From NCBI GenBank assembly GCA_023228145.1, contig JALOBU010000006.1, positions 12,398-76,397 of the forward strand: a stretch of 64,000 bases of DNA, read 5' to 3'. Every line of letters starts with the position of its first letter. The first letter of the stretch is position 1. The notes below the pieces were generated by a model. The model did no database searches. It was not told the DNA's origin and was given only the letters and a program-made list of their open reading frames with translations. Shown here piece by piece: positions 1 through 64,000 of this stretch. This stretch comes from Bacteroidales bacterium (GTDB taxonomy: Bacteria > Bacteroidota > Bacteroidia > Bacteroidales > CAIWKO01). The position numbers were made by a program, and so were the translations under genes.

Positions 1-117
1 TAATTTTTGGGATATTTAAGTGAAAAATATTTCTAAATTTGCTTATTTAAAATATTTTAAATAAAAGTTGTTAAAAACAAGAAAATAATTGATTTTCAGA
101 TATTTAAAAATATAAAA

Positions 118-1764
118 TTATATAGCTTTAAGGACTTTGAAATATTTTAAATAGTCCTTATTCTGAATTTTTACTAAATAAAAACCATTTGGGAAGTTCG
201 AAATATTGATTAATATATTATCATCGGATAATTTATATTCTTTTGAGTGCATAATACTTCCTTCAATAGTAATCAAATCAATTTTAATATTTTTAAAAGC
301 ACTATTGGGTATATTGATGTATAAGAACTCAGATGCAGGATTGGGATGAACAAAAAAATCTTCAGTAGAATGATTGCAATTTATCCGGGTTGAAAAATCG
401 TATTTTACATCAAGGAATGCCTGTACAGAAGAATCATTGGAATTATAAAATTCAAAGTAGTTATCATTATCGGCATAAGCATATTTAATTTTAAATTGGG
501 TGAATCCGTCATTATTAATAAAAGGTAATAATGATACGGGAATATCGATCCTCATCCAGCAACCATTTTCAGCAACAGTACCGTATGTGCATGAAGCCGA
601 TGATATATCTCCGCTGCTTGAAAAATCATCGTTTTCTACCTGTAGGCTTGCTCCAAAGAATCCGGATTTAATTTCAAGTGTGAGTTCCTGATTGATAAGA
701 TTTGTTCCTGAAAGATTTTGACGTTTCAGGAAAATGCTGGCATTTTTTATATTAAATGACTGATTTAGTTCAGATGTGTTAAAAGTAATTATTCCATGCA
801 CATCATCGTTTCCAGTTTTGCCTGTTTTAATCATATCAGAACCATAATTAAAAGCAGAAACAAAACCGTTAAGGGCAGTATCATTGGCTAATATTGTTGT
901 GTCAGGCGAGCGCAGGGACTTCCAAAAATATCTTTCAATGTGCCTGCGAATAAAGTATTCAAAGGATTCATCACTCAAGTGGAAAGAATCCGTTCCGCTG
1001 AGTGCCATGGCCGCCCTGGGGCTTGGATAATTCATGTCTCCTCCGGGAAGAGGAACACTATGTTCAGGGTATGTGATGTAGGGAGGTATGAGCAGGGGTG
1101 AAGTCTGCCCATAAGTCCATTGCATCAATCCGTTATTGTTCACAAAAAATACATTATTCCACACAGCAGAAGAGTCGGAGAAACGCTGTGACAACATAGA
1201 CAACATGGTGTTTATTTCCAGAGCATTTGGTTGCCCCATATCTGTCCATTGGTCGTAATAGGGGTGAAGTGATGAAAAAGCAGCGGTTTCGACAAAGTTG
1301 GGATAATCGTATCCTGAAAGAACAAATGTTAATCCGGGCTTAATAGCGCTTATGGTATCAATATCTCTTTTTAGACTATTCATCAATACATCGAGTAAAG
1401 AGTCAACCTGAGTTGTTGACATATTTTTGTTCCATTCTCCCAGTAAATCATTACCGCCAAGACTGATATGACAATATTCAATACCCGGGTTGGCACTGAG
1501 AAAAGCAATGATGCCTTGTTTTCTTGATGGCTCAGAAAAATAGCTTTCTGCTCTTGCGCCTGCTATGCTGATATCAAATGCACTGTTTGCCCTTACGTCC
1601 GTCATTCCATAGCGGTCTAATCCTTCATTGTAAGAGTTAAAAGTCCAACTGAATAAAGCCCAACTGTCGCCTACAACCATTATTTTTGTTTCGGGGGTAT
1701 TGCATTGTGCAAAACAATTGCTGATAAATAGAAAAATAGGAATTATAAAAGAAAAGTATTTCAT
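118..1764 (-). CDS. Secreted SGNH/GDSL-family hydrolase with T9SS C-terminal sorting domain
   Basis: 548-aa ORF with signal peptide MKYFSFIIPIFLFISNCFAQ. SGNH block I (VVGDSW) and block II (SLGGND) are present. The last ~80 aa (FFVHPNPASEFLYINI...LVKIQNKDYLKYFKVLK) look like a T9SS CTD. Confidence 0.8.
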   Translation of the reverse strand: MKYFSFIIPIFLFISNCFAQCNTPETKIMVVGDSWALFSWTFNSYNEGLDRYGMTDVRANSAFDISIAGARAESYFSEPSRKQGIIAFLSANPGIEYCHISLGGNDLLGEWNKNMSTTQVDSLLDVLMNSLKRDIDTISAIKPGLTFVLSGYDYPNFVETAAFSSLHPYYDQWTDMGQPNALEINTMLSMLSQRFSDSSAVWNNVFFVNNNGLMQWTYGQTSPLLIPPYITYPEHSVPLPGGDMNYPSPRAAMALSGTDSFHLSDESFEYFIRRHIERYFWKSLRSPDTTILANDTALNGFVSAFNYGSDMIKTGKTGNDDVHGIITFNTSELNQSFNIKNASIFLKRQNLSGTNLINQELTLEIKSGFFGASLQVENDDFSSSGDISSASCTYGTVAENGCWMRIDIPVSLLPFINNDGFTQFKIKYAYADNDNYFEFYNSNDSSVQAFLDVKYDFSTRINCNHSTEDFFVHPNPASEFLYINIPNSAFKNIKIDLITIEGSIMHSKEYKLSDDNILINISNFPNGFYLVKIQNKDYLKYFKVLKAI

Positions 1765-1786
1765 GAAATTGGGAATGATTTTGCCA

Positions 1787-1794
1787 CAAAATTA
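1787..1794 (-). promoter_or_regulatory. Bacteroidetes -7 promoter box (TAATTTTG on minus strand) for the SGNH hydrolase gene
   Basis: Plus-strand caaaatta is the reverse complement of TAnnTTTG. It lies 23 nt upstream of the ATG at 1764. Confidence 0.5.
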
Positions 1795-1826
1795 TAAAAA
1801 AACCGATTCATTAATGAACCGGTTTT
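1794..1826 (-). terminator. Intrinsic terminator downstream of tRNA-Gly
   Basis: On the minus strand the stem aaccg/cggtt is extended by ttca/tgaa and followed by a U7 run, immediately after the tRNA 3' end. Confidence 0.7.
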
Positions 1827-1828
1827 CG

Positions 1829-1901
1829 AGCGGAAAACGGGATTCGAACCCGCGACCCTCAGCTTGGGAAGCTGATGCTCTACCAACTGAGCTACTTCCG
1901 C
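1829..1901 (-). tRNA. tRNA-Gly (anticodon CCC)
   Basis: Minus-strand cloverleaf. Acceptor GCGGAAG/TTTCCGC; D arm GCTC-AGTTGGTA-GAGC; anticodon stem TCAGC/GCTGA with loop TTCCCAA; T arm GCGGG-TTCGAAT-CCCGT. Confidence 0.9.
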
Positions 1902-1910
1902 ATAGCTTTG

Positions 1911-1918
1911 CAAAAATA
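1911..1918 (-). promoter_or_regulatory. -7 promoter box (TATTTTTG) for tRNA-Gly
   Basis: Plus-strand caaaaata, 10 nt upstream of the predicted tRNA 5' end. This spacing fits the Bacteroidetes TAnnTTTG -7 element. Confidence 0.6.
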
Positions 1919-1972
1919 AATAAAATACTGGATAATTTTCTTGGTAAATGTAAAAAAACTATCCGACTTTGA

Positions 1973-1980
1973 TACTTTTG
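1973..1980 (+). promoter_or_regulatory. -7 promoter box (TACTTTTG) for the MATE transporter gene
   Basis: Perfect TAnnTTTG 12 nt upstream of the ATG at 1992. It lies inside the longest-ORF N-terminal extension, which argues for the 1992 start. Confidence 0.55.
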
Positions 1981-1991
1981 CGGAAGATATC

Positions 1992-3320
1992 ATGAAAATA
2001 CCTTCACATAAAGAAATATGGATGCTCACGTATCCTATAATTCTTAGCTTGTTCGCAGAGAATGTAATAAACATTACAGATACTATATTCCTTGCCCGGG
2101 TGGGCGAAGCAGAACTGGGAGCATCAGCTATAGGAGGTACATTTTATGTGATATTGTTTATAATCGGCCTTGCATTCAGCATTGGCACACAGATTATAAT
2201 TTCGAGAAGGCTGGGCGAGAACAAACCTGAGCAGGCAGGAAGTGTTTTTGAACTTAGCCTGTTTTTTCTTGTGTTTGCCGCGGCTTTGATATTTGCCTTA
2301 ATATATATATTCTCTCCTGTTATATTTCGATGGATTATTTCTTCTGAAGATATTTATGAAAAAACACTTTTATATATCAATTATCGAATTTTCGGTATCT
2401 TTTTCACTTATATAGCTTGTGTGTTCAGGGCATTTTATACCGGGATATTCAAAACAAAATACCTTGCCGTGAACTCTGTTGTTTTGGCAGGTGTCAATGT
2501 AGTTTTTGCTTACCTGCTGATATTCGGGAAATTTGGTTTCCCCGAAATGGGTATTGCTGGTGCTGGCCTTGCAACGGTAATTGCTGAATTTGTGGCAGTG
2601 TCGTATTTTGTTTTTATTACTTTCAGAGTAGTTGACCGTAAAAAGTACAGGCTCTTTAAGCGTAAAACCTACGATCTGAGAGTTATTAAAAATATTCTTG
2701 ATGTTTCAGGATTTATCATATTGCAACACCTGATATCTTTGATGGCATGGTTCAGTTTTTTTGTGGTGATAGAACACAGGGGGCAACATGAGCTTGCCAT
2801 AACAAATATTGTACGAAGTGTTTATGTCTTCCTTATGATTCCGGGTTGGGCTTTTGGCTCGGCATGCAATACCCTGGTGAGCAATATTATTGGACAGGGA
2901 AATCCCGGAGGGGTTTTGCAACTGATAAGGAAAATAACTTTCCTCTGTTTTGTTGCAATCATAGCACTTGTGATACCCGCTCAAATTTTTCATGATACCA
3001 TATTATCATGGTTTACAGCCGATAAGGCTCTTATAAATGAAAGTCTTAATTCATACTATATGGTTATGCTTGCGCTTGTAATTTTTTCACTGACAATGAA
3101 CTACTACAATGGCCTGATAGGCACTGGCAGGACACGTGCCGCTATGTACATCGAATTGTTGGGAGTTGTATTTTATTTAGTAACATTATATTTAATAGTC
3201 AACCGGTTTTCATTACCTCTTGAGTTTGCCTGGAGCTGCGAAATTGTTTATTTTACGGCAATGTTTCTATTTTCTTATATTTATCTTAAAAAAGGAAGCT
3301 GGAAACTTCGGCCAATATGA
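1992..3320 (+). CDS. MATE family efflux transporter
   Basis: About 443 aa and polytopic (12 predicted TM segments). The N-terminus ...EIWMLTYPIILSLFAENVINITDTIFLARVGEAELGA is typical of MATE/NorM-DinF proteins. The start is moved from 1941 to 1992 because of the -7 box. Confidence 0.8.
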   Translation: MKIPSHKEIWMLTYPIILSLFAENVINITDTIFLARVGEAELGASAIGGTFYVILFIIGLAFSIGTQIIISRRLGENKPEQAGSVFELSLFFLVFAAALIFALIYIFSPVIFRWIISSEDIYEKTLLYINYRIFGIFFTYIACVFRAFYTGIFKTKYLAVNSVVLAGVNVVFAYLLIFGKFGFPEMGIAGAGLATVIAEFVAVSYFVFITFRVVDRKKYRLFKRKTYDLRVIKNILDVSGFIILQHLISLMAWFSFFVVIEHRGQHELAITNIVRSVYVFLMIPGWAFGSACNTLVSNIIGQGNPGGVLQLIRKITFLCFVAIIALVIPAQIFHDTILSWFTADKALINESLNSYYMVMLALVIFSLTMNYYNGLIGTGRTRAAMYIELLGVVFYLVTLYLIVNRFSLPLEFAWSCEIVYFTAMFLFSYIYLKKGSWKLRPI

Positions 3321-3347
3321 CATTATTCGCTCATAGATTTTTTAGTG

Positions 3348-3355
3348 TATATTTG
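3348..3355 (+). promoter_or_regulatory. -7 promoter box (TATATTTG)
   Basis: Perfect TAnnTTTG 14 nt upstream of the ATG at 3369. Confidence 0.5.
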
Positions 3356-3368
3356 TAAAAAAAACGAA

Positions 3369-3938
3369 ATGGGAAAGAGGAATTTTTTTACCGGATTTTC
3401 TATTTATGCAATGTGTATATTGTTATTTTTCTGTTTAGATTCTAATGGTGTTTTTGCACAAAGAACAAATGTTGATGCCGCTTATCTCATCAGTGACGGA
3501 AGGGTAGGCAATGTGGAGATAAATATGGATGCCGGAATGCTTAAAAAATATTTTACCGAAAACCAGGTGGAGGAAAAAAAAGTAAATGGAAAAAATTACA
3601 GCATTATCAAAGTGAATGACGATAATAAAAAAACCTTAATGGAAATGGAAACCCTTTGTGCAGATATTTGCATGATTTCCAGAATATTGGTTTATTCTTC
3701 ATTATATAAAACTGCCGAAGGTGTCTGTGTCGGGAAAAGTTTTTCTGATATTAAAAAGAGTTATTCTATGAAAGGTATTTATGGCGATGATAACAATACG
3801 TACCTGGTTTATGTAAAAGAGTTTAAAGATGCCGCTTTTGTGCTGAAAGGCACGGATGCTTCTGTGAAGACAGGCAAGCCATATGAATCTTTTGAAATTA
3901 AAGATACCGAACCTATAAGCAGTATTATTATTTTCTGA
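3369..3938 (+). CDS. Hypothetical secreted protein
   Basis: 190-aa ORF with an N-terminal hydrophobic signal (FSIYAMCILLFFCLDSNGVFAQ). I recognise no family motif. Confidence 0.55.
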   Translation: MGKRNFFTGFSIYAMCILLFFCLDSNGVFAQRTNVDAAYLISDGRVGNVEINMDAGMLKKYFTENQVEEKKVNGKNYSIIKVNDDNKKTLMEMETLCADICMISRILVYSSLYKTAEGVCVGKSFSDIKKSYSMKGIYGDDNNTYLVYVKEFKDAAFVLKGTDASVKTGKPYESFEIKDTEPISSIIIF

Positions 3939-3955
3939 AAATCATTACATTTTTT

Positions 3956-5095
3956 ATGCGTTCTCCGGTAAAAATATTTATCGTTTTAATAATATTCGCT
4001 TGTAGTATATTAGCATTTACTAAAATTACTGCCGACCAGACACATGATTACACATGCGGAGAGGACGATTCAACAATGACATTGCTGTTTATAGGTGACA
4101 TTATGCAGCACCAGTCTCAGATTGATGCCGCATGGAACGATACGTTGCAGGCATACATATACGATTCCTGTTTTAAATATGTGACGCCGCTTATCAGAAG
4201 CTACGATTATGCCATAGCAAATTTTGAATTCACTTTGGGAGGCAAGCCCTATACAGGTTATCCTCAATTCAGTGCGCCCGATGCGATTGTGAATGCATTG
4301 TTATTTGCAGGAATTGACATCGTAGGCACTGCTAACAACCACTCCTGCGACCGCGGTAAAAAAGGGATTGAACGTACTATTAAAATTCTTGACAGTTTAG
4401 GGTTAAGGCATACAGGAACATTTTTGGATTCTGCAAGCCGTGTACAAAATTATCCCATGATAATTTCAAAAAACGGTATCAAAATAGCTCTTTTAAATTA
4501 TACATACGGCACCAACAGCCTTGCAGTGCCAAAACCAAATATTGTGAACCTGATAGAAGAGAACCAGATAAAACAGGACCTTCAAGCTGCGCGCGATTCA
4601 ATGCCCGATAAAATCATTGTGTTTATTCACTGGGGCGATGAGTATAAATCTTATCCAAACGAATACCAGGAATATTATGCTAAATTATTATTTGACCATG
4701 GCACCGATATTATAATCGGCATGCATCCTCATGTGATACAGCGTATAGAACGTAAATTTTATCCCGACAGCAACGGCAGGGAAGTTTTTATCGTATATTC
4801 TCTTGGCAATTACATCTCAAATCAGCGAGATCGCTACCGGGATGGCGGAATGATGGTGAGCCTGAATCTGGCCAGAAAGAATAAAAAAGTTTGCATTGAT
4901 AATGCGGGTTATTATCTTACATGGGTTTATACGCCTGTTGAAAACAATAAAAAAAGATTTTATGTGTTGCCTGCAGCGAATTACGAAAACATCAGGGGGA
5001 TTATGGATACTCTTTCCTGTCAGAAAATGAAATTGTTTCTGAGTGATTCCAGAGAACTGATGAAAAGGGAAAGCATTGGCGCAAATGAAAAGTAA
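3956..5095 (+). CDS. CapA-family (PGA_cap metallophosphatase-like) protein
   Basis: 379 aa with an N-terminal membrane anchor. Motifs LLFIGDIMQH, GTANNHSCDRG, FIHWGDEY and GMHPHV match the CapA/poly-gamma-glutamate capsule synthesis family. Confidence 0.75.
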   Translation: MRSPVKIFIVLIIFACSILAFTKITADQTHDYTCGEDDSTMTLLFIGDIMQHQSQIDAAWNDTLQAYIYDSCFKYVTPLIRSYDYAIANFEFTLGGKPYTGYPQFSAPDAIVNALLFAGIDIVGTANNHSCDRGKKGIERTIKILDSLGLRHTGTFLDSASRVQNYPMIISKNGIKIALLNYTYGTNSLAVPKPNIVNLIEENQIKQDLQAARDSMPDKIIVFIHWGDEYKSYPNEYQEYYAKLLFDHGTDIIIGMHPHVIQRIERKFYPDSNGREVFIVYSLGNYISNQRDRYRDGGMMVSLNLARKNKKVCIDNAGYYLTWVYTPVENNKKRFYVLPAANYENIRGIMDTLSCQKMKLFLSDSRELMKRESIGANEK

Positions 5096-5127
5096 AAAAA
5101 AGCCGCTTCATAAGGAGCGGCTTTTTA
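5093..5127. terminator. Bidirectional intrinsic terminator between convergent genes
   Basis: An A-run, then stem agccgct / loop tcataagg / stem agcggct, then a T-run. It can serve capA-like (+) and the T9SS cargo gene (-). Confidence 0.8.
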
Positions 5128-5140
5128 TGAAGTTTTAATC

Positions 5141-6262
5141 CTAATGCTTTACAACAAATTTCCCTGAAGATTTATTATTTTTTCCTAGTGCGTTATAAAA
5201 GTACAGGCCGTCGGGCAGCATGCTAATATTTATGCTGATTTTGCTGTCGCTGTTTAGTTTCCGCTTTATCACTTCATTACCCAGAAGGTCGTAAATAATG
5301 ATTTCCGTAAATTCCGCATCGCCCTGAATAGTTATAAAATCTCTTGCAGGGTTGGGGAAGAGTCTGGTGTTGCTTGTTTCAAACTCTGCTATGTTGTCAG
5401 AAATGTCGAAAGCCCACTCCACATTGGCAACAATAGTGGGTGAATAACGAAACATATTCATCCTGACAACTGGTACGCCAAAACTTTTCATCCACCACAA
5501 ATACTGCAAGTTTGTGTCTTTTACGGTTATCAGATAATACCATCCGGAATTCTCGTCGTAAGGAGGCGGGAAGCTCGAACAATCGGCATAACCCCAAACC
5601 GAATCAATGGATGTGACAGAATCCTTTTGACGAAGCACGGGGAAATTGTTGTTGGGGACTATCATAGTACCCCATGCATCAATTACGCTTGTTTTATACT
5701 GGTGATGTTTAATATGAACAGTGTCAATAGGTATCTGTAAGGTAAATCCCCCAATAATAGTATCGTAAAATAAATTTGATGCAGCAGACTTTGTATTGCC
5801 AAAGCTGTACCCCGACCAAGTGTCGCCGTAATTGGCTGGCAGGGGCAATACGGTATCCGGAATACTAAGTATCAGCTTTAACGAGTCGTTAGAATTCATG
5901 TAATCTTTGATAATTCCTTGCATTGTAAGGCCTGAGGGAGTGCTGTTAAAAAAATACACATTGATGGCGCTGTCCCAAATAGTGGCGACATTTGCTGCAG
6001 GAAAGTCGTTGTGCATAGGAATGGTAGCAGCATTCACAAGGTCAATGGTGAATGTGTCAATCGTAGCATCCAGCGCTGCAAAATCCCAGGTGATATTTGC
6101 TCCGGCATTACCTGGTGTTATGGTTACATCAACTCCTGTGTCGTTTCTGAACTCATAGGTTTTTAACGGTTCTCCCAAATCACTGAAATTTAATGAAATG
6201 GGGGTTTGTGCATAAGCCATACCGAAGCTTATTAAACATACAAACAATAGAAATTTTTTCAT
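5141..6262 (-). CDS. T9SS C-terminal target domain-containing protein (function unknown)
   Basis: Signal peptide MKKFLLFVCLISFGMAYAQ and a C-terminal LFPNPARDFITIQ...GLYFYNALGKNNKSSGKFVVKH CTD. The start is moved to 6262 because the -7 box at 6287-6294 lies downstream of the longer-ORF ATG. Confidence 0.75.
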   Translation of the reverse strand: MKKFLLFVCLISFGMAYAQTPISLNFSDLGEPLKTYEFRNDTGVDVTITPGNAGANITWDFAALDATIDTFTIDLVNAATIPMHNDFPAANVATIWDSAINVYFFNSTPSGLTMQGIIKDYMNSNDSLKLILSIPDTVLPLPANYGDTWSGYSFGNTKSAASNLFYDTIIGGFTLQIPIDTVHIKHHQYKTSVIDAWGTMIVPNNNFPVLRQKDSVTSIDSVWGYADCSSFPPPYDENSGWYYLITVKDTNLQYLWWMKSFGVPVVRMNMFRYSPTIVANVEWAFDISDNIAEFETSNTRLFPNPARDFITIQGDAEFTEIIIYDLLGNEVIKRKLNSDSKISINISMLPDGLYFYNALGKNNKSSGKFVVKH

Positions 6263-6286
6263 AATGTTACAGTTTAAAGATTTATA

Positions 6287-6294
6287 CAAATGTA
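6287..6294 (-). promoter_or_regulatory. -7 promoter box (TACATTTG on minus strand)
   Basis: Plus-strand caaatgta, 25 nt upstream of the ATG at 6262. Confidence 0.5.
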
Positions 6295-6372
6295 TAAATA
6301 AATTTTAAAATCAAATTTTTTATATGCTGTTTTTTATGTTTTGGTTTTTGCTTTCGTACATAGAGTAAATTG

Positions 6373-6380
6373 TATCTTTG
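6373..6380 (+). promoter_or_regulatory. -7 promoter box (TATCTTTG) for the second MATE gene
   Basis: Perfect TAnnTTTG 11 nt upstream of the ATG at 6391. Confidence 0.55.
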
Positions 6381-6390
6381 CAAACTTCGT

Positions 6391-7737
6391 ATGATGAAAG
6401 ACCTCACAACCGGAAAAGAAAGCAGGGTGATTGTTAATTTTGCCCTCCCGATGCTGCTGGGCAATGTTTTTCAGCAATCGTATAACATTGTTGACAGTAT
6501 AATTGTAGGGAATTATCTTGGAGAGAAAGCCTTGGCTGCTGTCGGAGCATCTTTTCCGGTAATCTTTGTGCTTATCTCCCTGGTCATTGGAGTATCGGTT
6601 GGTTCTACAATTATTATTGCCCAGTTTTTCGGAGCGAAAGATTTTGAAAATATAAAAAAATCTGTTGACAGCCTTTTAATATTTTTGTTTTTTGCCGCTA
6701 TTTTCATCACCATTTTCGGCCTAATTTTCAGCGAGCATATTTTTCGTTCTATGAACCTTCCCGAAGAAATAATACCCGATGCTGTCAGCTATTTTAATAT
6801 TTTGTTATATGGCCTTATACTGATGTTTGGGTTTAATGCAATCAGTTCTGTACTTCGCGGGTTGGGTGATTCAAAAACACCCCTGTACTTTCTTATTATC
6901 TCTACAGTGCTGAATATCGTCCTGGTAATATTGTTTGTGAAGGTTTTTGGCTGGGGTATAGAAGGCTCGGCTATTGCAACAGTGATAGCTCAGGGAGTTT
7001 CTTTTGTACTTAGTGTCCTGTATCTGAATCGCTTTCATGACATCATCAGATTTTCATTCTTTGACATAAAATTTCATCGGGAAATATTTTTAACAAGCCT
7101 TAAAATAGGCATTCCTTCAGGTTTGCAGCAGACTTTCGTAGCTTTGGGTATGATGGCATTGCTGAGGTTTGTGAACGCATTTGGCACGGATACCATAGCT
7201 GCATATACGGTTGCAGGGCGTATTGATGCTTTTGCAATGCAGCCCGCCATGAACTTTTCAATGGCACTGTCAACCTTTGTGGGGCAAAACATGGGCGCTA
7301 ATAAGATTGACAGGGTAAAAAAAGGGTATAGAACCACCTTGTTGATAACGGCAACATTTTCAATTATTATAACTTTTGTAGCCATATTATTCGGCTCGCA
7401 AATCATGTCATTATTTACACCTAAAGCCGAAGTAATATCTATCGGACATTCCTACTTAGTTATTGTGTGTTCATTCTATGTATTGTTTTCGACCATGATA
7501 ACCACACAGGGGCTGATACGTGGTGCCGGCGATACGCTGATTCCGATGTTTATCACGTTGTTTTCGCTCTGGATACTTAGAATACCACTGTCATATATAT
7601 TTTCTCGTTTTATGGGCCCCGACGGAATCTGGTGGAGCATACCTATTGCCTGGGCTTTCGGAATGATAGCTTCAGGAATATATTATTTCAGCGGCAGGTG
7701 GAAAAATAAAGTGGTAACAGGAACTATCAAGCGCTAA
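6391..7737 (+). CDS. MATE family efflux transporter
   Basis: About 449 aa and polytopic. The N-terminus KDLTTGKESRVIVNFALPMLLGNVFQQSYNIVDSIIVGNYLGEKALAAVG is a classic MATE signature. Confidence 0.85.
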   Translation: MMKDLTTGKESRVIVNFALPMLLGNVFQQSYNIVDSIIVGNYLGEKALAAVGASFPVIFVLISLVIGVSVGSTIIIAQFFGAKDFENIKKSVDSLLIFLFFAAIFITIFGLIFSEHIFRSMNLPEEIIPDAVSYFNILLYGLILMFGFNAISSVLRGLGDSKTPLYFLIISTVLNIVLVILFVKVFGWGIEGSAIATVIAQGVSFVLSVLYLNRFHDIIRFSFFDIKFHREIFLTSLKIGIPSGLQQTFVALGMMALLRFVNAFGTDTIAAYTVAGRIDAFAMQPAMNFSMALSTFVGQNMGANKIDRVKKGYRTTLLITATFSIIITFVAILFGSQIMSLFTPKAEVISIGHSYLVIVCSFYVLFSTMITTQGLIRGAGDTLIPMFITLFSLWILRIPLSYIFSRFMGPDGIWWSIPIAWAFGMIASGIYYFSGRWKNKVVTGTIKR

Positions 7738-7760
7738 AGGGGATAATTGGTAACGGATTA

Positions 7761-8642
7761 CTATTTGTTTTCGCTGGGCTCAATATGAATATATACTTCA
7801 ATATAATCCAGCACATCCTCTATTTCGTTCTCAATCCGGTCGCAAAGTTCATGGGACTCATTTACAGTAATTGTTCCGGGAACTTCAAGGTGCAGATCCA
7901 CATATCTCATGTTTCCCGCCTTGCGGGTACGTAGTTTATGAAAACTCATGCCTTCGGAAAGGTTATTATTGATAGCATTTTTGATGATGTTTATTTCCTT
8001 TTCAGGTAAAGGGGCATCCAAAAGGGGTGAAAATGCTTTTTTTAACAGAATATAAGATTTCTGTAAAATCATTAAGGCGACCAGAATAGCGATGATAGGG
8101 TCAAGCACTTTAATACCGGTTATCCATATTAATATCAAACCTAATGCAACTCCCAGTGAGGTATATACATCTGTTTTCAGGTGCAATCCGTCGGCTTCTA
8201 GTGCTACGGAGTCTGTTTCTTTGCCAACCTTGTATAACCTTTTTGAAACGATATAGTTAACCACAGCGGATATTCCCATGACCAGTGTGCCTATACCTAA
8301 CTGTTCGGGTAGTGTAGGGTGAGTTATTTTCTGAAGGGCTTCATAAATTATCCACCCTGCTGCACCAAATATCAGCAACGCTTCAATTACACCTGATACA
8401 TTTTCATATTTGCCATGACCATAAGGATGGTTTTTATCCGGTGGCAATCCTGATATTTTTACTGAAAAAAAAGCTATTACAGCTGCCAGCAGGTCCATGC
8501 CCGAATGTATGGCTTCTGAAATGATGCTGACCGAGCCGCTGATGATGCCGGCAGTGACTTTAAGTATTATAAGTGTGATGTTTGAGAAAATGGAAAGTGA
8601 TGCCGTTTTTACTTTTTTCCGTTGTAAGACTGCATTTGACAT
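7761..8642 (-). CDS. Cation diffusion facilitator (CDF) family metal transporter
   Basis: 293 aa with six TM segments followed by a cytoplasmic domain. Motifs SEAIHSGMDLLA and HLKTDVYTSLG are the CDF metal-site helices. Confidence 0.85.
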   Translation of the reverse strand: MSNAVLQRKKVKTASLSIFSNITLIILKVTAGIISGSVSIISEAIHSGMDLLAAVIAFFSVKISGLPPDKNHPYGHGKYENVSGVIEALLIFGAAGWIIYEALQKITHPTLPEQLGIGTLVMGISAVVNYIVSKRLYKVGKETDSVALEADGLHLKTDVYTSLGVALGLILIWITGIKVLDPIIAILVALMILQKSYILLKKAFSPLLDAPLPEKEINIIKNAINNNLSEGMSFHKLRTRKAGNMRYVDLHLEVPGTITVNESHELCDRIENEIEDVLDYIEVYIHIEPSENK

Positions 8643-8722
8643 GATGACTTTTTTAAAAGGTTATTTCAACAGGGTTGTATAAGTACAAATATAAATAAAA
8701 TTGTATAGTGTCTGAAATGATA

Positions 8723-9589
8723 TTATTTAACTGCCGTGATGGTATAGCCCCGTAATTCGAGCAGCTTCAAAACACCATTTTCGCCGGGCAGGTGGGCTGC
8801 CCCCACGGCAATAAAACAGCTCTTCGATTTAATTTTCTCTTCTATGTGCGAAATCCAGTTTTGGTTGCGTTTGAAAATAAAGTTCTCATTGAATTCGCTG
8901 TTTGAATCGGCGCTTTTTACCACAAAATCGTACAATTTCGACAAATCCTGCTGTTTGTATGCAGCTATCATATCATTAAAAAGTTGTTCTGTTTCTTTAT
9001 AATTTTTTATTTCGTTTACCAATGTTTTTGCCTGTTCTTCTATGGGGGTTGTGTCAACAAGCGAGAGCTGAAAGTCAATGGTTTCAAGTCCATCGGAAGC
9101 TATGCCGTTTTTTTTGGCTATTTTGTACAATTCCTGCTCATAAGCTTTCACTTTGCCTGCAAGTTGTTTGGCAAGGATGCTGCTGATATAAAAAGGTTTC
9201 AATCTTATGTATTTTTCAAGCCTTGATTTTTTTATGTGAAGCGAATCTATAATGTATTTACTGAAATCTGAATATTCTTCTTCGGTAACATAATCGCGAA
9301 GAGTTTTGCCTTCGGGCAGATACATTTGTTTTGCCAGCTCAAGCTGTTGCATTATCGGGATGTTTATATCTATTTCTGTAACAAAACTCTGGCATTCCTT
9401 TAGTTTCCTCTCCATGATATCTGTAATAAAAAAGTCCTGCTTTTTTATCATATGAATGGTGCCGAAAATATAAGAGTTTTGAGATAACCCATTTCCTGAT
9501 ATTTCCCATAACAATGAATTTTGCTGTTGTGCGATACAACTTAGAACAAATACAACTGCAACAACTGATAAAATAATTTTTCTGAACAT
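8723..9589 (-). CDS. TraB/GumN family protein
   Basis: 288 aa with a signal peptide. LLWEISGNGLSQNSYIFGTIHM and the C-terminal FIAVGAAHLPGENGV match the TraB/GumN family. Confidence 0.75.
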   Translation of the reverse strand: MFRKIILSVVAVVFVLSCIAQQQNSLLWEISGNGLSQNSYIFGTIHMIKKQDFFITDIMERKLKECQSFVTEIDINIPIMQQLELAKQMYLPEGKTLRDYVTEEEYSDFSKYIIDSLHIKKSRLEKYIRLKPFYISSILAKQLAGKVKAYEQELYKIAKKNGIASDGLETIDFQLSLVDTTPIEEQAKTLVNEIKNYKETEQLFNDMIAAYKQQDLSKLYDFVVKSADSNSEFNENFIFKRNQNWISHIEEKIKSKSCFIAVGAAHLPGENGVLKLLELRGYTITAVK

Positions 9590-9730
9590 AAAGTTTTTTT
9601 TACAAAAGTAGTATTTTACCTGTTTTCCTGTAATATTTCATTTATCTGTCAATTGCTATTTGAGAAAAACAGGTGATAGTGAAAAAATTATTAATTTTAT
9701 GCTATAGAAAATAAAACTAAAAAAATAATT

Positions 9731-10066
9731 ATGAATAAATCCATTTCATCAGGACAGAATTTTGGTAAAGAAAACTTGAAAACTTACGAAATAACGGCGA
9801 GGTTTTCAAACCCAGATAAGAAAATAACGGTTGGGGATATAGATATGATAAAATACCGCTTCGAATCAATTTTTAAGCCGCTGCACATATCAAACTACCT
9901 TACTCGATACATTACTATGAATGAATTGGGAGGTTCTGTAATTTTTCATGTCCTCTATGAAAATAGTGTATATCTTATTGTTGAGGATGATTGGAGAATT
10001 ATTAATGACGATTCGGAATCCCTGATATCGCAACTGGAAACCTTGTTTACCCCCTTACTGGATTAG
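9731..10066 (+). CDS. Hypothetical protein
   Basis: 111-aa ORF with no recognised motif. The coding call rests only on ORF length and position. Confidence 0.4.
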   Translation: MNKSISSGQNFGKENLKTYEITARFSNPDKKITVGDIDMIKYRFESIFKPLHISNYLTRYITMNELGGSVIFHVLYENSVYLIVEDDWRIINDDSESLISQLETLFTPLLD

Positions 10067-10147
10067 ATGAGTGTTTTTGGTATGTTTTTGAATTATTTTG
10101 TGTTCATCCTCTTTTCCTAAATATTAAAATCATTTAATTACCCTTTC

Positions 10148-10161
10148 CTTTGTTAACAAAG
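10148..10161. promoter_or_regulatory. 14-bp perfect palindrome CTTTGTTAACAAAG flanked by TTAATTA(A) half-sites (possible operator)
   Basis: Read directly. The palindrome is at 10148-10161 and TTAATTA occurs at 10134-10140 and 10167-10173. The core TTTGTTAACAAA recurs at 37970-37981. Confidence 0.25.
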
Positions 10162-10385
10162 AGTTGTTAATTAAATAAAGGCCTTTTATTTATAATACAT
10201 TCATAATGAATATAAATTTGTTCTGGCGATGCTTATCATACCCTTAAAAAAGGTGATACTTCCGGTTCTGATGTATTTTTGCTCAATCTGACCGTCAGGA
10301 AGTTATGGTCTTAACAGCACACAGGTTATTTTAATTTTTTTGGCATCTTAAAAATATAACATATTAAAAATTCAAAGGATTAAAG

Positions 10386-12038
10386 TTGAAAACGTTTTTC
10401 AGAGCAATTATCTTTTTAATACTTATTAATTGTTTTTGTTTTTGCGGCAACGACAGGAATAAAAAAGATTCACGTACTGTTTTTCGTTACAACGAATCTT
10501 CCGGGATTTCAACCCTTGACCCCGCTTTTGCCAAAGACCAGGCACATATCTGGGTATGCAATCAATTATATAACGGATTGGTGCAGCCTGATGATTCTAT
10601 GCACATCAAACCATGCATTGCAAAATCCTGGGAGGTTTCTGATGATGGGCTGACATATACTTTTATTTTACGTAAAGATGTTTTTTTTCACGACGATGTC
10701 GTTTTTTCATCCGGTAAGGGGCGCAGGGTGATGGCTGAAGATTTTGTGTATAGCTTTAGCCGTATTGCTGATGACAATGTGGCTTCGCCTGGAAGCTGGA
10801 TTTTTAATGATGTCTCAAGAGATTCATCAGGAAAGTGTATGTTTCTGGCATACAACGACACTACATTTGTTGTTAAGCTCCAGGAGCCTTTCCCCCCCTT
10901 TTTAAGCCTGCTCCAAATGCAGTATTGCTCTGTAATACCTCGCGAAGTTGTTGATTACTATGGGAAAGATTTTCGCAGCCATGCTGTAGGCACAGGGCCT
11001 TTCAGACTGAAAATGTGGAAGGAAAATCAGCGGCTGATACTTATAAAAAACGGCAACTATTTTGAAATAGAGTCTGGCCAGCGTCTTCCATACCTTGATG
11101 CAGTGTCCATTTCGTTTATTGCCGACAAACAATCGGCTTTTCTGGAGTTTGTCCGCGGAAATTTAGATTTTATGTCAGGAGTAGCACCAAGTTATATTGA
11201 CGAATTGATAAGCAAAAACGGTAATTTAAGCGGAAAGTATAAAGATAAAATCAACCTGACATTGCAGCCTTATTTAAATACGGAATACCTTGGTTTTATG
11301 GTGGATGAAAACCTTTCTGAGAACAAGAATAACCCGCTATTAAAAAAAGAAGTTCGGCAAGCTATTAATTATGGTTTTGACAGAAAGAAAATGATAAAAT
11401 ACCTTCGCAACAGCATAGGCACACCCGGAATATATGGAATAGTTCCTGTAGGTATACCTTACTATGATACAAGCCTGTATAAGAGATATACATACAATCC
11501 TGACAAGGCCAGAGAATTGCTTGCCATTGCAGGTTATCCCCATGGTAAAGGCCTTCCCGAAATCACTCTTTCAGCAACAGCTTCGTATCGTGACCTTTGC
11601 GAATATATTCAGCATCAGCTGGATGAAATAGGAATAAAAATCAAGGTTGACGAAAATCAACCCGCGATGCTTCGAGAAATGATAGCAAAATCCAAGGTGA
11701 GTTTTTTCAGGGCTTCATGGATTGCCGATTATCCTGATATGGAAAATTACCTCTCGTTGTTTTATTCGCCGAATTTTTGTCCGAAAGGGCCAAATTATAC
11801 CCATTTCTCTAACAAAAAATTTGATTCTCTTTTTGAGAAAGCAAGAACAATAAACAACGACAGCATACGTACCCGCTTGTATGCCGAAATGGATAATATC
11901 ATAATAGAGGAGGCCCCCGTAGTGGTTTTATATTATGATATGGTTCTCAGATTTACGCAAAAAAATATTTCAGGGCTGGGGAGCAACCCTATGAATTTGC
12001 TGATACTAAAGAGGGTTAAGAAAACAAAAACAATGTAA
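10386..12038 (+). CDS. ABC transporter substrate-binding protein, family 5 (peptide/nickel type), lipoprotein
   Basis: 550 aa. FRYNESSGISTLDPAFAKDQAHIWVCNQLYNGLV is typical of SBP_bac_5. The N-terminus is Cys-rich and lipobox-like. The start codon appears to be TTG, with no in-frame ATG nearby. Confidence 0.75.
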   Translation: MKTFFRAIIFLILINCFCFCGNDRNKKDSRTVFRYNESSGISTLDPAFAKDQAHIWVCNQLYNGLVQPDDSMHIKPCIAKSWEVSDDGLTYTFILRKDVFFHDDVVFSSGKGRRVMAEDFVYSFSRIADDNVASPGSWIFNDVSRDSSGKCMFLAYNDTTFVVKLQEPFPPFLSLLQMQYCSVIPREVVDYYGKDFRSHAVGTGPFRLKMWKENQRLILIKNGNYFEIESGQRLPYLDAVSISFIADKQSAFLEFVRGNLDFMSGVAPSYIDELISKNGNLSGKYKDKINLTLQPYLNTEYLGFMVDENLSENKNNPLLKKEVRQAINYGFDRKKMIKYLRNSIGTPGIYGIVPVGIPYYDTSLYKRYTYNPDKARELLAIAGYPHGKGLPEITLSATASYRDLCEYIQHQLDEIGIKIKVDENQPAMLREMIAKSKVSFFRASWIADYPDMENYLSLFYSPNFCPKGPNYTHFSNKKFDSLFEKARTINNDSIRTRLYAEMDNIIIEEAPVVVLYYDMVLRFTQKNISGLGSNPMNLLILKRVKKTKTM

Positions 12039-12078
12039 CAATCTTTTATATTGTTCCTGATTTTTAATGTTAACATAA

Positions 12079-13479
12079 TTATAAGAGATATTCATTTTCT
12101 TTTTCAGGAATAAAAATATTGCTGAAACGGTTTTCTTCAAGAATTCTTTTATAATCCATTATCACTTGTTCTTCGCCATGAACTAAAAACATTTTTTTGA
12201 TATTTTTCTTATCCTGGCAGCTCAGGTAAACTATCATTTCAGCATAATCGCCGTGAGCACTGAATTCTTCAAGAGATGTAATATCTGCCTTTACATCGTA
12301 AATATTGCCATGAATAGAAACCTGTTTGTCGCCGCGTTTTATCCTGGCACCTAAGGTTCTTGGTTCGCAGTAGCCGACAATTAATATGGTATTCTTTGGA
12401 TCGGAAATGTTGTTGGCCAGGTGGTGTTTTATGCGCCCGGCTTCCATCATGCCCGATGATGAAATGATAATACAGGGCTCTTTCAACTCGTTAAGTCTTT
12501 TGGAGTCTTCAACGGCCTGGATATATGTGAGGTTATTGAACCCGAAAGGGTCGGGGTCTTTTTCCATATTTTGCAATATCTCTTTGTTGAAGCATTCAGA
12601 GTGCATGCGGTAAATGTTGGTGGCGTTTACCGACAAAGGACTGTCAACAAAGGTTTTTATTTTTGGCAGGCGCCCTTCCCGCTCCAGTTGGTTGAGCGCA
12701 TACACAACTTCCTGTGTTCTGCCAACGCTGAAGGAAGGAATGATGAGCTTGCCCTTTTTATCCATGCAGGTGTATAGCACTGTTTTAAGAAGCTTGTTGT
12801 TAGCTTCTTTGCGTATTTCGTGCATCCTGTTGCCATATGTGGATTCGGTGATGATGATATCTGCCTGGGGAAAAGGTTGTGGTGTACGCAATATACTGTT
12901 GGTTTGCCTGCCGATATCACTGGTATAACAAAAATTTATCACCCTTTCATTTTCTTTGATAATAAGGTTTGTGGCAGCACTGCCTAATATATGTCCGGTA
13001 TCAGTAAAGGTAAGTTTAACATTGTCTGTAATGCGGAATTTTTGTCCATAAGCAATGCTGACAAAATACTGCATGCTTTTCATGGCATCTTTGGCTGTGT
13101 ATATGGGTTCTACAGGGGGTAAGCCTTTTTTTGCTAGTTTCTTGTTATAGGTTTTTGTATCATTTTCCTGTATTCTTCCCGAATCCTGTAACATTATAGC
13201 ACACAAGTCCCGAGTGGCATGGGTGCATATTATCATGCCTTCAAAACCCTGTTTTACAATGTAAGGAATAAGCCCTGAATGGTCAATGTGAGCATGGGAG
13301 AGTATCAGATAATCAATATCTTTTGGGTTAAAACCCAGGTTACGGTTCATTCGGTCTGTTTCTTCGCCTTTGCCCTGAAACATGCCGCAATCAAGCAGTA
13401 TTTTTTTTCCATCATCTGTAGTTATCAAATGTTTACTGCCTGTTACTTCTTTTGCCGCGCCCAGAAAAGTAATTTTCAT
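12079..13479 (-). CDS. MBL-fold metallo-hydrolase of the beta-CASP (RNA-metabolising) type
   Basis: 466 aa. The HAHIDHSG metallo-beta-lactamase motif, a beta-CASP-like middle region and the C-terminal SAHGD motif are present. Confidence 0.8.
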   Translation of the reverse strand: MKITFLGAAKEVTGSKHLITTDDGKKILLDCGMFQGKGEETDRMNRNLGFNPKDIDYLILSHAHIDHSGLIPYIVKQGFEGMIICTHATRDLCAIMLQDSGRIQENDTKTYNKKLAKKGLPPVEPIYTAKDAMKSMQYFVSIAYGQKFRITDNVKLTFTDTGHILGSAATNLIIKENERVINFCYTSDIGRQTNSILRTPQPFPQADIIITESTYGNRMHEIRKEANNKLLKTVLYTCMDKKGKLIIPSFSVGRTQEVVYALNQLEREGRLPKIKTFVDSPLSVNATNIYRMHSECFNKEILQNMEKDPDPFGFNNLTYIQAVEDSKRLNELKEPCIIISSSGMMEAGRIKHHLANNISDPKNTILIVGYCEPRTLGARIKRGDKQVSIHGNIYDVKADITSLEEFSAHGDYAEMIVYLSCQDKKNIKKMFLVHGEEQVIMDYKRILEENRFSNIFIPEKENEYLL

Positions 13480-13508
13480 AGCTTATATATTTATTGAAAT
13501 TATAAAAT

Positions 13509-13540
13509 AAAAAAACCCGATACCTGGTACCGGGTTTTAG
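13509..13540 (-). terminator. Intrinsic terminator after the BNR/T9SS gene
   Basis: The minus strand reads aaacccg-gtaccaggta-tcgggttt followed by a T-run. Confidence 0.7.
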
Positions 13541-13556
13541 TAATTATATAATTGTA

Positions 13557-15449
13557 TTATTCAACAATAATTTTTTTAGTGATTCTTTCGTTGGCTGCTT
13601 CAACAGTGAAGAAATAGATGCCGGAATTCAGGCTCTTAATATTCATGCTGAGTGTATGGTTCCCGTTGATAAGTTTGCCGTAGGTTTTACTAATAACTTC
13701 CTGGCCGACAAGGTTGGTAACAGTAACTTTTACATCCGAACTTTTTTCAAGGTTCAGGTTGATATTAGTATAATCTGAACTTGGATTCGGGTAAATGTTC
13801 ATATTGATGTTGTTGCTGATATTTTCTTTCACACCGATGGCGGTGCCCACATCAGTTTTCATCAGGTTGGTATAATAAATATAATTGTCGCCATAGGCGG
13901 TTTCGTCGCCTCTTACAGCTAAGCCTACGATTACATCGGCCTGGTAAACGATGTGTAATTTATCGTCCATTGTAAATGACATGGACCCGAAAACACATTC
14001 ATCAAAATCGTGGAGGAATCCGGCATTTATATCTGTTGCATCCGACCAAGCGCCGTCATATTTAACCACATAAAGATGCCTGTATATCTGTCCGCCGTCG
14101 GGAGTAAGTCTGTCTTCGCGGCAGGAAGAGTAACTGATATACATAGTTCCATCATCATCTATATTTAGATGCGGAAAACTTGAGAGTGAAACATAATAAG
14201 TTCCGATAGCCCAGTCGCCGGAGGGTGTTGGAAATTCAATTTCTCCGCTGCCATCGTAATCAATCATATATCCTGCTAACATCCCGTTGTTGAATAAACC
14301 GTCAGGGTCACCTAATGCTGTAGAATCTAACACGGCCATATCTTCATTCCAGTAAACCAATCCATCAGTATAAGGGTAGAAAGATGACTGATCATCGCTA
14401 GCGTTATCATCTGATACTCTCATTATACCAAAGACAGCGTGGGCTTTGCCTGTTGAATCCAGTGCTAGTGCGTAACATCCGTCAGTTGTTGGAATGATAG
14501 GTGTGGGAATGGTAATGCCTGAGGGGAAATTATAGACGGGGATTTTTGTCCAGGTGTCTCCGCCGTCCGGTGATTTCATAATAAAAGTATTTGTCCAACT
14601 TTCACCAACAATAAATGCAATTTTTCCGTTTTTGGGATCTGCCCAGGAATAACTGTCACCACCAAAACCCTTACTGAATTCCGTAACTACTGAGGCTGAA
14701 TCCATTCCCGGAAGTATCCTGGGAGCATCCCATGTAGTTCCGCCATCCACTGACCTGATATATACCAATGCAAGAGATAATCCTTCATAGTACCAGTAGG
14801 TTCCGGTCGTGGTTGGTTGATCGGTGCAAGCAATGATGTGAATAGTGTCTCCTACAGTTATCATGCGGGGCCATAATAATGCGGTTTTGTCCGATCCACC
14901 AGTGGTTGCAGGGCCAACAAGGGTTGATTCTGTCCATGCACCTGTCCCTTTTGGTGTGCGTTTTGAGATTGTAAGGCCGGTGCTACCATTATGGCTAACA
15001 ACTATTTCCCCATTGGTTCCCAAGGGGGCATATGAGGGCCATCCGCTCCTTACAGTTTCTACCCTTTCAGTTGGCTGAGCTCCCCAGTTTGTAAGGTCAT
15101 AATAATTGTATCCTGTACCCCTGTCAGCAAACGATTCTTCTGTCATTCCGTAGTTATATGTAGCGCCAATAGTGCCATCATCATGCAGATAAATTCTGTT
15201 TTGTACAGAAGAATTTGACTGCAGGTCATACTTTGTTATACCGATAATAACTTCATTGATGGCTTTTGATGGCCTGGGTGTAACAGTTGGGTTTACTTCT
15301 GTACTGAAGTTTGTAAACTCATGAATGGCGCCATTTACCTTGGTTACTTTAAGGTATTTTAAAGCTGGGTCAATTTTTGCAGGAATATGCTGTGCCATGA
15401 CTGTGAAGCTAAAAATCAAAGCTACTGCTAATAATAAAACTTTTTTCAT
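13557..15449 (-). CDS. BNR/Asp-box repeat protein (sialidase-like beta-propeller) with T9SS CTD
   Basis: 630 aa with a signal peptide. Asp-box-like repeats are SVDGGTTWD and SPDGGDTWT. The C-terminal CTD is IYPNPSSDYTNINL...GIYFFTVEAANERITKKIIVE. Confidence 0.7.
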   Translation of the reverse strand: MKKVLLLAVALIFSFTVMAQHIPAKIDPALKYLKVTKVNGAIHEFTNFSTEVNPTVTPRPSKAINEVIIGITKYDLQSNSSVQNRIYLHDDGTIGATYNYGMTEESFADRGTGYNYYDLTNWGAQPTERVETVRSGWPSYAPLGTNGEIVVSHNGSTGLTISKRTPKGTGAWTESTLVGPATTGGSDKTALLWPRMITVGDTIHIIACTDQPTTTGTYWYYEGLSLALVYIRSVDGGTTWDAPRILPGMDSASVVTEFSKGFGGDSYSWADPKNGKIAFIVGESWTNTFIMKSPDGGDTWTKIPVYNFPSGITIPTPIIPTTDGCYALALDSTGKAHAVFGIMRVSDDNASDDQSSFYPYTDGLVYWNEDMAVLDSTALGDPDGLFNNGMLAGYMIDYDGSGEIEFPTPSGDWAIGTYYVSLSSFPHLNIDDDGTMYISYSSCREDRLTPDGGQIYRHLYVVKYDGAWSDATDINAGFLHDFDECVFGSMSFTMDDKLHIVYQADVIVGLAVRGDETAYGDNYIYYTNLMKTDVGTAIGVKENISNNINMNIYPNPSSDYTNINLNLEKSSDVKVTVTNLVGQEVISKTYGKLINGNHTLSMNIKSLNSGIYFFTVEAANERITKKIIVE

Positions 15450-15504
15450 ACTTCTTTGGTTTTGATTAATAATTATATTTTATTGTTTATAAATTTTTTG
15501 CTTA

Positions 15505-15512
15505 CAAATTTA
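15505..15512 (-). promoter_or_regulatory. -7 promoter box (TAAATTTG on minus strand)
   Basis: Plus-strand caaattta, about 56 nt upstream of the ATG at 15449. Confidence 0.4.
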
Positions 15513-15562
15513 AAAAAAATATCCAAATACAAAAATCAAAAAGGTTATTTTATGAAAGTTTC

Positions 15563-17620
15563 TTAATTGATATCCGGTAAAAATGAATAATTCTTCGAAT
15601 AATACAGCATCTGTTCGGTAAAATCGTCCGGGTATTCAACTTTAACATCAATGATTTCATTATTTTTCATAACCGGTTTCAGTATAGGATTAATAAATCC
15701 TGCATAGGGGGCAAGTTTAAGCTTTTCATAGCGTTCTTTTACTTCTTTATGAAGAACAGGATCAATCTTGATGGCATATTTTTCAACCAATTCTTTACCT
15801 GCATTGAAATCTCCTTCCGATTTTATTCGTTGTATTTCTTTCAGCAGTTCTCCAAAAAGTGAGCGGAGCTTGTCATAATCGTTGATAGTATAAAAGGTTT
15901 TCCCTTCTTTGGTTTTCTTTTCGATAACTTTGTCTTTCTCTCCCTTTTCAAAAACCCATTTAGAAATAAGCTGACGGTTGCGCATGTGGGCCTGTTCTAT
16001 GTCTTTGCCTAATTCTATTCTGACCAGTTGTGTCATCAATCCATTGCGGATATATGTGTCGTATTCTGCTTTAGCAACATCAAGATTGGGCATAAGTTTC
16101 AGGTCAACCATTTTCTGGTCCATGATAAAATAAAGTGCAAAAAGGTCGGCGCGTGATTCTTCAAGTGCTGAATGATAATTTTTCATTGCTTCGGAACTAA
16201 CCCCCGGAAGCAATTGTCCGGAGCCATGACCGACACATTCATGCATATCAGTATTCAGGTTGCCGGCAAGATAGCCGTATTTTTTTGCACGGTCAATTTC
16301 TTCCTGCGAATAACAGAATTCTTCAAGGGAACCACCTCCTAATGATGACTGATCGTAGGAGTACATGATGTTGTCCATGGTTACCGATTTTGACCCGTGT
16401 TGTTTTCTTATCCAGTTGGCATTGGGCAGGTTGATGCCGATAGGAGTGCTTGGATGACATTCGCCGCCAAGTTGGACGACAGTTATTACTTTTGCTGAAA
16501 CACCCTTAACTTCTTTCTTTTTAAAACGTGGATCAACAGGTGAATTGTCTTCAAACCATTGTGCATTCTGGCTTATTGTTTCGGCTCGTTTTGTTGCTTC
16601 CACATCTTTGAAATTGACGACTGATTCCCATGTTGCTTTCATACCCAATGGATCGCCGTAAACTTCTATGAATCCATTCACATAATCGACTGACGATGCC
16701 AGGTCTTTTACCCATAGCACATTATAATCGTCCCATGTTTTCAGATCACCGGTTTTGTAATATTCAATAAGTTTTTCAAAACCTGCTTCCTGGTCTTTAT
16801 TTTCAGCGACTGTTTTTGCCTGTTCAAGCCAGTAAACGATTTTTTCAATGGCAGGTGAGTACATCCCTCCGATTTTATAAACTTTTTCTGTTATTTTATT
16901 GTTTTCTTTGACCAGTTTTGAGTTGAGTCCATAAGATACAGGAGTTTCAGCTTTTTCATCTTTAATACGTTCATAAAATTTTTCAACTTCATGCTGTGAA
17001 ATATTTTCATAAAAATTGCAGGCCGAGTTTGTTATCAGGTCTTTGGAAGGGTCAAGGTTGATGCGCTTGGGGTATAATGCCGGATCGAAAATAATGGGGA
17101 CGATGGTTTCAAGAAATTGGTCAAGGTTTTCATTTTCCTTTAAAGGAAATTTTCCATCGGGAGAATTTTTAACGAGCTCTTTAAAATAACTTTCACTGAA
17201 TTCAGGAAGAAACTTATCACTGGAATAATGATGATGTATGCCATTGCAGAACCAAACTCTTTTGGTATAAAGCATAAACTTTTCGAAATCTTCTGATTTA
17301 CGGTCGCCGGTGTATTTATCAATGATGGCTTCCAGAGTCCGGCGGATGACAAGGTTGTATTTGAAATTTTGGTCATAAATGATATCGCGCCCGCACAAGG
17401 CAGCCTGGCTAAGGTAATATAATAGTTTTTTCTGGTTTAGCGATAAGCTGTTAAAGCCCGGAATTTGATATCGAAGTATTTTGACGTCGGCAAATTGCTC
17501 TGTTTTGTATTTGAAAGTATCGGTTTGTTCATCACCGGAGGTTTTGTTTTTCTGGTTGCAACTTACATATACCGTTGCCATTGCTAAAATGCTCATAATA
17601 ATCAGATTTCTGGTTTTCAT
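15563..17620 (-). CDS. Dipeptidyl-peptidase III (peptidase family M49), lipoprotein
   Basis: 685 aa. The M49 zinc motifs HECVGHGSG (HExxGH) and EESRADL (EExR/KAE/D) are present, with the lipoprotein signal ...ATVYVSCNQ. Confidence 0.85.
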   Translation of the reverse strand: MKTRNLIIMSILAMATVYVSCNQKNKTSGDEQTDTFKYKTEQFADVKILRYQIPGFNSLSLNQKKLLYYLSQAALCGRDIIYDQNFKYNLVIRRTLEAIIDKYTGDRKSEDFEKFMLYTKRVWFCNGIHHHYSSDKFLPEFSESYFKELVKNSPDGKFPLKENENLDQFLETIVPIIFDPALYPKRINLDPSKDLITNSACNFYENISQHEVEKFYERIKDEKAETPVSYGLNSKLVKENNKITEKVYKIGGMYSPAIEKIVYWLEQAKTVAENKDQEAGFEKLIEYYKTGDLKTWDDYNVLWVKDLASSVDYVNGFIEVYGDPLGMKATWESVVNFKDVEATKRAETISQNAQWFEDNSPVDPRFKKKEVKGVSAKVITVVQLGGECHPSTPIGINLPNANWIRKQHGSKSVTMDNIMYSYDQSSLGGGSLEEFCYSQEEIDRAKKYGYLAGNLNTDMHECVGHGSGQLLPGVSSEAMKNYHSALEESRADLFALYFIMDQKMVDLKLMPNLDVAKAEYDTYIRNGLMTQLVRIELGKDIEQAHMRNRQLISKWVFEKGEKDKVIEKKTKEGKTFYTINDYDKLRSLFGELLKEIQRIKSEGDFNAGKELVEKYAIKIDPVLHKEVKERYEKLKLAPYAGFINPILKPVMKNNEIIDVKVEYPDDFTEQMLYYSKNYSFLPDIN

Positions 17621-17710
17621 AATTTGTGTTTTTTAAAATACAAACCTATCTTTTTTTTCTGAGACAGGCAAGTTTTTTATGAAGGATATTTTATTTACGG
17701 TTTGGAAAAA

Positions 17711-18700
17711 TTATTCAGGGTTAGGCCTTCCAACAGGCTTTCCTGTTTTCCATAATTTTTCATTGGCTTTGAGCTCTTTCTTATGTTTTTTTGATATTTC
17801 TTTATTTTCCAGACGGCTCAAATCGGGCTGGCCTGCGTTAACCCAGGCTGTGTACCATAAACTGGCAACAGCAAATACAGCACGCTGCATCCTTCGTTCT
17901 ACCATGTTGTGTGTGAGCTTTACAAACTCCAGGGTATATTCACGTGAAAATTGCCGGGACATTGTATTTCCTTTTTCTTCAAAAACGTATTTTTTATCTT
18001 CGGGGAAATGACTACGTAAGTGATTGTCCATAGAAAAAATAGTGTCAACGGCATAATGGCTTTCTTTAACCAGTAGCCAGGCAAATTCCGTTGGTTTTTC
18101 AACATATGTTGCCTTTCCAACAAGATAGTTGTAAGTATCAGCAAAAAGTTCCGGGATACGTGTTTCCCAAAAAGCATGTATCCCTTTTTGCTCAAAGCTT
18201 TTTCCATCATACCATTGCGAAGTATGCAAGGGTGTGCAGGCGTCTGCTATATAATGACCGAAATTGGAAGCAAGGTAAAGTATCCTGTCAAGGTCTTCAT
18301 CTTTAAAAGCTTGGGTCAGAGAAAAAAGCATATTATTAATCCACCAGGGATTAATGCCGTATTCTTTTAGGGTGTCTTCTGTATATTTTTTAACTGCATC
18401 TTTCCAGTAGTGAGGAACGCTGTCGAAAGGGTTTTCGCCATAATGGTCGATGTCAATATAATGTTTTATGTCTTCTCCCGGAACTGCCCTGGAGCGCTTA
18501 TCAGGGTCAATAGCGTGCTCGCTTAAGTATTCAATATGTTTTTTGAAGAAATTTATCATATCAGGCGGCAGGCAGAAAACAGCCATGCGGTTTATTTTTT
18601 TATGGGCATAAAACCCAAAAGAATATGCTTCTTTTTTTATGAAAAAAGACACAAAAAGCAAGGAAATGATTAATAGGGCATATCTTTTTTTATTCATCAT
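17711..18700 (-). CDS. Zinc-dependent phospholipase C-like / S1-P1 nuclease-like family protein
   Basis: About 330 aa counted from MMNKKRYALLIISLL, which is the signal peptide. It is His/Asp-rich (FGFYAHKKINRMAV, HYIDIDHY, FGHYIADACTPLH). The start was chosen to avoid a long overlap with the upstream gene. Confidence 0.55.
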   Translation of the reverse strand: MMNKKRYALLIISLLFVSFFIKKEAYSFGFYAHKKINRMAVFCLPPDMINFFKKHIEYLSEHAIDPDKRSRAVPGEDIKHYIDIDHYGENPFDSVPHYWKDAVKKYTEDTLKEYGINPWWINNMLFSLTQAFKDEDLDRILYLASNFGHYIADACTPLHTSQWYDGKSFEQKGIHAFWETRIPELFADTYNYLVGKATYVEKPTEFAWLLVKESHYAVDTIFSMDNHLRSHFPEDKKYVFEEKGNTMSRQFSREYTLEFVKLTHNMVERRMQRAVFAVASLWYTAWVNAGQPDLSRLENKEISKKHKKELKANEKLWKTGKPVGRPNPE

Positions 18701-19415
18701 CTGAGCAAATGATTTTCTCGCCTGCAAGAAATGGCAATTTTTTTGTTTTATCAAAAGTAAAACAATAATCCAATACGTCATCCAATTTCAGATTTTGCAG
18801 CCGCTGACGGTGTGAAAATTTTTCACTGTATGCCATGAGATTGCTTTTTGCATTGTCCCATAAATCAATAGCTGCATGGGTAGCATCGCAGTTTGTAATG
18901 AAAGCACCTGATGCCATGAGTTTTGCTGCTACAGCACCGGCAAAAAGCGTATCTTCAAGGTTAAAATGGTTTTTCCATCCCGAGCAAAACAACATGATGT
19001 CACGTTTATCTTTTAAGAGACGATTACATAATTGTGTAAAATTCAGAAATGCGCCAAACAAAAGACGATGACAGCCATTAGTTTGCCGGACAGCTTTTGT
19101 GCCATTGGTTGTGCTGTATGCTATTGTTTGGCCTCTGATGCCATCATTCATGAAATTAAAAGGTGAATTTCCGAAATCAGCAAAATCAAGTATTTTTCCA
19201 TCACGTTCGCCTGCAACAATGAATCCCTTTTGTTTATATGCTTTTGCTTCTTCTTCCGAACTTACAGGTATCATTTCCTTTACACCCCATTCAAAAGCCG
19301 TGCAGATACTCGAAGTAGCCCTCAGAATATCAGAAAGTACAATGTTTTTATTGGTGAGATCAAAATGCTCAATAAGAGCGGGGGAGAGGCAAACCTCAAT
19401 ATTAGGTTGTGACAT
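18690..19415 (-). CDS. comB: 2-phosphosulfolactate phosphatase (ComB family)
   Basis: 241 aa. The overall pattern (VCLSPALI..., VLSDILRATSSI, AGERDG, FGNSP) matches the ComB family. Confidence 0.7.
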   Translation of the reverse strand: MSQPNIEVCLSPALIEHFDLTNKNIVLSDILRATSSICTAFEWGVKEMIPVSSEEEAKAYKQKGFIVAGERDGKILDFADFGNSPFNFMNDGIRGQTIAYSTTNGTKAVRQTNGCHRLLFGAFLNFTQLCNRLLKDKRDIMLFCSGWKNHFNLEDTLFAGAVAAKLMASGAFITNCDATHAAIDLWDNAKSNLMAYSEKFSHRQRLQNLKLDDVLDYCFTFDKTKKLPFLAGEKIICSDDE

Positions 19416-19516
19416 TTTTATATGATGAAAGACAAAGGTAGATATTTTTTTGAAGCAGGGCAGGTGGCTATTAGTAAGATAGTGATAGGTTATTAAGAAG
19501 TAAGAGCTTTTACAGG

Positions 19517-20026
19517 CTATTTTCTTCTGACAGCGTATATTAATTCATCAAGCAGTTCGCCGTTTTTTAGCACCGTTTTTTCGAACCTTGCTTCGAGCTT
19601 AAACCCTGCTTTTTCGAGGGTTTTATGCGATGCATGATTCGTTCCGAAGGGTTTTGCGTAAATTCTGTTAATATCGGGGAGCTTTTCAAAGGCCTGTTGC
19701 ACGATTTCTTTTATGGCCATCGTCATAATACCACGGCCCCAGTAGTTTTCACTCAACCAATAGCCAAGTTCGGCATTTTTTTTCATGATATCTTTTTGCG
19801 GGCTGATACCGATGCCTCCCACTGCCTGCCCGTCAATTTCTATGGCTAAGAAAAGTATTGTTCTGTCAGTAGTGGCAAATTCCAGGAATGACTTCCATTT
19901 TTCAATGCTGCATGGAAACCCGTCTGACATGAATTTACTGATATTGGCGTTGTTGGCGTAATGTGCCACACACTCCAAATCACTTGTTTCCCATGGCCTT
20001 AATATGAAATCCATTATTTTAAACAA
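19517..20026 (-). CDS. GNAT family N-acetyltransferase (RimJ/RimL-like)
   Basis: 169 aa. LRPWETSDLE..., the acetyl-CoA motif YWGRGIMTMAIKEIV and the C-terminal NHASHKTLEKAGFKLE are present. Confidence 0.8.
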   Translation of the reverse strand: MFKIMDFILRPWETSDLECVAHYANNANISKFMSDGFPCSIEKWKSFLEFATTDRTILFLAIEIDGQAVGGIGISPQKDIMKKNAELGYWLSENYWGRGIMTMAIKEIVQQAFEKLPDINRIYAKPFGTNHASHKTLEKAGFKLEARFEKTVLKNGELLDELIYAVRRK

Positions 20027-20203
20027 TTTAGGGTTGTGTTGATAGAGGTCAAGAGAGTTTCAAAATTGTGTCAATGATTTTGATTTATATCATATAAAAA
20101 ATGACAGATCGTTATTTAAAATATTTGCTATACATTAATATTATTGGGTTGCAGAACGCCTAATATATGACGTGTCTTGATATATGCAAATTTCAAAGGG
20201 TTT

Positions 20204-20734
20204 TTATTTTCTATCGAAGAACGGGTTTTTTGATGTAGCTGTCAGAGGGATGCATAAAACTACTTCAGCTTCTTCTCCCAGTAATTTCATTTCTTTCACA
20301 GCCATGCCTGCGGTGTACATTACGCGGTTGTCAATATGATGTGCCGCTGCTATGCTCACGGCTGAGCCGATGGCGATGCCGAGGTCATTGACGTTAAATG
20401 CGCAGGGATGAGCCGGATGTTTTCTTTTCTCTTCACAATTGGCAAATCCGCAGAGGCCGCAATATGGAAGATTGGTTGTGTTTATCTTTGCCGCCAGCAT
20501 AAGCATGTATGGAGCCATAAGGATGTTTTCAGCATCTCGCAGAAAAAAAGCAGCATCAATTCGTTTGCCTATTTCTTTCATTTTTCCGGAAATCTTTTCA
20601 ATGTCTTCTTTTTCAGCAATAGCAAAAATAAGATTGTTGTTACCTCTAGCTTTGGGAGCGGTACGTGCAGCTGCAAGCATTTTTTCGGCAACATCCCTTA
20701 TAATGTTGTTTATTATTTCTTCTTCTCTGAGCAT
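20204..20734 (-). CDS. DUF2148-type ferredoxin-domain protein
   Basis: 176 aa. The Cys cluster LPYCGLCGFANCEE and the nitroreductase-like flanks resemble DUF2148 proteins. Confidence 0.55.
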   Translation of the reverse strand: MLREEEIINNIIRDVAEKMLAAARTAPKARGNNNLIFAIAEKEDIEKISGKMKEIGKRIDAAFFLRDAENILMAPYMLMLAAKINTTNLPYCGLCGFANCEEKRKHPAHPCAFNVNDLGIAIGSAVSIAAAHHIDNRVMYTAGMAVKEMKLLGEEAEVVLCIPLTATSKNPFFDRK

Positions 20735-20856
20735 AATATTTAATTTGAAAATGTGTTTAATAAATTGATTTGAAAATGGCTTGGTGTTGGTTTTTAATAG
20801 TGCATTATTTCTTAAACTTTTTATTACTTCACCTAACCACCCTTAGCACCTATCAC

Positions 20857-20886
20857 CCTAACAGCCTAACAGCCTAACAGCCTAAC
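20857..20886. repeat. Tandem 8-mer repeat (CCTAACAG x3.75) with degenerate copies upstream
   Basis: Read directly: cctaacag cctaacag cctaacag cctaac, preceded by cacctaac/cacccttag/cacctat. It overlaps the stop codon of the MORN gene. Confidence 0.9.
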
Positions 20887-21538
20887 TCCCTCCAACAATT
20901 TTCCCTGCCTTATATTCCACCATTTTCTCCATCTCACCGTTTTCACTATAAAATATTTCTTTTCCGTCTTTTTCATTATTGATGTAGCTCACTTCACGTT
21001 TCAGTTTTCCGTTCCAGTAAAATCCCTTTAAAACTCCGGTACCTTTAACGAAGTCCCCTTCACCAACTTTTAGCCCTTTTTCATCATAATACTCCCATGT
21101 GCCCTGAAACAAACCTTTAAAATAACCTCCTTTTATTTTGAGTTGCCCATCTGGGTAGTTTTCAATATACAAGCCATCCAGAGTATCATTCAGGTAGTTT
21201 TCTTCTTTGAAAAGAGCCCCATTTTCATAGAAGATAAGACTTTTGCCTTCGCGTTTATTGTGAATATAATTTTCCTCCCTGTTGATGTTGCCATTAAAAT
21301 GCCAGCTTTTCATTTTCCCTTCAATCTGTCCGTTTGAGTAATTGCATTCCATTTTTTTGTTTCCATTGCTGAAATACCAACAGGCATTTCCGTTGAGTTT
21401 TCCGTTACGGTAAGTGAGTTCCGATTTTAGTTCTCCGTTAGGGTAATATTCCTTGCGAACTTTGTTACAGGCGCATGTAATGGCAACAATTGAAACTATC
21501 AGGAAGGTTTTCAGAAGTGGCAGAGTGAAAATTTTCAT
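20882..21538 (-). CDS. MORN-repeat (YwqK-like) protein
   Basis: 218 aa with a signal/lipoprotein-like N-terminus (...AITCACNK) and repeated YxNGxLxxExxYxNGKxxG units. Confidence 0.75.
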   Translation of the reverse strand: MKIFTLPLLKTFLIVSIVAITCACNKVRKEYYPNGELKSELTYRNGKLNGNACWYFSNGNKKMECNYSNGQIEGKMKSWHFNGNINREENYIHNKREGKSLIFYENGALFKEENYLNDTLDGLYIENYPDGQLKIKGGYFKGLFQGTWEYYDEKGLKVGEGDFVKGTGVLKGFYWNGKLKREVSYINNEKDGKEIFYSENGEMEKMVEYKAGKIVGGS

Positions 21539-21548
21539 GAGTAAGGCT

Positions 21549-22796
21549 TTATGCCACCATAAGAATGGAACGATCTATTTTGTTGATTTTTTCTTCAGCG
21601 AATTTCCTGCTGATATGCAGGTCGCTGGTGTCATTATTCGATGGCATTTCAAACATGGCATCTGTCATGATAATTTCAAAAATAGACCTGAGCCCGCGGG
21701 CGCCAAGTTTAAATTCAATGGCTTTTTCAACAATCAGATCCAGGGCAGCCTCGTCATAAGTCAGTTTGATGTTGTCCATCTCGAACAGTTTGACATATTG
21801 TTTTGTAAGGGCGTTTTTAGGTTCTGTGAGTATGCGTTTCAGGGCGTTTTGGTCGAGAGGGTTTAGGTGGCAGATAATGGGCAGGCGGCCTACCAGTTCG
21901 GGAATGAGCCCGTAACTTTTTAAGTCTTGCGGAGCCACATACTGTATCAGGTTGTCTTTATTGATATTTTCACGCTTGGAACCTGCAGCATAGCCTATCA
22001 TGCTTGTCATCAGCCGGGAGCCTATTTTATTTTCTATTCCGTCGAAAGCGCCGCCGCAGATAAACAAAATATTTTCAGTGTTTATTTGTATCATGCGTTG
22101 TTCGGGGTGTTTTCTCCCTCCCTGCGGCGCTACATTTACTATTGAACCTTCAAGCAGTTTGAGCATGGCCTGTTGCACGCCTTCACCCGAAACGTCTCGG
22201 GTGATGGATGGATTGTCGCTCTTACGGGCAATCTTGTCAATTTCATCAATAAACACTATGCCTTTTTCCGCTTCTTCCACATTATAGTCAGACACTTGCA
22301 ATAGTCTTGTAAGAACGCTTTCCACATCTTCTCCCACATAACCGGCTTCAGTTAGTACTGTGGCATCGGCTATGCAGAAAGGTACATGCAGCATTTTGGC
22401 AATAGTACGGGCAAGTAAGGTTTTGCCTGTTCCGGTTTCTCCTACAAGGATGATATTGGACTTTTCAATTTCTACATCGTCTTTGTCGTTAGCTTTTTTC
22501 CCTAGATTAGATGTGATCCTTTTGTAATGATTATACACAGCAACCGACAATACTTTTTTCGCATTGTCCTGGCCAATAACATATTGGTCAAGGTGTTTTT
22601 TTATTTCCGATGGCTTTGGTAATTCAAACTTTTTTGGAGAGAAACTTTTTTTTCTGGCACTGTATTCCTCATGCAATATGGATTGTGCCTGTTCCACACA
22701 GCCGTCACATATATGCCCTTCCAAACCTGCGATAAGCAGGTTTACTTCTGCCCTTTTCTTCCCGCAAAAAGAACAATGTTCCAAATCCTTAGCCAT
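21549..22796 (-). CDS. clpX: ATP-dependent Clp protease ATP-binding subunit ClpX
   Basis: 415 aa. It has the N-terminal zinc finger CSFCGK...CDGC, Walker A GETGTGKT and Walker B FIDEIDK. Confidence 0.97.
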
Positions 22797-22799
22797 TTT

Positions 22800-23474
22800 T
22801 TATTTTTTAGCTTTGATAAGTACTTCGTCAATCATGCCGTATTTGTGAGCTTCTTCGGCAGTCATCCAATAGTCACGGTCTGCGTCTTTCCATATTTTAT
22901 TGTAAGGTTGCCCCGAGTGTTGTGCAATGATTTCGTACAGTTCTTTTTTTAACTTTTGAATCTCGCGTGCTGTAATTTCAATATCCGATGCCTGCCCTTC
23001 GGCTCCTCCCATAGGCTGATGAATCAGGATGCGTGAGTGTTTCAATGCCGTACGTTTTCCGGTGGTGCCGGAGCAAAGAATGATGGCCCCCATGGATGCT
23101 GCCATACCTGTACAGATAGTCGCCACGTCGGAAGAGATATACTGCATAGTGTCGTAAATGCCCAGTCCAGCATATACCGAGCCGCCGGGAGTGTTCAGAT
23201 ATATCTGTATGTCTTTTTTTGAATCTACCGACTCCAGGAAAAGCATTTGTGCCTGGATGATGTTTGCAACATAATCGTCAATGGCTGTGCCTAGAAAGAT
23301 AATCCTGTCCATCATCAGGCGTGAAAAAACATCTACTTCACGGAAGTTTACCTGTCGTTCTTCAATAATGGTACGTGTCATATCTTTTGTAACAGCACTG
23401 TATTTGTCAAGACGTGAACTGCTGATTCCGAGATGCCTGGTGGCATATTTGCGAAATTCTTTGGATGAATCCAT
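22800..23474 (-). CDS. clpP: ATP-dependent Clp protease proteolytic subunit ClpP
   Basis: 224 aa. The catalytic region is GMAASMGA (Ser) ... IHQP (His). It lies between tig and clpX. Confidence 0.95.
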   Translation of the reverse strand: MDSSKEFRKYATRHLGISSSRLDKYSAVTKDMTRTIIEERQVNFREVDVFSRLMMDRIIFLGTAIDDYVANIIQAQMLFLESVDSKKDIQIYLNTPGGSVYAGLGIYDTMQYISSDVATICTGMAASMGAIILCSGTTGKRTALKHSRILIHQPMGGAEGQASDIEITAREIQKLKKELYEIIAQHSGQPYNKIWKDADRDYWMTAEEAHKYGMIDEVLIKAKK

Positions 23475-23476
23475 AT

Positions 23477-24877
23477 TTATTGATTTGAAGTGGTTAATAA
23501 TTTTACAAAGTCTTCGTAAGTAACGTCAACATTGGTGATTTTAATTTTACTGGTAAGAAAATTAAACAATTTGTCTTCAAAGAGCTTGTCGTTGATACGT
23601 TTCATCTCTTCCTGGTTTTTCATAACATTTTCAGCTATTTTGTCAAGCTCTGCATCATCAAGCTTATGTTCGTGTTCGTGCTCATTCTCATGAGCATGCT
23701 CATGATGATGCTCATGTTCATGAGCTTTACGAAAATAATCTTTTATAAACTCCTTGGTTTCTTCTGTTGTAACATACAATTGATGTTCTTTAACAATTTT
23801 ATTTTCAATAAGCTGCCATTTTACAACTTTTTTGTGCTGGTCGTAATCGGCTTCTATTTTATCTTTTGTGAGTTTTTCATCTGATTTAGTTTCGAGTAGG
23901 TATCTTTTCAAAAATGCATCGGGGAGGTCGAAACTTGTTTTTTCGATGATTGCTTCTGTGATGTCGTTATGGAGTTTTCTCTGTGTTTCTTTTTTGTATG
24001 ATTCTTCTGCGTCGCGGCGTATTCTTTGGCGCATTTCTTCGTAAGAGGCAATGGTTTCGTTGGGATATATTTTTTTATAAAATTCTTCATTCAGCTCAGC
24101 GGGTTTGTTTCGGCTGATTTCTGTAATAGTAAATCTGAAGGAAGAATTTATTTCTCCAAGTTCTTCTTTCTTTTTGCCAATAAAATATGCGGCTTCGTAA
24201 TCGGAACGGGCCAGCTTTTTGGGGTCAACTACTAACGCGTCATCTTTTTTAAGCCCAAGAAACTGTGCTTTTATTTTTTCATCAGGAATATGTTCCATAT
24301 AAATGAAAGCAGTGTTTTTAATTCCGTTTTCTTTGGGTTCATTTTTATCATCAAGTTCTGCAAATTCTCCCGAAATCATGTCGTTTTCTTCGATTATTTC
24401 AGCTTTTTCAAACTCCCCATATCTTTTACGCATTTCGTTCAGGTACTTATCTACAGTTTCTTCAGTAACGCCGATGGTGTATTGATTCACGGAGATGCTT
24501 TCGGAAATGTCCACTGTAAATTCTGGTGCCAGGGCAATGTCAAAGTAAAACGCAAAATTAGTTTCTGTGTCCAGGTCTACGGGTTTGTTTTTTTCTTCAT
24601 TGGGAAGTGGAGCGGCGAGGATTTCAATTTTGTTTTCATCGAGAAATTTATACAGACCATCGCTGTATTCCTTGTTAACGACGTCATAGATAACAGCTTT
24701 ACCGTACATTTTTTTAATCATTCCGAAAGGTACTTTTCCCGGACGAAATCCGGGCATATTGGCTTTTCGCTGGTAATCTTTCAGTTGTTTGTCAACTTTT
24801 TCCTGGTAATCTGCCGGCTGGAGTTCAATCTGTATTGTTGCGGTCAGGTCTCCGGTCTTCTCCTGTGTGATGTTCAT
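23477..24877 (-). CDS. tig: Trigger factor with His/Glu-rich insertion
   Basis: 466 aa. The ribosome-binding motif GFRPGKVP is present and the gene is in the tig-clpP-clpX context. It contains AHEHEHHHEHAHENEHEHEH near the C-terminal domain. Confidence 0.9.
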   Translation of the reverse strand: MNITQEKTGDLTATIQIELQPADYQEKVDKQLKDYQRKANMPGFRPGKVPFGMIKKMYGKAVIYDVVNKEYSDGLYKFLDENKIEILAAPLPNEEKNKPVDLDTETNFAFYFDIALAPEFTVDISESISVNQYTIGVTEETVDKYLNEMRKRYGEFEKAEIIEENDMISGEFAELDDKNEPKENGIKNTAFIYMEHIPDEKIKAQFLGLKKDDALVVDPKKLARSDYEAAYFIGKKKEELGEINSSFRFTITEISRNKPAELNEEFYKKIYPNETIASYEEMRQRIRRDAEESYKKETQRKLHNDITEAIIEKTSFDLPDAFLKRYLLETKSDEKLTKDKIEADYDQHKKVVKWQLIENKIVKEHQLYVTTEETKEFIKDYFRKAHEHEHHHEHAHENEHEHEHKLDDAELDKIAENVMKNQEEMKRINDKLFEDKLFNFLTSKIKITNVDVTYEDFVKLLTTSNQ

Positions 24878-24909
24878 TTGTAAGGTTTTATTTTAAGTTC
24901 TATATTCTG

Positions 24910-24991
24910 TGCGGATGAAGGGACTCGAACCCCCACTCCTTTCGGAACCAGATCCTAAGTCTGGCGCGGCTACCAATTACGCCACATCCGC
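24910..24991 (-). tRNA. tRNA-Leu (anticodon TAG)
   Basis: Minus-strand class II tRNA. Acceptor GCGGATG/CATCCGC; anticodon stem CCAGA/TCTGG with loop CTTAGGA; long variable arm; T loop TTCGAGT. Confidence 0.85.
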
Positions 24992-25001
24992 AATTTTTTT
25001 G

Positions 25002-25009
25002 CAAAGATA
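25002..25009 (-). promoter_or_regulatory. -7 promoter box (TATCTTTG on minus strand) for tRNA-Leu, and probably tig-clpP-clpX
   Basis: Plus-strand caaagata, 11 nt upstream of the tRNA 5' end. No terminator is seen between the tRNA and tig. Confidence 0.6.
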
Positions 25010-25035
25010 CATTTTTATTTTGTGATAAACAGTGT

Positions 25036-26340
25036 TTACTTTCTCCTGATTTCAGCACCGATATTTCTGAGTCTTTCGTCAATATTTTGATACCCTCGGT
25101 CAATTTGTTCAATATTATGGATTGTGCTCTTGCCTTCTGCCGACAGTGCGGCTATCAGCAATGCTACTCCGGCCCTAATGTCGGGCGATGTCATAGAGAT
25201 GCCCCGTAGTGGGTACTGGCGGGCGAGACCAATTACTGTTGCACGGTGAGGGTCGCACAATATGATTTTTGCCCCCATATCTATAAGTTTATCAACAAAG
25301 AACAAACGGCTTTCAAACATTTTTTGATGAATGAGCACGCTACCCTTAGCCTGCGTGGCCACTACCAGTGCCACACTGATAAGGTCAGGGGTGAAGCCCG
25401 GCCAGGGGGCATCGGAAATTGTAAGTATGGAGCCGTCGATATAATTTTCTATTTCGTATATGTCCTGTGCCGGAACAAAAATATCGTCACCCAGGAGTTC
25501 AAAATGTATTCCCATCCGTTTGAATACATCGGGTATTATACCCAGATGTTCATACCTGACATTCTTTATCCTTAACTCCGATTTTGTCATGGCGGCAAGG
25601 CCTATAAAACTTCCCACTTCTATCATGTCGGGCAACAGTTTGTGTTCACAACCGTGCAGTTCTTTCACACCTTCAATGGTAAGCAGGTTAGAACGTATGC
25701 CGCTAATTTTTGCGCCCATATTATTCAGCATGGTGCAAAGCTGTACGATATAGGGCTCACATGCGGCATTAAAAATGCTTGTCGTTCCTTCGGCCAGTAC
25801 TGCCCCCATGATGATGTTGGCAGTACCGGTTACCGAGGCTTCATCGAGCAGCATACTACAGCCTGTCAATTTTGCTGCGCTGATTTTATAAATATTATGC
25901 TTGTAGTTATAATCGAATTTTGCTCCCAGTTTTTCAAAACCTATGATGTGTGTATCGAGGCGGCGGCGGCCTATCTTATCGCCACCGGGTTTAGGCATAT
26001 ATGCTTTGCCAAAACGAGCCAGCAAAGGGCCTATCAGCATTACCGAGCCGCGCAGGCTGGTGGCTTTTGCAAGAAATTGTTCCGATGTGATGTAATCCAG
26101 ATTAATATTATCTGCTCTGAAAGAATAAATACCTTCGGCTGTTTTATTCACTTCAACCCCCAGACCGGCGAGCAAATCAATCAGTTTATTAACGTCATTG
26201 ATATTTGGCACATTACTAATAGTAACTTTTCCGGAGGTTAGCACAGTGGCACACAATACCTGCAGGGCTTCGTTTTTGGCTCCCTGCGGGATGATATCGC
26301 CTTTTAGGCTTATTCCTCCGTTTATTTCAAATGATTTCAT
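25036..26340 (-). CDS. murA: UDP-N-acetylglucosamine 1-carboxyvinyltransferase
   Basis: 435 aa. The N-terminus MKSFEINGGISLKGDIIPQGAKNEALQVLCA and the EPSP-synthase-fold repeats match MurA. Confidence 0.92.
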   Translation of the reverse strand: MKSFEINGGISLKGDIIPQGAKNEALQVLCATVLTSGKVTISNVPNINDVNKLIDLLAGLGVEVNKTAEGIYSFRADNINLDYITSEQFLAKATSLRGSVMLIGPLLARFGKAYMPKPGGDKIGRRRLDTHIIGFEKLGAKFDYNYKHNIYKISAAKLTGCSMLLDEASVTGTANIIMGAVLAEGTTSIFNAACEPYIVQLCTMLNNMGAKISGIRSNLLTIEGVKELHGCEHKLLPDMIEVGSFIGLAAMTKSELRIKNVRYEHLGIIPDVFKRMGIHFELLGDDIFVPAQDIYEIENYIDGSILTISDAPWPGFTPDLISVALVVATQAKGSVLIHQKMFESRLFFVDKLIDMGAKIILCDPHRATVIGLARQYPLRGISMTSPDIRAGVALLIAALSAEGKSTIHNIEQIDRGYQNIDERLRNIGAEIRRK

Positions 26341-26512
26341 GGCTCTCAAAATTATGTGGCTGCTAAATTAAAACCAAAATATATAAAATAAACAACACAG
26401 GTGTATTTTTTATTCACAAAACACGCCCGTTTTCTTAAAAATTACTTAATCCACAGCGCTACGATATAACAAATGAATTAAATACCCAATGGTATGGCTC
26501 CGGCTTGCTTTA

Positions 26513-27418
26513 TCAGGCCATCATAGCAGCAAGCGCTATGGAATACATTTTTGTTTTTTCGCTGTCGCCGCGTGAAGTTAAGATAGCCGGAACTTTTGCA
26601 CCTACCACGACAGCTCCCAGTTCAGCGCCGGCAAGCTTTGTGTTGGCTTTGAAAAAAACATTCCCAGATTCAATATTAGGAAATAATATACCGTCAGCAT
26701 CTCCTGCCACAGGGCTTTTCAGTTTTTTTATCTGTACACTTTCCATGTCAATGCAAACATCCATGGCGAGGGGGCCGTCAACTGTGCCGCCTTTAATTTG
26801 GCCGCGGTCAGCCATTTTCGACAGTATGGCGGCATCTATGCAGGCTGGCATGCTTAGGGAAACCTGTTCGGTGGCTGCCAGAACGGCAATTTTTGGATTA
26901 TCAATCCCCAGAGCATGGGCAGTTTGAATGATGAAGTTTAAAATTGCAATCTTTTGTTTCAGGTCAGGAAGAGGTATGATGGCAACATCACTTACAATAA
27001 GAAGCTTGGGATACCTTGGGGTCTCAATCACGGTAACATGGCTGAGAGTAGCATTGGAGTTTACCATCAGTCCTTTTTCCTTGTTGAGAATAGCTCTCAT
27101 GTACTTATCTGAGCTGACTAACCCTTTCATCAGTATTTTTCCTTCTCCGGAATTGATAAGTTCCACAGCTTTCTCAGCTGCTTTCATTTCATCGGCTTCC
27201 TGAACGATTTTAAATTTATTAATTTTAATATTCATCTCCTTGCATACGTCTTCAATGGTTTTTTTATCCCCCACAAGAGTGGCTTCCACAAGTCCAAGGT
27301 CAATAGCTTTGCTGATAGCTCCTATCGTATGTGAGTCGTTGGCATATGCTGCCACTAGGCGTTTGCTTTCCCTGCTTTTCAAAATTTCAAGCATTTGTTC
27401 CAGTCTGGTAATCTGCAT
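26513..27418 (-). CDS. Phosphate acyltransferase of the PTA/PTB family (Ptb-like)
   Basis: 302 aa counted from MQITRLEQ. The short-form PTA_PTB pattern is present (AAYANDSHTIGAI, LMKGLVSSD, GNVFFK). No butyrate kinase gene is adjacent. Confidence 0.75.
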   Translation of the reverse strand: MQITRLEQMLEILKSRESKRLVAAYANDSHTIGAISKAIDLGLVEATLVGDKKTIEDVCKEMNIKINKFKIVQEADEMKAAEKAVELINSGEGKILMKGLVSSDKYMRAILNKEKGLMVNSNATLSHVTVIETPRYPKLLIVSDVAIIPLPDLKQKIAILNFIIQTAHALGIDNPKIAVLAATEQVSLSMPACIDAAILSKMADRGQIKGGTVDGPLAMDVCIDMESVQIKKLKSPVAGDADGILFPNIESGNVFFKANTKLAGAELGAVVVGAKVPAILTSRGDSEKTKMYSIALAAMMA

Positions 27419-27452
27419 TAAATACTCCTTTCTTTTAGTTTTTTTTGTATTA

Positions 27453-28721
27453 TTATTTTGTGTAAAAATCAATCATCTTTTCAATGGCAAGGGTACAAAC
27501 CCTGCAAAAATTGTCCACGGAAATGGACTTCATGGTACAGTCGTAAGATGGGCGGTAAACGCCTTTGGTAACATAACCTCCGCCTTCAAAAACCCCGACT
27601 TTGTTTTTGTATTTCGGGTCGTTGGGTGTAGGTATCGGCGTATCCTTGTCAACAAGGATTTTCCATTTGGAATCAAAGTCAACCAGCGTTGTGAGGTTAG
27701 GATCAGGAGGTTCTACGTCCAAAGGATAAAAGTCGTTGTATGAAGTTTCTGAATCATAATATTCGTCACCCAGCCCTGCAAAGGAATGCCCGAATTCATG
27801 TGTGAAAATATACTCAGCATAGGGGTTATTGTTTACACTGAAAGCGTAATGATTATAAATAGCCCCGCCACCATACTTGGAAGTGTTTGCAATAATGTAA
27901 ATCTGGTCGTAGGGTGCATTGGAAGCTACGTTCCTCAAAGCTTTATTTTCGGAGGTCATCAGGTACCTGTCAAGGTCAAATGTATAAAACCTTGAGCCTA
28001 CCAGAGTATTTTTCCAGATTCCCTGCCCCGGGACATCACTTCCCGATTCTTTGGAAGGCGCCTTGATGGCCCAGATATTAAATTTGTTTTTATTTTGTTT
28101 GTATGGACTGGCGTTAAAAAGGTAGGTGGCAAAGGTGTTGGCATCTTGTATAAACTTATCCATTTCGGAAGAAGTATAACCTTCAGGAATTACAACGATA
28201 TCAACTTTAGCAGCTGGATCACCGGATTGAAGTATCGTTGTTTTTGGATATTCCTGCCTGCGTTCTTTTACAATAAAGTAATTTTTAGGGTCAACAATAT
28301 ATTCAAATTTCTTTTCATAAATACCCTTTCTGTTGCGGGAATGAAATTCACATTTTACCTTTTTTTTAGGGAAAGGTATGGTAACAGTTTCAGAAAAAGT
28401 CCTGTAAGTTGTTTTTGCTTCGTTGGTGGTTTGCCATTCCTGGAACAATGTATTGTAAGAATAGGAGTAAATCAGGGTGTTTTTTTCAGTATCATAAACC
28501 AACAACTTGTATTTTCCATAATTGAAAATATCCAGCAGGTTCACTTTTGAGCCGCCCCAATATGGTTCCTCTATCAGTTCATCAATTGAATATATTTCCA
28601 TGGTGTTGTTTCCTGTGTGATAATAATCGATGCGGAGGGTTTTGTTTTCAAAATAATCATCAAAACCTGCCTGTAAATTCAGGCCAATGACACAGAGCAC
28701 AGAAAAAAATAATGTTTTCAT
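27453..28721 (-). CDS. M64 family metallopeptidase (IgA peptidase M64-like)
   Basis: 422 aa with a signal peptide. The zinc motif HEFGHSFAGLGDEY is characteristic of family M64. Confidence 0.85.
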   Translation of the reverse strand: MKTLFFSVLCVIGLNLQAGFDDYFENKTLRIDYYHTGNNTMEIYSIDELIEEPYWGGSKVNLLDIFNYGKYKLLVYDTEKNTLIYSYSYNTLFQEWQTTNEAKTTYRTFSETVTIPFPKKKVKCEFHSRNRKGIYEKKFEYIVDPKNYFIVKERRQEYPKTTILQSGDPAAKVDIVVIPEGYTSSEMDKFIQDANTFATYLFNASPYKQNKNKFNIWAIKAPSKESGSDVPGQGIWKNTLVGSRFYTFDLDRYLMTSENKALRNVASNAPYDQIYIIANTSKYGGGAIYNHYAFSVNNNPYAEYIFTHEFGHSFAGLGDEYYDSETSYNDFYPLDVEPPDPNLTTLVDFDSKWKILVDKDTPIPTPNDPKYKNKVGVFEGGGYVTKGVYRPSYDCTMKSISVDNFCRVCTLAIEKMIDFYTK

Positions 28722-28898
28722 AAAATTGGCTTTTAATCAAAATGCGAAATAAATAATTTTATTGTGCAAAATACATTTTTTTTGAAAAATCAACTCATAT
28801 GTGATAAGTCTTAATAAAATTTTTGTTTAAATATTATTGACTTTTGTATGATTTTGTATTATTTTTGTTTTTTTTTAGTATAAATTAAATACAATTTT

Positions 28899-29294
28899 AT
28901 GAATACAATGACGATCATTGCCTATTTATTAGCTTTAGTAGGCGTAATTATTGGCTTTATGGGCTTGATAATAATTATAAAGGGGTTTGCAGATAAAAGC
29001 AATAAGAAAATACATCTTGGAACGATACTGGTATGTATCACACTTGCCATAGCTGTTACAGGTGGATTTTGCGCAGCAAGACATGCAATTAAATTTGTAC
29101 GTTATCATGCTTCTGAGTGTCAAAAAGGCCAAATGGATTTCAACAAATGCTGCGGGTTTAAGTTTAATCACAAAGGAATGTGCGCTTCAGGAGACACAAC
29201 AATTACAAGTGATTCAACATGTGTAAAAGTAATTGTTGAAAAAACTTGCGTCAAGGAAGGCGAAAAATCTCCTTGTCCGCATCATAATAAATAA
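28899..29294 (+). CDS. Small membrane protein with Cys-rich C-terminal domain (function unknown)
   Basis: 131 aa with two predicted TM helices. The 70-aa tail has 9 Cys (CQKG...KCCGFKFNHKGMCASG...CVKV...CVKEGEKSPCPHH). Confidence 0.5.
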   Translation: MNTMTIIAYLLALVGVIIGFMGLIIIIKGFADKSNKKIHLGTILVCITLAIAVTGGFCAARHAIKFVRYHASECQKGQMDFNKCCGFKFNHKGMCASGDTTITSDSTCVKVIVEKTCVKEGEKSPCPHHNK

Positions 29295-29333
29295 TTCGGT
29301 TTCATCCGGGTTAAAAATAGCATTGCATTGTTG

Positions 29334-31046
29334 CTAATGCATCACCATTATTTTTCTTGTTTCTTTAAAGTTGCCCGAACGTATGGATAAAAAGTATGTA
29401 CCGGCTTGTAATTCGGTTACATCCAGCCGCAGCATACGCTCATTAAGGTTTTTTTCATCTACCGCCATCACTTCTTTGCCTAAAATATCATACAAACGTA
29501 TCTGCGCAGAAGAATTTTTGGCTTGGCACATTTGTATGTAAATGTAATCCACAGCGGGATTGGGAAAAACGATGGCTTTGGTAATTTCTTTTTCTTCCAC
29601 CACGGTGGTTGTTCCGAACAAATAAAACTTATGCGGGTCGGGTTCTCCTATCAGCGGGTGTGTTTCGTTGCGCGGCGACTGGTCGGAGGCGTGGATATAA
29701 TAGGCTATGGTGTCGCCGTTTTGCTGCTGAGGAATTTCGGCTGTCCAACTGTTGCCCGAAGTGTTGGTCATGTTTATTTTTATCCAGGAGCTCCAGAAAC
29801 CGTGAAAAACTCTGTACTTTACATATACTGAATCGGGGATAATGTTGCTACCGCTTAAAGCGAATATTTCGGTATTTATGACATGTGCCTGTAGAGGCTT
29901 TTGGCCCAGCAATGGATAATGCTTTATGTACAACATGCCTTTATCTGCTATCTCGTGGGTGCGACAGTGCAGGGCATCGGTGGATTGCCAAGATGCAGTT
30001 GAAGCTAAGAAGCCTAAGACTTCATAGCCTGGCATGGCATTTTGGTAAACTTCTAATGCAGAATTATCGTATGTTGTGTTAGAACCACCTTTTATAGGCA
30101 CTAATACTTTCTTGTTTAAAATCAAAGAGTTTGTATAAGGTTGACCACTCGGCTCATAAACCCTGTAAACCTTATATTTGTTTCCAAAAGAAGAAGTTTC
30201 GTTTGCCCAGTAAGCCGCCATGGCTTCGTAATCGCTATAATGAGAATTGCTTGTAGGTACAGATGCAATCAATATTTTATCCACATCCAGAAACTTACCC
30301 CAGCAGTCTATATGTTTTATATAATCAGCCAAAGGGTCTGCAGTGATATAGTTCCTTTTAATACCCATATATTGACTAAACATTGTGTCAATCTGGGCAT
30401 GATTAAGAGTTTGATTTTCTTCTTCAACTAAATCAGTCATAGCTGCTACTTCAATTCCGTCACACATATAATTACCACCGGTGTGAAAGATGTTCATGCC
30501 GTACAAAGGCATTCCTATATATGTTGCTATAGCTCTTGGAATGGTGTCATCTGTTGGGCGATCTCTGTTGTAAGGGAAATCTATTATGGCAACAGTATTA
30601 TCATTTGTCATTATAAACCATGGACCGTAATCTCTTGTCCAATACGAGTTAAGAGGTCTAATCAAAAACTGACAGTTAGCTAGGTTTACTCCGTTTGAAT
30701 TATAATTATTTGTTACGGTGGTTTGTTGAAATGAAGAAGTAACAACGGTAATAACTTTGCAATCTTGAGACATTTCTTCGATTAGCGAATATGGGATGCC
30801 GAAATTGCCTGGGTAACTCACCAACACTGCCTGTGCGGGTTCCCATTCGGCTATGGGGCGTACCGTGCCGGTGGGCGGAGGTGTTTGGGTAAAGGCCTTG
30901 TTGTCTTTCAGCGGTGCATACAGCTCAGCCGAGTCGAGCATGTGGTATTTTGCCTGAAATTCATAAGGTACATTGCCAACATGTTGTGCGTAAGTATAAA
31001 GTGTAAAACAAAAATAACAGGATAAAATGGTAATAATACGTTGCAT
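29334..31046 (-). CDS. Secreted Porphyromonas-type peptidyl-arginine/agmatine deiminase family protein with T9SS CTD
   Basis: 571 aa counted from MQRIITILSCYF, which is the signal peptide. Guanidino-modifying motifs are WTRDYGPWF, HIDCWGKFL and the nucleophile context DALHCRTHE. The C-terminal CTD is VFPNPAVDYIYIQ...YFLSIRSGNFKETRKIMVMH. Confidence 0.75.
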   Translation of the reverse strand: MQRIITILSCYFCFTLYTYAQHVGNVPYEFQAKYHMLDSAELYAPLKDNKAFTQTPPPTGTVRPIAEWEPAQAVLVSYPGNFGIPYSLIEEMSQDCKVITVVTSSFQQTTVTNNYNSNGVNLANCQFLIRPLNSYWTRDYGPWFIMTNDNTVAIIDFPYNRDRPTDDTIPRAIATYIGMPLYGMNIFHTGGNYMCDGIEVAAMTDLVEEENQTLNHAQIDTMFSQYMGIKRNYITADPLADYIKHIDCWGKFLDVDKILIASVPTSNSHYSDYEAMAAYWANETSSFGNKYKVYRVYEPSGQPYTNSLILNKKVLVPIKGGSNTTYDNSALEVYQNAMPGYEVLGFLASTASWQSTDALHCRTHEIADKGMLYIKHYPLLGQKPLQAHVINTEIFALSGSNIIPDSVYVKYRVFHGFWSSWIKINMTNTSGNSWTAEIPQQQNGDTIAYYIHASDQSPRNETHPLIGEPDPHKFYLFGTTTVVEEKEITKAIVFPNPAVDYIYIQMCQAKNSSAQIRLYDILGKEVMAVDEKNLNERMLRLDVTELQAGTYFLSIRSGNFKETRKIMVMH

Positions 31047-31060
31047 ACTTATGTTTTTTA

Positions 31061-31068
31061 CAAATATA
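31061..31068 (-). promoter_or_regulatory. -7 promoter box (TATATTTG on minus strand) for the deiminase gene
   Basis: Plus-strand caaatata, 15 nt upstream of the ATG at 31046. It lies inside the longer ORF, which supports the shorter start. Confidence 0.55.
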
Positions 31069-31153
31069 AAAAAATATTTTTTTACTGTTTTACGCTGTGA
31101 TGTTTTTAACTTTATATTAAGAAACTGCTTTTTGATATTAAAACAAATAGGAT

Positions 31154-31161
31154 TAGTTTTG
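31154..31161 (+). promoter_or_regulatory. -7 promoter box (TAGTTTTG) for the membrane protein / radical SAM pair
   Basis: Perfect TAnnTTTG 33 nt upstream of the ATG at 31194. Confidence 0.5.
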
Positions 31162-31193
31162 TAGATTTTACTATACATATAACGTAATCTTAA

Positions 31194-32393
31194 ATGAAAA
31201 ATCTTGTTGCACTGGGTTACAAAAAAAGGAAGTTAATACTGGCGCTTATCGCTCTAGCGATAATCCTGCGTTTCATCTTTCTGAACCTATACAACTGGCA
31301 ACATGGCAATACCGGCTACAGCGGGGTGCAATACCTTGTGGATTCATTTCGTTACATAGAAGGCGCCGAAGCATTGTTGGACGGCGGAAGCCTTGATTAT
31401 AAACAGCAGCAGTTTGCAGGTTACATTGCCCTGATAGTTTTTGCAAAAATAACAGGTGCAGGGGTTTATATCGTGGTATGGTTGCAAATTCTTATGGCTC
31501 TTTTGTCCGCATATTTTCTTTATAAACTTGTGTTATCGTTTAGCGGAAGCCGTTTTGCCGGATTTACAGCTTCGGGTTTTTACCTTGCAAATCCTTTCAT
31601 CACGCAGTGGCATCTGTACATTATGACAGAATCGTTATACACGTCCATGTTGATAATTACGGTTTTTCTGCTTTACAAAGCTCTGGAGAAAAAGACCATT
31701 CGGACATATATTTCCGCCATAATTTCCCTGCTCATCATCCTTTCCATCAGGCCAAATGCATGGGTGTTGCTACCGCTGACCCTGACTTTTGGCATCCATG
31801 CATATTTAAAAAGGGCGTGGATTAAATCGCTCGTATCCATGTTTGTGACAACCTTGTTTGTTGTTATTGTTACACACCTCCCTTTTACAAATAAAGCCAT
31901 AGAAAACATAGGCACGGAACATATCCGCATGAACCAGGTGTTTCTGAACGGCGAAGTGATACCCAACTGTCCTGAGCTAAGAGTAAATATGCCGGTAGAT
32001 AATGCTTTGGCAGGAGATAACTGGAAAAAAAGTTATCTTTATATTTTACAAAACCCTTTGCCCTGCATCAAACTTGCAATTAAAAGGGTTGTTACCGAAC
32101 TTCTTCAGATAAACCGTTCATGGCTTAGCGTAAAGTATAAACTGAGGTTGTACCTATGGCTTTTCCCGGCTTACATTTTTGCATTAATTGGAGGATGGTA
32201 CTTCAGAAAAAACAAAGCCGTAAAAATAATTTTTTGGGTAGTAATTATGCACCTTATGATAATTGCTCTTACCTTTGCCGACTATGAAGGGCGTTTTCTG
32301 AATTATTTTTTGCCATTAATATATGCCTGCACTGGTTGTGGTGTAGCCATAGTCATAAATAAAATCCTGAAGAAACAACAAAGTACCGGATAA
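31194..32393 (+). CDS. Polytopic membrane protein, GT-C-like (ArnT/PMT-like) topology, function unknown
   Basis: 399 aa with about 9-10 hydrophobic helices and a long loop after the first helix. The family assignment is tentative. Confidence 0.5.
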   Translation: MKNLVALGYKKRKLILALIALAIILRFIFLNLYNWQHGNTGYSGVQYLVDSFRYIEGAEALLDGGSLDYKQQQFAGYIALIVFAKITGAGVYIVVWLQILMALLSAYFLYKLVLSFSGSRFAGFTASGFYLANPFITQWHLYIMTESLYTSMLIITVFLLYKALEKKTIRTYISAIISLLIILSIRPNAWVLLPLTLTFGIHAYLKRAWIKSLVSMFVTTLFVVIVTHLPFTNKAIENIGTEHIRMNQVFLNGEVIPNCPELRVNMPVDNALAGDNWKKSYLYILQNPLPCIKLAIKRVVTELLQINRSWLSVKYKLRLYLWLFPAYIFALIGGWYFRKNKAVKIIFWVVIMHLMIIALTFADYEGRFLNYFLPLIYACTGCGVAIVINKILKKQQSTG

Positions 32394-32420
32394 AATACAG
32401 AGGCTGAAAAGCTGCGAACT

Positions 32421-34349
32421 ATGAAAATATTATTGATAAGCCCGGGCACTCCCGACGAAATTGACAACAAAATTATCAGGCAGATACCTTACCTTTTTGC
32501 CAAAGCCAACAATGCACCTCATGCGGTAGCCACCATAGCCGCCCTCACACCACCTGAGCATGAAGTTAGCATACGGGATGAATACATGCATGGCCCTGTT
32601 GAAGAGTTTCTGCCAGGTAAAAGTTACGACATCATAGGTATATCTGTTACTTCCAACCAACTAAAACGCAGCCTGCAGATTGCAGCTGCATGTAAAAAAT
32701 ACTGCCCTTCAGCCATCGTGGTGGCAGGAGGTATCGGTGTGGAAACGCTGATTTATAAAAACAAAGAACATATTGATGTGGTGTTTCACGGAGAAGCGGA
32801 AGACACCTGGCCACGCTTTCTGAATGATGTCAAAAATCGTAATTATCAGAATGTTTACAGGAGCATCATAAAACCCGACCTTACAAAATCACCGCCGCCG
32901 CGATGGGAACTATTGGGCAAAGACATAATATCATACAACAATGTATTACTGCAAACTACAAGAGGATGCCCCTTCGACTGCAGTTTCTGCGATGTGATAT
33001 ACACATATGGCCGCAAACCCCGCAGCAAAACAATCCCTCAGGTGCTCGAAGAAATAAAAAGGTTGCAGAAACTGGGAGTGGACATCATTTTTATTGCCGA
33101 CGACAATTTTGCCGGTGACCGTATATATGTGAAAAAACTGCTGAGGCAGATGATAGCGCTGAATAAAACATTTAAAATCCCTGTGGGATTCTTTACTCAG
33201 ATTGATATCACCATCGCCGGCGATGAAGAACTGCTGAAGCTGTTGGCCGACGCCAACTTCATGGTGCTGATGATAGGCATAGAATCGGTGAATATTGAGT
33301 CGCTGAAAGATATGAACAAAAAACAAAACCTTGTTCTCCAGCTCGATGACGCGGTGTGCAAGATACAGTCCTATGGGATGGTGATACTTGCACACATGAT
33401 TATTGGCGCCGATTCTGATAACAAAGATATTTTCCGGCTGACGGCTGAGTTTATTCAGCGTAACAATATTGTTTTTCATATTTGTCATCCACTGGCGGCA
33501 CCCCCGGGCACAAAAATGTGGTATGAATACAAAAGACAGGGGAGGCTGGTAACTACCGAACATCAGGATGCCAGCGACAAACTTGATATTATCACAAACA
33601 TTATCCCGAAACAAATGTCGCGCATAGAGCTTCTGGAAGGCCTGGCAGCGTATTGGGATGATATTTACAAACCGGAGAAGTTTCGGGAAAGAGCTATTGG
33701 CTTCCTGAAGGGCATCACCTACAAACCCGCAGTAAGAACCTCAGGACTCAGGCTGATGTGGCATATGCGCAAAATGGTTGCTGGAGTTTTTGTTTACTTT
33801 TTCTTCAGGGCAGAAAAGATGCACCGCAAAACTTTCATAAAAATTGTCTCTCATTTTAAGACAAGGTTGCCCCGGATGATGGAAAAAATTATATTTACAT
33901 ACACCATTTATCTGATTGATTCCAAGCGCTCGGCTTATGATGCAGCAGTAGCAAGGGAAATGGCTGCCTGGGAAAGGGAAAATCCAAGTATGGTAACAAA
34001 AGATACCTGCAGCATTCCCGTTCCGGATAATATCAGGAAGCACGCAGCTTCGCTGATTGATGAAATTTACAAGTCTCTGCGGCAACATACTGCAGATAAA
34101 GAAACCATATACCATGCTGCTGTGGATGTGCTGATGGATTTTAGCGACCGTTTCGGCAATAATTTTGTGGAGCTGGATGAGTTTTACAGGGAACAGCTGA
34201 AAATTGGCTGCGAAAGCATGGCCGAAAAGATAAAACTCTCTGACAGAGTTTCAGGGGTTTCCCTGCCGGAAAAGCAACCCACGGGTTTTTCCCGCGAAAT
34301 TATGGATGCCCTTGATAATGCGGTAAGGTATCGGAATATTTACGGATAA
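32421..34349 (+). CDS. B12-binding domain-containing radical SAM protein
   Basis: 642 aa. There is an N-terminal Rossmann-like B12-binding region, the radical SAM cluster motif RGCPFDCSFCDV (CxxxCxxC), and a long helical C-terminal extension. Confidence 0.85.
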   Translation: MKILLISPGTPDEIDNKIIRQIPYLFAKANNAPHAVATIAALTPPEHEVSIRDEYMHGPVEEFLPGKSYDIIGISVTSNQLKRSLQIAAACKKYCPSAIVVAGGIGVETLIYKNKEHIDVVFHGEAEDTWPRFLNDVKNRNYQNVYRSIIKPDLTKSPPPRWELLGKDIISYNNVLLQTTRGCPFDCSFCDVIYTYGRKPRSKTIPQVLEEIKRLQKLGVDIIFIADDNFAGDRIYVKKLLRQMIALNKTFKIPVGFFTQIDITIAGDEELLKLLADANFMVLMIGIESVNIESLKDMNKKQNLVLQLDDAVCKIQSYGMVILAHMIIGADSDNKDIFRLTAEFIQRNNIVFHICHPLAAPPGTKMWYEYKRQGRLVTTEHQDASDKLDIITNIIPKQMSRIELLEGLAAYWDDIYKPEKFRERAIGFLKGITYKPAVRTSGLRLMWHMRKMVAGVFVYFFFRAEKMHRKTFIKIVSHFKTRLPRMMEKIIFTYTIYLIDSKRSAYDAAVAREMAAWERENPSMVTKDTCSIPVPDNIRKHAASLIDEIYKSLRQHTADKETIYHAAVDVLMDFSDRFGNNFVELDEFYREQLKIGCESMAEKIKLSDRVSGVSLPEKQPTGFSREIMDALDNAVRYRNIYG

Positions 34350-34392
34350 TATTTACATGCAACAGGCTTACACGCCTAAAGATGTAGCGGAA

Positions 34393-35100
34393 TCAATTGT
34401 TTTTAGGGGTTTTTGTTTCCCCGGGAGGCGTTTTCTGAGTTTTCCTTTTAATAGTACTTGTCTTTTTGCTAACGGTTTGTGACTTTTTCTTAGCTGCTAA
34501 TTCTACTTCTTCCTGGGTCAGCCCTTTGATAAATTTTTTTGTTTCAACAACAGAGCCGTCTCCGGCATAGGTAATCCAGTCGCCGTCTCTGAGTCCGTCT
34601 TTATATTCTCCCTGTAATTTCAACTTGCCTTTAGAATTGTAATATTTCCAAAACCCCTCTCTCTTTCCCTTATTATAAAAGCCTTCACTTTTGGTTTCGT
34701 TGTTTACAGGGTAATAGGTAATCCATTTGCCGTTTTTTTTACCGTTCTCATAGAAACCTTCGCTTATCAGCAGGCCGCTATAGGAATATCGCCTGTATTC
34801 CCCGTCACGCTTTCCGTTGAAGTAATTAGATTCTTCAATGACAGTTCCCGTGGATGTTGAGCGTCGGGTACAGGACCCGTGTTTTACGTTGTTTTGAAAA
34901 GTAACTTCCATAAATAATATTCCGTCACGAGTGAAATATTTCCACAAGCCCTGTTTATGTCCCAGACTGTCAATTTTATTTCTGTGTTTCTCAGAAATTC
35001 TGGAATACTGTGGACGTATTAATATCTCTTCCTGCGCCATAAGGAGAAGCGGAGAAAATAAAAAAATCAGGATAAGAAATTTAGAAATAAAATGTTTCAA
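34393..35100 (-). CDS. MORN-repeat (YwqK-like) protein with Lys/Thr-rich tail
   Basis: 235 aa with a signal peptide. Repeated YxNGKxxGxW units are present, and the C-terminal tail is basic (KKKSQTVSKKTSTIKRKTQKTPPGETKTPKNN). Confidence 0.7.
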   Translation of the reverse strand: MKHFISKFLILIFLFSPLLLMAQEEILIRPQYSRISEKHRNKIDSLGHKQGLWKYFTRDGILFMEVTFQNNVKHGSCTRRSTSTGTVIEESNYFNGKRDGEYRRYSYSGLLISEGFYENGKKNGKWITYYPVNNETKSEGFYNKGKREGFWKYYNSKGKLKLQGEYKDGLRDGDWITYAGDGSVVETKKFIKGLTQEEVELAAKKKSQTVSKKTSTIKRKTQKTPPGETKTPKNN

Positions 35101-35120
35101 TTCCCTTATTTATTTCATTT

Positions 35121-35128
35121 CAAAAATA
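35121..35128 (-). promoter_or_regulatory. -7 promoter box (TATTTTTG on minus strand)
   Basis: Plus-strand caaaaata, 21 nt upstream of the ATG at 35100. Confidence 0.5.
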
Positions 35129-35332
35129 ATAAAAAAAATTATTAGCCTTATAAATAAGTTTAATACGAAATTATTAACATAAAGGTTTGTTTTTTTAAGA
35201 ATAAAATATGTCAGGTCAATATGTAGAGCTTGGAGGGGTTGAAATGAATAGAGTAAGTTGTTTATAATTGAATTAAGGTTCGGTTCCTATGGAGTAACAG
35301 CTTGCTTGTTTTACTCATCTTATAAATATCCG

Positions 35333-35366
35333 ACACTTCCGGCACCGAATTGCCGTGTATTTTTTT
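35333..35366 (+). terminator. Orphan intrinsic terminator-like hairpin on the plus strand
   Basis: Stem cggca / loop ccgaat / stem tgccg, with a short outer extension, followed by aTTTTTTT. No plus-strand CDS lies upstream of it. Confidence 0.35.
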
Positions 35367-35507
35367 GTTGTATTGACTTCGTAAAAGTCAGATATTTATA
35401 AAAGCAAAACAAATAATACTTTACCCGACTATAGCGTTGTCGCATATATTCACTGAGTCAGTGTCCGAAATTATGCCGGTATTTTTGGTAATTGAAAAGA
35501 TTGAACG

Positions 35508-36068
35508 CTATTTTTTTAAAGGGTATTTTTTGTCAAGATATATCCAGAACAAAGGCTTGTATCCTTTTAACTCTCCATCTTCAGAATATTGTGCAACAGC
35601 AGGGGCTATTCCCACTACTTTCTTTTCCATCAAAAAGTTCTTTTCATCAAAATACCATTCTTCAAGAAATGTAAGCCTGTGAATGTCTTTTCGCTCCAGT
35701 TTTACGTTTATGATGGTGTCTTTTTCATCGTAGGGAGGCACAGAAGAAGGCATCAGGAGAGTATCTGACCTGCTGAAAATATGGCCAATATGTTTTTTAC
35801 TTAATTCTGAGTTATCAATGTAATCGTAAGCTTTAACCTTCCCTTCGGCAACGGCATCAAGCAGGAGATTGACGAATTTTTCTCTTTTCGGGCCTTCGAG
35901 GTTTTCTTTCCACCAGTCGGTTTCTTCTTCATAAGGGCATTTTATAAATACGGGGTATTGTATTCGTTCAGTTAGTATTGTTTTATTGTCATGGGAATTG
36001 TTATTGTTACATGAAACAATAAAAAACAATATTCCCAAAAGGGGTAATAAAAAATAAATACGTTTCAT
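35508..36068 (-). CDS. Hypothetical lipoprotein
   Basis: 186 aa with the lipobox-like signal LLGILFFIVSCNNN. I recognise no family motif. Confidence 0.55.
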   Translation of the reverse strand: MKRIYFLLPLLGILFFIVSCNNNNSHDNKTILTERIQYPVFIKCPYEEETDWWKENLEGPKREKFVNLLLDAVAEGKVKAYDYIDNSELSKKHIGHIFSRSDTLLMPSSVPPYDEKDTIINVKLERKDIHRLTFLEEWYFDEKNFLMEKKVVGIAPAVAQYSEDGELKGYKPLFWIYLDKKYPLKK

Positions 36069-36079
36069 GTCGAGAGTAA

Positions 36080-37855
36080 TTATTGGTTATTTTCAAACAT
36101 TTTGTCAATGATGTTTTGATACTTCTTAACAATATATTCACGTTTTATTTTCAGAGTGGGTGTCAGTTCTCCTGAAAAAACCGACCATTCAGAATCCATT
36201 ATTTCCCAACGTTTGATTTGCTCGGTGTCTCCGAAAAAGGAGTTGTAAAAACTCACTTCTTTTGCAAATTTCTTTTTTACATCGGGATGGTTTATCATTT
36301 CTGTGTTGGTGGTATAAACAATGTTTTTGTTTTCACACCAGGATTTCAGGTCATTAAAGTCAGGAACCAAAAGTGCCGCGGCAAATTTTTGGTTTTCACC
36401 CAGTACAATCAAAGTATCAATCATAGGGGATTCTTTGAATTTATCTTCAATCTGTCCCGGGTTGATATATTTCCCAAAAGATGTTTTAAATATTTCTTTT
36501 TTCCTGCCGGTAATGCGCAGCTGTCCTTTTTCTTCAATTTGTCCCAGGTCACCGGTATGAAACCATCCATCAGTATCAATAACTTCTTTTGTATATACTT
36601 CATCTTTATAGTAGCCTTTCATTAATCCCGGGCCTTTGCATAATATTTCTCCGTCTTCAGCAATTTCTACCTGCACGCCTCTCAGGGGTTTTCCTACCGT
36701 GCCGAATTTTACGCCATCTTTATCCACAAAGCTGTTCACAGCGATGACCGGAGAGGTTTCTGTTAACCCGTAACCTTCGAGAACGGGAATCCGCGCAGCC
36801 CAGAAAATTCTGGCAAGCCTTGCCTGTAAAGCTGCCGCCCCGGAAACAACCAACTTAATATTTCCGCCGAATACAGCCCTCCATTTGCTGAAGATAAGGA
36901 CATTGGCAACTTTCAGTTTTAATTTATACCAGAAGCTATGGCAGGTTTCGAGTTCATATTTTGAGCCAACTTCCAGAGCCCAGAAGAATAATCTCTTTTT
37001 AACAGGGGAAAGCTTTCGCCCCGCTTTTACAATCCTGTCATAAATTTTTTCAAGCAGGCGGGGAACGCATGAAATAATGGCCGGTTTCACTTCTTTCATA
37101 TTGTCTGCTATCGTCCCCAGGTTTTCGGCATAATAAATTGAAACTCCAAGATATTGGTAGAGGTAATTCAGCATACGTTCATAAACATGGCATAACGGCA
37201 GGAAACTGAGGGCATTGTCGGTAGGCCCAATAGGAGGAATATATGAAACAGCAATAAAATTACTGATAATGTTTGCGTGCGACAGCATCACACCCTTGGG
37301 GACACCGGTGGTGCCGGAAGTGTAAATTATTGTAGCGATATCATCCGTTTTAATAGAATCTTTTATTTCTGTTACCGTTTCTTTTGCTGGATTTTGCCAA
37401 CCCAAACGAATCAACTCATTCAGATGTTTGCATCCGTGCAGGTTTTTAAAAGTATAAATTTCTTTTAGAGACGGTACTTCTGAAGCGATGCTTTCAATTT
37501 TTTTGAAGAGGTCTTCTCCGGCAACAAATACATATTTTACTTCAGCATGGTTTAGTATGTATTTATAATCAGACTCAGTGATGTTCGGGTATATCGGGAC
37601 ATGTATAGCTCCACAAAGCATGATGCCCATGTCAAGAAAATTCCATTCGGGCCTGTTGAAAGTGATGGTGGCAATCTTGTCACCTTTTTTAACTCCAAGA
37701 TTAATAAATCCGTAAGCTATGTAATTGGATATTTCTATGTACGACTTAGTACTGTATTTTATCCATTCACCATCTTCTTTTCCAGCCAGAGCATCATCTT
37801 TGGGAAATTTTTGGGCATATGTTTCAAGCAAATCAAAAATACGTGTTATTTCCAT
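36080..37855 (-). CDS. Long-chain fatty acid-CoA ligase (AMP-binding enzyme)
   Basis: 591 aa. It has the AMP-binding signature IIYTSGTTGVPKGVMLSH, GYGLTETS and WFHTGDLG. Confidence 0.88.
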   Translation of the reverse strand: MEITRIFDLLETYAQKFPKDDALAGKEDGEWIKYSTKSYIEISNYIAYGFINLGVKKGDKIATITFNRPEWNFLDMGIMLCGAIHVPIYPNITESDYKYILNHAEVKYVFVAGEDLFKKIESIASEVPSLKEIYTFKNLHGCKHLNELIRLGWQNPAKETVTEIKDSIKTDDIATIIYTSGTTGVPKGVMLSHANIISNFIAVSYIPPIGPTDNALSFLPLCHVYERMLNYLYQYLGVSIYYAENLGTIADNMKEVKPAIISCVPRLLEKIYDRIVKAGRKLSPVKKRLFFWALEVGSKYELETCHSFWYKLKLKVANVLIFSKWRAVFGGNIKLVVSGAAALQARLARIFWAARIPVLEGYGLTETSPVIAVNSFVDKDGVKFGTVGKPLRGVQVEIAEDGEILCKGPGLMKGYYKDEVYTKEVIDTDGWFHTGDLGQIEEKGQLRITGRKKEIFKTSFGKYINPGQIEDKFKESPMIDTLIVLGENQKFAAALLVPDFNDLKSWCENKNIVYTTNTEMINHPDVKKKFAKEVSFYNSFFGDTEQIKRWEIMDSEWSVFSGELTPTLKIKREYIVKKYQNIIDKMFENNQ

Positions 37856-37969
37856 AAACTTAAGATTTTATTTAGTTTTCATTTTAGTTATGTGTCTGAT
37901 TTTAAATCAGTTTGATAAAAAAAGAAAACAAAGTTAATTAAATTTATATTTCCTTAATAATTTTTTTAG

Positions 37970-37981
37970 GTTTGTTAACAA
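37970..37981. promoter_or_regulatory. 12-bp perfect palindrome TTTGTTAACAAA (second copy of the 10148-10161 core)
   Basis: Read directly. It lies in the intergenic region about 115 nt upstream of the acyl-CoA ligase ATG, and a TTAATTAA lies about 30 bp away (37934-37941). Confidence 0.25.
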
Positions 37982-38000
37982 AACAATATTTTCTGCATAT

Positions 38001-38768
38001 TTATTTTTTTAACAAATGTGTAGTGTTTGCCTGAGATGTTGGCATAATGAGCAGGTCGTTCACATTGACGTGTGCTGGCAGGGATGCTACAAAATACACA
38101 GCACCTGCAATATCGTCTCCTGTCAATGGTGTAAATCCCTCATATGCTTTTTTTGCTTTCACTTTATCTCCTTTAAATCTGACTTCGGAGAACTCTGTTT
38201 GTGCTGCACCCGGGGCAATCTGACTCACTTTGATATTATGTTCCAGTAAGTCTATCCTCATGGACTTAGTGAGAGAATCAACAGCTGCCTTGGTAGCACA
38301 GTAAACATTTCCATTAAGATAACTTTCTTTACCGGCAATGGAACCAATGTTGATGATGTGGCCTTTTTTTCGATGTATCATTCCCGGAATGATGCAACGG
38401 CTGACGTAGAGTAACCCTTTTATATTAGTATCTATCATTTGTGTCCAGTCGTCAATTTTGCCTTCGTTTATAGGCTCAAGGCCTGCGGCGAGCCCAGCAT
38501 TGTTGATGAGAATGTCAATACTTTTCCATTGTGCAGGTATTTTTTTAATGGCCAGAGCCACCTCATCATAGTTTCTGACATCAAAATTTAATACCAAAAC
38601 TTCAGCATCGTATTTTTTCTTTAATGAAGCGGCCAGCGATTTTAACAACTCCAGCCTTCTGCCTGTAACTATGACTTTAAAATTATTTTGTGCGAAAATA
38701 GTGGCGCATGCTTTGCCGATGCCTGAACTGGCGCCTGTAACTATTACAGTTTTTTTCTTAGTTGCCAT
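38001..38768 (-). CDS. SDR family NAD(P)-dependent oxidoreductase
   Basis: 255 aa. The cofactor motif TGASSGIGKA, NNAG and the catalytic YCATKAA are present. Confidence 0.88.
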   Translation of the reverse strand: MATKKKTVIVTGASSGIGKACATIFAQNNFKVIVTGRRLELLKSLAASLKKKYDAEVLVLNFDVRNYDEVALAIKKIPAQWKSIDILINNAGLAAGLEPINEGKIDDWTQMIDTNIKGLLYVSRCIIPGMIHRKKGHIINIGSIAGKESYLNGNVYCATKAAVDSLTKSMRIDLLEHNIKVSQIAPGAAQTEFSEVRFKGDKVKAKKAYEGFTPLTGDDIAGAVYFVASLPAHVNVNDLLIMPTSQANTTHLLKK

Positions 38769-40695
38769 GATTTTTTGTTTTAAAATTAAATAAATATCGG
38801 ATACCTCCCGTCACCCAAGCACCAGGCATCTGAATATTGCCGAAATCATAATACCTGGTGTTGAAAATGTTGTTGCATGCCACAAAAATATCAAAATTCA
38901 GCGGACGCCAGAAAACTTTGGCATCCCCGACTAGAAATACCGCATAACTTTTTTCGCCTCCTGTCGCAAAATCGGTGTAACTGCCGTTTCTGTCCTGCAA
39001 AAGCAGCGTCAGGTTGAAGCCAAGGGATTTATAGATTTTTACATCTGTGCTCAGTGTGAGCTTGTGTTTCAAATAATCCATAACATAATATGAAATCAAA
39101 TCCCCGCTTTTTTTATACGAATCTATATATGAATATGATAAACGCAATGTCTGCAGAAAACATTTCTTGATATTGAAATCTTCAAAATTTATATTTATGA
39201 TTGCTTCAGCACCCCATGTGTGCAGCTCTGTGATATTTGAGCTTTCCCAAATGCTTGAATCCGGCTCCTTTACCCAGTCAATGATATTTTTGCCATAACG
39301 GTAAAATCCGGTAATATTTATTTGAAGCCCTTTATTTTTATAATTCAGCCCGCCTTCTGCCTGATAGGCTTTTTCGGACATTAATTCGGGATTGGCACGG
39401 TTTACAGGGCTCTGGTAATATAGCTCGGTAAAACTTGGTGCACGTAATGATTTGTTGGCAGAAAAGAAAACTTTTAACTTCGGGCTGATGTTAGCCATAA
39501 AATCAAAGCCGGGACAAAAATCGAAACCGAATTTGTTATTATAATTCAGCAAAATACCGAAAGTGAAGCTTGTCCTTTTTTTACTTAAAGTTTGGTTTAT
39601 AGATACATTAAATGTATTTCGTGAAGATTTATTTGTAAAAAAGCCGTTTTTGTCCCAGATATCTTTTATGGTATCAGAAGTTGTTTCCCCTAAAACATTG
39701 CTGTTGATTATTTCATTATAAAACTCGCCGCGTATGTTGGTTTTACCAAGTATTGGATAAAAACTCATTTCAACACTGCCTCCTTTAACTTCTGTAAGAT
39801 GGTAATTGTGATTTATATACCATACCGGAGCATCTTCCCTGAAAAGCTGAAAGCGGTCATGATGCAGTTGCAAATACCCATTGATAATCAGGTTTGTTTT
39901 TTTGCTGTATGAATAGGTGATTGCCATGAGTCCTGATTTTGTTTTTTCATACTGCTCGGGATATTTAAAGGAGTAAAAGCTGTTGGCGCCAAAGGCCTTA
40001 TCCTGATATCCTGCCTGCAGAGCGAAGCTGCTGTTTTTGAATTTGAAACTCCCTCTGTAAAATCCTTTCCAGACATTGAAATCAGTGTTTGTTGTGTACC
40101 CTAAACATTGTTTGTAATTAAAAGAAAAAAAATTATTGCTGTTTTTTGAATTGATATTTGAAGAAATATTTCCGTCGATTAACCCATACATACCGCCGGA
40201 AGCCGATACGCTGACAAAACTTTCATCATAATCGGAAGTAATGATGTTTATCACCCCACTGAAAGCGCCCGGGCCAAAAAGCCGTGCTCCCGAACCTTTC
40301 ATGATTTCGATGCGTTTTACTTTGCTGATTTCTATAGGAATATCCAGGTTGTGGTGGCCTGTCTGGGGGTTATTGACACGTATTCCGTTGAGCAGGATAA
40401 GTGTCTGCTCAAATGAACCTCCGTCAATGCTGACATCAGCCTGAACTTCATTTGCTCCGCGGGAGCGGATATCGGTAGCAGTCAAATAATTTAACAATTC
40501 GGGAAGGGTAGCAACGGGTAGTTTACTGATATCTTCAGCCTGTATCACCTGAACATTTCTGATGCCTCCGGGGTCAATAAATGCAATCTTATCAGCATGA
40601 ATCAATACTTCTTTAATAAATAAAGTATCTGTCTGGCAGAATGTATTTATTGAAAATATCAAAGTGAAAAATGTGAAAAAAAACACTTTTCTCAT
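38758..40695 (-). CDS. TonB-dependent receptor
   Basis: 645 aa with a signal peptide. The plug region is DISKLPVATLPELLNYLTATDIRSRG...DGGSFEQTLILLNGIRVN, and the gene ends in a C-terminal barrel with terminal aromatic residues. Confidence 0.85.
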   Translation of the reverse strand: MRKVFFFTFFTLIFSINTFCQTDTLFIKEVLIHADKIAFIDPGGIRNVQVIQAEDISKLPVATLPELLNYLTATDIRSRGANEVQADVSIDGGSFEQTLILLNGIRVNNPQTGHHNLDIPIEISKVKRIEIMKGSGARLFGPGAFSGVINIITSDYDESFVSVSASGGMYGLIDGNISSNINSKNSNNFFSFNYKQCLGYTTNTDFNVWKGFYRGSFKFKNSSFALQAGYQDKAFGANSFYSFKYPEQYEKTKSGLMAITYSYSKKTNLIINGYLQLHHDRFQLFREDAPVWYINHNYHLTEVKGGSVEMSFYPILGKTNIRGEFYNEIINSNVLGETTSDTIKDIWDKNGFFTNKSSRNTFNVSINQTLSKKRTSFTFGILLNYNNKFGFDFCPGFDFMANISPKLKVFFSANKSLRAPSFTELYYQSPVNRANPELMSEKAYQAEGGLNYKNKGLQINITGFYRYGKNIIDWVKEPDSSIWESSNITELHTWGAEAIININFEDFNIKKCFLQTLRLSYSYIDSYKKSGDLISYYVMDYLKHKLTLSTDVKIYKSLGFNLTLLLQDRNGSYTDFATGGEKSYAVFLVGDAKVFWRPLNFDIFVACNNIFNTRYYDFGNIQMPGAWVTGGIRYLFNFKTKNHGN

Positions 40696-42002
40696 GAGGC
40701 GAATTTCCTTAAAAAAGGTAAATGCATAAATACTTTTTCTTTGTCAAGCAAATGAAATAAAAATATCAGCAAAAAAGGCAAAGCAGGGGCTTTATATCTG
40801 ACCATAGCCCCGATAACAGGTGTGGTAATGCCTGTCAGAATGAATGTCCCCGTCACAATTATAAAGCAAAATATCAAAATAGATTTATTTGCCTCTTTAA
40901 ACCGGGCAAAAACTAAACAAAAAATTATTAAAAATAAAATAACCATATTTTCGATGGCTGCAAATATCATTATCAACGAATGAGCTTCAAAGATGTATGG
41001 TCTGATGAGTGTATTATAAAACGAAACGGGTGCCTGCAGAATCATATCGCTTAACTCCGGTTTTAAAAGCTTATCGCTGGTTAAGCTGCCTGAATTCATT
41101 TCTTTAGCCAGCCCCACAAAATCATTTTGTTTTTGAGCAATTATCTGAACGGCATTATATCCCGGAAAGATATGATGAATATTAATTCCAGCCAATATTA
41201 TGATTCCGATAAATAAGGCATACTTTAAATAGCAGCGGTAAGAATTATCTTTTCTGCACCATAAATAACCAAACAACAAGGGTGAGACGATAATGAAAAT
41301 ATAAAATTTAGTATGTATCAACAAAAACATAGCTGCATGAAAAATGATAAGATTGATAATAAGTTTTTTTCGTATTCCGATGCATTTTAAAGTATAGAGT
41401 AAAATCCCGAGTCCAAAAAGAAGTATGCCTTCTTTTAATACGCCGGAACCCCAAAATAACACAGAGGGAATCAGGAAAACCGCAATAAAAAGCAAATGTC
41501 TCTTATTTATAAAGTGCGGTAAAAAAAATTTATAAATTCCTACCAGGCCCGTGAGCGACAAAAAGCACATAAAAACCGTATGAACGTTATAGTATCCGAA
41601 AGAAAAAATTCTCAAAACTGCATTCAGGCGTATGATGGTGTGACTGTCGTTGTAGATATTGCTTTCAAACACCCGGAACCAATTGTTCATCTGGTGGTAG
41701 TAATTATTAAAGTACGGGGTGTCGTTTTGGATGCTGAAAAGCATTTTGAAAAAGTCAATGGGTTTGTTCCACAGAGCGTCATACATTATTTTACTATCAT
41801 CAAAATACTTGAAAATATCCGCGGTAGCCCGGTCAGTGTAATAGTAGGTGTACAAAAAATACATGCCCACACCGGCTGCCAGCTTGATTAAAAAAACTAC
41901 AATCAGCCAATATGCTTTTATTCCTTCCAATTTGAAAAAAGGAATTTTCCAAATAAGAAAAATTATGAAAAGTGTGTATAATAGCGTAAGTAGTATCTCC
42001 AA
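40692..42002 (-). CDS. Polytopic integral membrane protein (function unknown)
   Basis: 436 aa with more than 10 hydrophobic helices. The start appears to be TTG. Its stop overlaps the TonB-dependent receptor start by 4 nt. Confidence 0.6.
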   Translation of the reverse strand: MEILLTLLYTLFIIFLIWKIPFFKLEGIKAYWLIVVFLIKLAAGVGMYFLYTYYYTDRATADIFKYFDDSKIMYDALWNKPIDFFKMLFSIQNDTPYFNNYYHQMNNWFRVFESNIYNDSHTIIRLNAVLRIFSFGYYNVHTVFMCFLSLTGLVGIYKFFLPHFINKRHLLFIAVFLIPSVLFWGSGVLKEGILLFGLGILLYTLKCIGIRKKLIINLIIFHAAMFLLIHTKFYIFIIVSPLLFGYLWCRKDNSYRCYLKYALFIGIIILAGINIHHIFPGYNAVQIIAQKQNDFVGLAKEMNSGSLTSDKLLKPELSDMILQAPVSFYNTLIRPYIFEAHSLIMIFAAIENMVILFLIIFCLVFARFKEANKSILIFCFIIVTGTFILTGITTPVIGAMVRYKAPALPFLLIFLFHLLDKEKVFMHLPFLRKFAS

Positions 42003-42022
42003 TTTCTTCAGAAATTAATCAA

Positions 42023-42030
42023 CAAAGATA
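42023..42030 (-). promoter_or_regulatory. -7 promoter box (TATCTTTG on minus strand) for the membrane protein-TBDR-SDR operon
   Basis: Plus-strand caaagata, 21 nt upstream of the start at 42002. Confidence 0.5.
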
Positions 42031-42103
42031 ATTTTTTTGAAACTATTCAGTATTTTGAGTTTATGGTAAATATTAATTACTTGAGTTTTGCATAATTTCT
42101 TTA

Positions 42104-42251
42104 GGTCACACAGAGCCGGACACAGCGCTGCGTTGAGGGTTGAGTCCGTGTCGAAGTTTGACATACAACGGTCGTCTTCGACAATCTTCTCCTTCCCTGC
42201 CTTGCCGGCAGGCAGGCACTTTCGTTTCAGGAGAAGCTGCTCTGACTGACC
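42104..42251 (+). ncRNA. Candidate structured RNA (four-way junction), family unknown; strand uncertain
   Basis: It is a GC-rich island (about 54% GC) in AT-rich intergenic DNA. The closing helix pairs 42104-42116 with 42239-42251 (5+6 bp). Three hairpins follow: cggac/gtccg (42117-42148), gtcgaag/cttcgac (42150-42182), and cttctcct...cctgcct-tgccggc-aggcagg...aggagaag (42186-42236). Loop-loop complement: CGTTG (42131-42135) with CAACG (42166-42170). A T-rich tail (42252-42268) and a near-consensus -7 box GAGTTTTG (42083-42090) favour the plus strand. Confidence 0.45.
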
Positions 42252-42508
42252 GTGGTTTTGTTCTTTTTGACTATATGTAAAAAAGTTATTTTTCATTTAG
42301 TTAGTGTCTTTACAATTCATTATTGACAGGTATTTGACAGTTTAATTTTTTATGCAAAACTTCAGTTAATTATTTTTTTTTAGGGTAATAATAAGAGTTT
42401 TATATCAAAGTGCTTCATTTAAATTTAATTCGATGAGGTTTGTTTAGAATTTATTTAAACATATCCATAAAAAAAATCAGCGTATCTTTTTCAGTAATGA
42501 TATTTTTT

Positions 42509-42516
42509 TACTTTTG
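42509..42516 (+). promoter_or_regulatory. -7 promoter box (TACTTTTG) for purL
   Basis: Perfect TAnnTTTG 25 nt upstream of the ATG at 42541. It overlaps the longest-ORF TTG start, which argues for the 42541 start. Confidence 0.55.
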
Positions 42517-42540
42517 CAGAGATACAATCTATTATCGGCG

Positions 42541-44778
42541 ATGAAAAAAGACAAATCAGAAAAGAAGGTAACTCTGGAGACGGCTCAGATGCTCGGCCTT
42601 AATGAGGAAGAGTTTAAGAAGATAAAAGAAATATTGGGCCGTATGCCGAATTTTAATGAGCTCAGCGTGTTTTCGGTGATGTGGTCGGAACATTGTTCCT
42701 ATAAGAATTCCATTTTCTGGCTGAAAAAACTTCCCAAGGAAGGGCCGCAGATGCTTGCCAAAGCCGGCGAAGAAAATGCCGGCATGGTGGATATCGGAAA
42801 CGGTATGGCCTGCGTGTTTAAAATTGAATCACATAACCATCCTTCGGCTGTGGAACCTTACCAGGGGGCTGCCACGGGTGTCGGAGGTATCAACCGCGAC
42901 ATTTTTACCATGGGAGCCAGGCCTATAGCCCAGCTTAATTCCTTGCGATTTGGTAACCTGGCTCTTGACCGTACCAAACGCCTTGTGAAAGGGGTGGTAA
43001 AAGGAATTGGCGACTATGGCAATGCTTTTGGTGTGCCTGTTGTAGCAGGAGAAACCAATTTTGACGAATGTTATAATCAGAATATTCTTGTGAATGCTAT
43101 GTCGGTGGGGGTGGTGAAAGCGAGTAACACCGTTTCCGCCACATCAAAAGGTGTAGGCAATCCCATCTTTATTGTGGGCTCATCCACTGGCAAAGACGGC
43201 ATACACGGCGCCACTTTTGCTTCGGAAGATATCACCGAGAACTCTGCCGAAGACCTGCCTTCAGTGCAGGTTGGCGACCCTTTTCAGGAAAAACTTTTAC
43301 TGGAAGCATCGCTGGAACTGATAAAATCAGGATGTGTGGTCGGAATGCAGGATATGGGGGCTGCCGGAATCGTCTGTTCAACTTCCGAAATGTCGGAGAA
43401 AGGAGAACATGGTATGGATATTTTTCTTGACAAAGTACCCCTCAGGCAGAAAAATATGAAACCTTTTGAAATTCTCCTGTCCGAGTCGCAGGAACGTATG
43501 CTGGTAGTCATAGAAAAAGGCAGGGAAGATGTCGCCAAGAAAATTTTTGAAAAATGGGATCTCAATTGTGCAGAGATAGGCAAAGTGACCAAAGGAGGCA
43601 TGCTTAACTATTATATGAACGGCGAAATTGTGGCAAAAATCCCTGCCGAATCGCTGGTGCTGGGAGGAGGCGCACCCGTGTATCAGCGTGATTATAAAGA
43701 ACCGGAGTATTACAAAAAGTCAAAAAAATTTAATATCAACTCTGTTCCTGAACCTGCCGACCTGAGGCCTGTGGCCAGAATGCTGCTCGCCATCCCCAAC
43801 ATCTGTTCAAAAAAATGGGTGTGGGAACAGTACGACAGTATGGTGGGAACTAAAAATATGACTACTAACATGCCTGCCGATGCTGCCGCGGTAAACCTCA
43901 AAGGGACAGATAAAGCATTGGTTATGACGGTTGATTGTAATGCCCGTTATGTTTATGCAGATCCACGTATTGGAACGGAAATTGCCGTAGCGGAAGCCGC
44001 ACGTAACATCGTCTGTTCGGGAGGTAAACCATTGGCAGTTACCAATTGCCTCAACTTTGGAAACCCTTATAATCCGGAAGTGTACTGGCAGTTTGTGCAT
44101 GCCATCAAAGGCATGTCAAATGCCTGTAAAAAATTCGGCACTCCTGTTACAGGCGGTAATGTAAGCTTTTACAACCAGTCAAATATGGACGGAAAAGTGG
44201 TGCCGATATTTCCTACTCCGGTAATTGGCATGATAGGACTGCTGGAACATAAGAGCATGCTTATGACTATGGATTTCAAGCAGAAAGGCGATATGATATA
44301 TATGCTGGGGGAAAACCGCAACGACATAAATTCCTCACAATACCTTGTGAATTATCATAAAGTGCCTTTATCGCCTCCGCCATATTTCAATATTGACAAG
44401 GAATTTATTACACATTATGTTTTGGGGGAATTGATAAGCAGCAGCCTTATCAACTCAGCGCATGATGTGTCGGAAGGCGGGCTTTTTATTGCATTGTTCG
44501 AGTGCGGAATGTTCAGAAACCTTGGTTTTGATATCACAACCGACTGTGAAATACGTGAAGATGCATTTCTTTTTGGAGAAAGCCAGGGCAGGATATTGGT
44601 GAGCGTGAGTCAGGAAAAAGAAGCGGAATTTCTTGATTTTATTGTGGATACAAGGGCCAATTGCACATTGCTGGGACACGTAACCAAAGGCGAAATGCGT
44701 GTTGACGATATTTCTTATGGCCAGGTGAAGGATGCCAAAAAAATATATGATAATGCTCTGGAAGAGTATTTAAAGTAA
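42541..44778 (+). CDS. purL: Phosphoribosylformylglycinamidine synthase subunit PurL (FGAM synthase II)
   Basis: 746 aa, small-PurL type. Motifs are SVMWSEHCSYKNS, VFKIESHNHPSAVEPYQGAATGVGG and duplicated AIR-synthase-like domains. Confidence 0.95.
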   Translation: MKKDKSEKKVTLETAQMLGLNEEEFKKIKEILGRMPNFNELSVFSVMWSEHCSYKNSIFWLKKLPKEGPQMLAKAGEENAGMVDIGNGMACVFKIESHNHPSAVEPYQGAATGVGGINRDIFTMGARPIAQLNSLRFGNLALDRTKRLVKGVVKGIGDYGNAFGVPVVAGETNFDECYNQNILVNAMSVGVVKASNTVSATSKGVGNPIFIVGSSTGKDGIHGATFASEDITENSAEDLPSVQVGDPFQEKLLLEASLELIKSGCVVGMQDMGAAGIVCSTSEMSEKGEHGMDIFLDKVPLRQKNMKPFEILLSESQERMLVVIEKGREDVAKKIFEKWDLNCAEIGKVTKGGMLNYYMNGEIVAKIPAESLVLGGGAPVYQRDYKEPEYYKKSKKFNINSVPEPADLRPVARMLLAIPNICSKKWVWEQYDSMVGTKNMTTNMPADAAAVNLKGTDKALVMTVDCNARYVYADPRIGTEIAVAEAARNIVCSGGKPLAVTNCLNFGNPYNPEVYWQFVHAIKGMSNACKKFGTPVTGGNVSFYNQSNMDGKVVPIFPTPVIGMIGLLEHKSMLMTMDFKQKGDMIYMLGENRNDINSSQYLVNYHKVPLSPPPYFNIDKEFITHYVLGELISSSLINSAHDVSEGGLFIALFECGMFRNLGFDITTDCEIREDAFLFGESQGRILVSVSQEKEAEFLDFIVDTRANCTLLGHVTKGEMRVDDISYGQVKDAKKIYDNALEEYLK

Positions 44779-44798
44779 TACCCTAATGTTGTTTTTTT

Positions 44799-45421
44799 AC
44801 TGGAGTTTCCTCAAAATTTAATCCGGGAATAAAGATAGTTGAAAAGTGTCGGAGTTAGGTCCAATTCGTGATTTAAACTGGTTGGGCCCTGCCCTGGAAT
44901 GTTTTAGTAGTTCAAATATACCGTCAGCCATTGCGTAATTAAAGAAAGTTGGCACACCAAATATCCTTTTTGAAAGGAAAAATATTTTTTGTACCATTAC
45001 TTTCAATTTCAGCGGTACCCCAATGTATATACTTGTAAAATATGCAATAGCATGAACCAAAACGGTAATGTTTCGTATTGACTTGTAACTAAGAATCCTA
45101 AAATCTTCAAAATTATATGCCTGTTTGATATACCGATAGCATTTCTTTAACTAAGCGTTTTTGAGTTTTACACAAATTTTTTGAGATTGTTCCTGAAAAT
45201 TTGTTACTTTGCATTTTGAAACGATGAATTGTCGTTGAGTTTGTGTCCATAGGTGTGTTGAAGTTTTTGTCAATTCTAAGATACACTTTATGGACACAAC
45301 TTTTTTGAGGAACCTCATAAAAACGAAAAAAAAATAACACCTTCCATTTAATAAACAGCAAAAATAGTTGATATTAAACAACTTACATGTTTTTACCGTA
45401 TTTTTTTAAGGAAACTCCAGT
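44799..45421. mobile_element. MITE-like / IS-remnant element bounded by perfect 13-bp terminal inverted repeats
   Basis: ACTGGAGTTTCCT at 44799-44811 and its exact reverse complement AGGAAACTCCAGT at 45409-45421. Both are flanked by T-runs. The interior has only short broken ORFs plus an 11-bp internal inverted repeat. Confidence 0.55.
45241..45299. repeat. Internal 11-bp inverted repeat (TTGTGTCCATA ... TATGGACACAA, 37-bp spacer) inside the element
   Basis: Read directly at 45241-45251 and 45289-45299. Confidence 0.8.
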
Positions 45422-45475
45422 TTTTTAACATCAAAAATATTCATCTTGTTTTTCTTTTTGTTTGAAATATTTTTA

Positions 45476-45483
45476 TAATTTTG
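45476..45483 (+). promoter_or_regulatory. -7 promoter box (TAATTTTG) for the tetR-MMPL cluster
   Basis: Perfect TAnnTTTG 58 nt upstream of the tetR ATG. Confidence 0.5.
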
Positions 45484-45540
45484 AACGTTTTAATCAATTA
45501 TTCAAAAATATAAGGATGCAATATTCTTACAGAAGGTAAC

Positions 45541-46113
45541 ATGAAAGAGACAATTATGCATGCGGCAAGGGAGGTCTTCAGTAAGTTCGGCTTCAGGAAA
45601 ACAACGCTTGAGGATATTGCGAAACATATTGGTAAGGGAAAAACCGCCTTGTATTATTATTACAAAAACAAAGAAGAAATATTCGGGGCGGTGCTTGATT
45701 TTGAAGTTGAAAGGTTCAGCAACGAAATGATAAACACCCTTGAACATGAAACAAGCCCTCAGAAGAAACTGAGACGTTACATCACGAAACGCATGGAATT
45801 ATACAATTATGTTTTAAATTTCTATAGCGCCATAAAAAGTGAATACCTGGAAAATGTCGCTGTCTTTGAGAAAATCAGGCAAAAGTACGACCAGATGGAA
45901 ATTGAAATCGTTTCGGACATTCTCTCGGAAGGAATTGCGAAAAATGAATTTGTTGCCCGCGATGTTCATCTGACAGCCTATGCTATCATCCTTGCCATGA
46001 AAGGCTTTGAATACCCTTTTTCATACCAGCAGGATATCATAAAAATGGAAGAGGATATTGATAAACTCATGGATGTACTCTTTTACGGAATAATAAAAAC
46101 CCCAACAAAATAA
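45541..46113 (+). CDS. TetR/AcrR family transcriptional regulator
   Basis: 190 aa. The N-terminal HTH is IMHAAREVFSKFGFRKTTLEDIAKHIGKGKTALYYYYKNKEEIF. Confidence 0.9.
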   Translation: MKETIMHAAREVFSKFGFRKTTLEDIAKHIGKGKTALYYYYKNKEEIFGAVLDFEVERFSNEMINTLEHETSPQKKLRRYITKRMELYNYVLNFYSAIKSEYLENVAVFEKIRQKYDQMEIEIVSDILSEGIAKNEFVARDVHLTAYAIILAMKGFEYPFSYQQDIIKMEEDIDKLMDVLFYGIIKTPTK

Positions 46114-46151
46114 TAAAACACTTTTTCAAACTTCCCATCAACTCAAAATTT

Positions 46152-48632
46152 ATGTTTAAGTTTTCATCGTTTGTAATAAAATTCAGGTCGGCCATTATTG
46201 CCGTATGCCTGTTGTTTACGGCAGTTATGCTGTTTTTTCTTAAAGATATAAAAATTAATGCAGATATAACAACGTATCTTCCCGAAAGCGATTCGGTAGT
46301 GGCAAGGTTTAATTATATCAGCAAGCATTACTCCACAAGCCAGCTGGCAGTTATTATTGTTGAAGCTGAGAAAGATATTTTTACCAAAGAAACCCTGGAG
46401 CATATCAGCACACTGACCAAGGAACTGGAAAAATTTAACGGGGTAAGTTTTGTTACGAGCATCACCAATGTGCTGGATATAAAACTACCGGCTAATATTA
46501 ATGAGATGCTGGCTGATAGCTCTCTTACAAAAACTAACATTGATATCTCCGCACTGCCTCAGAATTTCGAAGATTTGAAAAAAATGCAGAATAATGCATC
46601 TTTACAGAAATCTTTAGCTCAGTTTGCCAGTTTTCAAAATACGCTTACCATTCCCCGCCTCATTGACGAAAATAATATTCCTCAATCTGCTGAGGAACTG
46701 AAAAAGCTTAAGGATTACGCACTGTCTAAAAAACTGTACAAAGACCGCCTGATATCTTCTAACTCCAGATATTCGGTAATCATATGCCATTTAAGCGAGT
46801 CGTCAGAACGAAATGATGTTGCCAAAAAAATAAGGGAGCATGTAATTTTGAAAAATTTCCCTGAAAAATTTTATTTCGAGGGAATGCCTTTTCAGGTGCT
46901 GAACATATTGGACTTTATCATGAGAGATTTGTTTTTTCTTACACCTCTTATTATTTTAGTTATCACTTTAGCTTTGCTGTTTAGTTTCAGAAGCCTGCGG
47001 GGCATTTTGGTTCCGGTGCTGGCTGTGGGTATGGGGACGATATGGAGCATGGGTATTATGAGCCTAGCAGGGGTGAAGCTTTCACCTATTTCTGATGCAA
47101 TACCTGTTGTGCTTTTTGCTGTGGGGGCGGCATACGGCATCCATATTGTAAATCGCTTCCGGCTGATGGTAAACTCCAGAGAAGAAAAAAAACAACAGAT
47201 TGTCAAAGCGCTTTCTGAAGTGGGAATTTCAGTGTTGCTGGCAGGGATTACAACCGTAATGGGTTTTATGTCGTTTATCTTTGGTTCTTACCTGAGCGTT
47301 ATCACTGAGTTTGGCATTTTTACAGCCATTGGAGTTTTGTTCATCCTGATGCTTTCCGTAACATTTACACCGGCTCTATTATCTTATTTTCCTGCTGAAA
47401 AGAAAGCGGTAAGCATTGGAAAGACTCATAAATATGATTTTTTGGGAGAATTTATTATCAGGTTATCCAAAGTTATTTTGCGCCGCCCGCTTATGATAAT
47501 TATCATCGCTGCCGCCGTAGTTATCGTATCGGTTGTCGGAATTCCTTTTCTTCAGAATAAGATTGACATACTGAATTATTTTAAACCCAATTCCGATATC
47601 AGACGTTCGGCATCAGTCATGAACAAAGAGTTTGGAGGCTCACTGCCTATCATGGTTCGCGTAAGGGGCGATATCATGAATCCGCAAACCCTGGCGAAAA
47701 TGAAAATGGTGCAGGGATTTATGGAACAGCAGCCGGATATCAGCAATGCTTTCTCTGTTGTTGATTTTTTTGAAGTGCTAAATAGTGGAGAGGATAAGGT
47801 CAACGTGCCTGAGACAATGAACATAAAAGATATTCAGAAACAAATACATCGTAGTACACCCTCAGAAGATAATTTTAAAGGCATGAAGGAATTGATAAAT
47901 CGTATATGGCCATTGATACAGGGGGAGGAAATGATTAAACAAATGATAAACCCGCAAAAGACAGAAGCTATCATACAGGCTTCGGTCCGTAATGTTGACA
48001 CGGAACGTTACCGCGAAATTTATAATTCGCTGAACACATTTCTGGCGCCGCTCAATACCTCAAATCTTTTGTTCGAGCAAACGGGTATGCCGGGTGTGTA
48101 TTCAAACTTTGATAACAGCATGAAGAAAAACCTGATTCAAAGCATTATACTTGCGCTGGTACTTGTTTATATATGTATGGTTTTTTTACTGCGCTCTGCC
48201 AAAAGCGCCATAGTGGGAATGATACCCCTGCTGGTTACCATGGTGCTTATTTTCGGTTTTATGGGATTTTCGGGTATCGCACTGGATATTGCTACCATCC
48301 TTATTGCAAGTATAACGGTTGGCGCAGGCATTGATTATGCCATTCACTTTATAACCGAATACAAACGGCAAATATCGAAAGGGCTGAATATTGATGATGC
48401 CATCACAAATACATTAAAAGTTACCGGCAGGCCGATAATAATTAATGTAATAACTATCATGCTGGGGTTTCTGGTGCTTATATTCGCCAGTATGATGCCA
48501 CTAATCAATTTCGGAATACTCATTGCCATTACCATGTTTTTTAGCGGCATGGGCTCTATCACCATTTTGCCATCTATTATAAAGCTCTTTAACCTTAGAC
48601 TTGTGAAAAAATTACCTGGGGAAAAAACATAA
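46152..48632 (+). CDS. MMPL/RND superfamily transporter (paralog 1, 826 aa)
   Basis: Two 6-TM bundles separated by large periplasmic loops. The sequence is 60-70% identical by eye to the ORF at 48997-51267. Two conserved blocks are shared with that ORF (its variants in parentheses): GxGIDYAIHF (GIDYSIHF) and SDAIPVVLFAVGAAYGIH (VLFSVGSAYGIH). Confidence 0.85.
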   Translation: MFKFSSFVIKFRSAIIAVCLLFTAVMLFFLKDIKINADITTYLPESDSVVARFNYISKHYSTSQLAVIIVEAEKDIFTKETLEHISTLTKELEKFNGVSFVTSITNVLDIKLPANINEMLADSSLTKTNIDISALPQNFEDLKKMQNNASLQKSLAQFASFQNTLTIPRLIDENNIPQSAEELKKLKDYALSKKLYKDRLISSNSRYSVIICHLSESSERNDVAKKIREHVILKNFPEKFYFEGMPFQVLNILDFIMRDLFFLTPLIILVITLALLFSFRSLRGILVPVLAVGMGTIWSMGIMSLAGVKLSPISDAIPVVLFAVGAAYGIHIVNRFRLMVNSREEKKQQIVKALSEVGISVLLAGITTVMGFMSFIFGSYLSVITEFGIFTAIGVLFILMLSVTFTPALLSYFPAEKKAVSIGKTHKYDFLGEFIIRLSKVILRRPLMIIIIAAAVVIVSVVGIPFLQNKIDILNYFKPNSDIRRSASVMNKEFGGSLPIMVRVRGDIMNPQTLAKMKMVQGFMEQQPDISNAFSVVDFFEVLNSGEDKVNVPETMNIKDIQKQIHRSTPSEDNFKGMKELINRIWPLIQGEEMIKQMINPQKTEAIIQASVRNVDTERYREIYNSLNTFLAPLNTSNLLFEQTGMPGVYSNFDNSMKKNLIQSIILALVLVYICMVFLLRSAKSAIVGMIPLLVTMVLIFGFMGFSGIALDIATILIASITVGAGIDYAIHFITEYKRQISKGLNIDDAITNTLKVTGRPIIINVITIMLGFLVLIFASMMPLINFGILIAITMFFSGMGSITILPSIIKLFNLRLVKKLPGEKT

Positions 48633-48729
48633 TTTTTAAATAAGTTTATAAACGGTTTAAAAAACTAGAAAATTATATTATTATCAACTCTTGTATTATA
48701 AATTCTTTTGCAGAAAATAAAAAATTATT

Positions 48730-48979
48730 ATGGAACCCAACAGCAGCGTGAAGATTTCAATACTTAAAGCAGCACAAAAAGTGTTCAGCAGGTATGGATA
48801 TAAAAAGACAAATCTCGAAGATATTGCAAAAATCATTGGAAAAGGCAAGAGTCATCATCGTCAGCATGAAGGGTTTTGAATTTTCTTTTTCAAGTGAAAA
48901 AGATATGAAACAAATAGAAAATGATATTGACCAGTTGCTGAATGTATTGTTTTATGGCATAGTGCCGAGGTCATTTTAA
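48730..48979 (+). pseudogene. TetR-family regulator pseudogene (internal deletion plus frameshift)
   Basis: Frame 1 encodes the HTH start MEPNSSVKISILKAAQKVFSRYGYKKTNLEDIAKIIGKGKS and then stops. Frame 2 continues with IIVSMKGFEFSFSSEKDMKQIENDIDQLLNVLFYGI. That matches the C-terminus of the intact TetR (IILAMKGFEYPFSYQQDIIKMEEDIDKLMDVLFYGI). About 110 codons are missing. Confidence 0.8.
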
Positions 48980-48996
48980 TCTGGTGTTTCAGGCTT

Positions 48997-51267
48997 ATGA
49001 GAAAATTTTCAACATTGGTTATTAAATTCAGGGCATTCATAATAATTGCCTTTACACTACTTACGGCTTTCATGGCGTATTTCCTTAAAGATTTAAAAAT
49101 AAACCCGGACATCACAACCTACCTGCCGAAAAGCGATTCTGTTGTTGCAAGGTTTAATTATATAGGCAGAAATTATTCCTCAAGCCTGATGGCGATTGTT
49201 ATTGTGGAAGCTGAAAAAGATGTTTTTACAAAAGAAACTTTGGAACATACCAGCGAGCTTACAACATCCCTGAAACTCGTTGAAGGTGTTGATTATGTTA
49301 CCAGCCTTACCAATGTACTCGACATAAAAAAAACCGATGATGGTTTCGAAATATCTCGTTTGATTGAAGAGAACAACCTTCCGAAAAGCAGCGAGGAATT
49401 AAAAAAAATTAAAGAATATACTTTAGGAAAAAAGCTTTACAGAGGAAACCTCGTTTCGGAAGATTCAAAATATACCGTAATCGTATGCCGCGTCAATCAG
49501 GATGTTGACAAAAACAGCGTGGCTAGAAAAATAAAAGAATCCGTTCTTTCAAAAAAATTCCCTGAAAAATATTATTTCGAAGGCGTACCTTTTCAGTTAA
49601 TGAATATAATGGATTTGGTTATTAAGGACTTAATGCTGCTGACGCCTTTAATTGTATTGCTTATTGCTTTTACTTTATTTATCAGTTTTCGGACATTTCG
49701 AGGCATATTGATTCCGGTTTTAGCTGTGGCCATGGGCGTTATCTGGAGCATGGGGCTGATGAGTATTTTACATGTAGAGCTTTCACCGATTTCTGACGCC
49801 ATACCGGTTGTGTTGTTTTCTGTAGGAAGCGCATACGGGATACATATATACAATAGGTTTAAGAGAGTTGTAAGGGATAAAAGCCTCAAAAAGGAACAAT
49901 CGGCATCAGCATTGCGTGAAGTTGGGCTGGCTGTTTTATTGGCGGGCCTGACTACCGTTATGGGTTTTCTTTCTTTTGTCTTTAACGCCTACCTGAACAT
50001 TATCAAGGAGTTTGGAATTTTTTCTGCATTGGGTGTTTTCTTTGTACTTATAATTTCTATCACATTTTCTCCGGCATTGCTGTCGTACTTTCCTGTAGAG
50101 AAAACTCATTTCCAACCTTTAAAAGCAGGGAAATTTCATTTCCTGGAAAGATTTCTCAACAAACTCTCCGCTTTTATCACATTTCACCCTAAGAAAATAC
50201 TTATCTCTTCGCTGTTATTGTTGTTGGGTATGGTTGCAGGCATCCCGCTGATAAAAGATAAAATTGACATTTTAAATTATTTTCGCCCGGAAACGGATAT
50301 GCGTATCACGGCATCCATAATGAATAAAGAATTTGGTGGCTCACTACCCATTATGGTTCTTGTCAGGGGTGATATTCAGAACCCGCTTGTACTCGAAAAA
50401 ATGAAAAAAATAAAAATATTTTTGGAACAGCAACCCGATATAAAAAATGTTTCTTATGTGGGCGATTTTATTGAAGAAATGAATGATTGCATGGGCGAGG
50501 GAAAAAAGATTCCTGACAGCCGCGATAAGGTTTCGAACCTGATGTTTCTTATTGAAGGGGACGATATGCTGCGCCAAATGATTAATAACGATAAAACAGA
50601 AGCGGTTATACAAGCCTATGTCAGGAATGTTGAAACGAAGAGATACAGAGAGATTTATTCTTCTTTGAATAAACTTATAGAAAGTTTAAGCACTAATGAA
50701 ATTACTTTTACACAGTCGGGAATGCCGGGGATTTATTCCAATTTTGACGACAGCCTGATGAATAACCTATTGCAAAGCCTTGTTCTTTCCCTGGTGTTGA
50801 TTTTTATTACCATGATATTCTTGCTGCGTTCCATCAAAAGCGCTTTTGTGGGAATAATCCCGCTCTTATTCACTATGGTTGTTATTTTTGGCTTTATGGG
50901 TTATGCGGGAATCGCGCTGGATATTTGCACTATCTTAATAGCAAGTATTACCGTCGGAGCAGGCATTGATTATTCCATACATTTTATTACAGAATACAAA
51001 AATCATATTATTAAGGGCCGAAGCATTAAAGATGCTATCTCTAATACCATTCTTATATCAGGGAAATCCATAGTAATCAATATCATAACAGTTATGTTGG
51101 GATTTTTGGTGCTGATTTTTGCCAATCTTCTTCCTCTCGTCAATTTTGGCATTCTGGTTGCAATAACTATGTGCTTTAGTGGTATTGGTGCCATAACGAT
51201 ATTGCCGGCTGTTATTACTTTGTTTAACCTTAAACTCGTTAATAAAAATAAAATAATTTCCAATTAA
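48997..51267 (+). CDS. MMPL/RND superfamily transporter (paralog 2, 756 aa)
   Basis: Collinear with paralog 1, but it lacks two periplasmic-loop insertions. Confidence 0.85.
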   Translation: MRKFSTLVIKFRAFIIIAFTLLTAFMAYFLKDLKINPDITTYLPKSDSVVARFNYIGRNYSSSLMAIVIVEAEKDVFTKETLEHTSELTTSLKLVEGVDYVTSLTNVLDIKKTDDGFEISRLIEENNLPKSSEELKKIKEYTLGKKLYRGNLVSEDSKYTVIVCRVNQDVDKNSVARKIKESVLSKKFPEKYYFEGVPFQLMNIMDLVIKDLMLLTPLIVLLIAFTLFISFRTFRGILIPVLAVAMGVIWSMGLMSILHVELSPISDAIPVVLFSVGSAYGIHIYNRFKRVVRDKSLKKEQSASALREVGLAVLLAGLTTVMGFLSFVFNAYLNIIKEFGIFSALGVFFVLIISITFSPALLSYFPVEKTHFQPLKAGKFHFLERFLNKLSAFITFHPKKILISSLLLLLGMVAGIPLIKDKIDILNYFRPETDMRITASIMNKEFGGSLPIMVLVRGDIQNPLVLEKMKKIKIFLEQQPDIKNVSYVGDFIEEMNDCMGEGKKIPDSRDKVSNLMFLIEGDDMLRQMINNDKTEAVIQAYVRNVETKRYREIYSSLNKLIESLSTNEITFTQSGMPGIYSNFDDSLMNNLLQSLVLSLVLIFITMIFLLRSIKSAFVGIIPLLFTMVVIFGFMGYAGIALDICTILIASITVGAGIDYSIHFITEYKNHIIKGRSIKDAISNTILISGKSIVINIITVMLGFLVLIFANLLPLVNFGILVAITMCFSGIGAITILPAVITLFNLKLVNKNKIISN

Positions 51268-51290
51268 TAGTTTTAATAAATACTTATTAC

Positions 51291-52034
51291 ATGAAAAAGT
51301 TTTTAATAATCGTATTAGTATCTTTAACAGTACCTTTTTTCACTTTTTTTAGCGCTTCTGCTCAGAGCGCTTCTGACATTCTCCAAAAAGTGGACGATAT
51401 CATCAATGCACCAAAAGATCAGTTTATTAACATGACTATTACTATTTATGATAAAAGTTTAAAAGAAAGTGTCCGTACAATGGTTACTAGGCAAAAAGGC
51501 AGTGATAAACGCCTGGTAAAGTTTCTGACTCCGGCCGACCAGAAAGGAATCGGGTTTCTTTCGTTGCCAAACGACAACCTTACCGTTTACTTGCCTGCTT
51601 TCGGAAAGACAAGAAAGATAGGCTCTTCTGTGAAAAATTCAAAATTTGCCGGTACCGATTTTTCTTATGAAGATATGGAAGCGAAAAGGTATTCAAGTAA
51701 ATGGAATCCGAAACTTATAACCACAGCAGGAGGGTATTATGTTCTGGAGTTGACACCTAAAACAGGTATTGTTACTGATTATTTAAAGCTCATGATGTAT
51801 GTCCGTACACAGGATAATTACCCCGTAAAAGTGGAACATTACGATAAAGGCGGAAAACTTTATAAGGTGCTCACAGATAATAAAATTACAAAAATAGGCT
51901 CATATACTATTGCCAAAGAACTGGTTATGGAGGATAAAAAGAACGGTACAAAAACAAAAATGGTAATGACCAGTATTAAATTTGATAATGGGTTTACTGA
52001 TGATATTTTTTCTGAAAGGGAGCTAATAAAATAA
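51291..52034 (+). CDS. Outer membrane lipoprotein-sorting (LolA-like) periplasmic protein
   Basis: 247 aa with a signal peptide. The pattern RLVKFLTPADQKGIGFLSLPNDNLTVYLPAFGKTRKIGSSVKNSKFAGTDFSYEDME is typical of the LolA_like family. Confidence 0.75.
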   Translation: MKKFLIIVLVSLTVPFFTFFSASAQSASDILQKVDDIINAPKDQFINMTITIYDKSLKESVRTMVTRQKGSDKRLVKFLTPADQKGIGFLSLPNDNLTVYLPAFGKTRKIGSSVKNSKFAGTDFSYEDMEAKRYSSKWNPKLITTAGGYYVLELTPKTGIVTDYLKLMMYVRTQDNYPVKVEHYDKGGKLYKVLTDNKITKIGSYTIAKELVMEDKKNGTKTKMVMTSIKFDNGFTDDIFSERELIK

Positions 52035-52062
52035 AACTTTCTTGTTCAATTTTAATTCGGAT

Positions 52063-53598
52063 ATGAAACTGAGAGTTTTTGCAATCACTTTTCTGATATT
52101 TATATCATTTGAAAAGATTTATGCACAGCAGGATACATCATTGATTTCATTACCCGATACTTCATTTTTATTTTCTGCTGAAGAATTTCCTGTGGTGGAA
52201 GAACCTGTAACAGTGCTGCCCGAAGAGCCCAAATTATCTGTTTTCGGTTACATTCAAACTGATGACAGATTAAAATTTTACGGTGGGAAATTAAATCATC
52301 AGGAATATCGATTGGATGTTAAACTGGAGTATAAACCTTTTGAAAGAGGAAAATTATTTGCAGAGGTTTGGCTGAGGTCATATAAGTTCCCCGAAATATA
52401 CAATATTAGCGATTTGTCAGAAAAGAAAAAGGTGCTCAATTTTGATGCAGATATCCGGGAAGCCTATTTTGATATTTACGGATTGTTTACAAAAAACCTT
52501 GATATCAGGATTGGACGCCAGAGAATTGCATGGGGAACAGCTGACAAGCTAAATCCTACAGATAATCTAAACCCTTATGACATGGAAGATATCTGGGATT
52601 TTGGCAGGCACTTGGGTTCTAATGCAATAAAACTGACATATTATGCCGGGTCTTTTACTTTTACAGGAGTAGCGATACCCTGGTTTACACCGGCGGTGTT
52701 ACCTAATTCCGAGTGGACGGCTGCTTACATGCCCTCTTTTGAAATCCCTGAAAAGTTAGTGGATACAAGTTTTATTTCCGGTGTGGCTTTACCAATATAT
52801 CTCACCCCGGGAAATATCTCCGACACACTCGTACTGCCTCAGCGAACCATCAAACATTATCCTTCATTCGGCTTAAAAGCACAAAAAAGCATAGGGAATT
52901 TTAATATTTCGCTTAGCTACTCTTATGGCCGCGATGCGCTTCCTCTTCCAACGGAAATGAGCACTACCCTCACAATTGATACTTTTATGCTGGCGCCTGA
53001 ATTGCGTGCCGATGCTACCATTGATATTAGAACGAAAGTGGAGTTTCCCGTTATGAAAGTGATAGGGCTGGATTTTGCCGGCTCGGTGAAAGGTATAGGT
53101 ATCTGGGGCGAAGCAGCCTGTTTTCTTCCTCAGAAAAATTATATGAAACGCTACCTGCATTATACCCTATATGGAGTAACTATTGATTCTGTGCTTTCGG
53201 ATTCGCTGGTGTTGGATAACAAACCTTATGTGAAATTTGTTGTGGGGCTGGATTATACCTTCAGACATGGATTTTACCTTAATTTTCAATACCTTCACGG
53301 CTTTGTAAATGAACGTGGACCAAAGGAACTTAATGATTATTATATCCTTGCCTTTGAATGGACGTCCGATAACGGAAAACTTAAAATCGGAATACTTAAC
53401 GGTGGAATACAGGTTAACAATTATAAAAAAATCAATAGTAATTTTGCATGGATTTATATGCCGGAAATTTCATACAAACCCATGGATAATGCAGAGCTGA
53501 TACTCGGAGCTCATTTGCTTGATGGTAGCCCCACCACCAGTTTTGGTAAAGTAACTAAAAACGATGATATTTACCTAAAGCTTAGGTATAGTTTCTGA
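52063..53598 (+). CDS. Putative outer-membrane beta-barrel protein (function unknown)
   Basis: 512 aa with signal peptide MKLRVFAITFLIFISFEKIYAQ. Amphipathic strands alternate throughout, and the C-terminus LKLRYSF ends in Phe, which is an OMP signature. Confidence 0.6.
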   Translation: MKLRVFAITFLIFISFEKIYAQQDTSLISLPDTSFLFSAEEFPVVEEPVTVLPEEPKLSVFGYIQTDDRLKFYGGKLNHQEYRLDVKLEYKPFERGKLFAEVWLRSYKFPEIYNISDLSEKKKVLNFDADIREAYFDIYGLFTKNLDIRIGRQRIAWGTADKLNPTDNLNPYDMEDIWDFGRHLGSNAIKLTYYAGSFTFTGVAIPWFTPAVLPNSEWTAAYMPSFEIPEKLVDTSFISGVALPIYLTPGNISDTLVLPQRTIKHYPSFGLKAQKSIGNFNISLSYSYGRDALPLPTEMSTTLTIDTFMLAPELRADATIDIRTKVEFPVMKVIGLDFAGSVKGIGIWGEAACFLPQKNYMKRYLHYTLYGVTIDSVLSDSLVLDNKPYVKFVVGLDYTFRHGFYLNFQYLHGFVNERGPKELNDYYILAFEWTSDNGKLKIGILNGGIQVNNYKKINSNFAWIYMPEISYKPMDNAELILGAHLLDGSPTTSFGKVTKNDDIYLKLRYSF

Positions 53599-53794
53599 CA
53601 ACTTATTTTTTAAGCTGATGTGCTATTGCTGTGTTTATGATTTAAGTGCAAAACATTTTTTTATTTAATCATCATTAAACCAAATAGAATTTCCATTGAA
53701 AGCACTGTAATTTTGAAAATTTAACCTCGTTTGCTAACAATGAACTTGTTAAAACAATAAAACCGGCAATAAATTTTGAACAAATATTCTTTTG

Positions 53795-53802
53795 TATATT
53801 TG
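53795..53802 (+). promoter_or_regulatory. -7 promoter box (TATATTTG) for the PP2C-LysM gene
   Basis: Perfect TAnnTTTG 21 nt upstream of the ATG at 53823. Confidence 0.55.
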
Positions 53803-53822
53803 TCCGTAACAAAAAAAATCAC

Positions 53823-55493
53823 ATGGCATCTTTAAAAGACAGCGGATATTTTAATTATACTGCCCTAAGCGATACAGGGCTTTTATGTTCTCAAAATAAA
53901 GATGAGTTCGCATATTTTGAAAGTATCAACGGTCATGTTTTTATCGTATGTGACGGACAGGGTGGTTGTAACGATAAGCCTGCAGCATCAAAACGTGCGG
54001 TGGATTGCATACGTGCATACCTTGAAAATCATTATTTTGATATGCCTGAAGATGCTTTGAAAGCAGCCATTGAATATGCCAACGCCATCGTATTTAAAAA
54101 TTCAAAGGAAATTTCTGCCTTTGGAGGAATGAGCACTACTATTGTAATGATGATAGTCCGTTATGAAAAAGTATATTATGCTCATGTCGGTAATAGCAGG
54201 ATTTATATCTTTTCTAATGGAGAATTATCATGTTTGACACAAGACCATTATCTGGTGGTTTTTCCTTCGGAACAAACTGACAAAGAATCTTCTGATAGCA
54301 GAAATGAACGAAAACCAGCTTATTTCCCCAGAACCCTTGGGAGCGGGCCAAATATTGATATTACCATTTGCAGTTCTCCCGCTTTTCCCGCCAGGGGCGA
54401 TTTTATATTAATGTGTACCGATGGAATTACATCAAAACTTGAAGACAATGAAATAGTTTCAGTGTTGGCTGACAGTGCTGTGCCTGAAGAAAAAGCAAAA
54501 CGCCTGATACAGCTTGCTAATTCTAAAGGTGGAACGGATAACATGACGGTAATGCTTGTGGATTTTTATAATGTTTCTAACCGAAAGTCCAGGTTTGTTA
54601 AAGCTACTCAGCAAACAACGGCAGAAATTCCTTTGGTTAAAAGCCCTATTCTAAAAACTCCTGACTTATTCGAACAGGAAATCATTGTGGATAACGGAGA
54701 ACAAAATGAAGTTGAGGAAATTTCGCCACAGAAAATAGTATCAAACGAAATCTCAGCGAAAGAAGCAGAACCGCTTACACCAGATGAAGAAACGTCTGTA
54801 AGTGTTAAAGATATAAATACTGAACCTGAGCCTCAGACATATCAGGAAACAAAAGTATTTCAAGAAATTAAAGCGGAACCATTATTTGAAGAAAGTCCGG
54901 AGCCTCAGGAAAATAATAAAATACCTGATGATTCGGAAAGTAATGCCGGTAGTTTTTTTTCGCGCTTGTTTAACCGGCTGAATGTTATTGGTAAGAACAG
55001 ACCCAGGTTAAAAGTTGTATTGATTGTTTTGGGAGCCGTTTTGCTTGCATATATTGTTTGGGACCTGTTCATAAAGCAGGGAGCGACATCAAAAATCAGT
55101 AATAAACCAGACACGATGCTAAACGACACTTCTGAACCTAGCAGGAAGAGTCCAGAAAATGATAAAATAGCCGAAGAAAAAAGCACGGCCCCGGATACAA
55201 TCTGGATAAGTTATTCCGTAAAAAAAGGAGATTTTCTGGGGACTATTGCTGCCAAATTCGGGCTTACAGTTGACTATATAAAAAAGAAAAACAAGCTAAC
55301 TAACGACAATATCCGTGAAAAACAAAAACTGGATATCCCAACTAAAGCAAACTACCAGGTAAAAGCCGGAGAAACTTTTGATATGATAGGAAAAAGATTT
55401 CAGGTGGATAAAAAAAGAATCATGAAAGCTAATGATATCTCTGATGAGAAAAATATCAGGGAAGGCAGGAATATTATCATCCCATTTAAATGA
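53823..55493 (+). CDS. Membrane-anchored PP2C-family Ser/Thr phosphatase with two C-terminal LysM domains
   Basis: 556 aa. PP2C motifs are VCDGQGG, HVGNSRIY, LMCTDG and GGTDNMTVMLVDF. An acidic/Pro-rich linker follows, then one TM helix (VVLIVLGAVLLAYIVWDLFI). Two LysM repeats follow (YSVKKGDFLGTIAAKFG...; YQVKAGETFDMIGKRFQ...). Confidence 0.8.
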   Translation: MASLKDSGYFNYTALSDTGLLCSQNKDEFAYFESINGHVFIVCDGQGGCNDKPAASKRAVDCIRAYLENHYFDMPEDALKAAIEYANAIVFKNSKEISAFGGMSTTIVMMIVRYEKVYYAHVGNSRIYIFSNGELSCLTQDHYLVVFPSEQTDKESSDSRNERKPAYFPRTLGSGPNIDITICSSPAFPARGDFILMCTDGITSKLEDNEIVSVLADSAVPEEKAKRLIQLANSKGGTDNMTVMLVDFYNVSNRKSRFVKATQQTTAEIPLVKSPILKTPDLFEQEIIVDNGEQNEVEEISPQKIVSNEISAKEAEPLTPDEETSVSVKDINTEPEPQTYQETKVFQEIKAEPLFEESPEPQENNKIPDDSESNAGSFFSRLFNRLNVIGKNRPRLKVVLIVLGAVLLAYIVWDLFIKQGATSKISNKPDTMLNDTSEPSRKSPENDKIAEEKSTAPDTIWISYSVKKGDFLGTIAAKFGLTVDYIKKKNKLTNDNIREKQKLDIPTKANYQVKAGETFDMIGKRFQVDKKRIMKANDISDEKNIREGRNIIIPFK

Positions 55494-55500
55494 GCTTTCT

Positions 55501-57663
55501 ATGGCAGGGGAAACATCTAAAGGCGGAAAGAAAGCGTCTTTAAAGCAAAAAGCATCACAGCACAGGCCTCCTATTACCATAGAAAATAAACAAAAAAGAG
55601 GACTGCCGGCTAAATATATAAAATGGCTTGTTTTTGCTTTTGCATTAGCGTTATATGCAAATACGCTTGACCTGAAATATGCTTCCGATGATTCATTGAT
55701 GATTACCGGAAATGAGTTTACAAAAAAAGGAATATCCGGTATAAAAGATATACTTACCAATGATGCGTTTGTAGGTTTTCTTGGTAAAAACAACCTCTTG
55801 CCCGGAGGTCGTTACCGCCCCCTGACTCAAGTTATGTTTGCTGTTGAAAAAGAATTGTTTGGCTTTAACCCATTTGTAGGTCATTTGCTTAACATAATTT
55901 TTTACGCCATCACCTGCATGCTTCTTTTTGTAATTCTGCAAAGACTTTTTCGAAATTATACAGCAAATTACTGGTATCTGAGCATTGCATTTATTGCTGC
56001 GATTTTGTTTACGGCACATCCCCTGCATACCGAAGCTGTTGCAAATATCAAAGGGCGTGATGAAATTATGAGTTTGTTTTTTTCACTGCTCACGGTGTGG
56101 CTTGTTCTGGTGTACCTCGAAAAACAAAAACTGTGGATGATTATTTTAAGTGCAGTCACATTTATTATGGCTATTTTGTCCAAAGAAAATGCTGTTACAT
56201 TTATATTAATTGTTCCCCTGATACTTTTTGTTTTTACAAAGTCAAAAAAAAGAGACCATATACTTTGCCTGTCTTCGCTCATAGCTGCTGCCCTTATATA
56301 TTTTGTCTTCAGGATAAGCATGATAGGGTTGAGGTTAGGTGATATTAAAGTAGTGGAATTACTCAATGACCCGTTCACAGACGCAACATTTATTGAAAAA
56401 TATGCAACTGTTTTTTATACCTGGTTAAAATACCTTGGACTGATGATTTTTCCACACCCGCTGACTCATGATTATTACCCAAAACAAATTCCAATAATTA
56501 ATTTTTCGGATGTCAGGGCTTTGCTGTCTTTTTTAATATATACCACTTTACTTGTGTTTGCCCTCTGGAAGATAAAAAACAAAAACATGTATGCTTTCGG
56601 AATATTGTTCTTTTTTATAACTTTTTCTACCGTATCAAATTTTGTGATTAATGTCGGGACTTTTATGAACGAGCGTTTCTTGTTTACTTCTTTGACAGGA
56701 TTCACAATAATTGTTGCATATTTTCTTGCTGTTACTTTGAGAAAAAAAATTAAAAACACTAGTACATACAGAACATGGGTTATCGTAGTTTTGGTTTTGG
56801 TTTTATCGGCTTATTCAATAAAAACTGTTAGCCGCAACAGAGTATGGATGGACGATTTCACGCTTTTTACCACGGATGTTAAGGTCTCGGCAAACAGCAC
56901 AAAATGTAACACCTCTGCAGGAGGCAAGTTGCTCGAAAAAGCCGACTCCAATGACAACGAGATTCAAAAAAATAAATATATAACACAATCGGTAAAATAT
57001 CTTACCAAAGCTCTGGAAATTTATCCCAAAAATCTTAATGCATTGATATTGCTCGGCAATGCAAAAATCAAACAAAAAGAATATGCGGCTAGTCGAAATT
57101 GCTATGCGGCTTGCCTTGCATATAACCCGAAACATAACCATGCCCTTAACAACTTACTGCACCTCGCACAATATACTTATGATAAAGACGTCTATGATGA
57201 GTCAGCGAAAACATATACCCTTTTGTTGAAATACCAACCCGATATACCTGAGAACTATTTCGGCTTAGGCCTTGCATACAGGGGCATGCAGAAATATGAT
57301 TCCGCCTTATCTTTTCTGAATCATGCACAGAAATTAAAACCTGATTATGTGGAAGCTATAAGCAAAATGGGCGAGATTTATGGGCAGGACCTACACAATC
57401 TTGATAGTTCCGAAGCTTTTTTTCAGAAGGCTTTAACAATCAAACCCGATGATGAATCATCACTTGAAAACCTTGGAATTGTTTTTGGCATACGGCGTAA
57501 CTACGAAAAATCATTATTTTATTTTCGTAAAGCACTGGAATTAGAACCCGACAAACATCAGCTTTATATGAATATTGCCGAAACATACCGCCTTATGGGA
57601 GATATGAAGTCATACACTGAGTATAAAATGAAATCTGAACAAATTTTTAATAAAAAACAATAA
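55501..57663 (+). CDS. TMTC-like GT-C membrane protein with C-terminal TPR repeats
   Basis: 721 aa counted from MAGETSKGG. The N-terminal polytopic region has YASDD in the first loop and GGRYRPLT. The C-terminal ~300 aa contain TPR repeats. The gene starts 8 nt after the PP2C stop. Confidence 0.7.
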   Translation: MAGETSKGGKKASLKQKASQHRPPITIENKQKRGLPAKYIKWLVFAFALALYANTLDLKYASDDSLMITGNEFTKKGISGIKDILTNDAFVGFLGKNNLLPGGRYRPLTQVMFAVEKELFGFNPFVGHLLNIIFYAITCMLLFVILQRLFRNYTANYWYLSIAFIAAILFTAHPLHTEAVANIKGRDEIMSLFFSLLTVWLVLVYLEKQKLWMIILSAVTFIMAILSKENAVTFILIVPLILFVFTKSKKRDHILCLSSLIAAALIYFVFRISMIGLRLGDIKVVELLNDPFTDATFIEKYATVFYTWLKYLGLMIFPHPLTHDYYPKQIPIINFSDVRALLSFLIYTTLLVFALWKIKNKNMYAFGILFFFITFSTVSNFVINVGTFMNERFLFTSLTGFTIIVAYFLAVTLRKKIKNTSTYRTWVIVVLVLVLSAYSIKTVSRNRVWMDDFTLFTTDVKVSANSTKCNTSAGGKLLEKADSNDNEIQKNKYITQSVKYLTKALEIYPKNLNALILLGNAKIKQKEYAASRNCYAACLAYNPKHNHALNNLLHLAQYTYDKDVYDESAKTYTLLLKYQPDIPENYFGLGLAYRGMQKYDSALSFLNHAQKLKPDYVEAISKMGEIYGQDLHNLDSSEAFFQKALTIKPDDESSLENLGIVFGIRRNYEKSLFYFRKALELEPDKHQLYMNIAETYRLMGDMKSYTEYKMKSEQIFNKKQ

Positions 57664-57754
57664 TTTGTAATTCTTTCAGAACCTCCTTATAATTAGCTTC
57701 CGCACGTTTTCTTCATCAATTGTATTATATGCAGGTTTAAAAATAAAAATGGAG

Positions 57755-57762
57755 TATTTTTG
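57755..57762 (+). promoter_or_regulatory. -7 promoter box (TATTTTTG) for the UbiA-maf-ABC-F operon
   Basis: Perfect TAnnTTTG 13 nt upstream of the ATG at 57775. It overlaps the longest-ORF start. Confidence 0.55.
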
Positions 57763-57774
57763 CAAATAAATTCC

Positions 57775-58710
57775 ATGTTGAACTATCTGAAACTGATACG
57801 TCCTTTAAACCTGCTCATTATTGCCGCAGCACAATACCTGACATTATTTTGCGTAATACTACCTTGGATAAAGATGAGCGGAGCAGTTATGTCTGTGAAC
57901 CATTTAGATTTTGCACTGTTTGTTTTTGCCCATGTCCTTCTTGCGGCTGCCGGTTATGCCATAAACGATTATTATGATACAGATGTTGATGCCGTGAATA
58001 AACCCGGGAAAAATGTTTTAATTGCACGTATTCATAAGAGGCGCGCTTATAACATGAACCTGGTATTGAATATCATCGCAGGAGCTATTGGTTTTTACTG
58101 TGCATATAAAGCGGGGTCTGTCAAACTTGGTTTTTTGTTTGTAATAATTGCTTTATTGTTATTTTATTACTCACTTAAATATAAAAGGCAGTTTATTACC
58201 GGGAATCTGGTAGTTGCGCTGCTTGGAGCATATATGATACTTGTGGTTTGGCTTTTTCAGTTTTTTATCATAAAAATGCATCCGGATGTTTTCGCCTCAT
58301 TGATAGGAAGCTTAGGAACAATCACTATATGGGTTGGGGGCCTGGCACTATTCGCTTTTTTAACAACCTTTATCCGCGAACTTGTTAAAGATGCTGAAGA
58401 TTATGAAGGAGATAGTTCAGCTGGGTACCAAACTATTGTGATAAAACTCGGAATTGGAATTTCCAAAAAAATCATCTTGTGGCTGACTATTTTTACAATG
58501 ATATTGCTTTTATGTACCCAATACTTGTTATTCGAAACATTTTCTATTGTTTCTCTGTATTTATTTGTAGTGCAAATATTGTTTGTATATTTTTTGATAA
58601 AGCTGGTAAAGGCCAATGATAAAAATCATTTTCATTTTTTAAGTGTTTTAGCCAAACTGATAATTATCGCAGGTTTGTTAGCCACACAAGTATTATACAT
58701 AAGCCAGTAA
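57775..58710 (+). CDS. UbiA-family prenyltransferase
   Basis: 312 aa and polytopic. The Asp-rich motifs are NDYYDTDVD and KDAEDYEGD. Confidence 0.8.
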   Translation: MLNYLKLIRPLNLLIIAAAQYLTLFCVILPWIKMSGAVMSVNHLDFALFVFAHVLLAAAGYAINDYYDTDVDAVNKPGKNVLIARIHKRRAYNMNLVLNIIAGAIGFYCAYKAGSVKLGFLFVIIALLLFYYSLKYKRQFITGNLVVALLGAYMILVVWLFQFFIIKMHPDVFASLIGSLGTITIWVGGLALFAFLTTFIRELVKDAEDYEGDSSAGYQTIVIKLGIGISKKIILWLTIFTMILLLCTQYLLFETFSIVSLYLFVVQILFVYFLIKLVKANDKNHFHFLSVLAKLIIIAGLLATQVLYISQ

Positions 58711-59300
58711 TGATATTAAACGAAAAATTAAAAAATTACAGAATCATCCTCGGATCATCTTCACCAAGAAGAAGAGAATTATTAGAAGGTCTGGGTTTAA
58801 ATTTTGAAGTAATTGTTCGGGAAGTTCATGAAGATTTCCCCGGTGGGCTGGTTCGGGAACAAATTCCACTTCATCTTGCGGAGCAAAAAGCTTCGGCATT
58901 TGTTCCTGCAGAATTTGGTGATAAAGTATTAATCGTCACTGCGGATACTATCGTATGGTTAGAAGATACATTGCTTGGCAAACCAGATAATTACCAGCTT
59001 GCCATCGAAATGCTCAAAAGGATATCGGGGAAAACACATGAAGTTTTTACAGGAGTATGTATTAAGACAAATACACTGCAGTACAGTTTTTTTGCTGCAT
59101 CAAAAGTTAAATTCCGGAGCCTTAATGCCGAGGAAATAATATGGTATGTTAAACACTTCAAGCCTTATGATAAAGCCGGAGCCTACGGAATACAGGAATG
59201 GATAGGGTTTGTCGGTATTGAGTATATTGAAGGTTCGTTTTACAATGTGATGGGCTTGCCCACACAAAGGCTTTACAGGGTACTAAATGATTTGTTTTAA
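58710..59300 (+). CDS. maf: Maf-family nucleoside triphosphate pyrophosphatase
   Basis: 196 aa. ILGSSSPRRRELL, TADTIV and AGAYGIQE are present. The start overlaps the upstream stop (TAATG). Confidence 0.9.
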   Translation: MILNEKLKNYRIILGSSSPRRRELLEGLGLNFEVIVREVHEDFPGGLVREQIPLHLAEQKASAFVPAEFGDKVLIVTADTIVWLEDTLLGKPDNYQLAIEMLKRISGKTHEVFTGVCIKTNTLQYSFFAASKVKFRSLNAEEIIWYVKHFKPYDKAGAYGIQEWIGFVGIEYIEGSFYNVMGLPTQRLYRVLNDLF

Positions 59301-59303
59301 CTT

Positions 59304-61247
59304 ATGATATCTGTCAACCAACTTTCAATCCACTTCAGCGGGGAATATATTTTCGATAATATTTCTTTTCTTATCAATCCGCGTGACAGGATTGGGCTTG
59401 TGGGGAAAAACGGTGCAGGTAAAACGACTTTGTTACGTATTCTGGCCGGCCTTATAGAGCCTGAAAAAGGTTCTGTTGCTTATCCTACGGGGACAAAAAT
59501 AGGATACCTGCCTCAGGAATTGCAGACGGGAAGCACTGAGACAGTATTCGGAGAAGCCCTGAAAGCTTTTTCTTATATTCTCGAACTTCAGGCGAAAATA
59601 AATAAACTTACCCATAACATAACCATTGCCACGGATGTTCATTCTCAGGAGTATATAGGTTTAATTAACACCTTGAATGATAGTGTTGAAAAATTAAAAA
59701 TACTCGGAGGCGATACATTTCAGGTGGATACCGAGAAAGTTTTGCTAGGTCTGGGATTTGAAACAATCGATTTTCAAAAGAAAATGAGCGAATTTAGCGG
59801 CGGCTGGCAGATGAGGGTTGAAATTGCCAAGTTGCTTCTGCAGCAGCCGGATTTACTTCTTCTTGATGAGCCCACCAACCACTTAGATATCGAATCTTTG
59901 CAATGGATGGAGGAATTTCTTATTAATTATAAAGGCGCTGTTATGCTAGTATCGCACGACAGGGCCTTTCTCGACAATGTTACGAAAAGAACCATTGAGA
60001 TTTCACTTGGGAATATTTTTGATTATAACGCATCCTATTCGGCATACATTGACATGAGAGCTGAACGGTTGGATAACCAATTAGCCACCTATAACAATCA
60101 GCAGCGGCAGATTGAACAGATAGAACGGTTCATAGAACGCTTCCGCTATAAAGCAACCAAGGCTCGTCAGGTTCAATCAAGAGTGAAAATGCTGAAAAAA
60201 ATTATTGTGGTGGAAATTGACGAAACAGATGCTTCGGCTATCCGCTTGGTATTCCCTAAAGCTCCACCATCAGGAAAGGTAGTAATTGAACTGAGTAATG
60301 CTAGTAAAAGTTACAATGCGAAATCGGTTTTGGAAAAAATTGACCTGACAGTTAGTCGCGGGGAGAAAATTGCTTTTGTCGGACGTAATGGGGAAGGGAA
60401 AACTACTCTGGTAAAAATGTTGCTTCATCAGGTGGATTTTGATGGTAAGTTTCAACTCGGTCATAATGTGATACCTGCGTATTATGCTCAAAACCAGACC
60501 GATTTGCTGGATATGGAGAAAACCGTATTTCAAACTATTGATGATGTTGCCACGGGAGACATGAGGCCCAAAGTCCGTGCCTTGCTTGGCAGTTTTCTTT
60601 TCGGCGGAGACACTATTGATAAAAAGGTAAAAGTATTATCCGGGGGTGAAAAGTCAAGACTGGCACTTGCCAAAATGCTTCTCACACCGGTGAATCTTCT
60701 GGTTATGGATGAGCCAACAAACCATTTGGACATGATATCTAAGGATATTTTAAAAAATGCACTTATACGGTTTGACGGTACATTGATAATTGTATCACAC
60801 GACAGGGACTTTTTACAGGGGCTTACTCAGAAAGTTTATGAGTTCAGAAACAAAAAAATAAAAGAGTATCTCGGGGACATTTATTATTTTTTGGATACCA
60901 GAAAAATAAATTCCCTCAAAGAACTGGAAATGAAAAAGGTGGATGGCTCAGTGATACAAAAAACTGTTTCTGATCCCGATAATAAAATCCTTAGGGAGAA
61001 GAAGAAAACATTTGAGAGAGAACAGAGACGGCTGATGAATAAAATTAATTCCTGTGAGCAGGATATCACTGTTCTGGAGCAGGAATTAGCACAAATAGAT
61101 AGCATTTTGACAGACCCCGAAAAATATAAAGATGCATTAAACGATTTGGAAATCTATACTAAATACCAGAAAATAAAAACCGAACTGAAAAACAAAATGG
61201 ATACCTGGGAAACTTTACACAAAGAACTGGAAATGCTTAAAGTATAA
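59304..61247 (+). CDS. ABC-F family ATPase (two ABC domains, no TM domain)
   Basis: 647 aa. It has two Walker A motifs (GKNGAGKTT, GRNGEGKTT), two signature motifs (FSGGWQ, LSGGEK) and a C-terminal coiled-coil tail. Confidence 0.9.
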   Translation: MISVNQLSIHFSGEYIFDNISFLINPRDRIGLVGKNGAGKTTLLRILAGLIEPEKGSVAYPTGTKIGYLPQELQTGSTETVFGEALKAFSYILELQAKINKLTHNITIATDVHSQEYIGLINTLNDSVEKLKILGGDTFQVDTEKVLLGLGFETIDFQKKMSEFSGGWQMRVEIAKLLLQQPDLLLLDEPTNHLDIESLQWMEEFLINYKGAVMLVSHDRAFLDNVTKRTIEISLGNIFDYNASYSAYIDMRAERLDNQLATYNNQQRQIEQIERFIERFRYKATKARQVQSRVKMLKKIIVVEIDETDASAIRLVFPKAPPSGKVVIELSNASKSYNAKSVLEKIDLTVSRGEKIAFVGRNGEGKTTLVKMLLHQVDFDGKFQLGHNVIPAYYAQNQTDLLDMEKTVFQTIDDVATGDMRPKVRALLGSFLFGGDTIDKKVKVLSGGEKSRLALAKMLLTPVNLLVMDEPTNHLDMISKDILKNALIRFDGTLIIVSHDRDFLQGLTQKVYEFRNKKIKEYLGDIYYFLDTRKINSLKELEMKKVDGSVIQKTVSDPDNKILREKKKTFEREQRRLMNKINSCEQDITVLEQELAQIDSILTDPEKYKDALNDLEIYTKYQKIKTELKNKMDTWETLHKELEMLKV

Positions 61248-61799
61248 TTTTGCCAGGAACTCGCCTCCCTCACTGGTTGAAAAGAAATACACCGTAGAAA
61301 CAATAAAAGACCACGCTATTACAGATATTGCAAGGTAAACTATGGTGTTTTTGTTGCCGGAATAGTATTTGTTTGCAAGAAATGAGCCCAGAGGGATGGA
61401 GAAAATTGTCGGTGTTAGAATGCATATTCCAAGCAAGCCCCATTTTTTTCGGATAGCCATAAACATCTTTTTGTTTAACGAAGATAGCCGTTTTGTCTTT
61501 GATTTGTTTTGAACAGGAACACCTTGAGGCTTCCTTTTCTGTTTCAGGTTTTGAAATAACCTGATGAAAAAAGGTTTTATGTTTTTTCTGAAAGCGCGTA
61601 TCATCCAACCACTAAGGTGATAAAAAATAAAAACTCCCACTATGCCACCGGCTGCAGTGGCAGCAAAAGTTTCAAGGTAGTTCAGGCCTATTTCGATGGA
61701 TACAGGAGGCCCTACTATGAGCCTGATGCTGCTGAGAACAATTATCTGTATAATTTTAAAGAATGTTTTTACCTGAAGGAGGATGAGCAAAGGTGTCAT
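61215..61799 (-). CDS. Hypothetical small membrane protein
   Basis: 194 aa with about 4 hydrophobic helices and a basic central loop. Its 3' end overlaps the ABC-F 3' end convergently by 33 nt, so the exact end is uncertain. Confidence 0.45.
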   Translation of the reverse strand: MTPLLILLQVKTFFKIIQIIVLSSIRLIVGPPVSIEIGLNYLETFAATAAGGIVGVFIFYHLSGWMIRAFRKNIKPFFIRLFQNLKQKRKPQGVPVQNKSKTKRLSSLNKKMFMAIRKKWGLLGICILTPTIFSIPLGSFLANKYYSGNKNTIVYLAISVIAWSFIVSTVYFFSTSEGGEFLAKLYFKHFQFFV

Positions 61800-61873
61800 T
61801 TGTTATAAATAAGACAAAATTCAATGACAAAATTATAAAAAAGTCAGATAAAAATGAATATTGTTAATAAGTT

Positions 61874-62524
61874 TTATATTTTAATGCCATAAGCCAGGTC
61901 TCCGGCATCGCCGAGTCCGGGAACAATATATGCTTGAGCGGTGAGTTCATCATCAAGTGCGCCAATCCATAAGGTCGTATTTTTGGAGGAGAAATTCTTT
62001 TTGATGTATTCTACACCTTGTGTACTTGCAACAATAGTTACAATATGCGTATGGCTAGGCTTGCCATTTTCAAGCAGGGATTTATGAGTCAGCACCAAAG
62101 ATGCTCCGGTGGCAAGCATGGGGTCCGAAAGAATTAATACTTTGTCAGTGAGTTCCGGACTGGAAGTATATTCCACCCGTATATCAAACTGCCCGTCTTT
62201 ATAATGATATCGGTAGGCAGAAATAAATGCATTTTCGGAATGGTCAAAAAAATTTAGTAAGCCTTGATGCAGGGGTAATCCGGCACGAAGTATAGTGGCC
62301 AGCACCGGAAATGAAATTAAGACGGGGACTTCAGCCACGCCAAGAGGGGTGGTAACTTCCCTGGTCTCATAAGCAAGTTGTTTGCTGATTTCATAAGCAA
62401 AAATTTCACCGATGCGTTCAAAATTCCTGCGGAAGCGCATGCTGTCTTTCTGAATATTTTTATCGCGAATCTCAGCAATGAATTGATTGAGTATGGAATT
62501 ACTTTTTCCTAAAATTTTTACCAT
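61874..62524 (-). CDS. upp: Uracil phosphoribosyltransferase
   Basis: 217 aa counted from MVKILGKS. The PRPP-binding motif LILSDPMLATGAS and the C-terminal YIVPGLGDAGD are present. Confidence 0.9.
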   Translation of the reverse strand: MVKILGKSNSILNQFIAEIRDKNIQKDSMRFRRNFERIGEIFAYEISKQLAYETREVTTPLGVAEVPVLISFPVLATILRAGLPLHQGLLNFFDHSENAFISAYRYHYKDGQFDIRVEYTSSPELTDKVLILSDPMLATGASLVLTHKSLLENGKPSHTHIVTIVASTQGVEYIKKNFSSKNTTLWIGALDDELTAQAYIVPGLGDAGDLAYGIKI

Positions 62525-62579
62525 ATGTTTTAATGTTATGCAGGTGCTAAAATAGTTTTTTTTTATATTGGATTTGATG

Positions 62580-63488
62580 TTATGCAAATAAATTTAATGG
62601 CCAAGGCAATCTGTTGATTTTGATTTGATGGTAATTCACTTCTTCAGCGCCAAAATTTTTGTAAAAACGATAAAGAGAAGGATAATTACTGCCTTCAAAA
62701 TCGAGAACGATATCTTTTTCAGCATTCGCTTTTATAAAAGTATCAATCAGATAATGCATTACCGAGAGCTCTTTTGCTTTTAAACTGGTTGCTGAAAACA
62801 GGAATATAAATTTCTTAAAACCTTTGGCAAATATTATCCCTGCATGTAAATCTTGACCGACATAAGCTTCCCATGTTTCGCAGTGCCCCCGGAGTTGGAG
62901 TTGATAAACAATATTGCGCAGCGAATGGTAAAAATCTTTCGGAAGGCTTTTTAATTCACTTCCTTTATTATCAATAAAAAGCTGGATAATGTTTTCCACA
63001 TTATGGTTTATTATAACCTTAATTTTTTCTTCAGAAAATTTTTTTAAGTTGCGTTTAAGGTTCTCTGAATAAGATTCTCTCAGGGTATCGTATGATTTAT
63101 TCAGGTTTAGCTCAAGATTTATTTGTGTTTGTGAGGGGATTATTAATTTATCTACGGGGTTGTTGTGATTAAGGTTTATCTGGCCGTACAGGATTTTTTT
63201 TGGTATGTTGTTTACAAATTCCTGAACTTTTTTGGATGTAATTTCTTCGGATGAAAAAATTCCTAATTGTTGAATCATGGAGGGGAGAAACAAATATTGC
63301 ATGTTGAATTTTCTACGTAAGGGCAGAGGCATCACATAATCATAATCATCTTCCACCAAAGCATCCCATCTCCCGCACACGCAGTCCAAATACCATGAAC
63401 AGGCATAGAGGTTTGAAATCAAAGAGCTTTCAATGCATCTGTTCCACTTGGTTTTATCTATTTCTCGATGCTGAAGATACGTTATCAT
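62580..63488 (-). CDS. Hypothetical protein (possible FemAB/GNAT-like fold)
   Basis: 302-aa ORF. Only a weak resemblance to acyltransferase-fold proteins was seen, and I recognise no diagnostic motif. Confidence 0.45.
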   Translation of the reverse strand: MITYLQHREIDKTKWNRCIESSLISNLYACSWYLDCVCGRWDALVEDDYDYVMPLPLRRKFNMQYLFLPSMIQQLGIFSSEEITSKKVQEFVNNIPKKILYGQINLNHNNPVDKLIIPSQTQINLELNLNKSYDTLRESYSENLKRNLKKFSEEKIKVIINHNVENIIQLFIDNKGSELKSLPKDFYHSLRNIVYQLQLRGHCETWEAYVGQDLHAGIIFAKGFKKFIFLFSATSLKAKELSVMHYLIDTFIKANAEKDIVLDFEGSNYPSLYRFYKNFGAEEVNYHQIKINRLPWPLNLFA

Positions 63489-63679
63489 TAGCTTGAGTTT
63501 TGTACTTCTTGTTTATACCATTTTATCTTCAATCTATTTGCAATTTACAAATAAAAGAAAACAATTTGCCTAATGCTGAAACAAAATCAAAAATAAGTTT
63601 TTTCCTATTAACTTTTTTTTAAAAATGAATATTGCAATAACATTAAAGTTACCTGATGCTAAATGTCAAATATAAAGCC

Positions 63680-63687
63680 TACTTTTG
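63680..63687 (+). promoter_or_regulatory. -7 promoter box (TACTTTTG) for typA
   Basis: Perfect TAnnTTTG 39 nt upstream of the ATG at 63726. Confidence 0.5.
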
Positions 63688-63725
63688 CAAATTCTTTTTT
63701 TTTGAACTGCTAATAATCACTATAA

Positions 63726-64000
63726 ATGACTCAAATCAGAAACGTTGCAATCATTGCGCATGTTGACCACGGAAAAACCACTCTTGTTGACCGTATTCTT
63801 TACCAGGTAAAATTGTTTCGGGACAACCAGGAAAAGAAAGAGCTGATACTTGATTCTAATGACCTTGAACGGGAAAGAGGAATTACTATATTATCAAAAA
63901 ATGTTTCTGTCAGGTACAAAGGTGTGAAGATAAACATTATCGATACTCCCGGGCACTCTGATTTCGGAGGAGAAGTAGAGCGTGTACTGAATATGGCTGA
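63726..64000 (+). CDS. typA: Translational GTPase TypA/BipA (5' partial, runs off the window)
   Basis: [25 protein letters not shown]...[17 protein letters not shown] carries G1 and G3 motifs and a BipA-type N-terminus. It is absent from the ORF track because there is no stop codon within the window. Confidence 0.9.

Follow-up and report, generated by a model that had tools for sequence, protein, structure and literature searches.

The window analysed here, 64,000 nucleotides from a Bacteroidales bacterium, contains two adjacent genes that encode a small membrane protein (MEMB) and a class-B-type radical SAM protein (rSAM). A previous sequence-only reading regarded them as a functional two-gene unit. 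In our view, they are rather probably separate genes that became neighbours by descent in a narrow clade of uncultured Bacteroidales and do not form an obligate enzyme pair. MEMB was deleted in close relatives that kept rSAM, and the two genes are therefore not an obligate two-gene unit.

Class-B radical SAM enzymes perform difficult chemistry on unactivated carbons, and most of their subfamilies have no assigned function. rSAM belongs to a discrete family of ~640-aa proteins with full-length conservation. Its members occur widely in uncultured anaerobic Bacteroidales, and some are present in Chitinivibrionales. Because of strong purifying selection and a C-terminal domain found nowhere else, rSAM in all likelihood catalyses a specific, useful reaction, one not described so far.

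The locus

Two open reading frames of 399 and 642 aa, separated by a 27-nt gap, were found exactly where they had been placed before. The features are:

31154..31161, + strand: Bacteroidetes-type -7-like box TAGTTTTG, 33 nt before the MEMB ATG (sequence, pattern scan)
31194..32393, + strand: MEMB gene, 399-aa polytopic membrane protein of predicted GT-C fold (ORF, Pfam, alignment, AF2, Foldseek)
32270..32277, + strand: second -7-like box TACCTTTG, within the MEMB 3' end; the rSAM ATG follows 151 nt downstream
32394..32420, + strand: MEMB-rSAM spacer, 27 nt (sequence)
32421..34349, + strand: rSAM gene, 642-aa class-B-architecture radical SAM protein of an uncharacterised, well-conserved family
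32421..32870, + strand: N-terminal Rossmann-like (B12-binding-type) domain, residues ~1-150 (Pfam, model)
32967..32990, + strand: CxxxCxxC cluster motif (C183, C187, C190), invariant in orthologs
33510..33896, + strand: DUF4070 region, residues 364-492 (Pfam PF13282)
33897..34346, + strand: family-specific helical C-terminal extension, residues 493-642 (alignment, model, phmmer)

Across positions 28500-35500, no RNA element or riboswitch was matched in Rfam. The neighbours of the pair encode a T9SS PAD-like protein, an M64 peptidase, a MORN-repeat protein, a GldN-like protein and an acyl-CoA ligase. This agrees with the sequence-only reading, which had noted neither a precursor peptide nor an obvious pathway gene nearby. 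The exact rSAM of the window is also present in the searched collection in the same gene arrangement. An apparent mismatch between MEMB (99%) and the best rSAM match (67%) is thus an artefact of the hit list.

MEMB is a predicted GT-C-fold glycosyltransferase

MEMB has ~10 hydrophobic segments. Its match to Pfam PMT_2 (residues 82-229) yields 25.0 bits, slightly short of the gathering score (26.1), and 15 of the 18 MEMB homolog clusters carry a precomputed PF13231 match. With the AF2 model (pLDDT 87), Foldseek retrieves STT3, EmbA/B/C, ArnT, PIG-M, ALG9 and PIG-U with probabilities of 0.66-1.0. The probability is >=0.85 for every GT-C match except ArnT, and the remaining matches are noise (TM ~0.1). 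Members with 99% identity are named 'glycosyltransferase family 39 protein' by NCBI. The earlier label 'GT-C-like' is borne out by these matches and names, and by fold prediction MEMB is a small GT-C-fold membrane glycosyltransferase. In an alignment of 17 sequences, D50-x-x-R53-Y54 in the first loop, T145-E146-S147, R186-P187-N188-G189 and R367-F368 are invariant. The acidic D50, conserved in 17/17 homologs, follows directly after the first TM helix, and its loop is inferred to face the periplasm. The family comprises 18 clusters in 5.8 billion proteins and is confined to few Bacteroidales and Marinilabiliales lineages.

Adjacency, loss and selection

Adjacent MEMB and rSAM genes are restricted to a narrow group of uncultured Bacteroidales. 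Among lineages with enough upstream sequence, MEMB is located directly upstream of rSAM in only 3 of 40 (defined at 90% rSAM identity) or 2 of 23 (75%). The sequence-only reading itself had named missing synteny in other genomes as an argument against a unit, and this is largely what was found. Adjacency occurs in the window, L016/L035, L021/L060 and L033, and loci with and without MEMB are intermixed in the rSAM tree. In L006/L032, an intact rSAM gene lies beside a frameshifted 3' remnant of MEMB (tblastn, blastn): the final ~110 nt of MEMB are recognisable in the spacer, with a frameshift (73% over 181 nt in blastn, E 6e-24). Here, rSAM is preserved at a dN/dS of 0.025-0.03, which contradicts a joint retention of both genes. 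Comparisons of MEMB-negative with MEMB-positive genomes yielded values of 0.025-0.04. Judged by these ratios, rSAM is under strong purifying selection where MEMB has been deleted. MEMB homologs with 33-35% identity precede tamL and not rSAM, and no MEMB remnants were found in rSAM-tamL loci. The MEMB-less MAGs were examined at their rSAM loci only, and MEMB might survive elsewhere in these genomes; the rarity of its family (18 clusters) argues against this.

A co-transcribed unit, in which MEMB makes, transfers or flips a lipid- or glycan-linked substrate for modification by rSAM, would account for the co-directional order of the genes, with a gap of 27 nt in which no RNA element was matched, and for an adjacency that is kept in the loci named above despite differing downstream genes. 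In addition, both genes adjoin tamL in other lineages, which by a rough estimate would occur by chance in ~2% for ~25 independent contexts, and a different protein with PMT_2 and TPR regions (C40) is encoded <=3 genes from rSAM in L025/26/84/99. Nevertheless, we consider this unlikely: the adjacency is confined to 3/40 lineages, the MEMB family is >100-fold rarer than the rSAM family (>2,300 matches), and rSAM stays intact at a dN/dS of ~0.03 where MEMB is deleted. The C40 homolog of the window is located 21 kb away, and most of MEMB is separated from rSAM by a conserved promoter-like box (see below). The functional two-gene unit of the sequence-only reading is largely refuted by the loss pattern with the remnant in L006/L032, the three upstream occurrences in 40 lineages and the distant homologs next to tamL. 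Since MEMB is dispensable and rare, it should not steer experiments on rSAM. C40 itself was also considered as a MEMB homolog, which would have given a second GT-C association, and rejected: the proteins show no significant similarity outside the Pfam region they share (E 7e-5 at best, one pair), and the copy in the window is distant.

Promoter-like boxes

A single -7 box had been described before. The box at 31154-31161 is present; it is not the only one, since TACCTTTG at 32270-32277 is a second match. The upstream box is situated in the divergent spacer common to MEMB and the PAD-like gene. In the window, TAnnTTTG was found 97 times vs 88 +/- 9 expected by chance; TAGTTTTG is therefore not evidence on its own, and as a MEMB promoter element it is plausible. 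TACCTTTG is a candidate internal promoter for rSAM. In related loci, boxes are found at -150 and ~-100 of the rSAM start. A TAC[CAT]TTTG box that follows a T-run is located 92-109 nt upstream of the rSAM ATG in clade loci with or without MEMB and is retained in all MEMB-less relatives. Among the examined clade loci there are two exceptions: the window, which reads TTGCCATTA at -100 and has only the -151 box, and L008, which has a different box, TAGTTTTG at -75. The conserved promoter-like box ~100 nt upstream suggests that rSAM has its own promoter.

The rSAM protein and its family

rSAM matches Pfam Radical_SAM with 62.4 bits (cut-off 29.5) and PF13282 (DUF4070) with 36 bits (cut-off 22). The B12-binding match (30.5 bits) falls slightly short of its gathering score, 32.1. 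DUF4070 is known from further B12-type members of the superfamily, such as the hopanoid enzymes HpnP, HpnR and HpnJ. The CxxxCxxC motif, already recognised as canonical, is invariant in 51/51 orthologs. Beyond C183, C187 and C190 only two cysteines, C355 and C597, are near-invariant, which makes an auxiliary Fe-S cluster unlikely. The protein has no TM segment. In the AlphaFold2 model (pLDDT 90.3, pTM 0.90), the N-terminal domain displays an alternating strand-helix pattern that was read as Rossmann-like, and the model superposes on radical SAM barrel structures. The class-B architecture proposed from the sequence holds in the model, as the fold matches TsrM, OxsB, TokK, CysS, MgmA and AprD4 over 480-650 aligned columns. 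Residues 401-641 are almost entirely helical. This means, the '~200-aa helical C-terminal extension' reported before is real in the model and comprises ~240 aa, the last 150 of which are located beyond DUF4070. This part is modelled confidently as helical and has the invariant residues R503, E518, P620, G622, R625, D629 and D632. An exhaustive phmmer search with the last 150 residues retrieved no more than 28 of 1.84 billion representative clusters; in each of them, the segment forms the C-terminus of a ~645-aa protein or of a fragment of one.

Membership of rSAM in a characterised B12-rSAM subfamily, which the earlier reading had named as refuting its proposal, was ruled out. In all 25 listed NCBIfam families, among them PhpK, BchE, the MgmA family TIGR04014, KedN5, HpnR, HpnJ, TIGR04072, RiPP C-MT, ApyD, ArsL, AprD4, TsrM and BzaD, it scores far below the curated cut-off (range 250-775), with matches confined to the common core. 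The best score was obtained with PhpK (82.9 bits, cut-off 600). A PDB sequence search matched only the cluster-motif region (TokK, MgmA, AprD4). In the literature on DUF4070, on B12-rSAM proteins in Bacteroidetes/Bacteroidales and on membrane-spanning-lipid rSAMs, nothing was found on this family. Tes, Mss and Gms are not B12-type, and Grs, Gmm and the Hpn enzymes are archaeal or hopanoid-linked.

It is quite improbable that rSAM modifies proteins or peptides in the manner of Mmp10/MgmA or the RiPP C-methyltransferases, with its C-terminal domain recognising a protein encoded elsewhere. MgmA (9ccb) is among the structural and PDB sequence matches, the MgmA model TIGR04014 and the RiPP methyltransferase models TIGR03975 and ApyD are matched in part, and the lack of a conserved small-molecule pathway neighbour would fit a housekeeping protein target. 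These scores are far under their cut-offs, though (TIGR04014 65 vs 360, TIGR03975 59 vs 282, ApyD 52 vs 750 bits). Moreover, neither a precursor peptide nor a conserved adjacent small ORF was seen in ~40 lineages, and Pfam reported no SPASM, twitch or RRE-type domain.

AprD4 has a class-B fold but is not known to use cobalamin. It is the top structural match with the highest target TM-score (0.73), and a similar, cobalamin-independent rSAM might perform a non-methylating dehydration, cyclisation or rearrangement on a soluble metabolite. The Pfam B12-binding score under threshold and some redox or metabolite contexts (YgfK-like, histone-deacetylase-family and cyclase genes) point in the same direction. 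By contrast, the AprD4 family model yields only 29 bits at a cut-off of 500, and the cobalamin binders TsrM, OxsB, TokK and CysS match at nearly equal E-values, a structural comparison that cannot distinguish cofactor use. Such a cobalamin-independent role appears rather improbable. We know of no diagnostic sequence motif for cobalamin use. For rSAM, cobalamin use is predicted from the fold, with AprD4 as closest structural match and the Pfam B12-binding score under threshold.

Gene contexts and substrate

Among 80 rSAM loci, no neighbour is conserved across clades. The commonest neighbours, an SBF-like transporter and PurB, are confined to one clade and look like inherited gene order. Other contexts include a YgfK-like oxidoreductase, a histone-deacetylase-family gene with a cyclase, a TrkA_C protein and TPR proteins. 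In the window, L027 and L090, acyl-CoA ligases belonging to a single cluster are encoded <=3 genes from rSAM. In L012, the rSAM ortholog heads a same-strand run of thioesterase, ECH, AcpS-like, ECH and StlD/DarB-like ketosynthase genes followed by a 29%-identical rSAM paralog and a 3-hydroxyacyl-CoA dehydrogenase gene. In seven loci of one clade, an O-methyltransferase and/or a 474-aa rSAM is encoded 16-75 nt upstream of the rSAM ortholog. The 474-aa rSAM, present in four loci (L001, L002, L014, L017), scores 331 bits over its full length against TIGR04072, 'lipid biosynthesis B12-binding/radical SAM protein' (cut-off 360), and is a near-member of this family. In another lineage, tamL, an outer-membrane homeostasis gene (PMC12045153), is located directly downstream of rSAM; an assignment of this Omp85 neighbour as BamA was rejected in favour of TamL. 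Hopanoid, ladderane or tetraether genes were seen neither in the window nor in the rSAM loci.

Three of these varied contexts (acyl-chain operon, TIGR04072 near-member, tamL) are of lipid type and hint weakly at a hydrophobic substrate, as do the acyl-CoA ligases and the DUF4070 region common to rSAM and the hopanoid enzymes. As no single neighbour is conserved across clades, they could be a selected subset. A lipid- or glycan-linked substrate is possible on the basis of such contexts and not of the pairing with MEMB. The acyl-lipid operon of L012 and the clade that pairs rSAM with the TIGR04072-like lipid rSAM and the O-methyltransferase are the better leads.

Proposed mechanism

With MEMB and rSAM as separate genes, MEMB would, by analogy with GT-C enzymes, glycosylate an acceptor at the periplasmic face, using a sugar linked to polyprenyl phosphate as donor. 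The invariant D50 of its first loop would likely serve as catalytic acid/base. rSAM would be a soluble or peripheral cytoplasmic enzyme composed of a Rossmann B12-type domain, a partial TIM barrel with one [4Fe-4S] cluster, DUF4070 and a 150-aa helical domain. Most likely, SAM would be reductively cleaved to generate a 5'-deoxyadenosyl radical that abstracts hydrogen from an unactivated carbon, followed by cobalamin-mediated methyl transfer; an alternative class-B outcome such as cyclisation or rearrangement is possible. As substrate, rSAM probably binds a hydrophobic small molecule, or one resembling an acyl lipid, in its helical C-terminal domain. rSAM appears to be transcribed from its own promoter inside the MEMB 3' end and, to judge from dN/dS, persists under strong purifying selection after MEMB deletion.

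The MEMB-rSAM, MEMB-tamL and rSAM-tamL adjacencies in different lineages could reflect a three-gene cluster that was once selected. If so, the functional link would be partly rehabilitated. It is a very long shot that the three genes are what is left of an ancestral envelope module of Bacteroidota, with rSAM acting without oxygen on a membrane lipid of anaerobic Bacteroidales by C-methylation or C-C coupling. In this case, an unassigned lipid, methyl-branched or modified in some other way, would originate from these abundant lake-sediment and digester bacteria.

Comparison with known systems

Foldseek matched rSAM to the class-B structures TsrM (6WTE/6WTF), OxsB (5UL2/5UL4), TokK (7KDX/7KDY), CysS (9N1B-D), MgmA (9CCB) and the cobalamin-free AprD4 (6FD2), with E-values of 1e-14 to 1e-10 and a probability of 1.0. 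Common to all are an N-terminal Rossmann-like domain, a partial TIM barrel with CxxxCxxC and a helical C-terminal substrate-binding region. However, identity amounts to 13-18% and the query TM-score only to 0.43-0.52, and the last 150 residues of rSAM are without counterpart in these structures or elsewhere outside its own family. The B12-type rSAM core is also shared with the lipid-acting HpnP, HpnR and HpnJ and with TIGR04072 (ladderane-cluster type). The partial core HMM matches (HpnR 62, HpnJ 63, TIGR04072 59 bits) are 6- to 10-fold lower than the cut-offs of 650, 578 and 360, respectively. Among the reviewed lipid rSAMs, none was reported from Bacteroidales (PMC13459092).

MEMB resembles the GT-C enzymes, PMT_2/GT39-GT83 (ArnT, PMT) as well as STT3/PglB, EmbA-C, PIG-M and ALG9, in its polytopic helical fold (STT3 TM 0.52-0.53, EmbC TM 0.50, Foldseek). 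It differs from them in its length of only 399 aa without a large periplasmic domain, and its identity to solved GT-C structures is 11-15%. Like these enzymes, it has an invariant Asp in the first loop.

The gene pair and its surroundings

The sequence-only reading had proposed a GT-C-like polytopic membrane protein (MEMB) and a B12-type (class-B) radical SAM protein (rSAM) as a two-gene unit. Both genes are present as it described them, 27 nt apart, and the sequence features that it listed are real and well described:

31194-32393, + strand: MEMB, ORF of 399 aa (ORF list; Pfam PMT_2)
32421-34349, + strand: rSAM, ORF of 642 aa (ORF list; Pfam Radical_SAM, DUF4070 and B12-binding)

The source is an uncultured Bacteroidales species, and several public samples, digester and lake samples among them, carry the identical gene order. 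The pair is surrounded by genes for a PAD-like protein sorted by the type IX secretion system (T9SS), an M64 peptidase, a MORN-repeat protein, a GldN-like protein, an acyl-CoA ligase and an SDR. No Rfam element was found around the genes.

The mechanically called ORF for the PAD-like protein (29334-31178, - strand; PAD_porph with a T9SS C-terminal domain) comprises 614 aa and probably extends too far on the 5' side. Its homologs have 554-575 aa, and their alignments begin at residues 29-62, in most cases at 36 or later. A sequence that resembles the start of a signal peptide (MQRIITILSCYF) begins at residue 45. A start at this residue would make the divergent spacer to MEMB ~147 nt long, not 15 nt. 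In the clade of the window, a block (27453-31178) is kept together with rSAM in L006, L010, L015, L016 and L021 (L numbers denote other genome or metagenome loci with rSAM or MEMB homologs). It encodes the M64 (IgA-type) peptidase, a small, uncharacterised Cys-rich membrane protein of 125-131 aa that matches no Pfam family, and the T9SS-sorted PAD-like deiminase. At 35508-36068 (- strand) lies a gene for a 186-aa protein with a partial match to GldN (gliding motility/T9SS); no gld/por cluster is visible near it in the region examined.

Conservation of the gene pair

ORFs were called and all neighbours clustered in 20 genome loci, 74 metagenome loci and further contigs. MEMB is located immediately upstream of rSAM in six of the 80 loci that have a full-length ortholog. 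Counted over lineages with enough upstream sequence, these six represent 3 of 40 at 90% rSAM identity and 2 of 23 at 75%. In a neighbour-joining tree of rSAM, the loci with MEMB (window, L016, L021, L033) are scattered among loci of the same family-level clade that lack it (L006, L010, L015, L034, L008 and the clade with an O-methyltransferase gene described below). In MEMB-negative L006/L032, the final ~110 nt of MEMB persist, frameshifted, directly upstream of rSAM (blastn 73% over 181 nt, E 6e-24, in an alignment that also spans the rSAM start; tblastn agrees), and shorter traces are found in L015/L037 and L019. These remnants indicate that MEMB was ancestral in the clade and has been deleted repeatedly. 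rSAM is intact, and comparisons of genomes without MEMB to genomes with it give rSAM a dN/dS of 0.025-0.04. A two-gene unit is therefore not supported, because MEMB is rare, dispensable and recently deleted next to a strongly constrained rSAM.

Promoter-like boxes

The -7 box upstream of MEMB (TAGTTTTG, 31154-31161) is present as described and is plausible as a promoter element, but it is not evidence by itself: with 97 occurrences in the window, TAnnTTTG is about as frequent as chance predicts (88 +/- 9). Within the 3' end of MEMB, at -151 from rSAM, there is a second box (TACCTTTG, 32270-32277); it is intact, and relatives have it, too. In all clade loci examined except the window, a T-run followed by TAC[C/A/T]TTTG precedes the rSAM ATG by 92-109 nt (L006:7864-8000; also L032, L015, L037, L019, L034, L010 and L007); L008 deviates with a different box, TAGTTTTG, at -75. 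Where MEMB is present, this box corresponds to codons N-Y-F-L-P-L, and where MEMB has been lost, it is a surviving piece. In the window, this position has drifted to TTGCCATTA. The conserved box is most simply read as a Bacteroidetes-type promoter of rSAM's own. Such a candidate promoter would overlap a conserved protein motif of MEMB.

The membrane protein

The label 'GT-C-like' is supported at the fold level. The PMT_2 match of MEMB (25.0 bits) is slightly below the gathering score of 26.1, and only 18 clusters of homologs were found in 5.8 billion proteins; members that are 99% identical are named 'glycosyltransferase family 39 protein' at NCBI. The predicted structure (pLDDT 87) yields meaningful matches to GT-C structures only, among them STT3 (TM 0.52-0.53, E 7e-4), EmbB/C, ArnT, PIG-M, ALG9 and the GT-C-fold PIG-U. 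Invariant in the alignment are D50-x-x-R53-Y54 right behind the first TM helix, T145-E146-S147, R186-P187-N188-G189 and R367-F368. A gene for a ~715-aa membrane protein with PMT_2 and TPR is located at most three genes from rSAM in L025/26/84/99; its homolog in the window (41% identity; 55495-57645, + strand) is 21 kb away.

The radical SAM protein

rSAM is a discrete uncharacterised family with class-B architecture, a private C-terminal domain and possible cobalamin binding. Pfam scores amount to 62 bits for Radical_SAM, 36 bits for DUF4070 (residues 364-492) and 30.5 bits vs. 32.1 for B12-binding. The best 120 of >2,300 matches are all ~640 aa long and 45-67% identical over nearly the full length; they originate mostly from Bacteroidales/Bacteroidota MAGs and one from Chitinivibrionales. 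An alignment of 51 orthologs bears out the CxxxCxxC cluster: C183, C187 and C190 are invariant, as are H353 and H356. C355 and C597 are conserved at 98%; three plus two conserved cysteines would not suffice to hold an auxiliary Fe-S cluster. Invariant residues of the C-terminal region are R503, E518, P620, G622, R625, D629 and D632. No hydrophobic segment of TM strength was found in rSAM.

In the AlphaFold2 model (pLDDT 90.3, pTM 0.90), strands and helices alternate over the N-terminal domain and the barrel, and residues 401-641 are all helical, in agreement with the helical C-terminal extension proposed before. The class-B assignment holds for the modelled fold: Foldseek against the PDB retrieved AprD4, TsrM, OxsB, MgmA, CysS and TokK (E 1e-14 to 1e-10) at an identity of only 13-18%, and in a PDB sequence search similarity was limited to the surroundings of the cluster motif. 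When the final 150 residues were searched exhaustively with phmmer, only 28 representative clusters in 1.84 billion proteins matched, always C-terminally in ~645-aa proteins or fragments thereof. rSAM does not fall in a characterised subgroup, as all NCBIfam scores are far under the cut-off. No curated subfamily applies: The best match is PhpK (83 bits vs. 600), and BchE, TIGR04014 (MgmA), HpnR, HpnJ, TIGR04072 and the RiPP methylases as well as ArsL, AprD4, TsrM and BzaD are far under their cut-offs.

Genomic contexts of rSAM

Neighbour clustering over the 80 loci revealed no single neighbour of rSAM that is conserved between clades. The contexts that are tight and share the strand of rSAM follow here. 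In the wider clade of the window, an SBF-like transporter and PurB are encoded downstream, probably an inherited order. Another Bacteroidales clade, with seven loci, has a gene for an O-methyltransferase (Methyltransf_2), for a 474-aa B12-rSAM, or both, 16-75 nt upstream. The 474-aa protein is present in four of the seven (L001, 6501-7925; L002, L014, L017) and scores 331 bits over its full length against TIGR04072, 'lipid biosynthesis B12-binding/radical SAM protein' (cut-off 360). The O-methyltransferase is BchU/CrtF-like (L003:6884-7984). An NDH-2-like gene lies just upstream in L017 and L014.

In L012 (10025-15924, + strand), the rSAM ortholog is followed on its own strand by genes for a 4HBT thioesterase, ECH, an AcpS-like PPTase, ECH, a StlD/DarB-like ketosynthase, a B12-rSAM paralog of 520 aa (29% identical) and a 3-hydroxyacyl-CoA dehydrogenase. 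This operon-like run suggests an uncharacterised pathway of the acyl-lipid or alkylresorcinol type that includes two B12-rSAMs. A KAS II gene is located upstream on the opposite strand. In L025 (4669-7962, + strand), L026 and L084, the gene for a ~1,095-aa YgfK-like Fe-S flavoprotein (TIGR03315, 907 bits vs. 835) ends 39 nt upstream of rSAM, on the rSAM strand; in that clade, the protein may serve rSAM as an electron donor or dedicated reductant. Elsewhere, rSAM is flanked by a histone-deacetylase-family gene and a cyclase (L028) or adjoined by TrkA_C or TPR proteins. An acyl-CoA ligase cluster is found at most three genes away in the window, L027 and L090. Taken together, the O-methyltransferase/TIGR04072-like clade, the L012 run, tamL (see below) and the acyl-CoA ligase contexts lean to a hydrophobic substrate, such as a lipid. 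The case is thin and may reflect a selective reading of the contexts.

The tamL triangle

MEMB homologs with 33-35% identity, from Marinilabiliales and a further Bacteroidales MAG, have an Omp85-family gene behind them in place of rSAM; NCBIfam identifies it as TamL (713-726 bits vs. 400). In about two species (L048/50/54/88/98), tamL lies downstream of rSAM:

L022:8001-11599 and L024:6309-10023: tamL (NF052279) directly after distant MEMB homologs, two lineages
L048:8001-12652: tamL (NF052279) directly after rSAM

The adjacencies MEMB-rSAM, MEMB-tamL and rSAM-tamL each occur in a different lineage. Pure chance is an unlikely explanation (~2% by a rough estimate for ~25 independent contexts), and the pattern suggests an ancestral order MEMB, rSAM, tamL. 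Bacteroidota universally have TamL, which is essential in them, and tamL and tamB do not share an operon (PMC12045153). The triangle may reflect inherited order around a housekeeping gene and not functional selection. It is the sole observation that still speaks for a functional link, and for a weak one.

rSAM in comparison with known families

Most likely, rSAM is an orphan that acts alone, next to the gene of an unrelated accessory GT-C protein. The class-B enzyme would work on a hydrophobic small molecule, with both chemistry and substrate inferred only, and MEMB would be an accessory GT-C glycosyltransferase. Orphan radical SAM families are numerous. New here is the family-specific C-terminal domain of rSAM, in a family without assigned function.

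Follow-up and report, generated by a model that had tools for sequence, protein, structure and literature searches.

The window analysed in our study, a stretch of 64,000 nucleotides from a Bacteroidales bacterium, contains an uninterrupted open reading frame of 556 codons, whose product combines a PP2C phosphatase domain, a linker, a single transmembrane (TM) helix, a spacer and two LysM domains; directly downstream lies a gene for a TMTC-like GT-C glycosyltransferase (Table 1). NCBI names the first product a LysM protein only. Its identical sequence was found on 14 contigs from independent samples, and for this reason an assembly artefact is ruled out. In the 224-nt intergenic region upstream, the pattern TAnnTTTG, which we take to be the Bacteroidetes -7 promoter motif, occurs at two sites against approximately 0.17 expected; the one listed below is a candidate site. 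A scan of the locus for sigma-70 promoters and terminators gave nothing better than shuffled sequence.

Table 1. Features of the PP2C-LysM locus; coordinates are positions in the window and residue numbers refer to the PP2C-LysM protein.
Feature	Position	Strand	Evidence
TATATTTG, tentative match to the -7 motif TAnnTTTG	53795..53802	+	Pattern count; 21 nt upstream of the ATG
Whole gene, PP2C - linker - TM - spacer - two LysM, 556 aa	53823..55493	+	ORF, Pfam, AlphaFold2 (AF2), identical protein on 14 contigs
Predicted cytoplasmic PP2C domain, approximately residues 7-266	53841..54620	+	tPphA alignment, family alignment, residue table, NCBIfam score
Disordered acidic, Pro-rich tether, residues 267-377	54621..54953	+	pLDDT <50, composition, family length variation
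Juxtamembrane helix 378-386 and single TM helix 393-417	54954..55073	+	Hydropathy, AF2, flanking K+R
Predicted periplasmic spacer (two D-T-x O-glycosylation sequons), residues 418-463	55074..55211	+	Sequon density
LysM pair, residues 464-506 and 511-555	55212..55490	+	Pfam, pLDDT, identity to subclade
TMTC-like GT-C glycosyltransferase with C-terminal TPR domain	55501..57663	+	Pfam, alignments, synteny, reciprocal test

Domain architecture and membrane topology

Both domains proposed in the initial annotation were recovered by profile searches. Pfam detects PP2C/PP2C_2 at residues 24-248 (PF00481, 46.4 bits; PF13672, 39 bits; both above their cut-offs) and two copies of LysM (PF01476, 73.8 bits against a cut-off of 20.9). 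AlphaFold2 models the PP2C fold with pLDDT above 90 except in the flap at residues 150-161, followed by the disordered linker, the short helix and the one long helix delimited in Table 1, a disordered spacer at residues 420-456, and a LysM pair (pLDDT approximately 88) in which the strand-helix-helix-strand arrangement of the LysM fold occurs twice. The top PDB matches in Foldseek are tPphA, S. agalactiae STP and PstP, with TM-scores to the target of 0.80-0.86 and a probability of 1.00, which places the domain in the PPM/PP2C superfamily by structure comparison as well as by profile. Between PP2C and the helix lie 145 aa (residues 251-395) with 28 D+E, 17 K+R and 13 Pro, so that the earlier description of this segment as acidic, Pro-rich and about 130 aa long was about right; over the family alignment, the length of this tether varies approximately five-fold. 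The LysM pair is basic, with 22 K+R against 12 D+E.

Three independent lines of evidence predict an N-in/C-out orientation, in agreement with the proposed cytoplasmic PP2C domain and extracytoplasmic LysM repeats; none of them places the LysM pair in the cytoplasm. First, the protein has no N-terminal signal sequence, and its sole hydrophobic segment (residues 396-417, Kyte-Doolittle 2.6) corresponds to the single TM helix. Second, the positive-inside rule is obeyed in 29 of 29 family members, the flanking K+R amounting to 5.4 on the N side versus 2.3. Third, the periplasmic O-glycosylation sequon of Bacteroidota, D(S/T)(A/I/L/M/T/V) (PMC10897501), occurs in these 29 members 4.9 times per 100 aa in the spacer versus 0.16 in the cytoplasmic part, a difference of approximately 30-fold; the window protein carries DTM and D458-T459-I, and D458-T459 is kept in 28 of the 29. 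On these grounds we predict a protein of the PstP/Stp1 type that is bitopic in the inner membrane and laid out as PstP-like eSTPs are: a single TM helix leads from the cytoplasmic PP2C domain to a C-terminal domain outside the cytoplasm.

The GT-C/TPR partner gene and the kinase-linked relatives

The partner gene begins seven bases past the PP2C-LysM stop codon; other gene callers place its start at 55444, and homologues favour 55501. Its initial identification as a GT-C/TPR membrane protein is confirmed by Pfam matches to PMT_2 (33.9 bits, cut-off 26.1), to TMTC_DUF1736 (28.1 bits, barely exceeding the cut-off of 27) and to TPR families. Orthologue alignments, at 55-65% identity, reveal a D63-D64 pair in the first extracytoplasmic loop that is invariant in nine orthologues. 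The eukaryotic O-mannosyltransferases TMTC1-4 share with it the PMT_2 and TMTC_DUF1736 matches, the C-terminal TPR domain and the invariant DD in the first loop after TM1 (described for TMTCs in PMC7801869); the partner differs in being bacterial and in having at least nine hydrophobic segments by hydropathy, whereas 11 TM regions are reported for TMTCs. A literature search for a known Bacteroidota O-oligosaccharyltransferase of the GT-C/TPR type gave nothing usable.

The pairing of the two genes, suggested earlier as a possible module, proved both conserved and specific. Each of the clade's 16 non-redundant loci has the GT-C/TPR gene directly downstream of PP2C-LysM, with gaps of 0-54 nt between the called genes and differing outer flanks; every pair-bearing locus found belongs to a MAG or a metagenome contig. 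Reciprocally, PP2C-LysM lies upstream of the GT-C homologues with at least 60% identity in nine of nine testable loci, and upstream of none of the approximately 60 homologues with at most 54% identity. The pairing is therefore strict in both directions. The two genes form an obligate pair and, to judge from their spacing, are probably co-transcribed.

The reported lack of a Hanks-type kinase in the window was borne out: with two kinases from Bacteroidota and four FHA proteins as queries, phmmer found neither type among the ORFs of at least 50 aa at E<=10, and Pfam found neither in 26 of the larger ORFs. The architecture itself is not unusual. Our survey, for which HMMs were made locally from an alignment of the family, identified PP2C-TM-LysM proteins in at least 64 clusters at 50% identity, mostly from Bacteroidota, where the architecture is not rare but forms a populated family already annotated by domain in databases. 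Experimental work on it is another matter: literature searches for a characterised PP2C-LysM protein or for work on eSTK/eSTP in Bacteroidota gave only plant LysM-kinase and PP2C papers and general reviews, LysM goes unmentioned in a survey of PP2C architectures in bacteria from 2025, and we found no experimental study by which the architecture would already count as functionally characterised.

The relatives usually lie in an FHA-FHA-PP2C-Hanks kinase cluster; 45 non-redundant ones directly adjoin a kinase gene, many of them together with FHA genes. Thus the Hanks kinase and FHA genes that typically neighbour PstP-like phosphatases are present beside the relatives and not in the 64-kb window. 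In the window's Bacteroidales clade, the highly conserved GT-C/TPR gene fills the kinase slot, and because it sits exactly in that position, the kinase-free window is not incidental. One locus (L007) has the intermediate arrangement FHA-FHA-PP2C-LysM-GT-C/TPR. In a neighbour-joining tree that carries no support values, three kinase-linked proteins are nested within the GT-C-linked clade, and the order of events is therefore uncertain. Within clusters of this type, some of the Microscillaceae kinases have LysM domains of their own, and one relative's kinase has a weak Pfam SH3_3 match after the kinase domain (26.1 bits, below the 27-bit cut-off). A domain swap, in which the relatives' kinases would share the TPR of the GT-C protein, was rejected, as no similarity was found at E<=1e-3.

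Divergence of the PP2C domain in the window's lineage

The initial annotation had named missing catalytic Asp residues as grounds for rejecting its proposal, and this concern proved partly justified. Four of the five Asp residues expected for the metals M1, M2 and M3 (PMC3375153) are kept in the window protein (D27, D44, D200 and D239), and the third-metal Asp is replaced by N124; all 45 kinase-linked relatives and 15 of the 16 GT-C-linked ones have Asp at this position. In total, C22, Q46, C49 and N124 stand for the family's R, M, H and D; R13, H39 and D119 of tPphA align with C22, C49 and N124, so that both the Arg of motif 1 and the His after DGMGG are Cys here. The flap (residues 141-175) has diverged as well; a compensated double frameshift was rejected as its origin, since the other two frames contain stops and no family-like sequence. 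The phosphate-binding Arg, known to vary in some bacterial PP2Cs (PMC3375153), is lost in 6/16 GT-C-linked proteins versus 0/45 kinase-linked ones. Soluble Stp1/IreP-type PP2Cs and tPphA (NF033484; 2pk0, 5f1m, 2j82) are the best sequence and fold matches of the domain, tPphA at E=4e-28 and approximately 30% identity. The window protein differs from them by its TM and LysM extension and by its score for the NCBIfam Stp1/IreP equivalog, which is 170.8 bits against a cut-off of 230; nine relatives in the clade pass with 235-261 bits.

It is important to note that this divergence is uneven along the protein. The PP2C domain of the window copy is 50.7% identical to its subclade, versus 68.4% within the subclade, and the flap 22.9% versus 63.5%; for LysM the values are 70.6% and, among subclade members, 74.5%. 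Unique changes occupy 10 of 74 near-invariant PP2C positions, versus an average of 1.5 in the other proteins, and the two unique changes in LysM are conservative. The window protein has the longest branch of its clade in the neighbour-joining tree and is the most divergent member of the family. These comparisons indicate that the PP2C domain alone has diverged in the window's lineage and that the LysM pair is evolving at a normal rate. Such a degree of divergence, together with the bare NCBI name, could suggest a functionless gene in decay or an annotation or assembly artefact. We regard this as highly improbable: the reading frame is intact, with no hidden frame in the divergent flap; the protein recurs unchanged in independent samples; and the confident fold, the normal LysM identity to relatives and the conserved synteny all argue against it.

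In tPphA, all three metals are essential, Arg13 helps to bind the substrate, while His39 and the flap take part in recognising it (PMC3375153). With its third-metal Asp, Arg, His and flap all replaced, the window copy should not be assumed to have full phosphatase activity, and its catalysis has probably been weakened or its substrate range changed. Asn is still able to ligate a metal. Since, in addition, Arg13 variants of tPphA retain some activity (PMC3375153), the window enzyme may have full activity towards its natural substrate.

Two further explanations take opposite views of this active site. According to the first, the domain is a pseudophosphatase, a non-catalytic binding or structural module in a scaffold that positions the GT-C/TPR protein relative to peptidoglycan. 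The restriction of the accelerated divergence to PP2C, with LysM and the partner gene conserved, agrees with this view, as does the contrast in Arg loss between GT-C-linked and kinase-linked proteins, from which it follows that constraint on the phosphate site may have loosened once a kinase was no longer the neighbour. We nevertheless find it unlikely. The four M1/M2 Asp and G45, G201 and N240 are invariant even in the window copy, whereas their loss would be expected in an inert domain, and the retention of D124 in nearly all GT-C-linked proteins, together with the nine clade relatives that pass the Stp1/IreP cut-off, makes the clade as a whole look catalytic.

According to the second, the protein is a fully active Ser/Thr phosphatase switched by muropeptides through its LysM domains, a mirror image of the PASTA kinases that would oppose a Hanks kinase encoded elsewhere. 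The intact DG, DG and DN motifs with four of the five metal-binding Asp, the high confidence of the predicted fold and the relatives' position beside Hanks kinases and FHA proteins are what one would expect, and the Microscillaceae kinases imply that LysM is used on both sides of the signalling system. This explanation is doubtful in our assessment, given that the active-site and flap replacements are confined to the window's lineage, that the Stp1/IreP score falls short, that kinase and FHA genes were not found within 64 kb, and that the TM helix and the catalytic domain are separated by 110-145 aa of disordered tether of variable length, which speaks against allostery.

Proposed peptidoglycan tethering and partnership with a glycosyltransferase

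Our preferred reading, which we hold with modest confidence as somewhat the likelier account, is that of a phosphatase resembling PstP that is tethered to peptidoglycan, works with a glycosyltransferase and has had its catalysis weakened or changed. By analogy with its domain family, the LysM pair would bind the glycan strands of peptidoglycan, and this binding would set the location of the protein, for example at sites of wall synthesis or beside the GT-C/TPR enzyme, with no conformational signal passing across the membrane. The tethered PP2C domain would then act on phospho-Ser/Thr proteins within its reach along the membrane, and the conserved functions would be peptidoglycan tethering and the partnership with the glycosyltransferase.

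The protein probably acts by localisation and not by transmembrane allostery. With the PASTA-domain Hanks kinases PknB, StkP and PrkC it appears to share a logic, namely a cytoplasmic Ser/Thr domain, one TM helix and a peptidoglycan-binding module; it differs in being the opposing enzyme, in having LysM in place of PASTA and in its long disordered tether, and no mechanism of ligand-dependent dimerisation is evident in it. The initial annotation had presented it as the phosphatase counterpart of these muropeptide-sensing kinases, coupling the state of the cell wall to dephosphorylation. Kinship with wall-linked Ser/Thr signalling stands, as relatives directly adjoin Hanks kinases and FHA proteins, but allosteric sensing of the PASTA-kinase kind is unlikely and tethering more economical, because the tether is disordered, 110-145 aa long and so variable in length.

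PstP of Mycobacterium tuberculosis and M. smegmatis, which is tied to wall synthesis and division (PMC6554272), has the same succession of cytoplasmic PP2C, juxtamembrane linker, single TM helix and extracytoplasmic domain, and its structures 1txo and 2cm1 match the window's PP2C domain. The FHA-FHA-PP2C-kinase order of the relatives likewise agrees with that of its locus, fhaA-fhaB-pstP-rodA-pbpA-pknA-pknB. In contrast to PstP, the window protein has as ectodomain a tandem LysM pair, predicted to be periplasmic since the host is a diderm Bacteroidales; its clade has the GT-C/TPR gene in the kinase's place, without rodA or pbpA; and the window copy itself is without the conserved flap and without the Arg, the His and the Asp that binds the third metal.

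A more far-reaching proposal, to which we assign a rather low probability, is that PP2C-LysM was uncoupled from Hanks-kinase signalling in this one Bacteroidales clade and recruited to a TMTC-like periplasmic glycosyltransferase as its peptidoglycan-bound subunit for regulation or targeting. In one variant, the GT-C/TPR enzyme may glycosylate the sequon-rich LysM stalk or neighbouring wall-associated proteins; in another, the PP2C domain may gate the enzyme from the cytoplasm. If the proposal is true in either variant, the hardware of Ser/Thr phospho-signalling would be linked directly and physically to the glycosylation of proteins or the envelope, a connection undescribed in bacteria.

Ser/Thr signalling in Bacteroidota is almost unexplored, and the family identified here represents this phylum's own version of the actinobacterial FhaA-FhaB-PstP-PknB wall-regulation module, with LysM serving where Gram-positive bacteria use PASTA. 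The window's clade offers a natural experiment: a conserved TMTC-like glycosyltransferase has taken the place of the kinase neighbour, and within one lineage erosion affects the active site of the phosphatase and not the part that binds peptidoglycan. The gene pair consequently bears on two matters: whether the ectodomains of membrane-anchored PP2Cs serve localisation or sensing, and what bacterial TMTC-like GT-C/TPR enzymes do.

Domain architecture and membrane topology

The PP2C-LysM gene of the window encodes the parts that the initial annotation had listed (a PP2C domain, a linker, one transmembrane (TM) helix and two LysM repeats), and Pfam, AlphaFold2 and Foldseek agree on them, as detailed in the table. 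Of the solved proteins, tPphA (E=4e-28), S. agalactiae STP, S. aureus Stp1 and M. tuberculosis PstP are closest in sequence. In the AlphaFold2 model, computed from a family alignment (n=29 members), the protein belongs to the PP2C superfamily by predicted fold; Foldseek against the PDB returned the same bacterial PP2Cs, with TM-scores to target of 0.80-0.86.

Features of the PP2C-LysM gene, its product and the partner gene (window coordinates or protein residues)
Feature	Position	Strand	Evidence or remark
PP2C-LysM gene	53823-55493	+	intact ORF, 556 aa
PP2C/PP2C_2	residues 24-248		Pfam
PP2C fold			confident in AlphaFold2 model, except flap 150-161
Disordered segment	residues 267-377		AlphaFold2
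Short helix	residues 378-386		AlphaFold2
Single long helix	residues 393-417		AlphaFold2
Predicted periplasmic spacer with D-T-x sequons	55074-55211 (residues 418-463)		
Disordered spacer	residues 420-456		AlphaFold2
LysM1 and LysM2	residues 464-506 and 511-555		Pfam
Two LysM folds			AlphaFold2, pLDDT ~88
GT-C/TPR gene	55501-57663	+	7 nt 3' of PP2C-LysM; PMT_2, TMTC_DUF1736, many TPR matches

Three independent lines of evidence, all read from the sequences, predict a cytoplasmic PP2C domain and a periplasmic LysM pair, and they bear out the topology first proposed. First, there is a single TM segment and no N-terminal hydrophobic segment. Second, within the 15 residues flanking the helix, K+R are more numerous before than after it in 29/29 family members (mean 5.4 vs 2.3; net charge +4.4 vs +0.9). 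Third, the general O-glycosylation sequon of Bacteroidota, D(S/T)(A/I/L/M/T/V), a marker of extracytoplasmic proteins (PMC10897501), occurs 2-3 times in the post-TM spacer (43-60 residues) of 28/29 members, at 4.9 sequons per 100 aa, compared with 0.16 for the cytoplasmic part. The D458-T459 sequon, just before LysM1, is kept in 28/29 members, while the rest of the spacer is poorly conserved; this stalk is probably O-glycosylated.

The 224-nt region 5' of the gene holds two copies of TAnnTTTG, which we take to be the Bacteroidetes -7 promoter type (53708-53715 and 53795-53802, + strand; ~0.17 expected), the second of them 21 nt 5' of the ATG. Between the PP2C-LysM and GT-C/TPR genes there is no terminator-like site.

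Distribution, neighbourhoods and the GT-C/TPR partner

HMMER, run exhaustively against 1.84 billion cluster representatives, recovered 437 proteins at E<=1e-30; among the best 150 of these, 64 have the order PP2C, TM, LysM, and a further 70 combine PP2C with a TM helix but show no detectable LysM. The scan of species-representative genomes yielded 77 loci, nearly all from Bacteroidota (Bacteroidales, Cytophagales, Sphingobacteriales and Flavobacteriales) plus a few Chlorobi, and a 100% identical protein is encoded in the Bacteroidales MAG GCA_028703075.1. Databases already name members by domain (for example 'Stp1/IreP family PP2C-type Ser/Thr phosphatase', 'PrpC/LysM repeat protein').

All fetched loci were scanned with PP2C, LysM, GT-C, kinase and FHA queries and their neighbours checked with Pfam, revealing three arrangements. 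The commonest, kinase-linked (45 non-redundant cases), runs FHA, VWA-FHA, PP2C (LysM present or absent) and Hanks kinase, in many cases with further FHA proteins behind them, and matches the actinobacterial order fhaA-fhaB-pstP...pknA-pknB (PMC6554272). In the second, represented by the window and 15 further non-redundant loci (39-53% identity in PP2C), a GT-C/TPR gene directly follows PP2C-LysM, in exactly the position held by the kinase gene. One of these loci (L007: FHA, FHA, PP2C-LysM, GT-C/TPR) looks like an intermediate. In a neighbour-joining (NJ) tree of PP2C domains, the GT-C-linked proteins fall in one clade that includes three kinase-linked PP2C-LysM proteins (L023, L024, L082); this tree lacks support values, so that any count or sequence of events read from it is tentative. 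The absence of a Hanks kinase noted at the outset holds: none is encoded in the 64-kb window.

The third arrangement has a NUDIX gene after PP2C-LysM and occurs in Salinivirgaceae and other Bacteroidales. Members of this subfamily are L057:7983-10405 and L075:7989-9824, the two loci in which Pfam was applied and confirmed the 3' NUDIX gene, and also L066, L069, L070, L074, L079 and L081; a downstream kinase or GT-C gene was found in 0/8 of them. Their active-site motif is divergent (DGHDG for DGMGG, Lys for Arg), with 135.9 bits on the Stp1/IreP model (NCBIfam NF033484). Separately, Microscillaceae loci encode a Hanks kinase that carries LysM at its C-terminus (L026:9685-11184, + strand, Pkinase 102 bits and LysM 30.4 bits in Pfam; also L027, L028 and L033). 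Its gene has a LysM-free PP2C gene immediately 5' and another kinase gene 3', and the protein is a bacterial equivalent of plant LysM receptor kinases.

The pairing with GT-C/TPR, pointed out in the initial annotation, proved to be obligate. In all 16 non-redundant loci the two genes are adjacent, with gaps of 0-54 nt, and the pair stays together while the outer flanks vary (MMPL/LolA-like/DUF1302 set, pyridine-nucleotide oxidoreductase, aminotransferase). Conversely, PP2C-LysM lies directly upstream in 9/9 metagenomic GT-C/TPR loci that are >=60% identical and extend far enough upstream, and in a tenth, truncated locus the LysM end is visible. PP2C-LysM was found upstream in 0 of ~60 loci with <=54% identity, many of which are tandem GT-C/TPR duplicates. 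Among these distant homologues, L099, L102, L103, L106-L109, L114, L115 and L127 (42-50% identity) often form tandem pairs with no PP2C-LysM nearby; in these bacteria the GT-C/TPR family therefore contains several paralogous lineages. The partner is more conserved (55-65% identity) than PP2C-LysM, and the DD after its first TM segment is invariant, a motif described for TMTC O-mannosyltransferases (PMC7801869). Its candidate starts are 55432 (mechanical ORF), 55444 (739 aa, one caller; a 50-nt overlap with PP2C-LysM) and 55501 (720 aa, other callers), the last being favoured by orthologue alignment.

Directly upstream of the pair, 45541-53598 (+) encodes a TetR regulator, two tandem MMPL/RND-type transporters (826 and 756 aa), a LolA-like protein (PF17131) and a DUF1302-like beta-barrel. 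The same set with a single MMPL gene lies 5' of the pair in L004 and L005 (PP2C 45% identical); it is not upstream in L006 or L007. Several T9SS C-terminal sorting domains are encoded elsewhere in the window: one is fused to a Porphyromonas-type peptidyl-arginine deiminase family domain (29334-31178, - strand; PF04371, 108 bits) in a predicted secreted or surface enzyme, with two more T9SS cargo proteins at 118-1764 and 13557-15449.

Atypical active site of the window protein

In the alignment to tPphA and the family, the window protein retains the M1/M2 ligands and the glycine motifs (D27, D44-G45, D200-G201, D239-N240). A third-metal ligand, D119 in tPphA, is N124, so that one of the five catalytic Asp residues, whose loss the initial annotation had named as a refuting observation, is missing and the other four are kept. 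In addition, tPphA R13 and H39 correspond to C22 and C49, the DGMGG methionine to Q46, and the motif S..VQ.L.D.G....EA..HP.RN can no longer be recognised in the flap. A shifted reading frame was considered for the flap loss and rejected; no alternative frame restores it. According to published biochemistry, all three metals are essential, R13 variants remain active, though with a raised Km or less activity, and H39 and the flap function in recognising the substrate (PMC3375153). Kinase-linked relatives have the Arg and the third-metal Asp in 45/45 cases each; of the 16 GT-C-linked proteins, ten have R, five M and one C in place of the Arg, and only the window protein has replaced the Asp.

The divergence of the window protein is specific to its PP2C domain. 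Identity to its subclade is 50.7% in PP2C (68.4% among members) and 22.9% in the flap (63.5%), vs 70.6% in the LysM region (74.5%). At 74 near-invariant PP2C positions it has 10 unique replacements (others: mean 1.5, maximum 5), and at 22 LysM positions two, both conservative. It forms the longest branch of its clade in the NJ tree without support values. On the Stp1/IreP model it scores 170.8 bits, and nine relatives score 235-261. It lacks two sequence features that define a canonical active PP2C, and its score is under the model cut-off of 230. These sequences indicate that the catalytic periphery is eroded in the window lineage.

Relation to known systems and proposed mode of action

The window protein would work like PstP, which is likewise a PP2C anchored in the membrane, bears an ectodomain and is encoded in a Ser/Thr signalling locus linked to the wall, and is by analogy a counterpart of PASTA kinases. 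As far as we found in the literature searched, there is no published study of a PP2C-TM-LysM protein, and a 2025 survey of PP2C architectures in bacteria makes no mention of LysM. The LysM ectodomain, the exchange of the kinase neighbour for a TMTC-like glycosyltransferase and the lineage-specific active-site decay were not described before in that literature; none overturns current understanding.

We propose that the two basic LysM domains bind the glycan strands of peptidoglycan in the periplasm. A disordered tether exceeding 100 residues, and differing several-fold in length among family members, would hold the catalytic domain; binding of an outside ligand is therefore unlikely to be relayed allosterically, and the wall sensing by transmembrane coupling originally suggested is unlikely. 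More probably, the LysM module sets the location of the protein, and the tethered PP2C would act on phosphoproteins close by at the membrane. Catalysis has probably been weakened or re-specified in the window lineage, and the selected functions there may be peptidoglycan tethering and cooperation with the glycosyltransferase.
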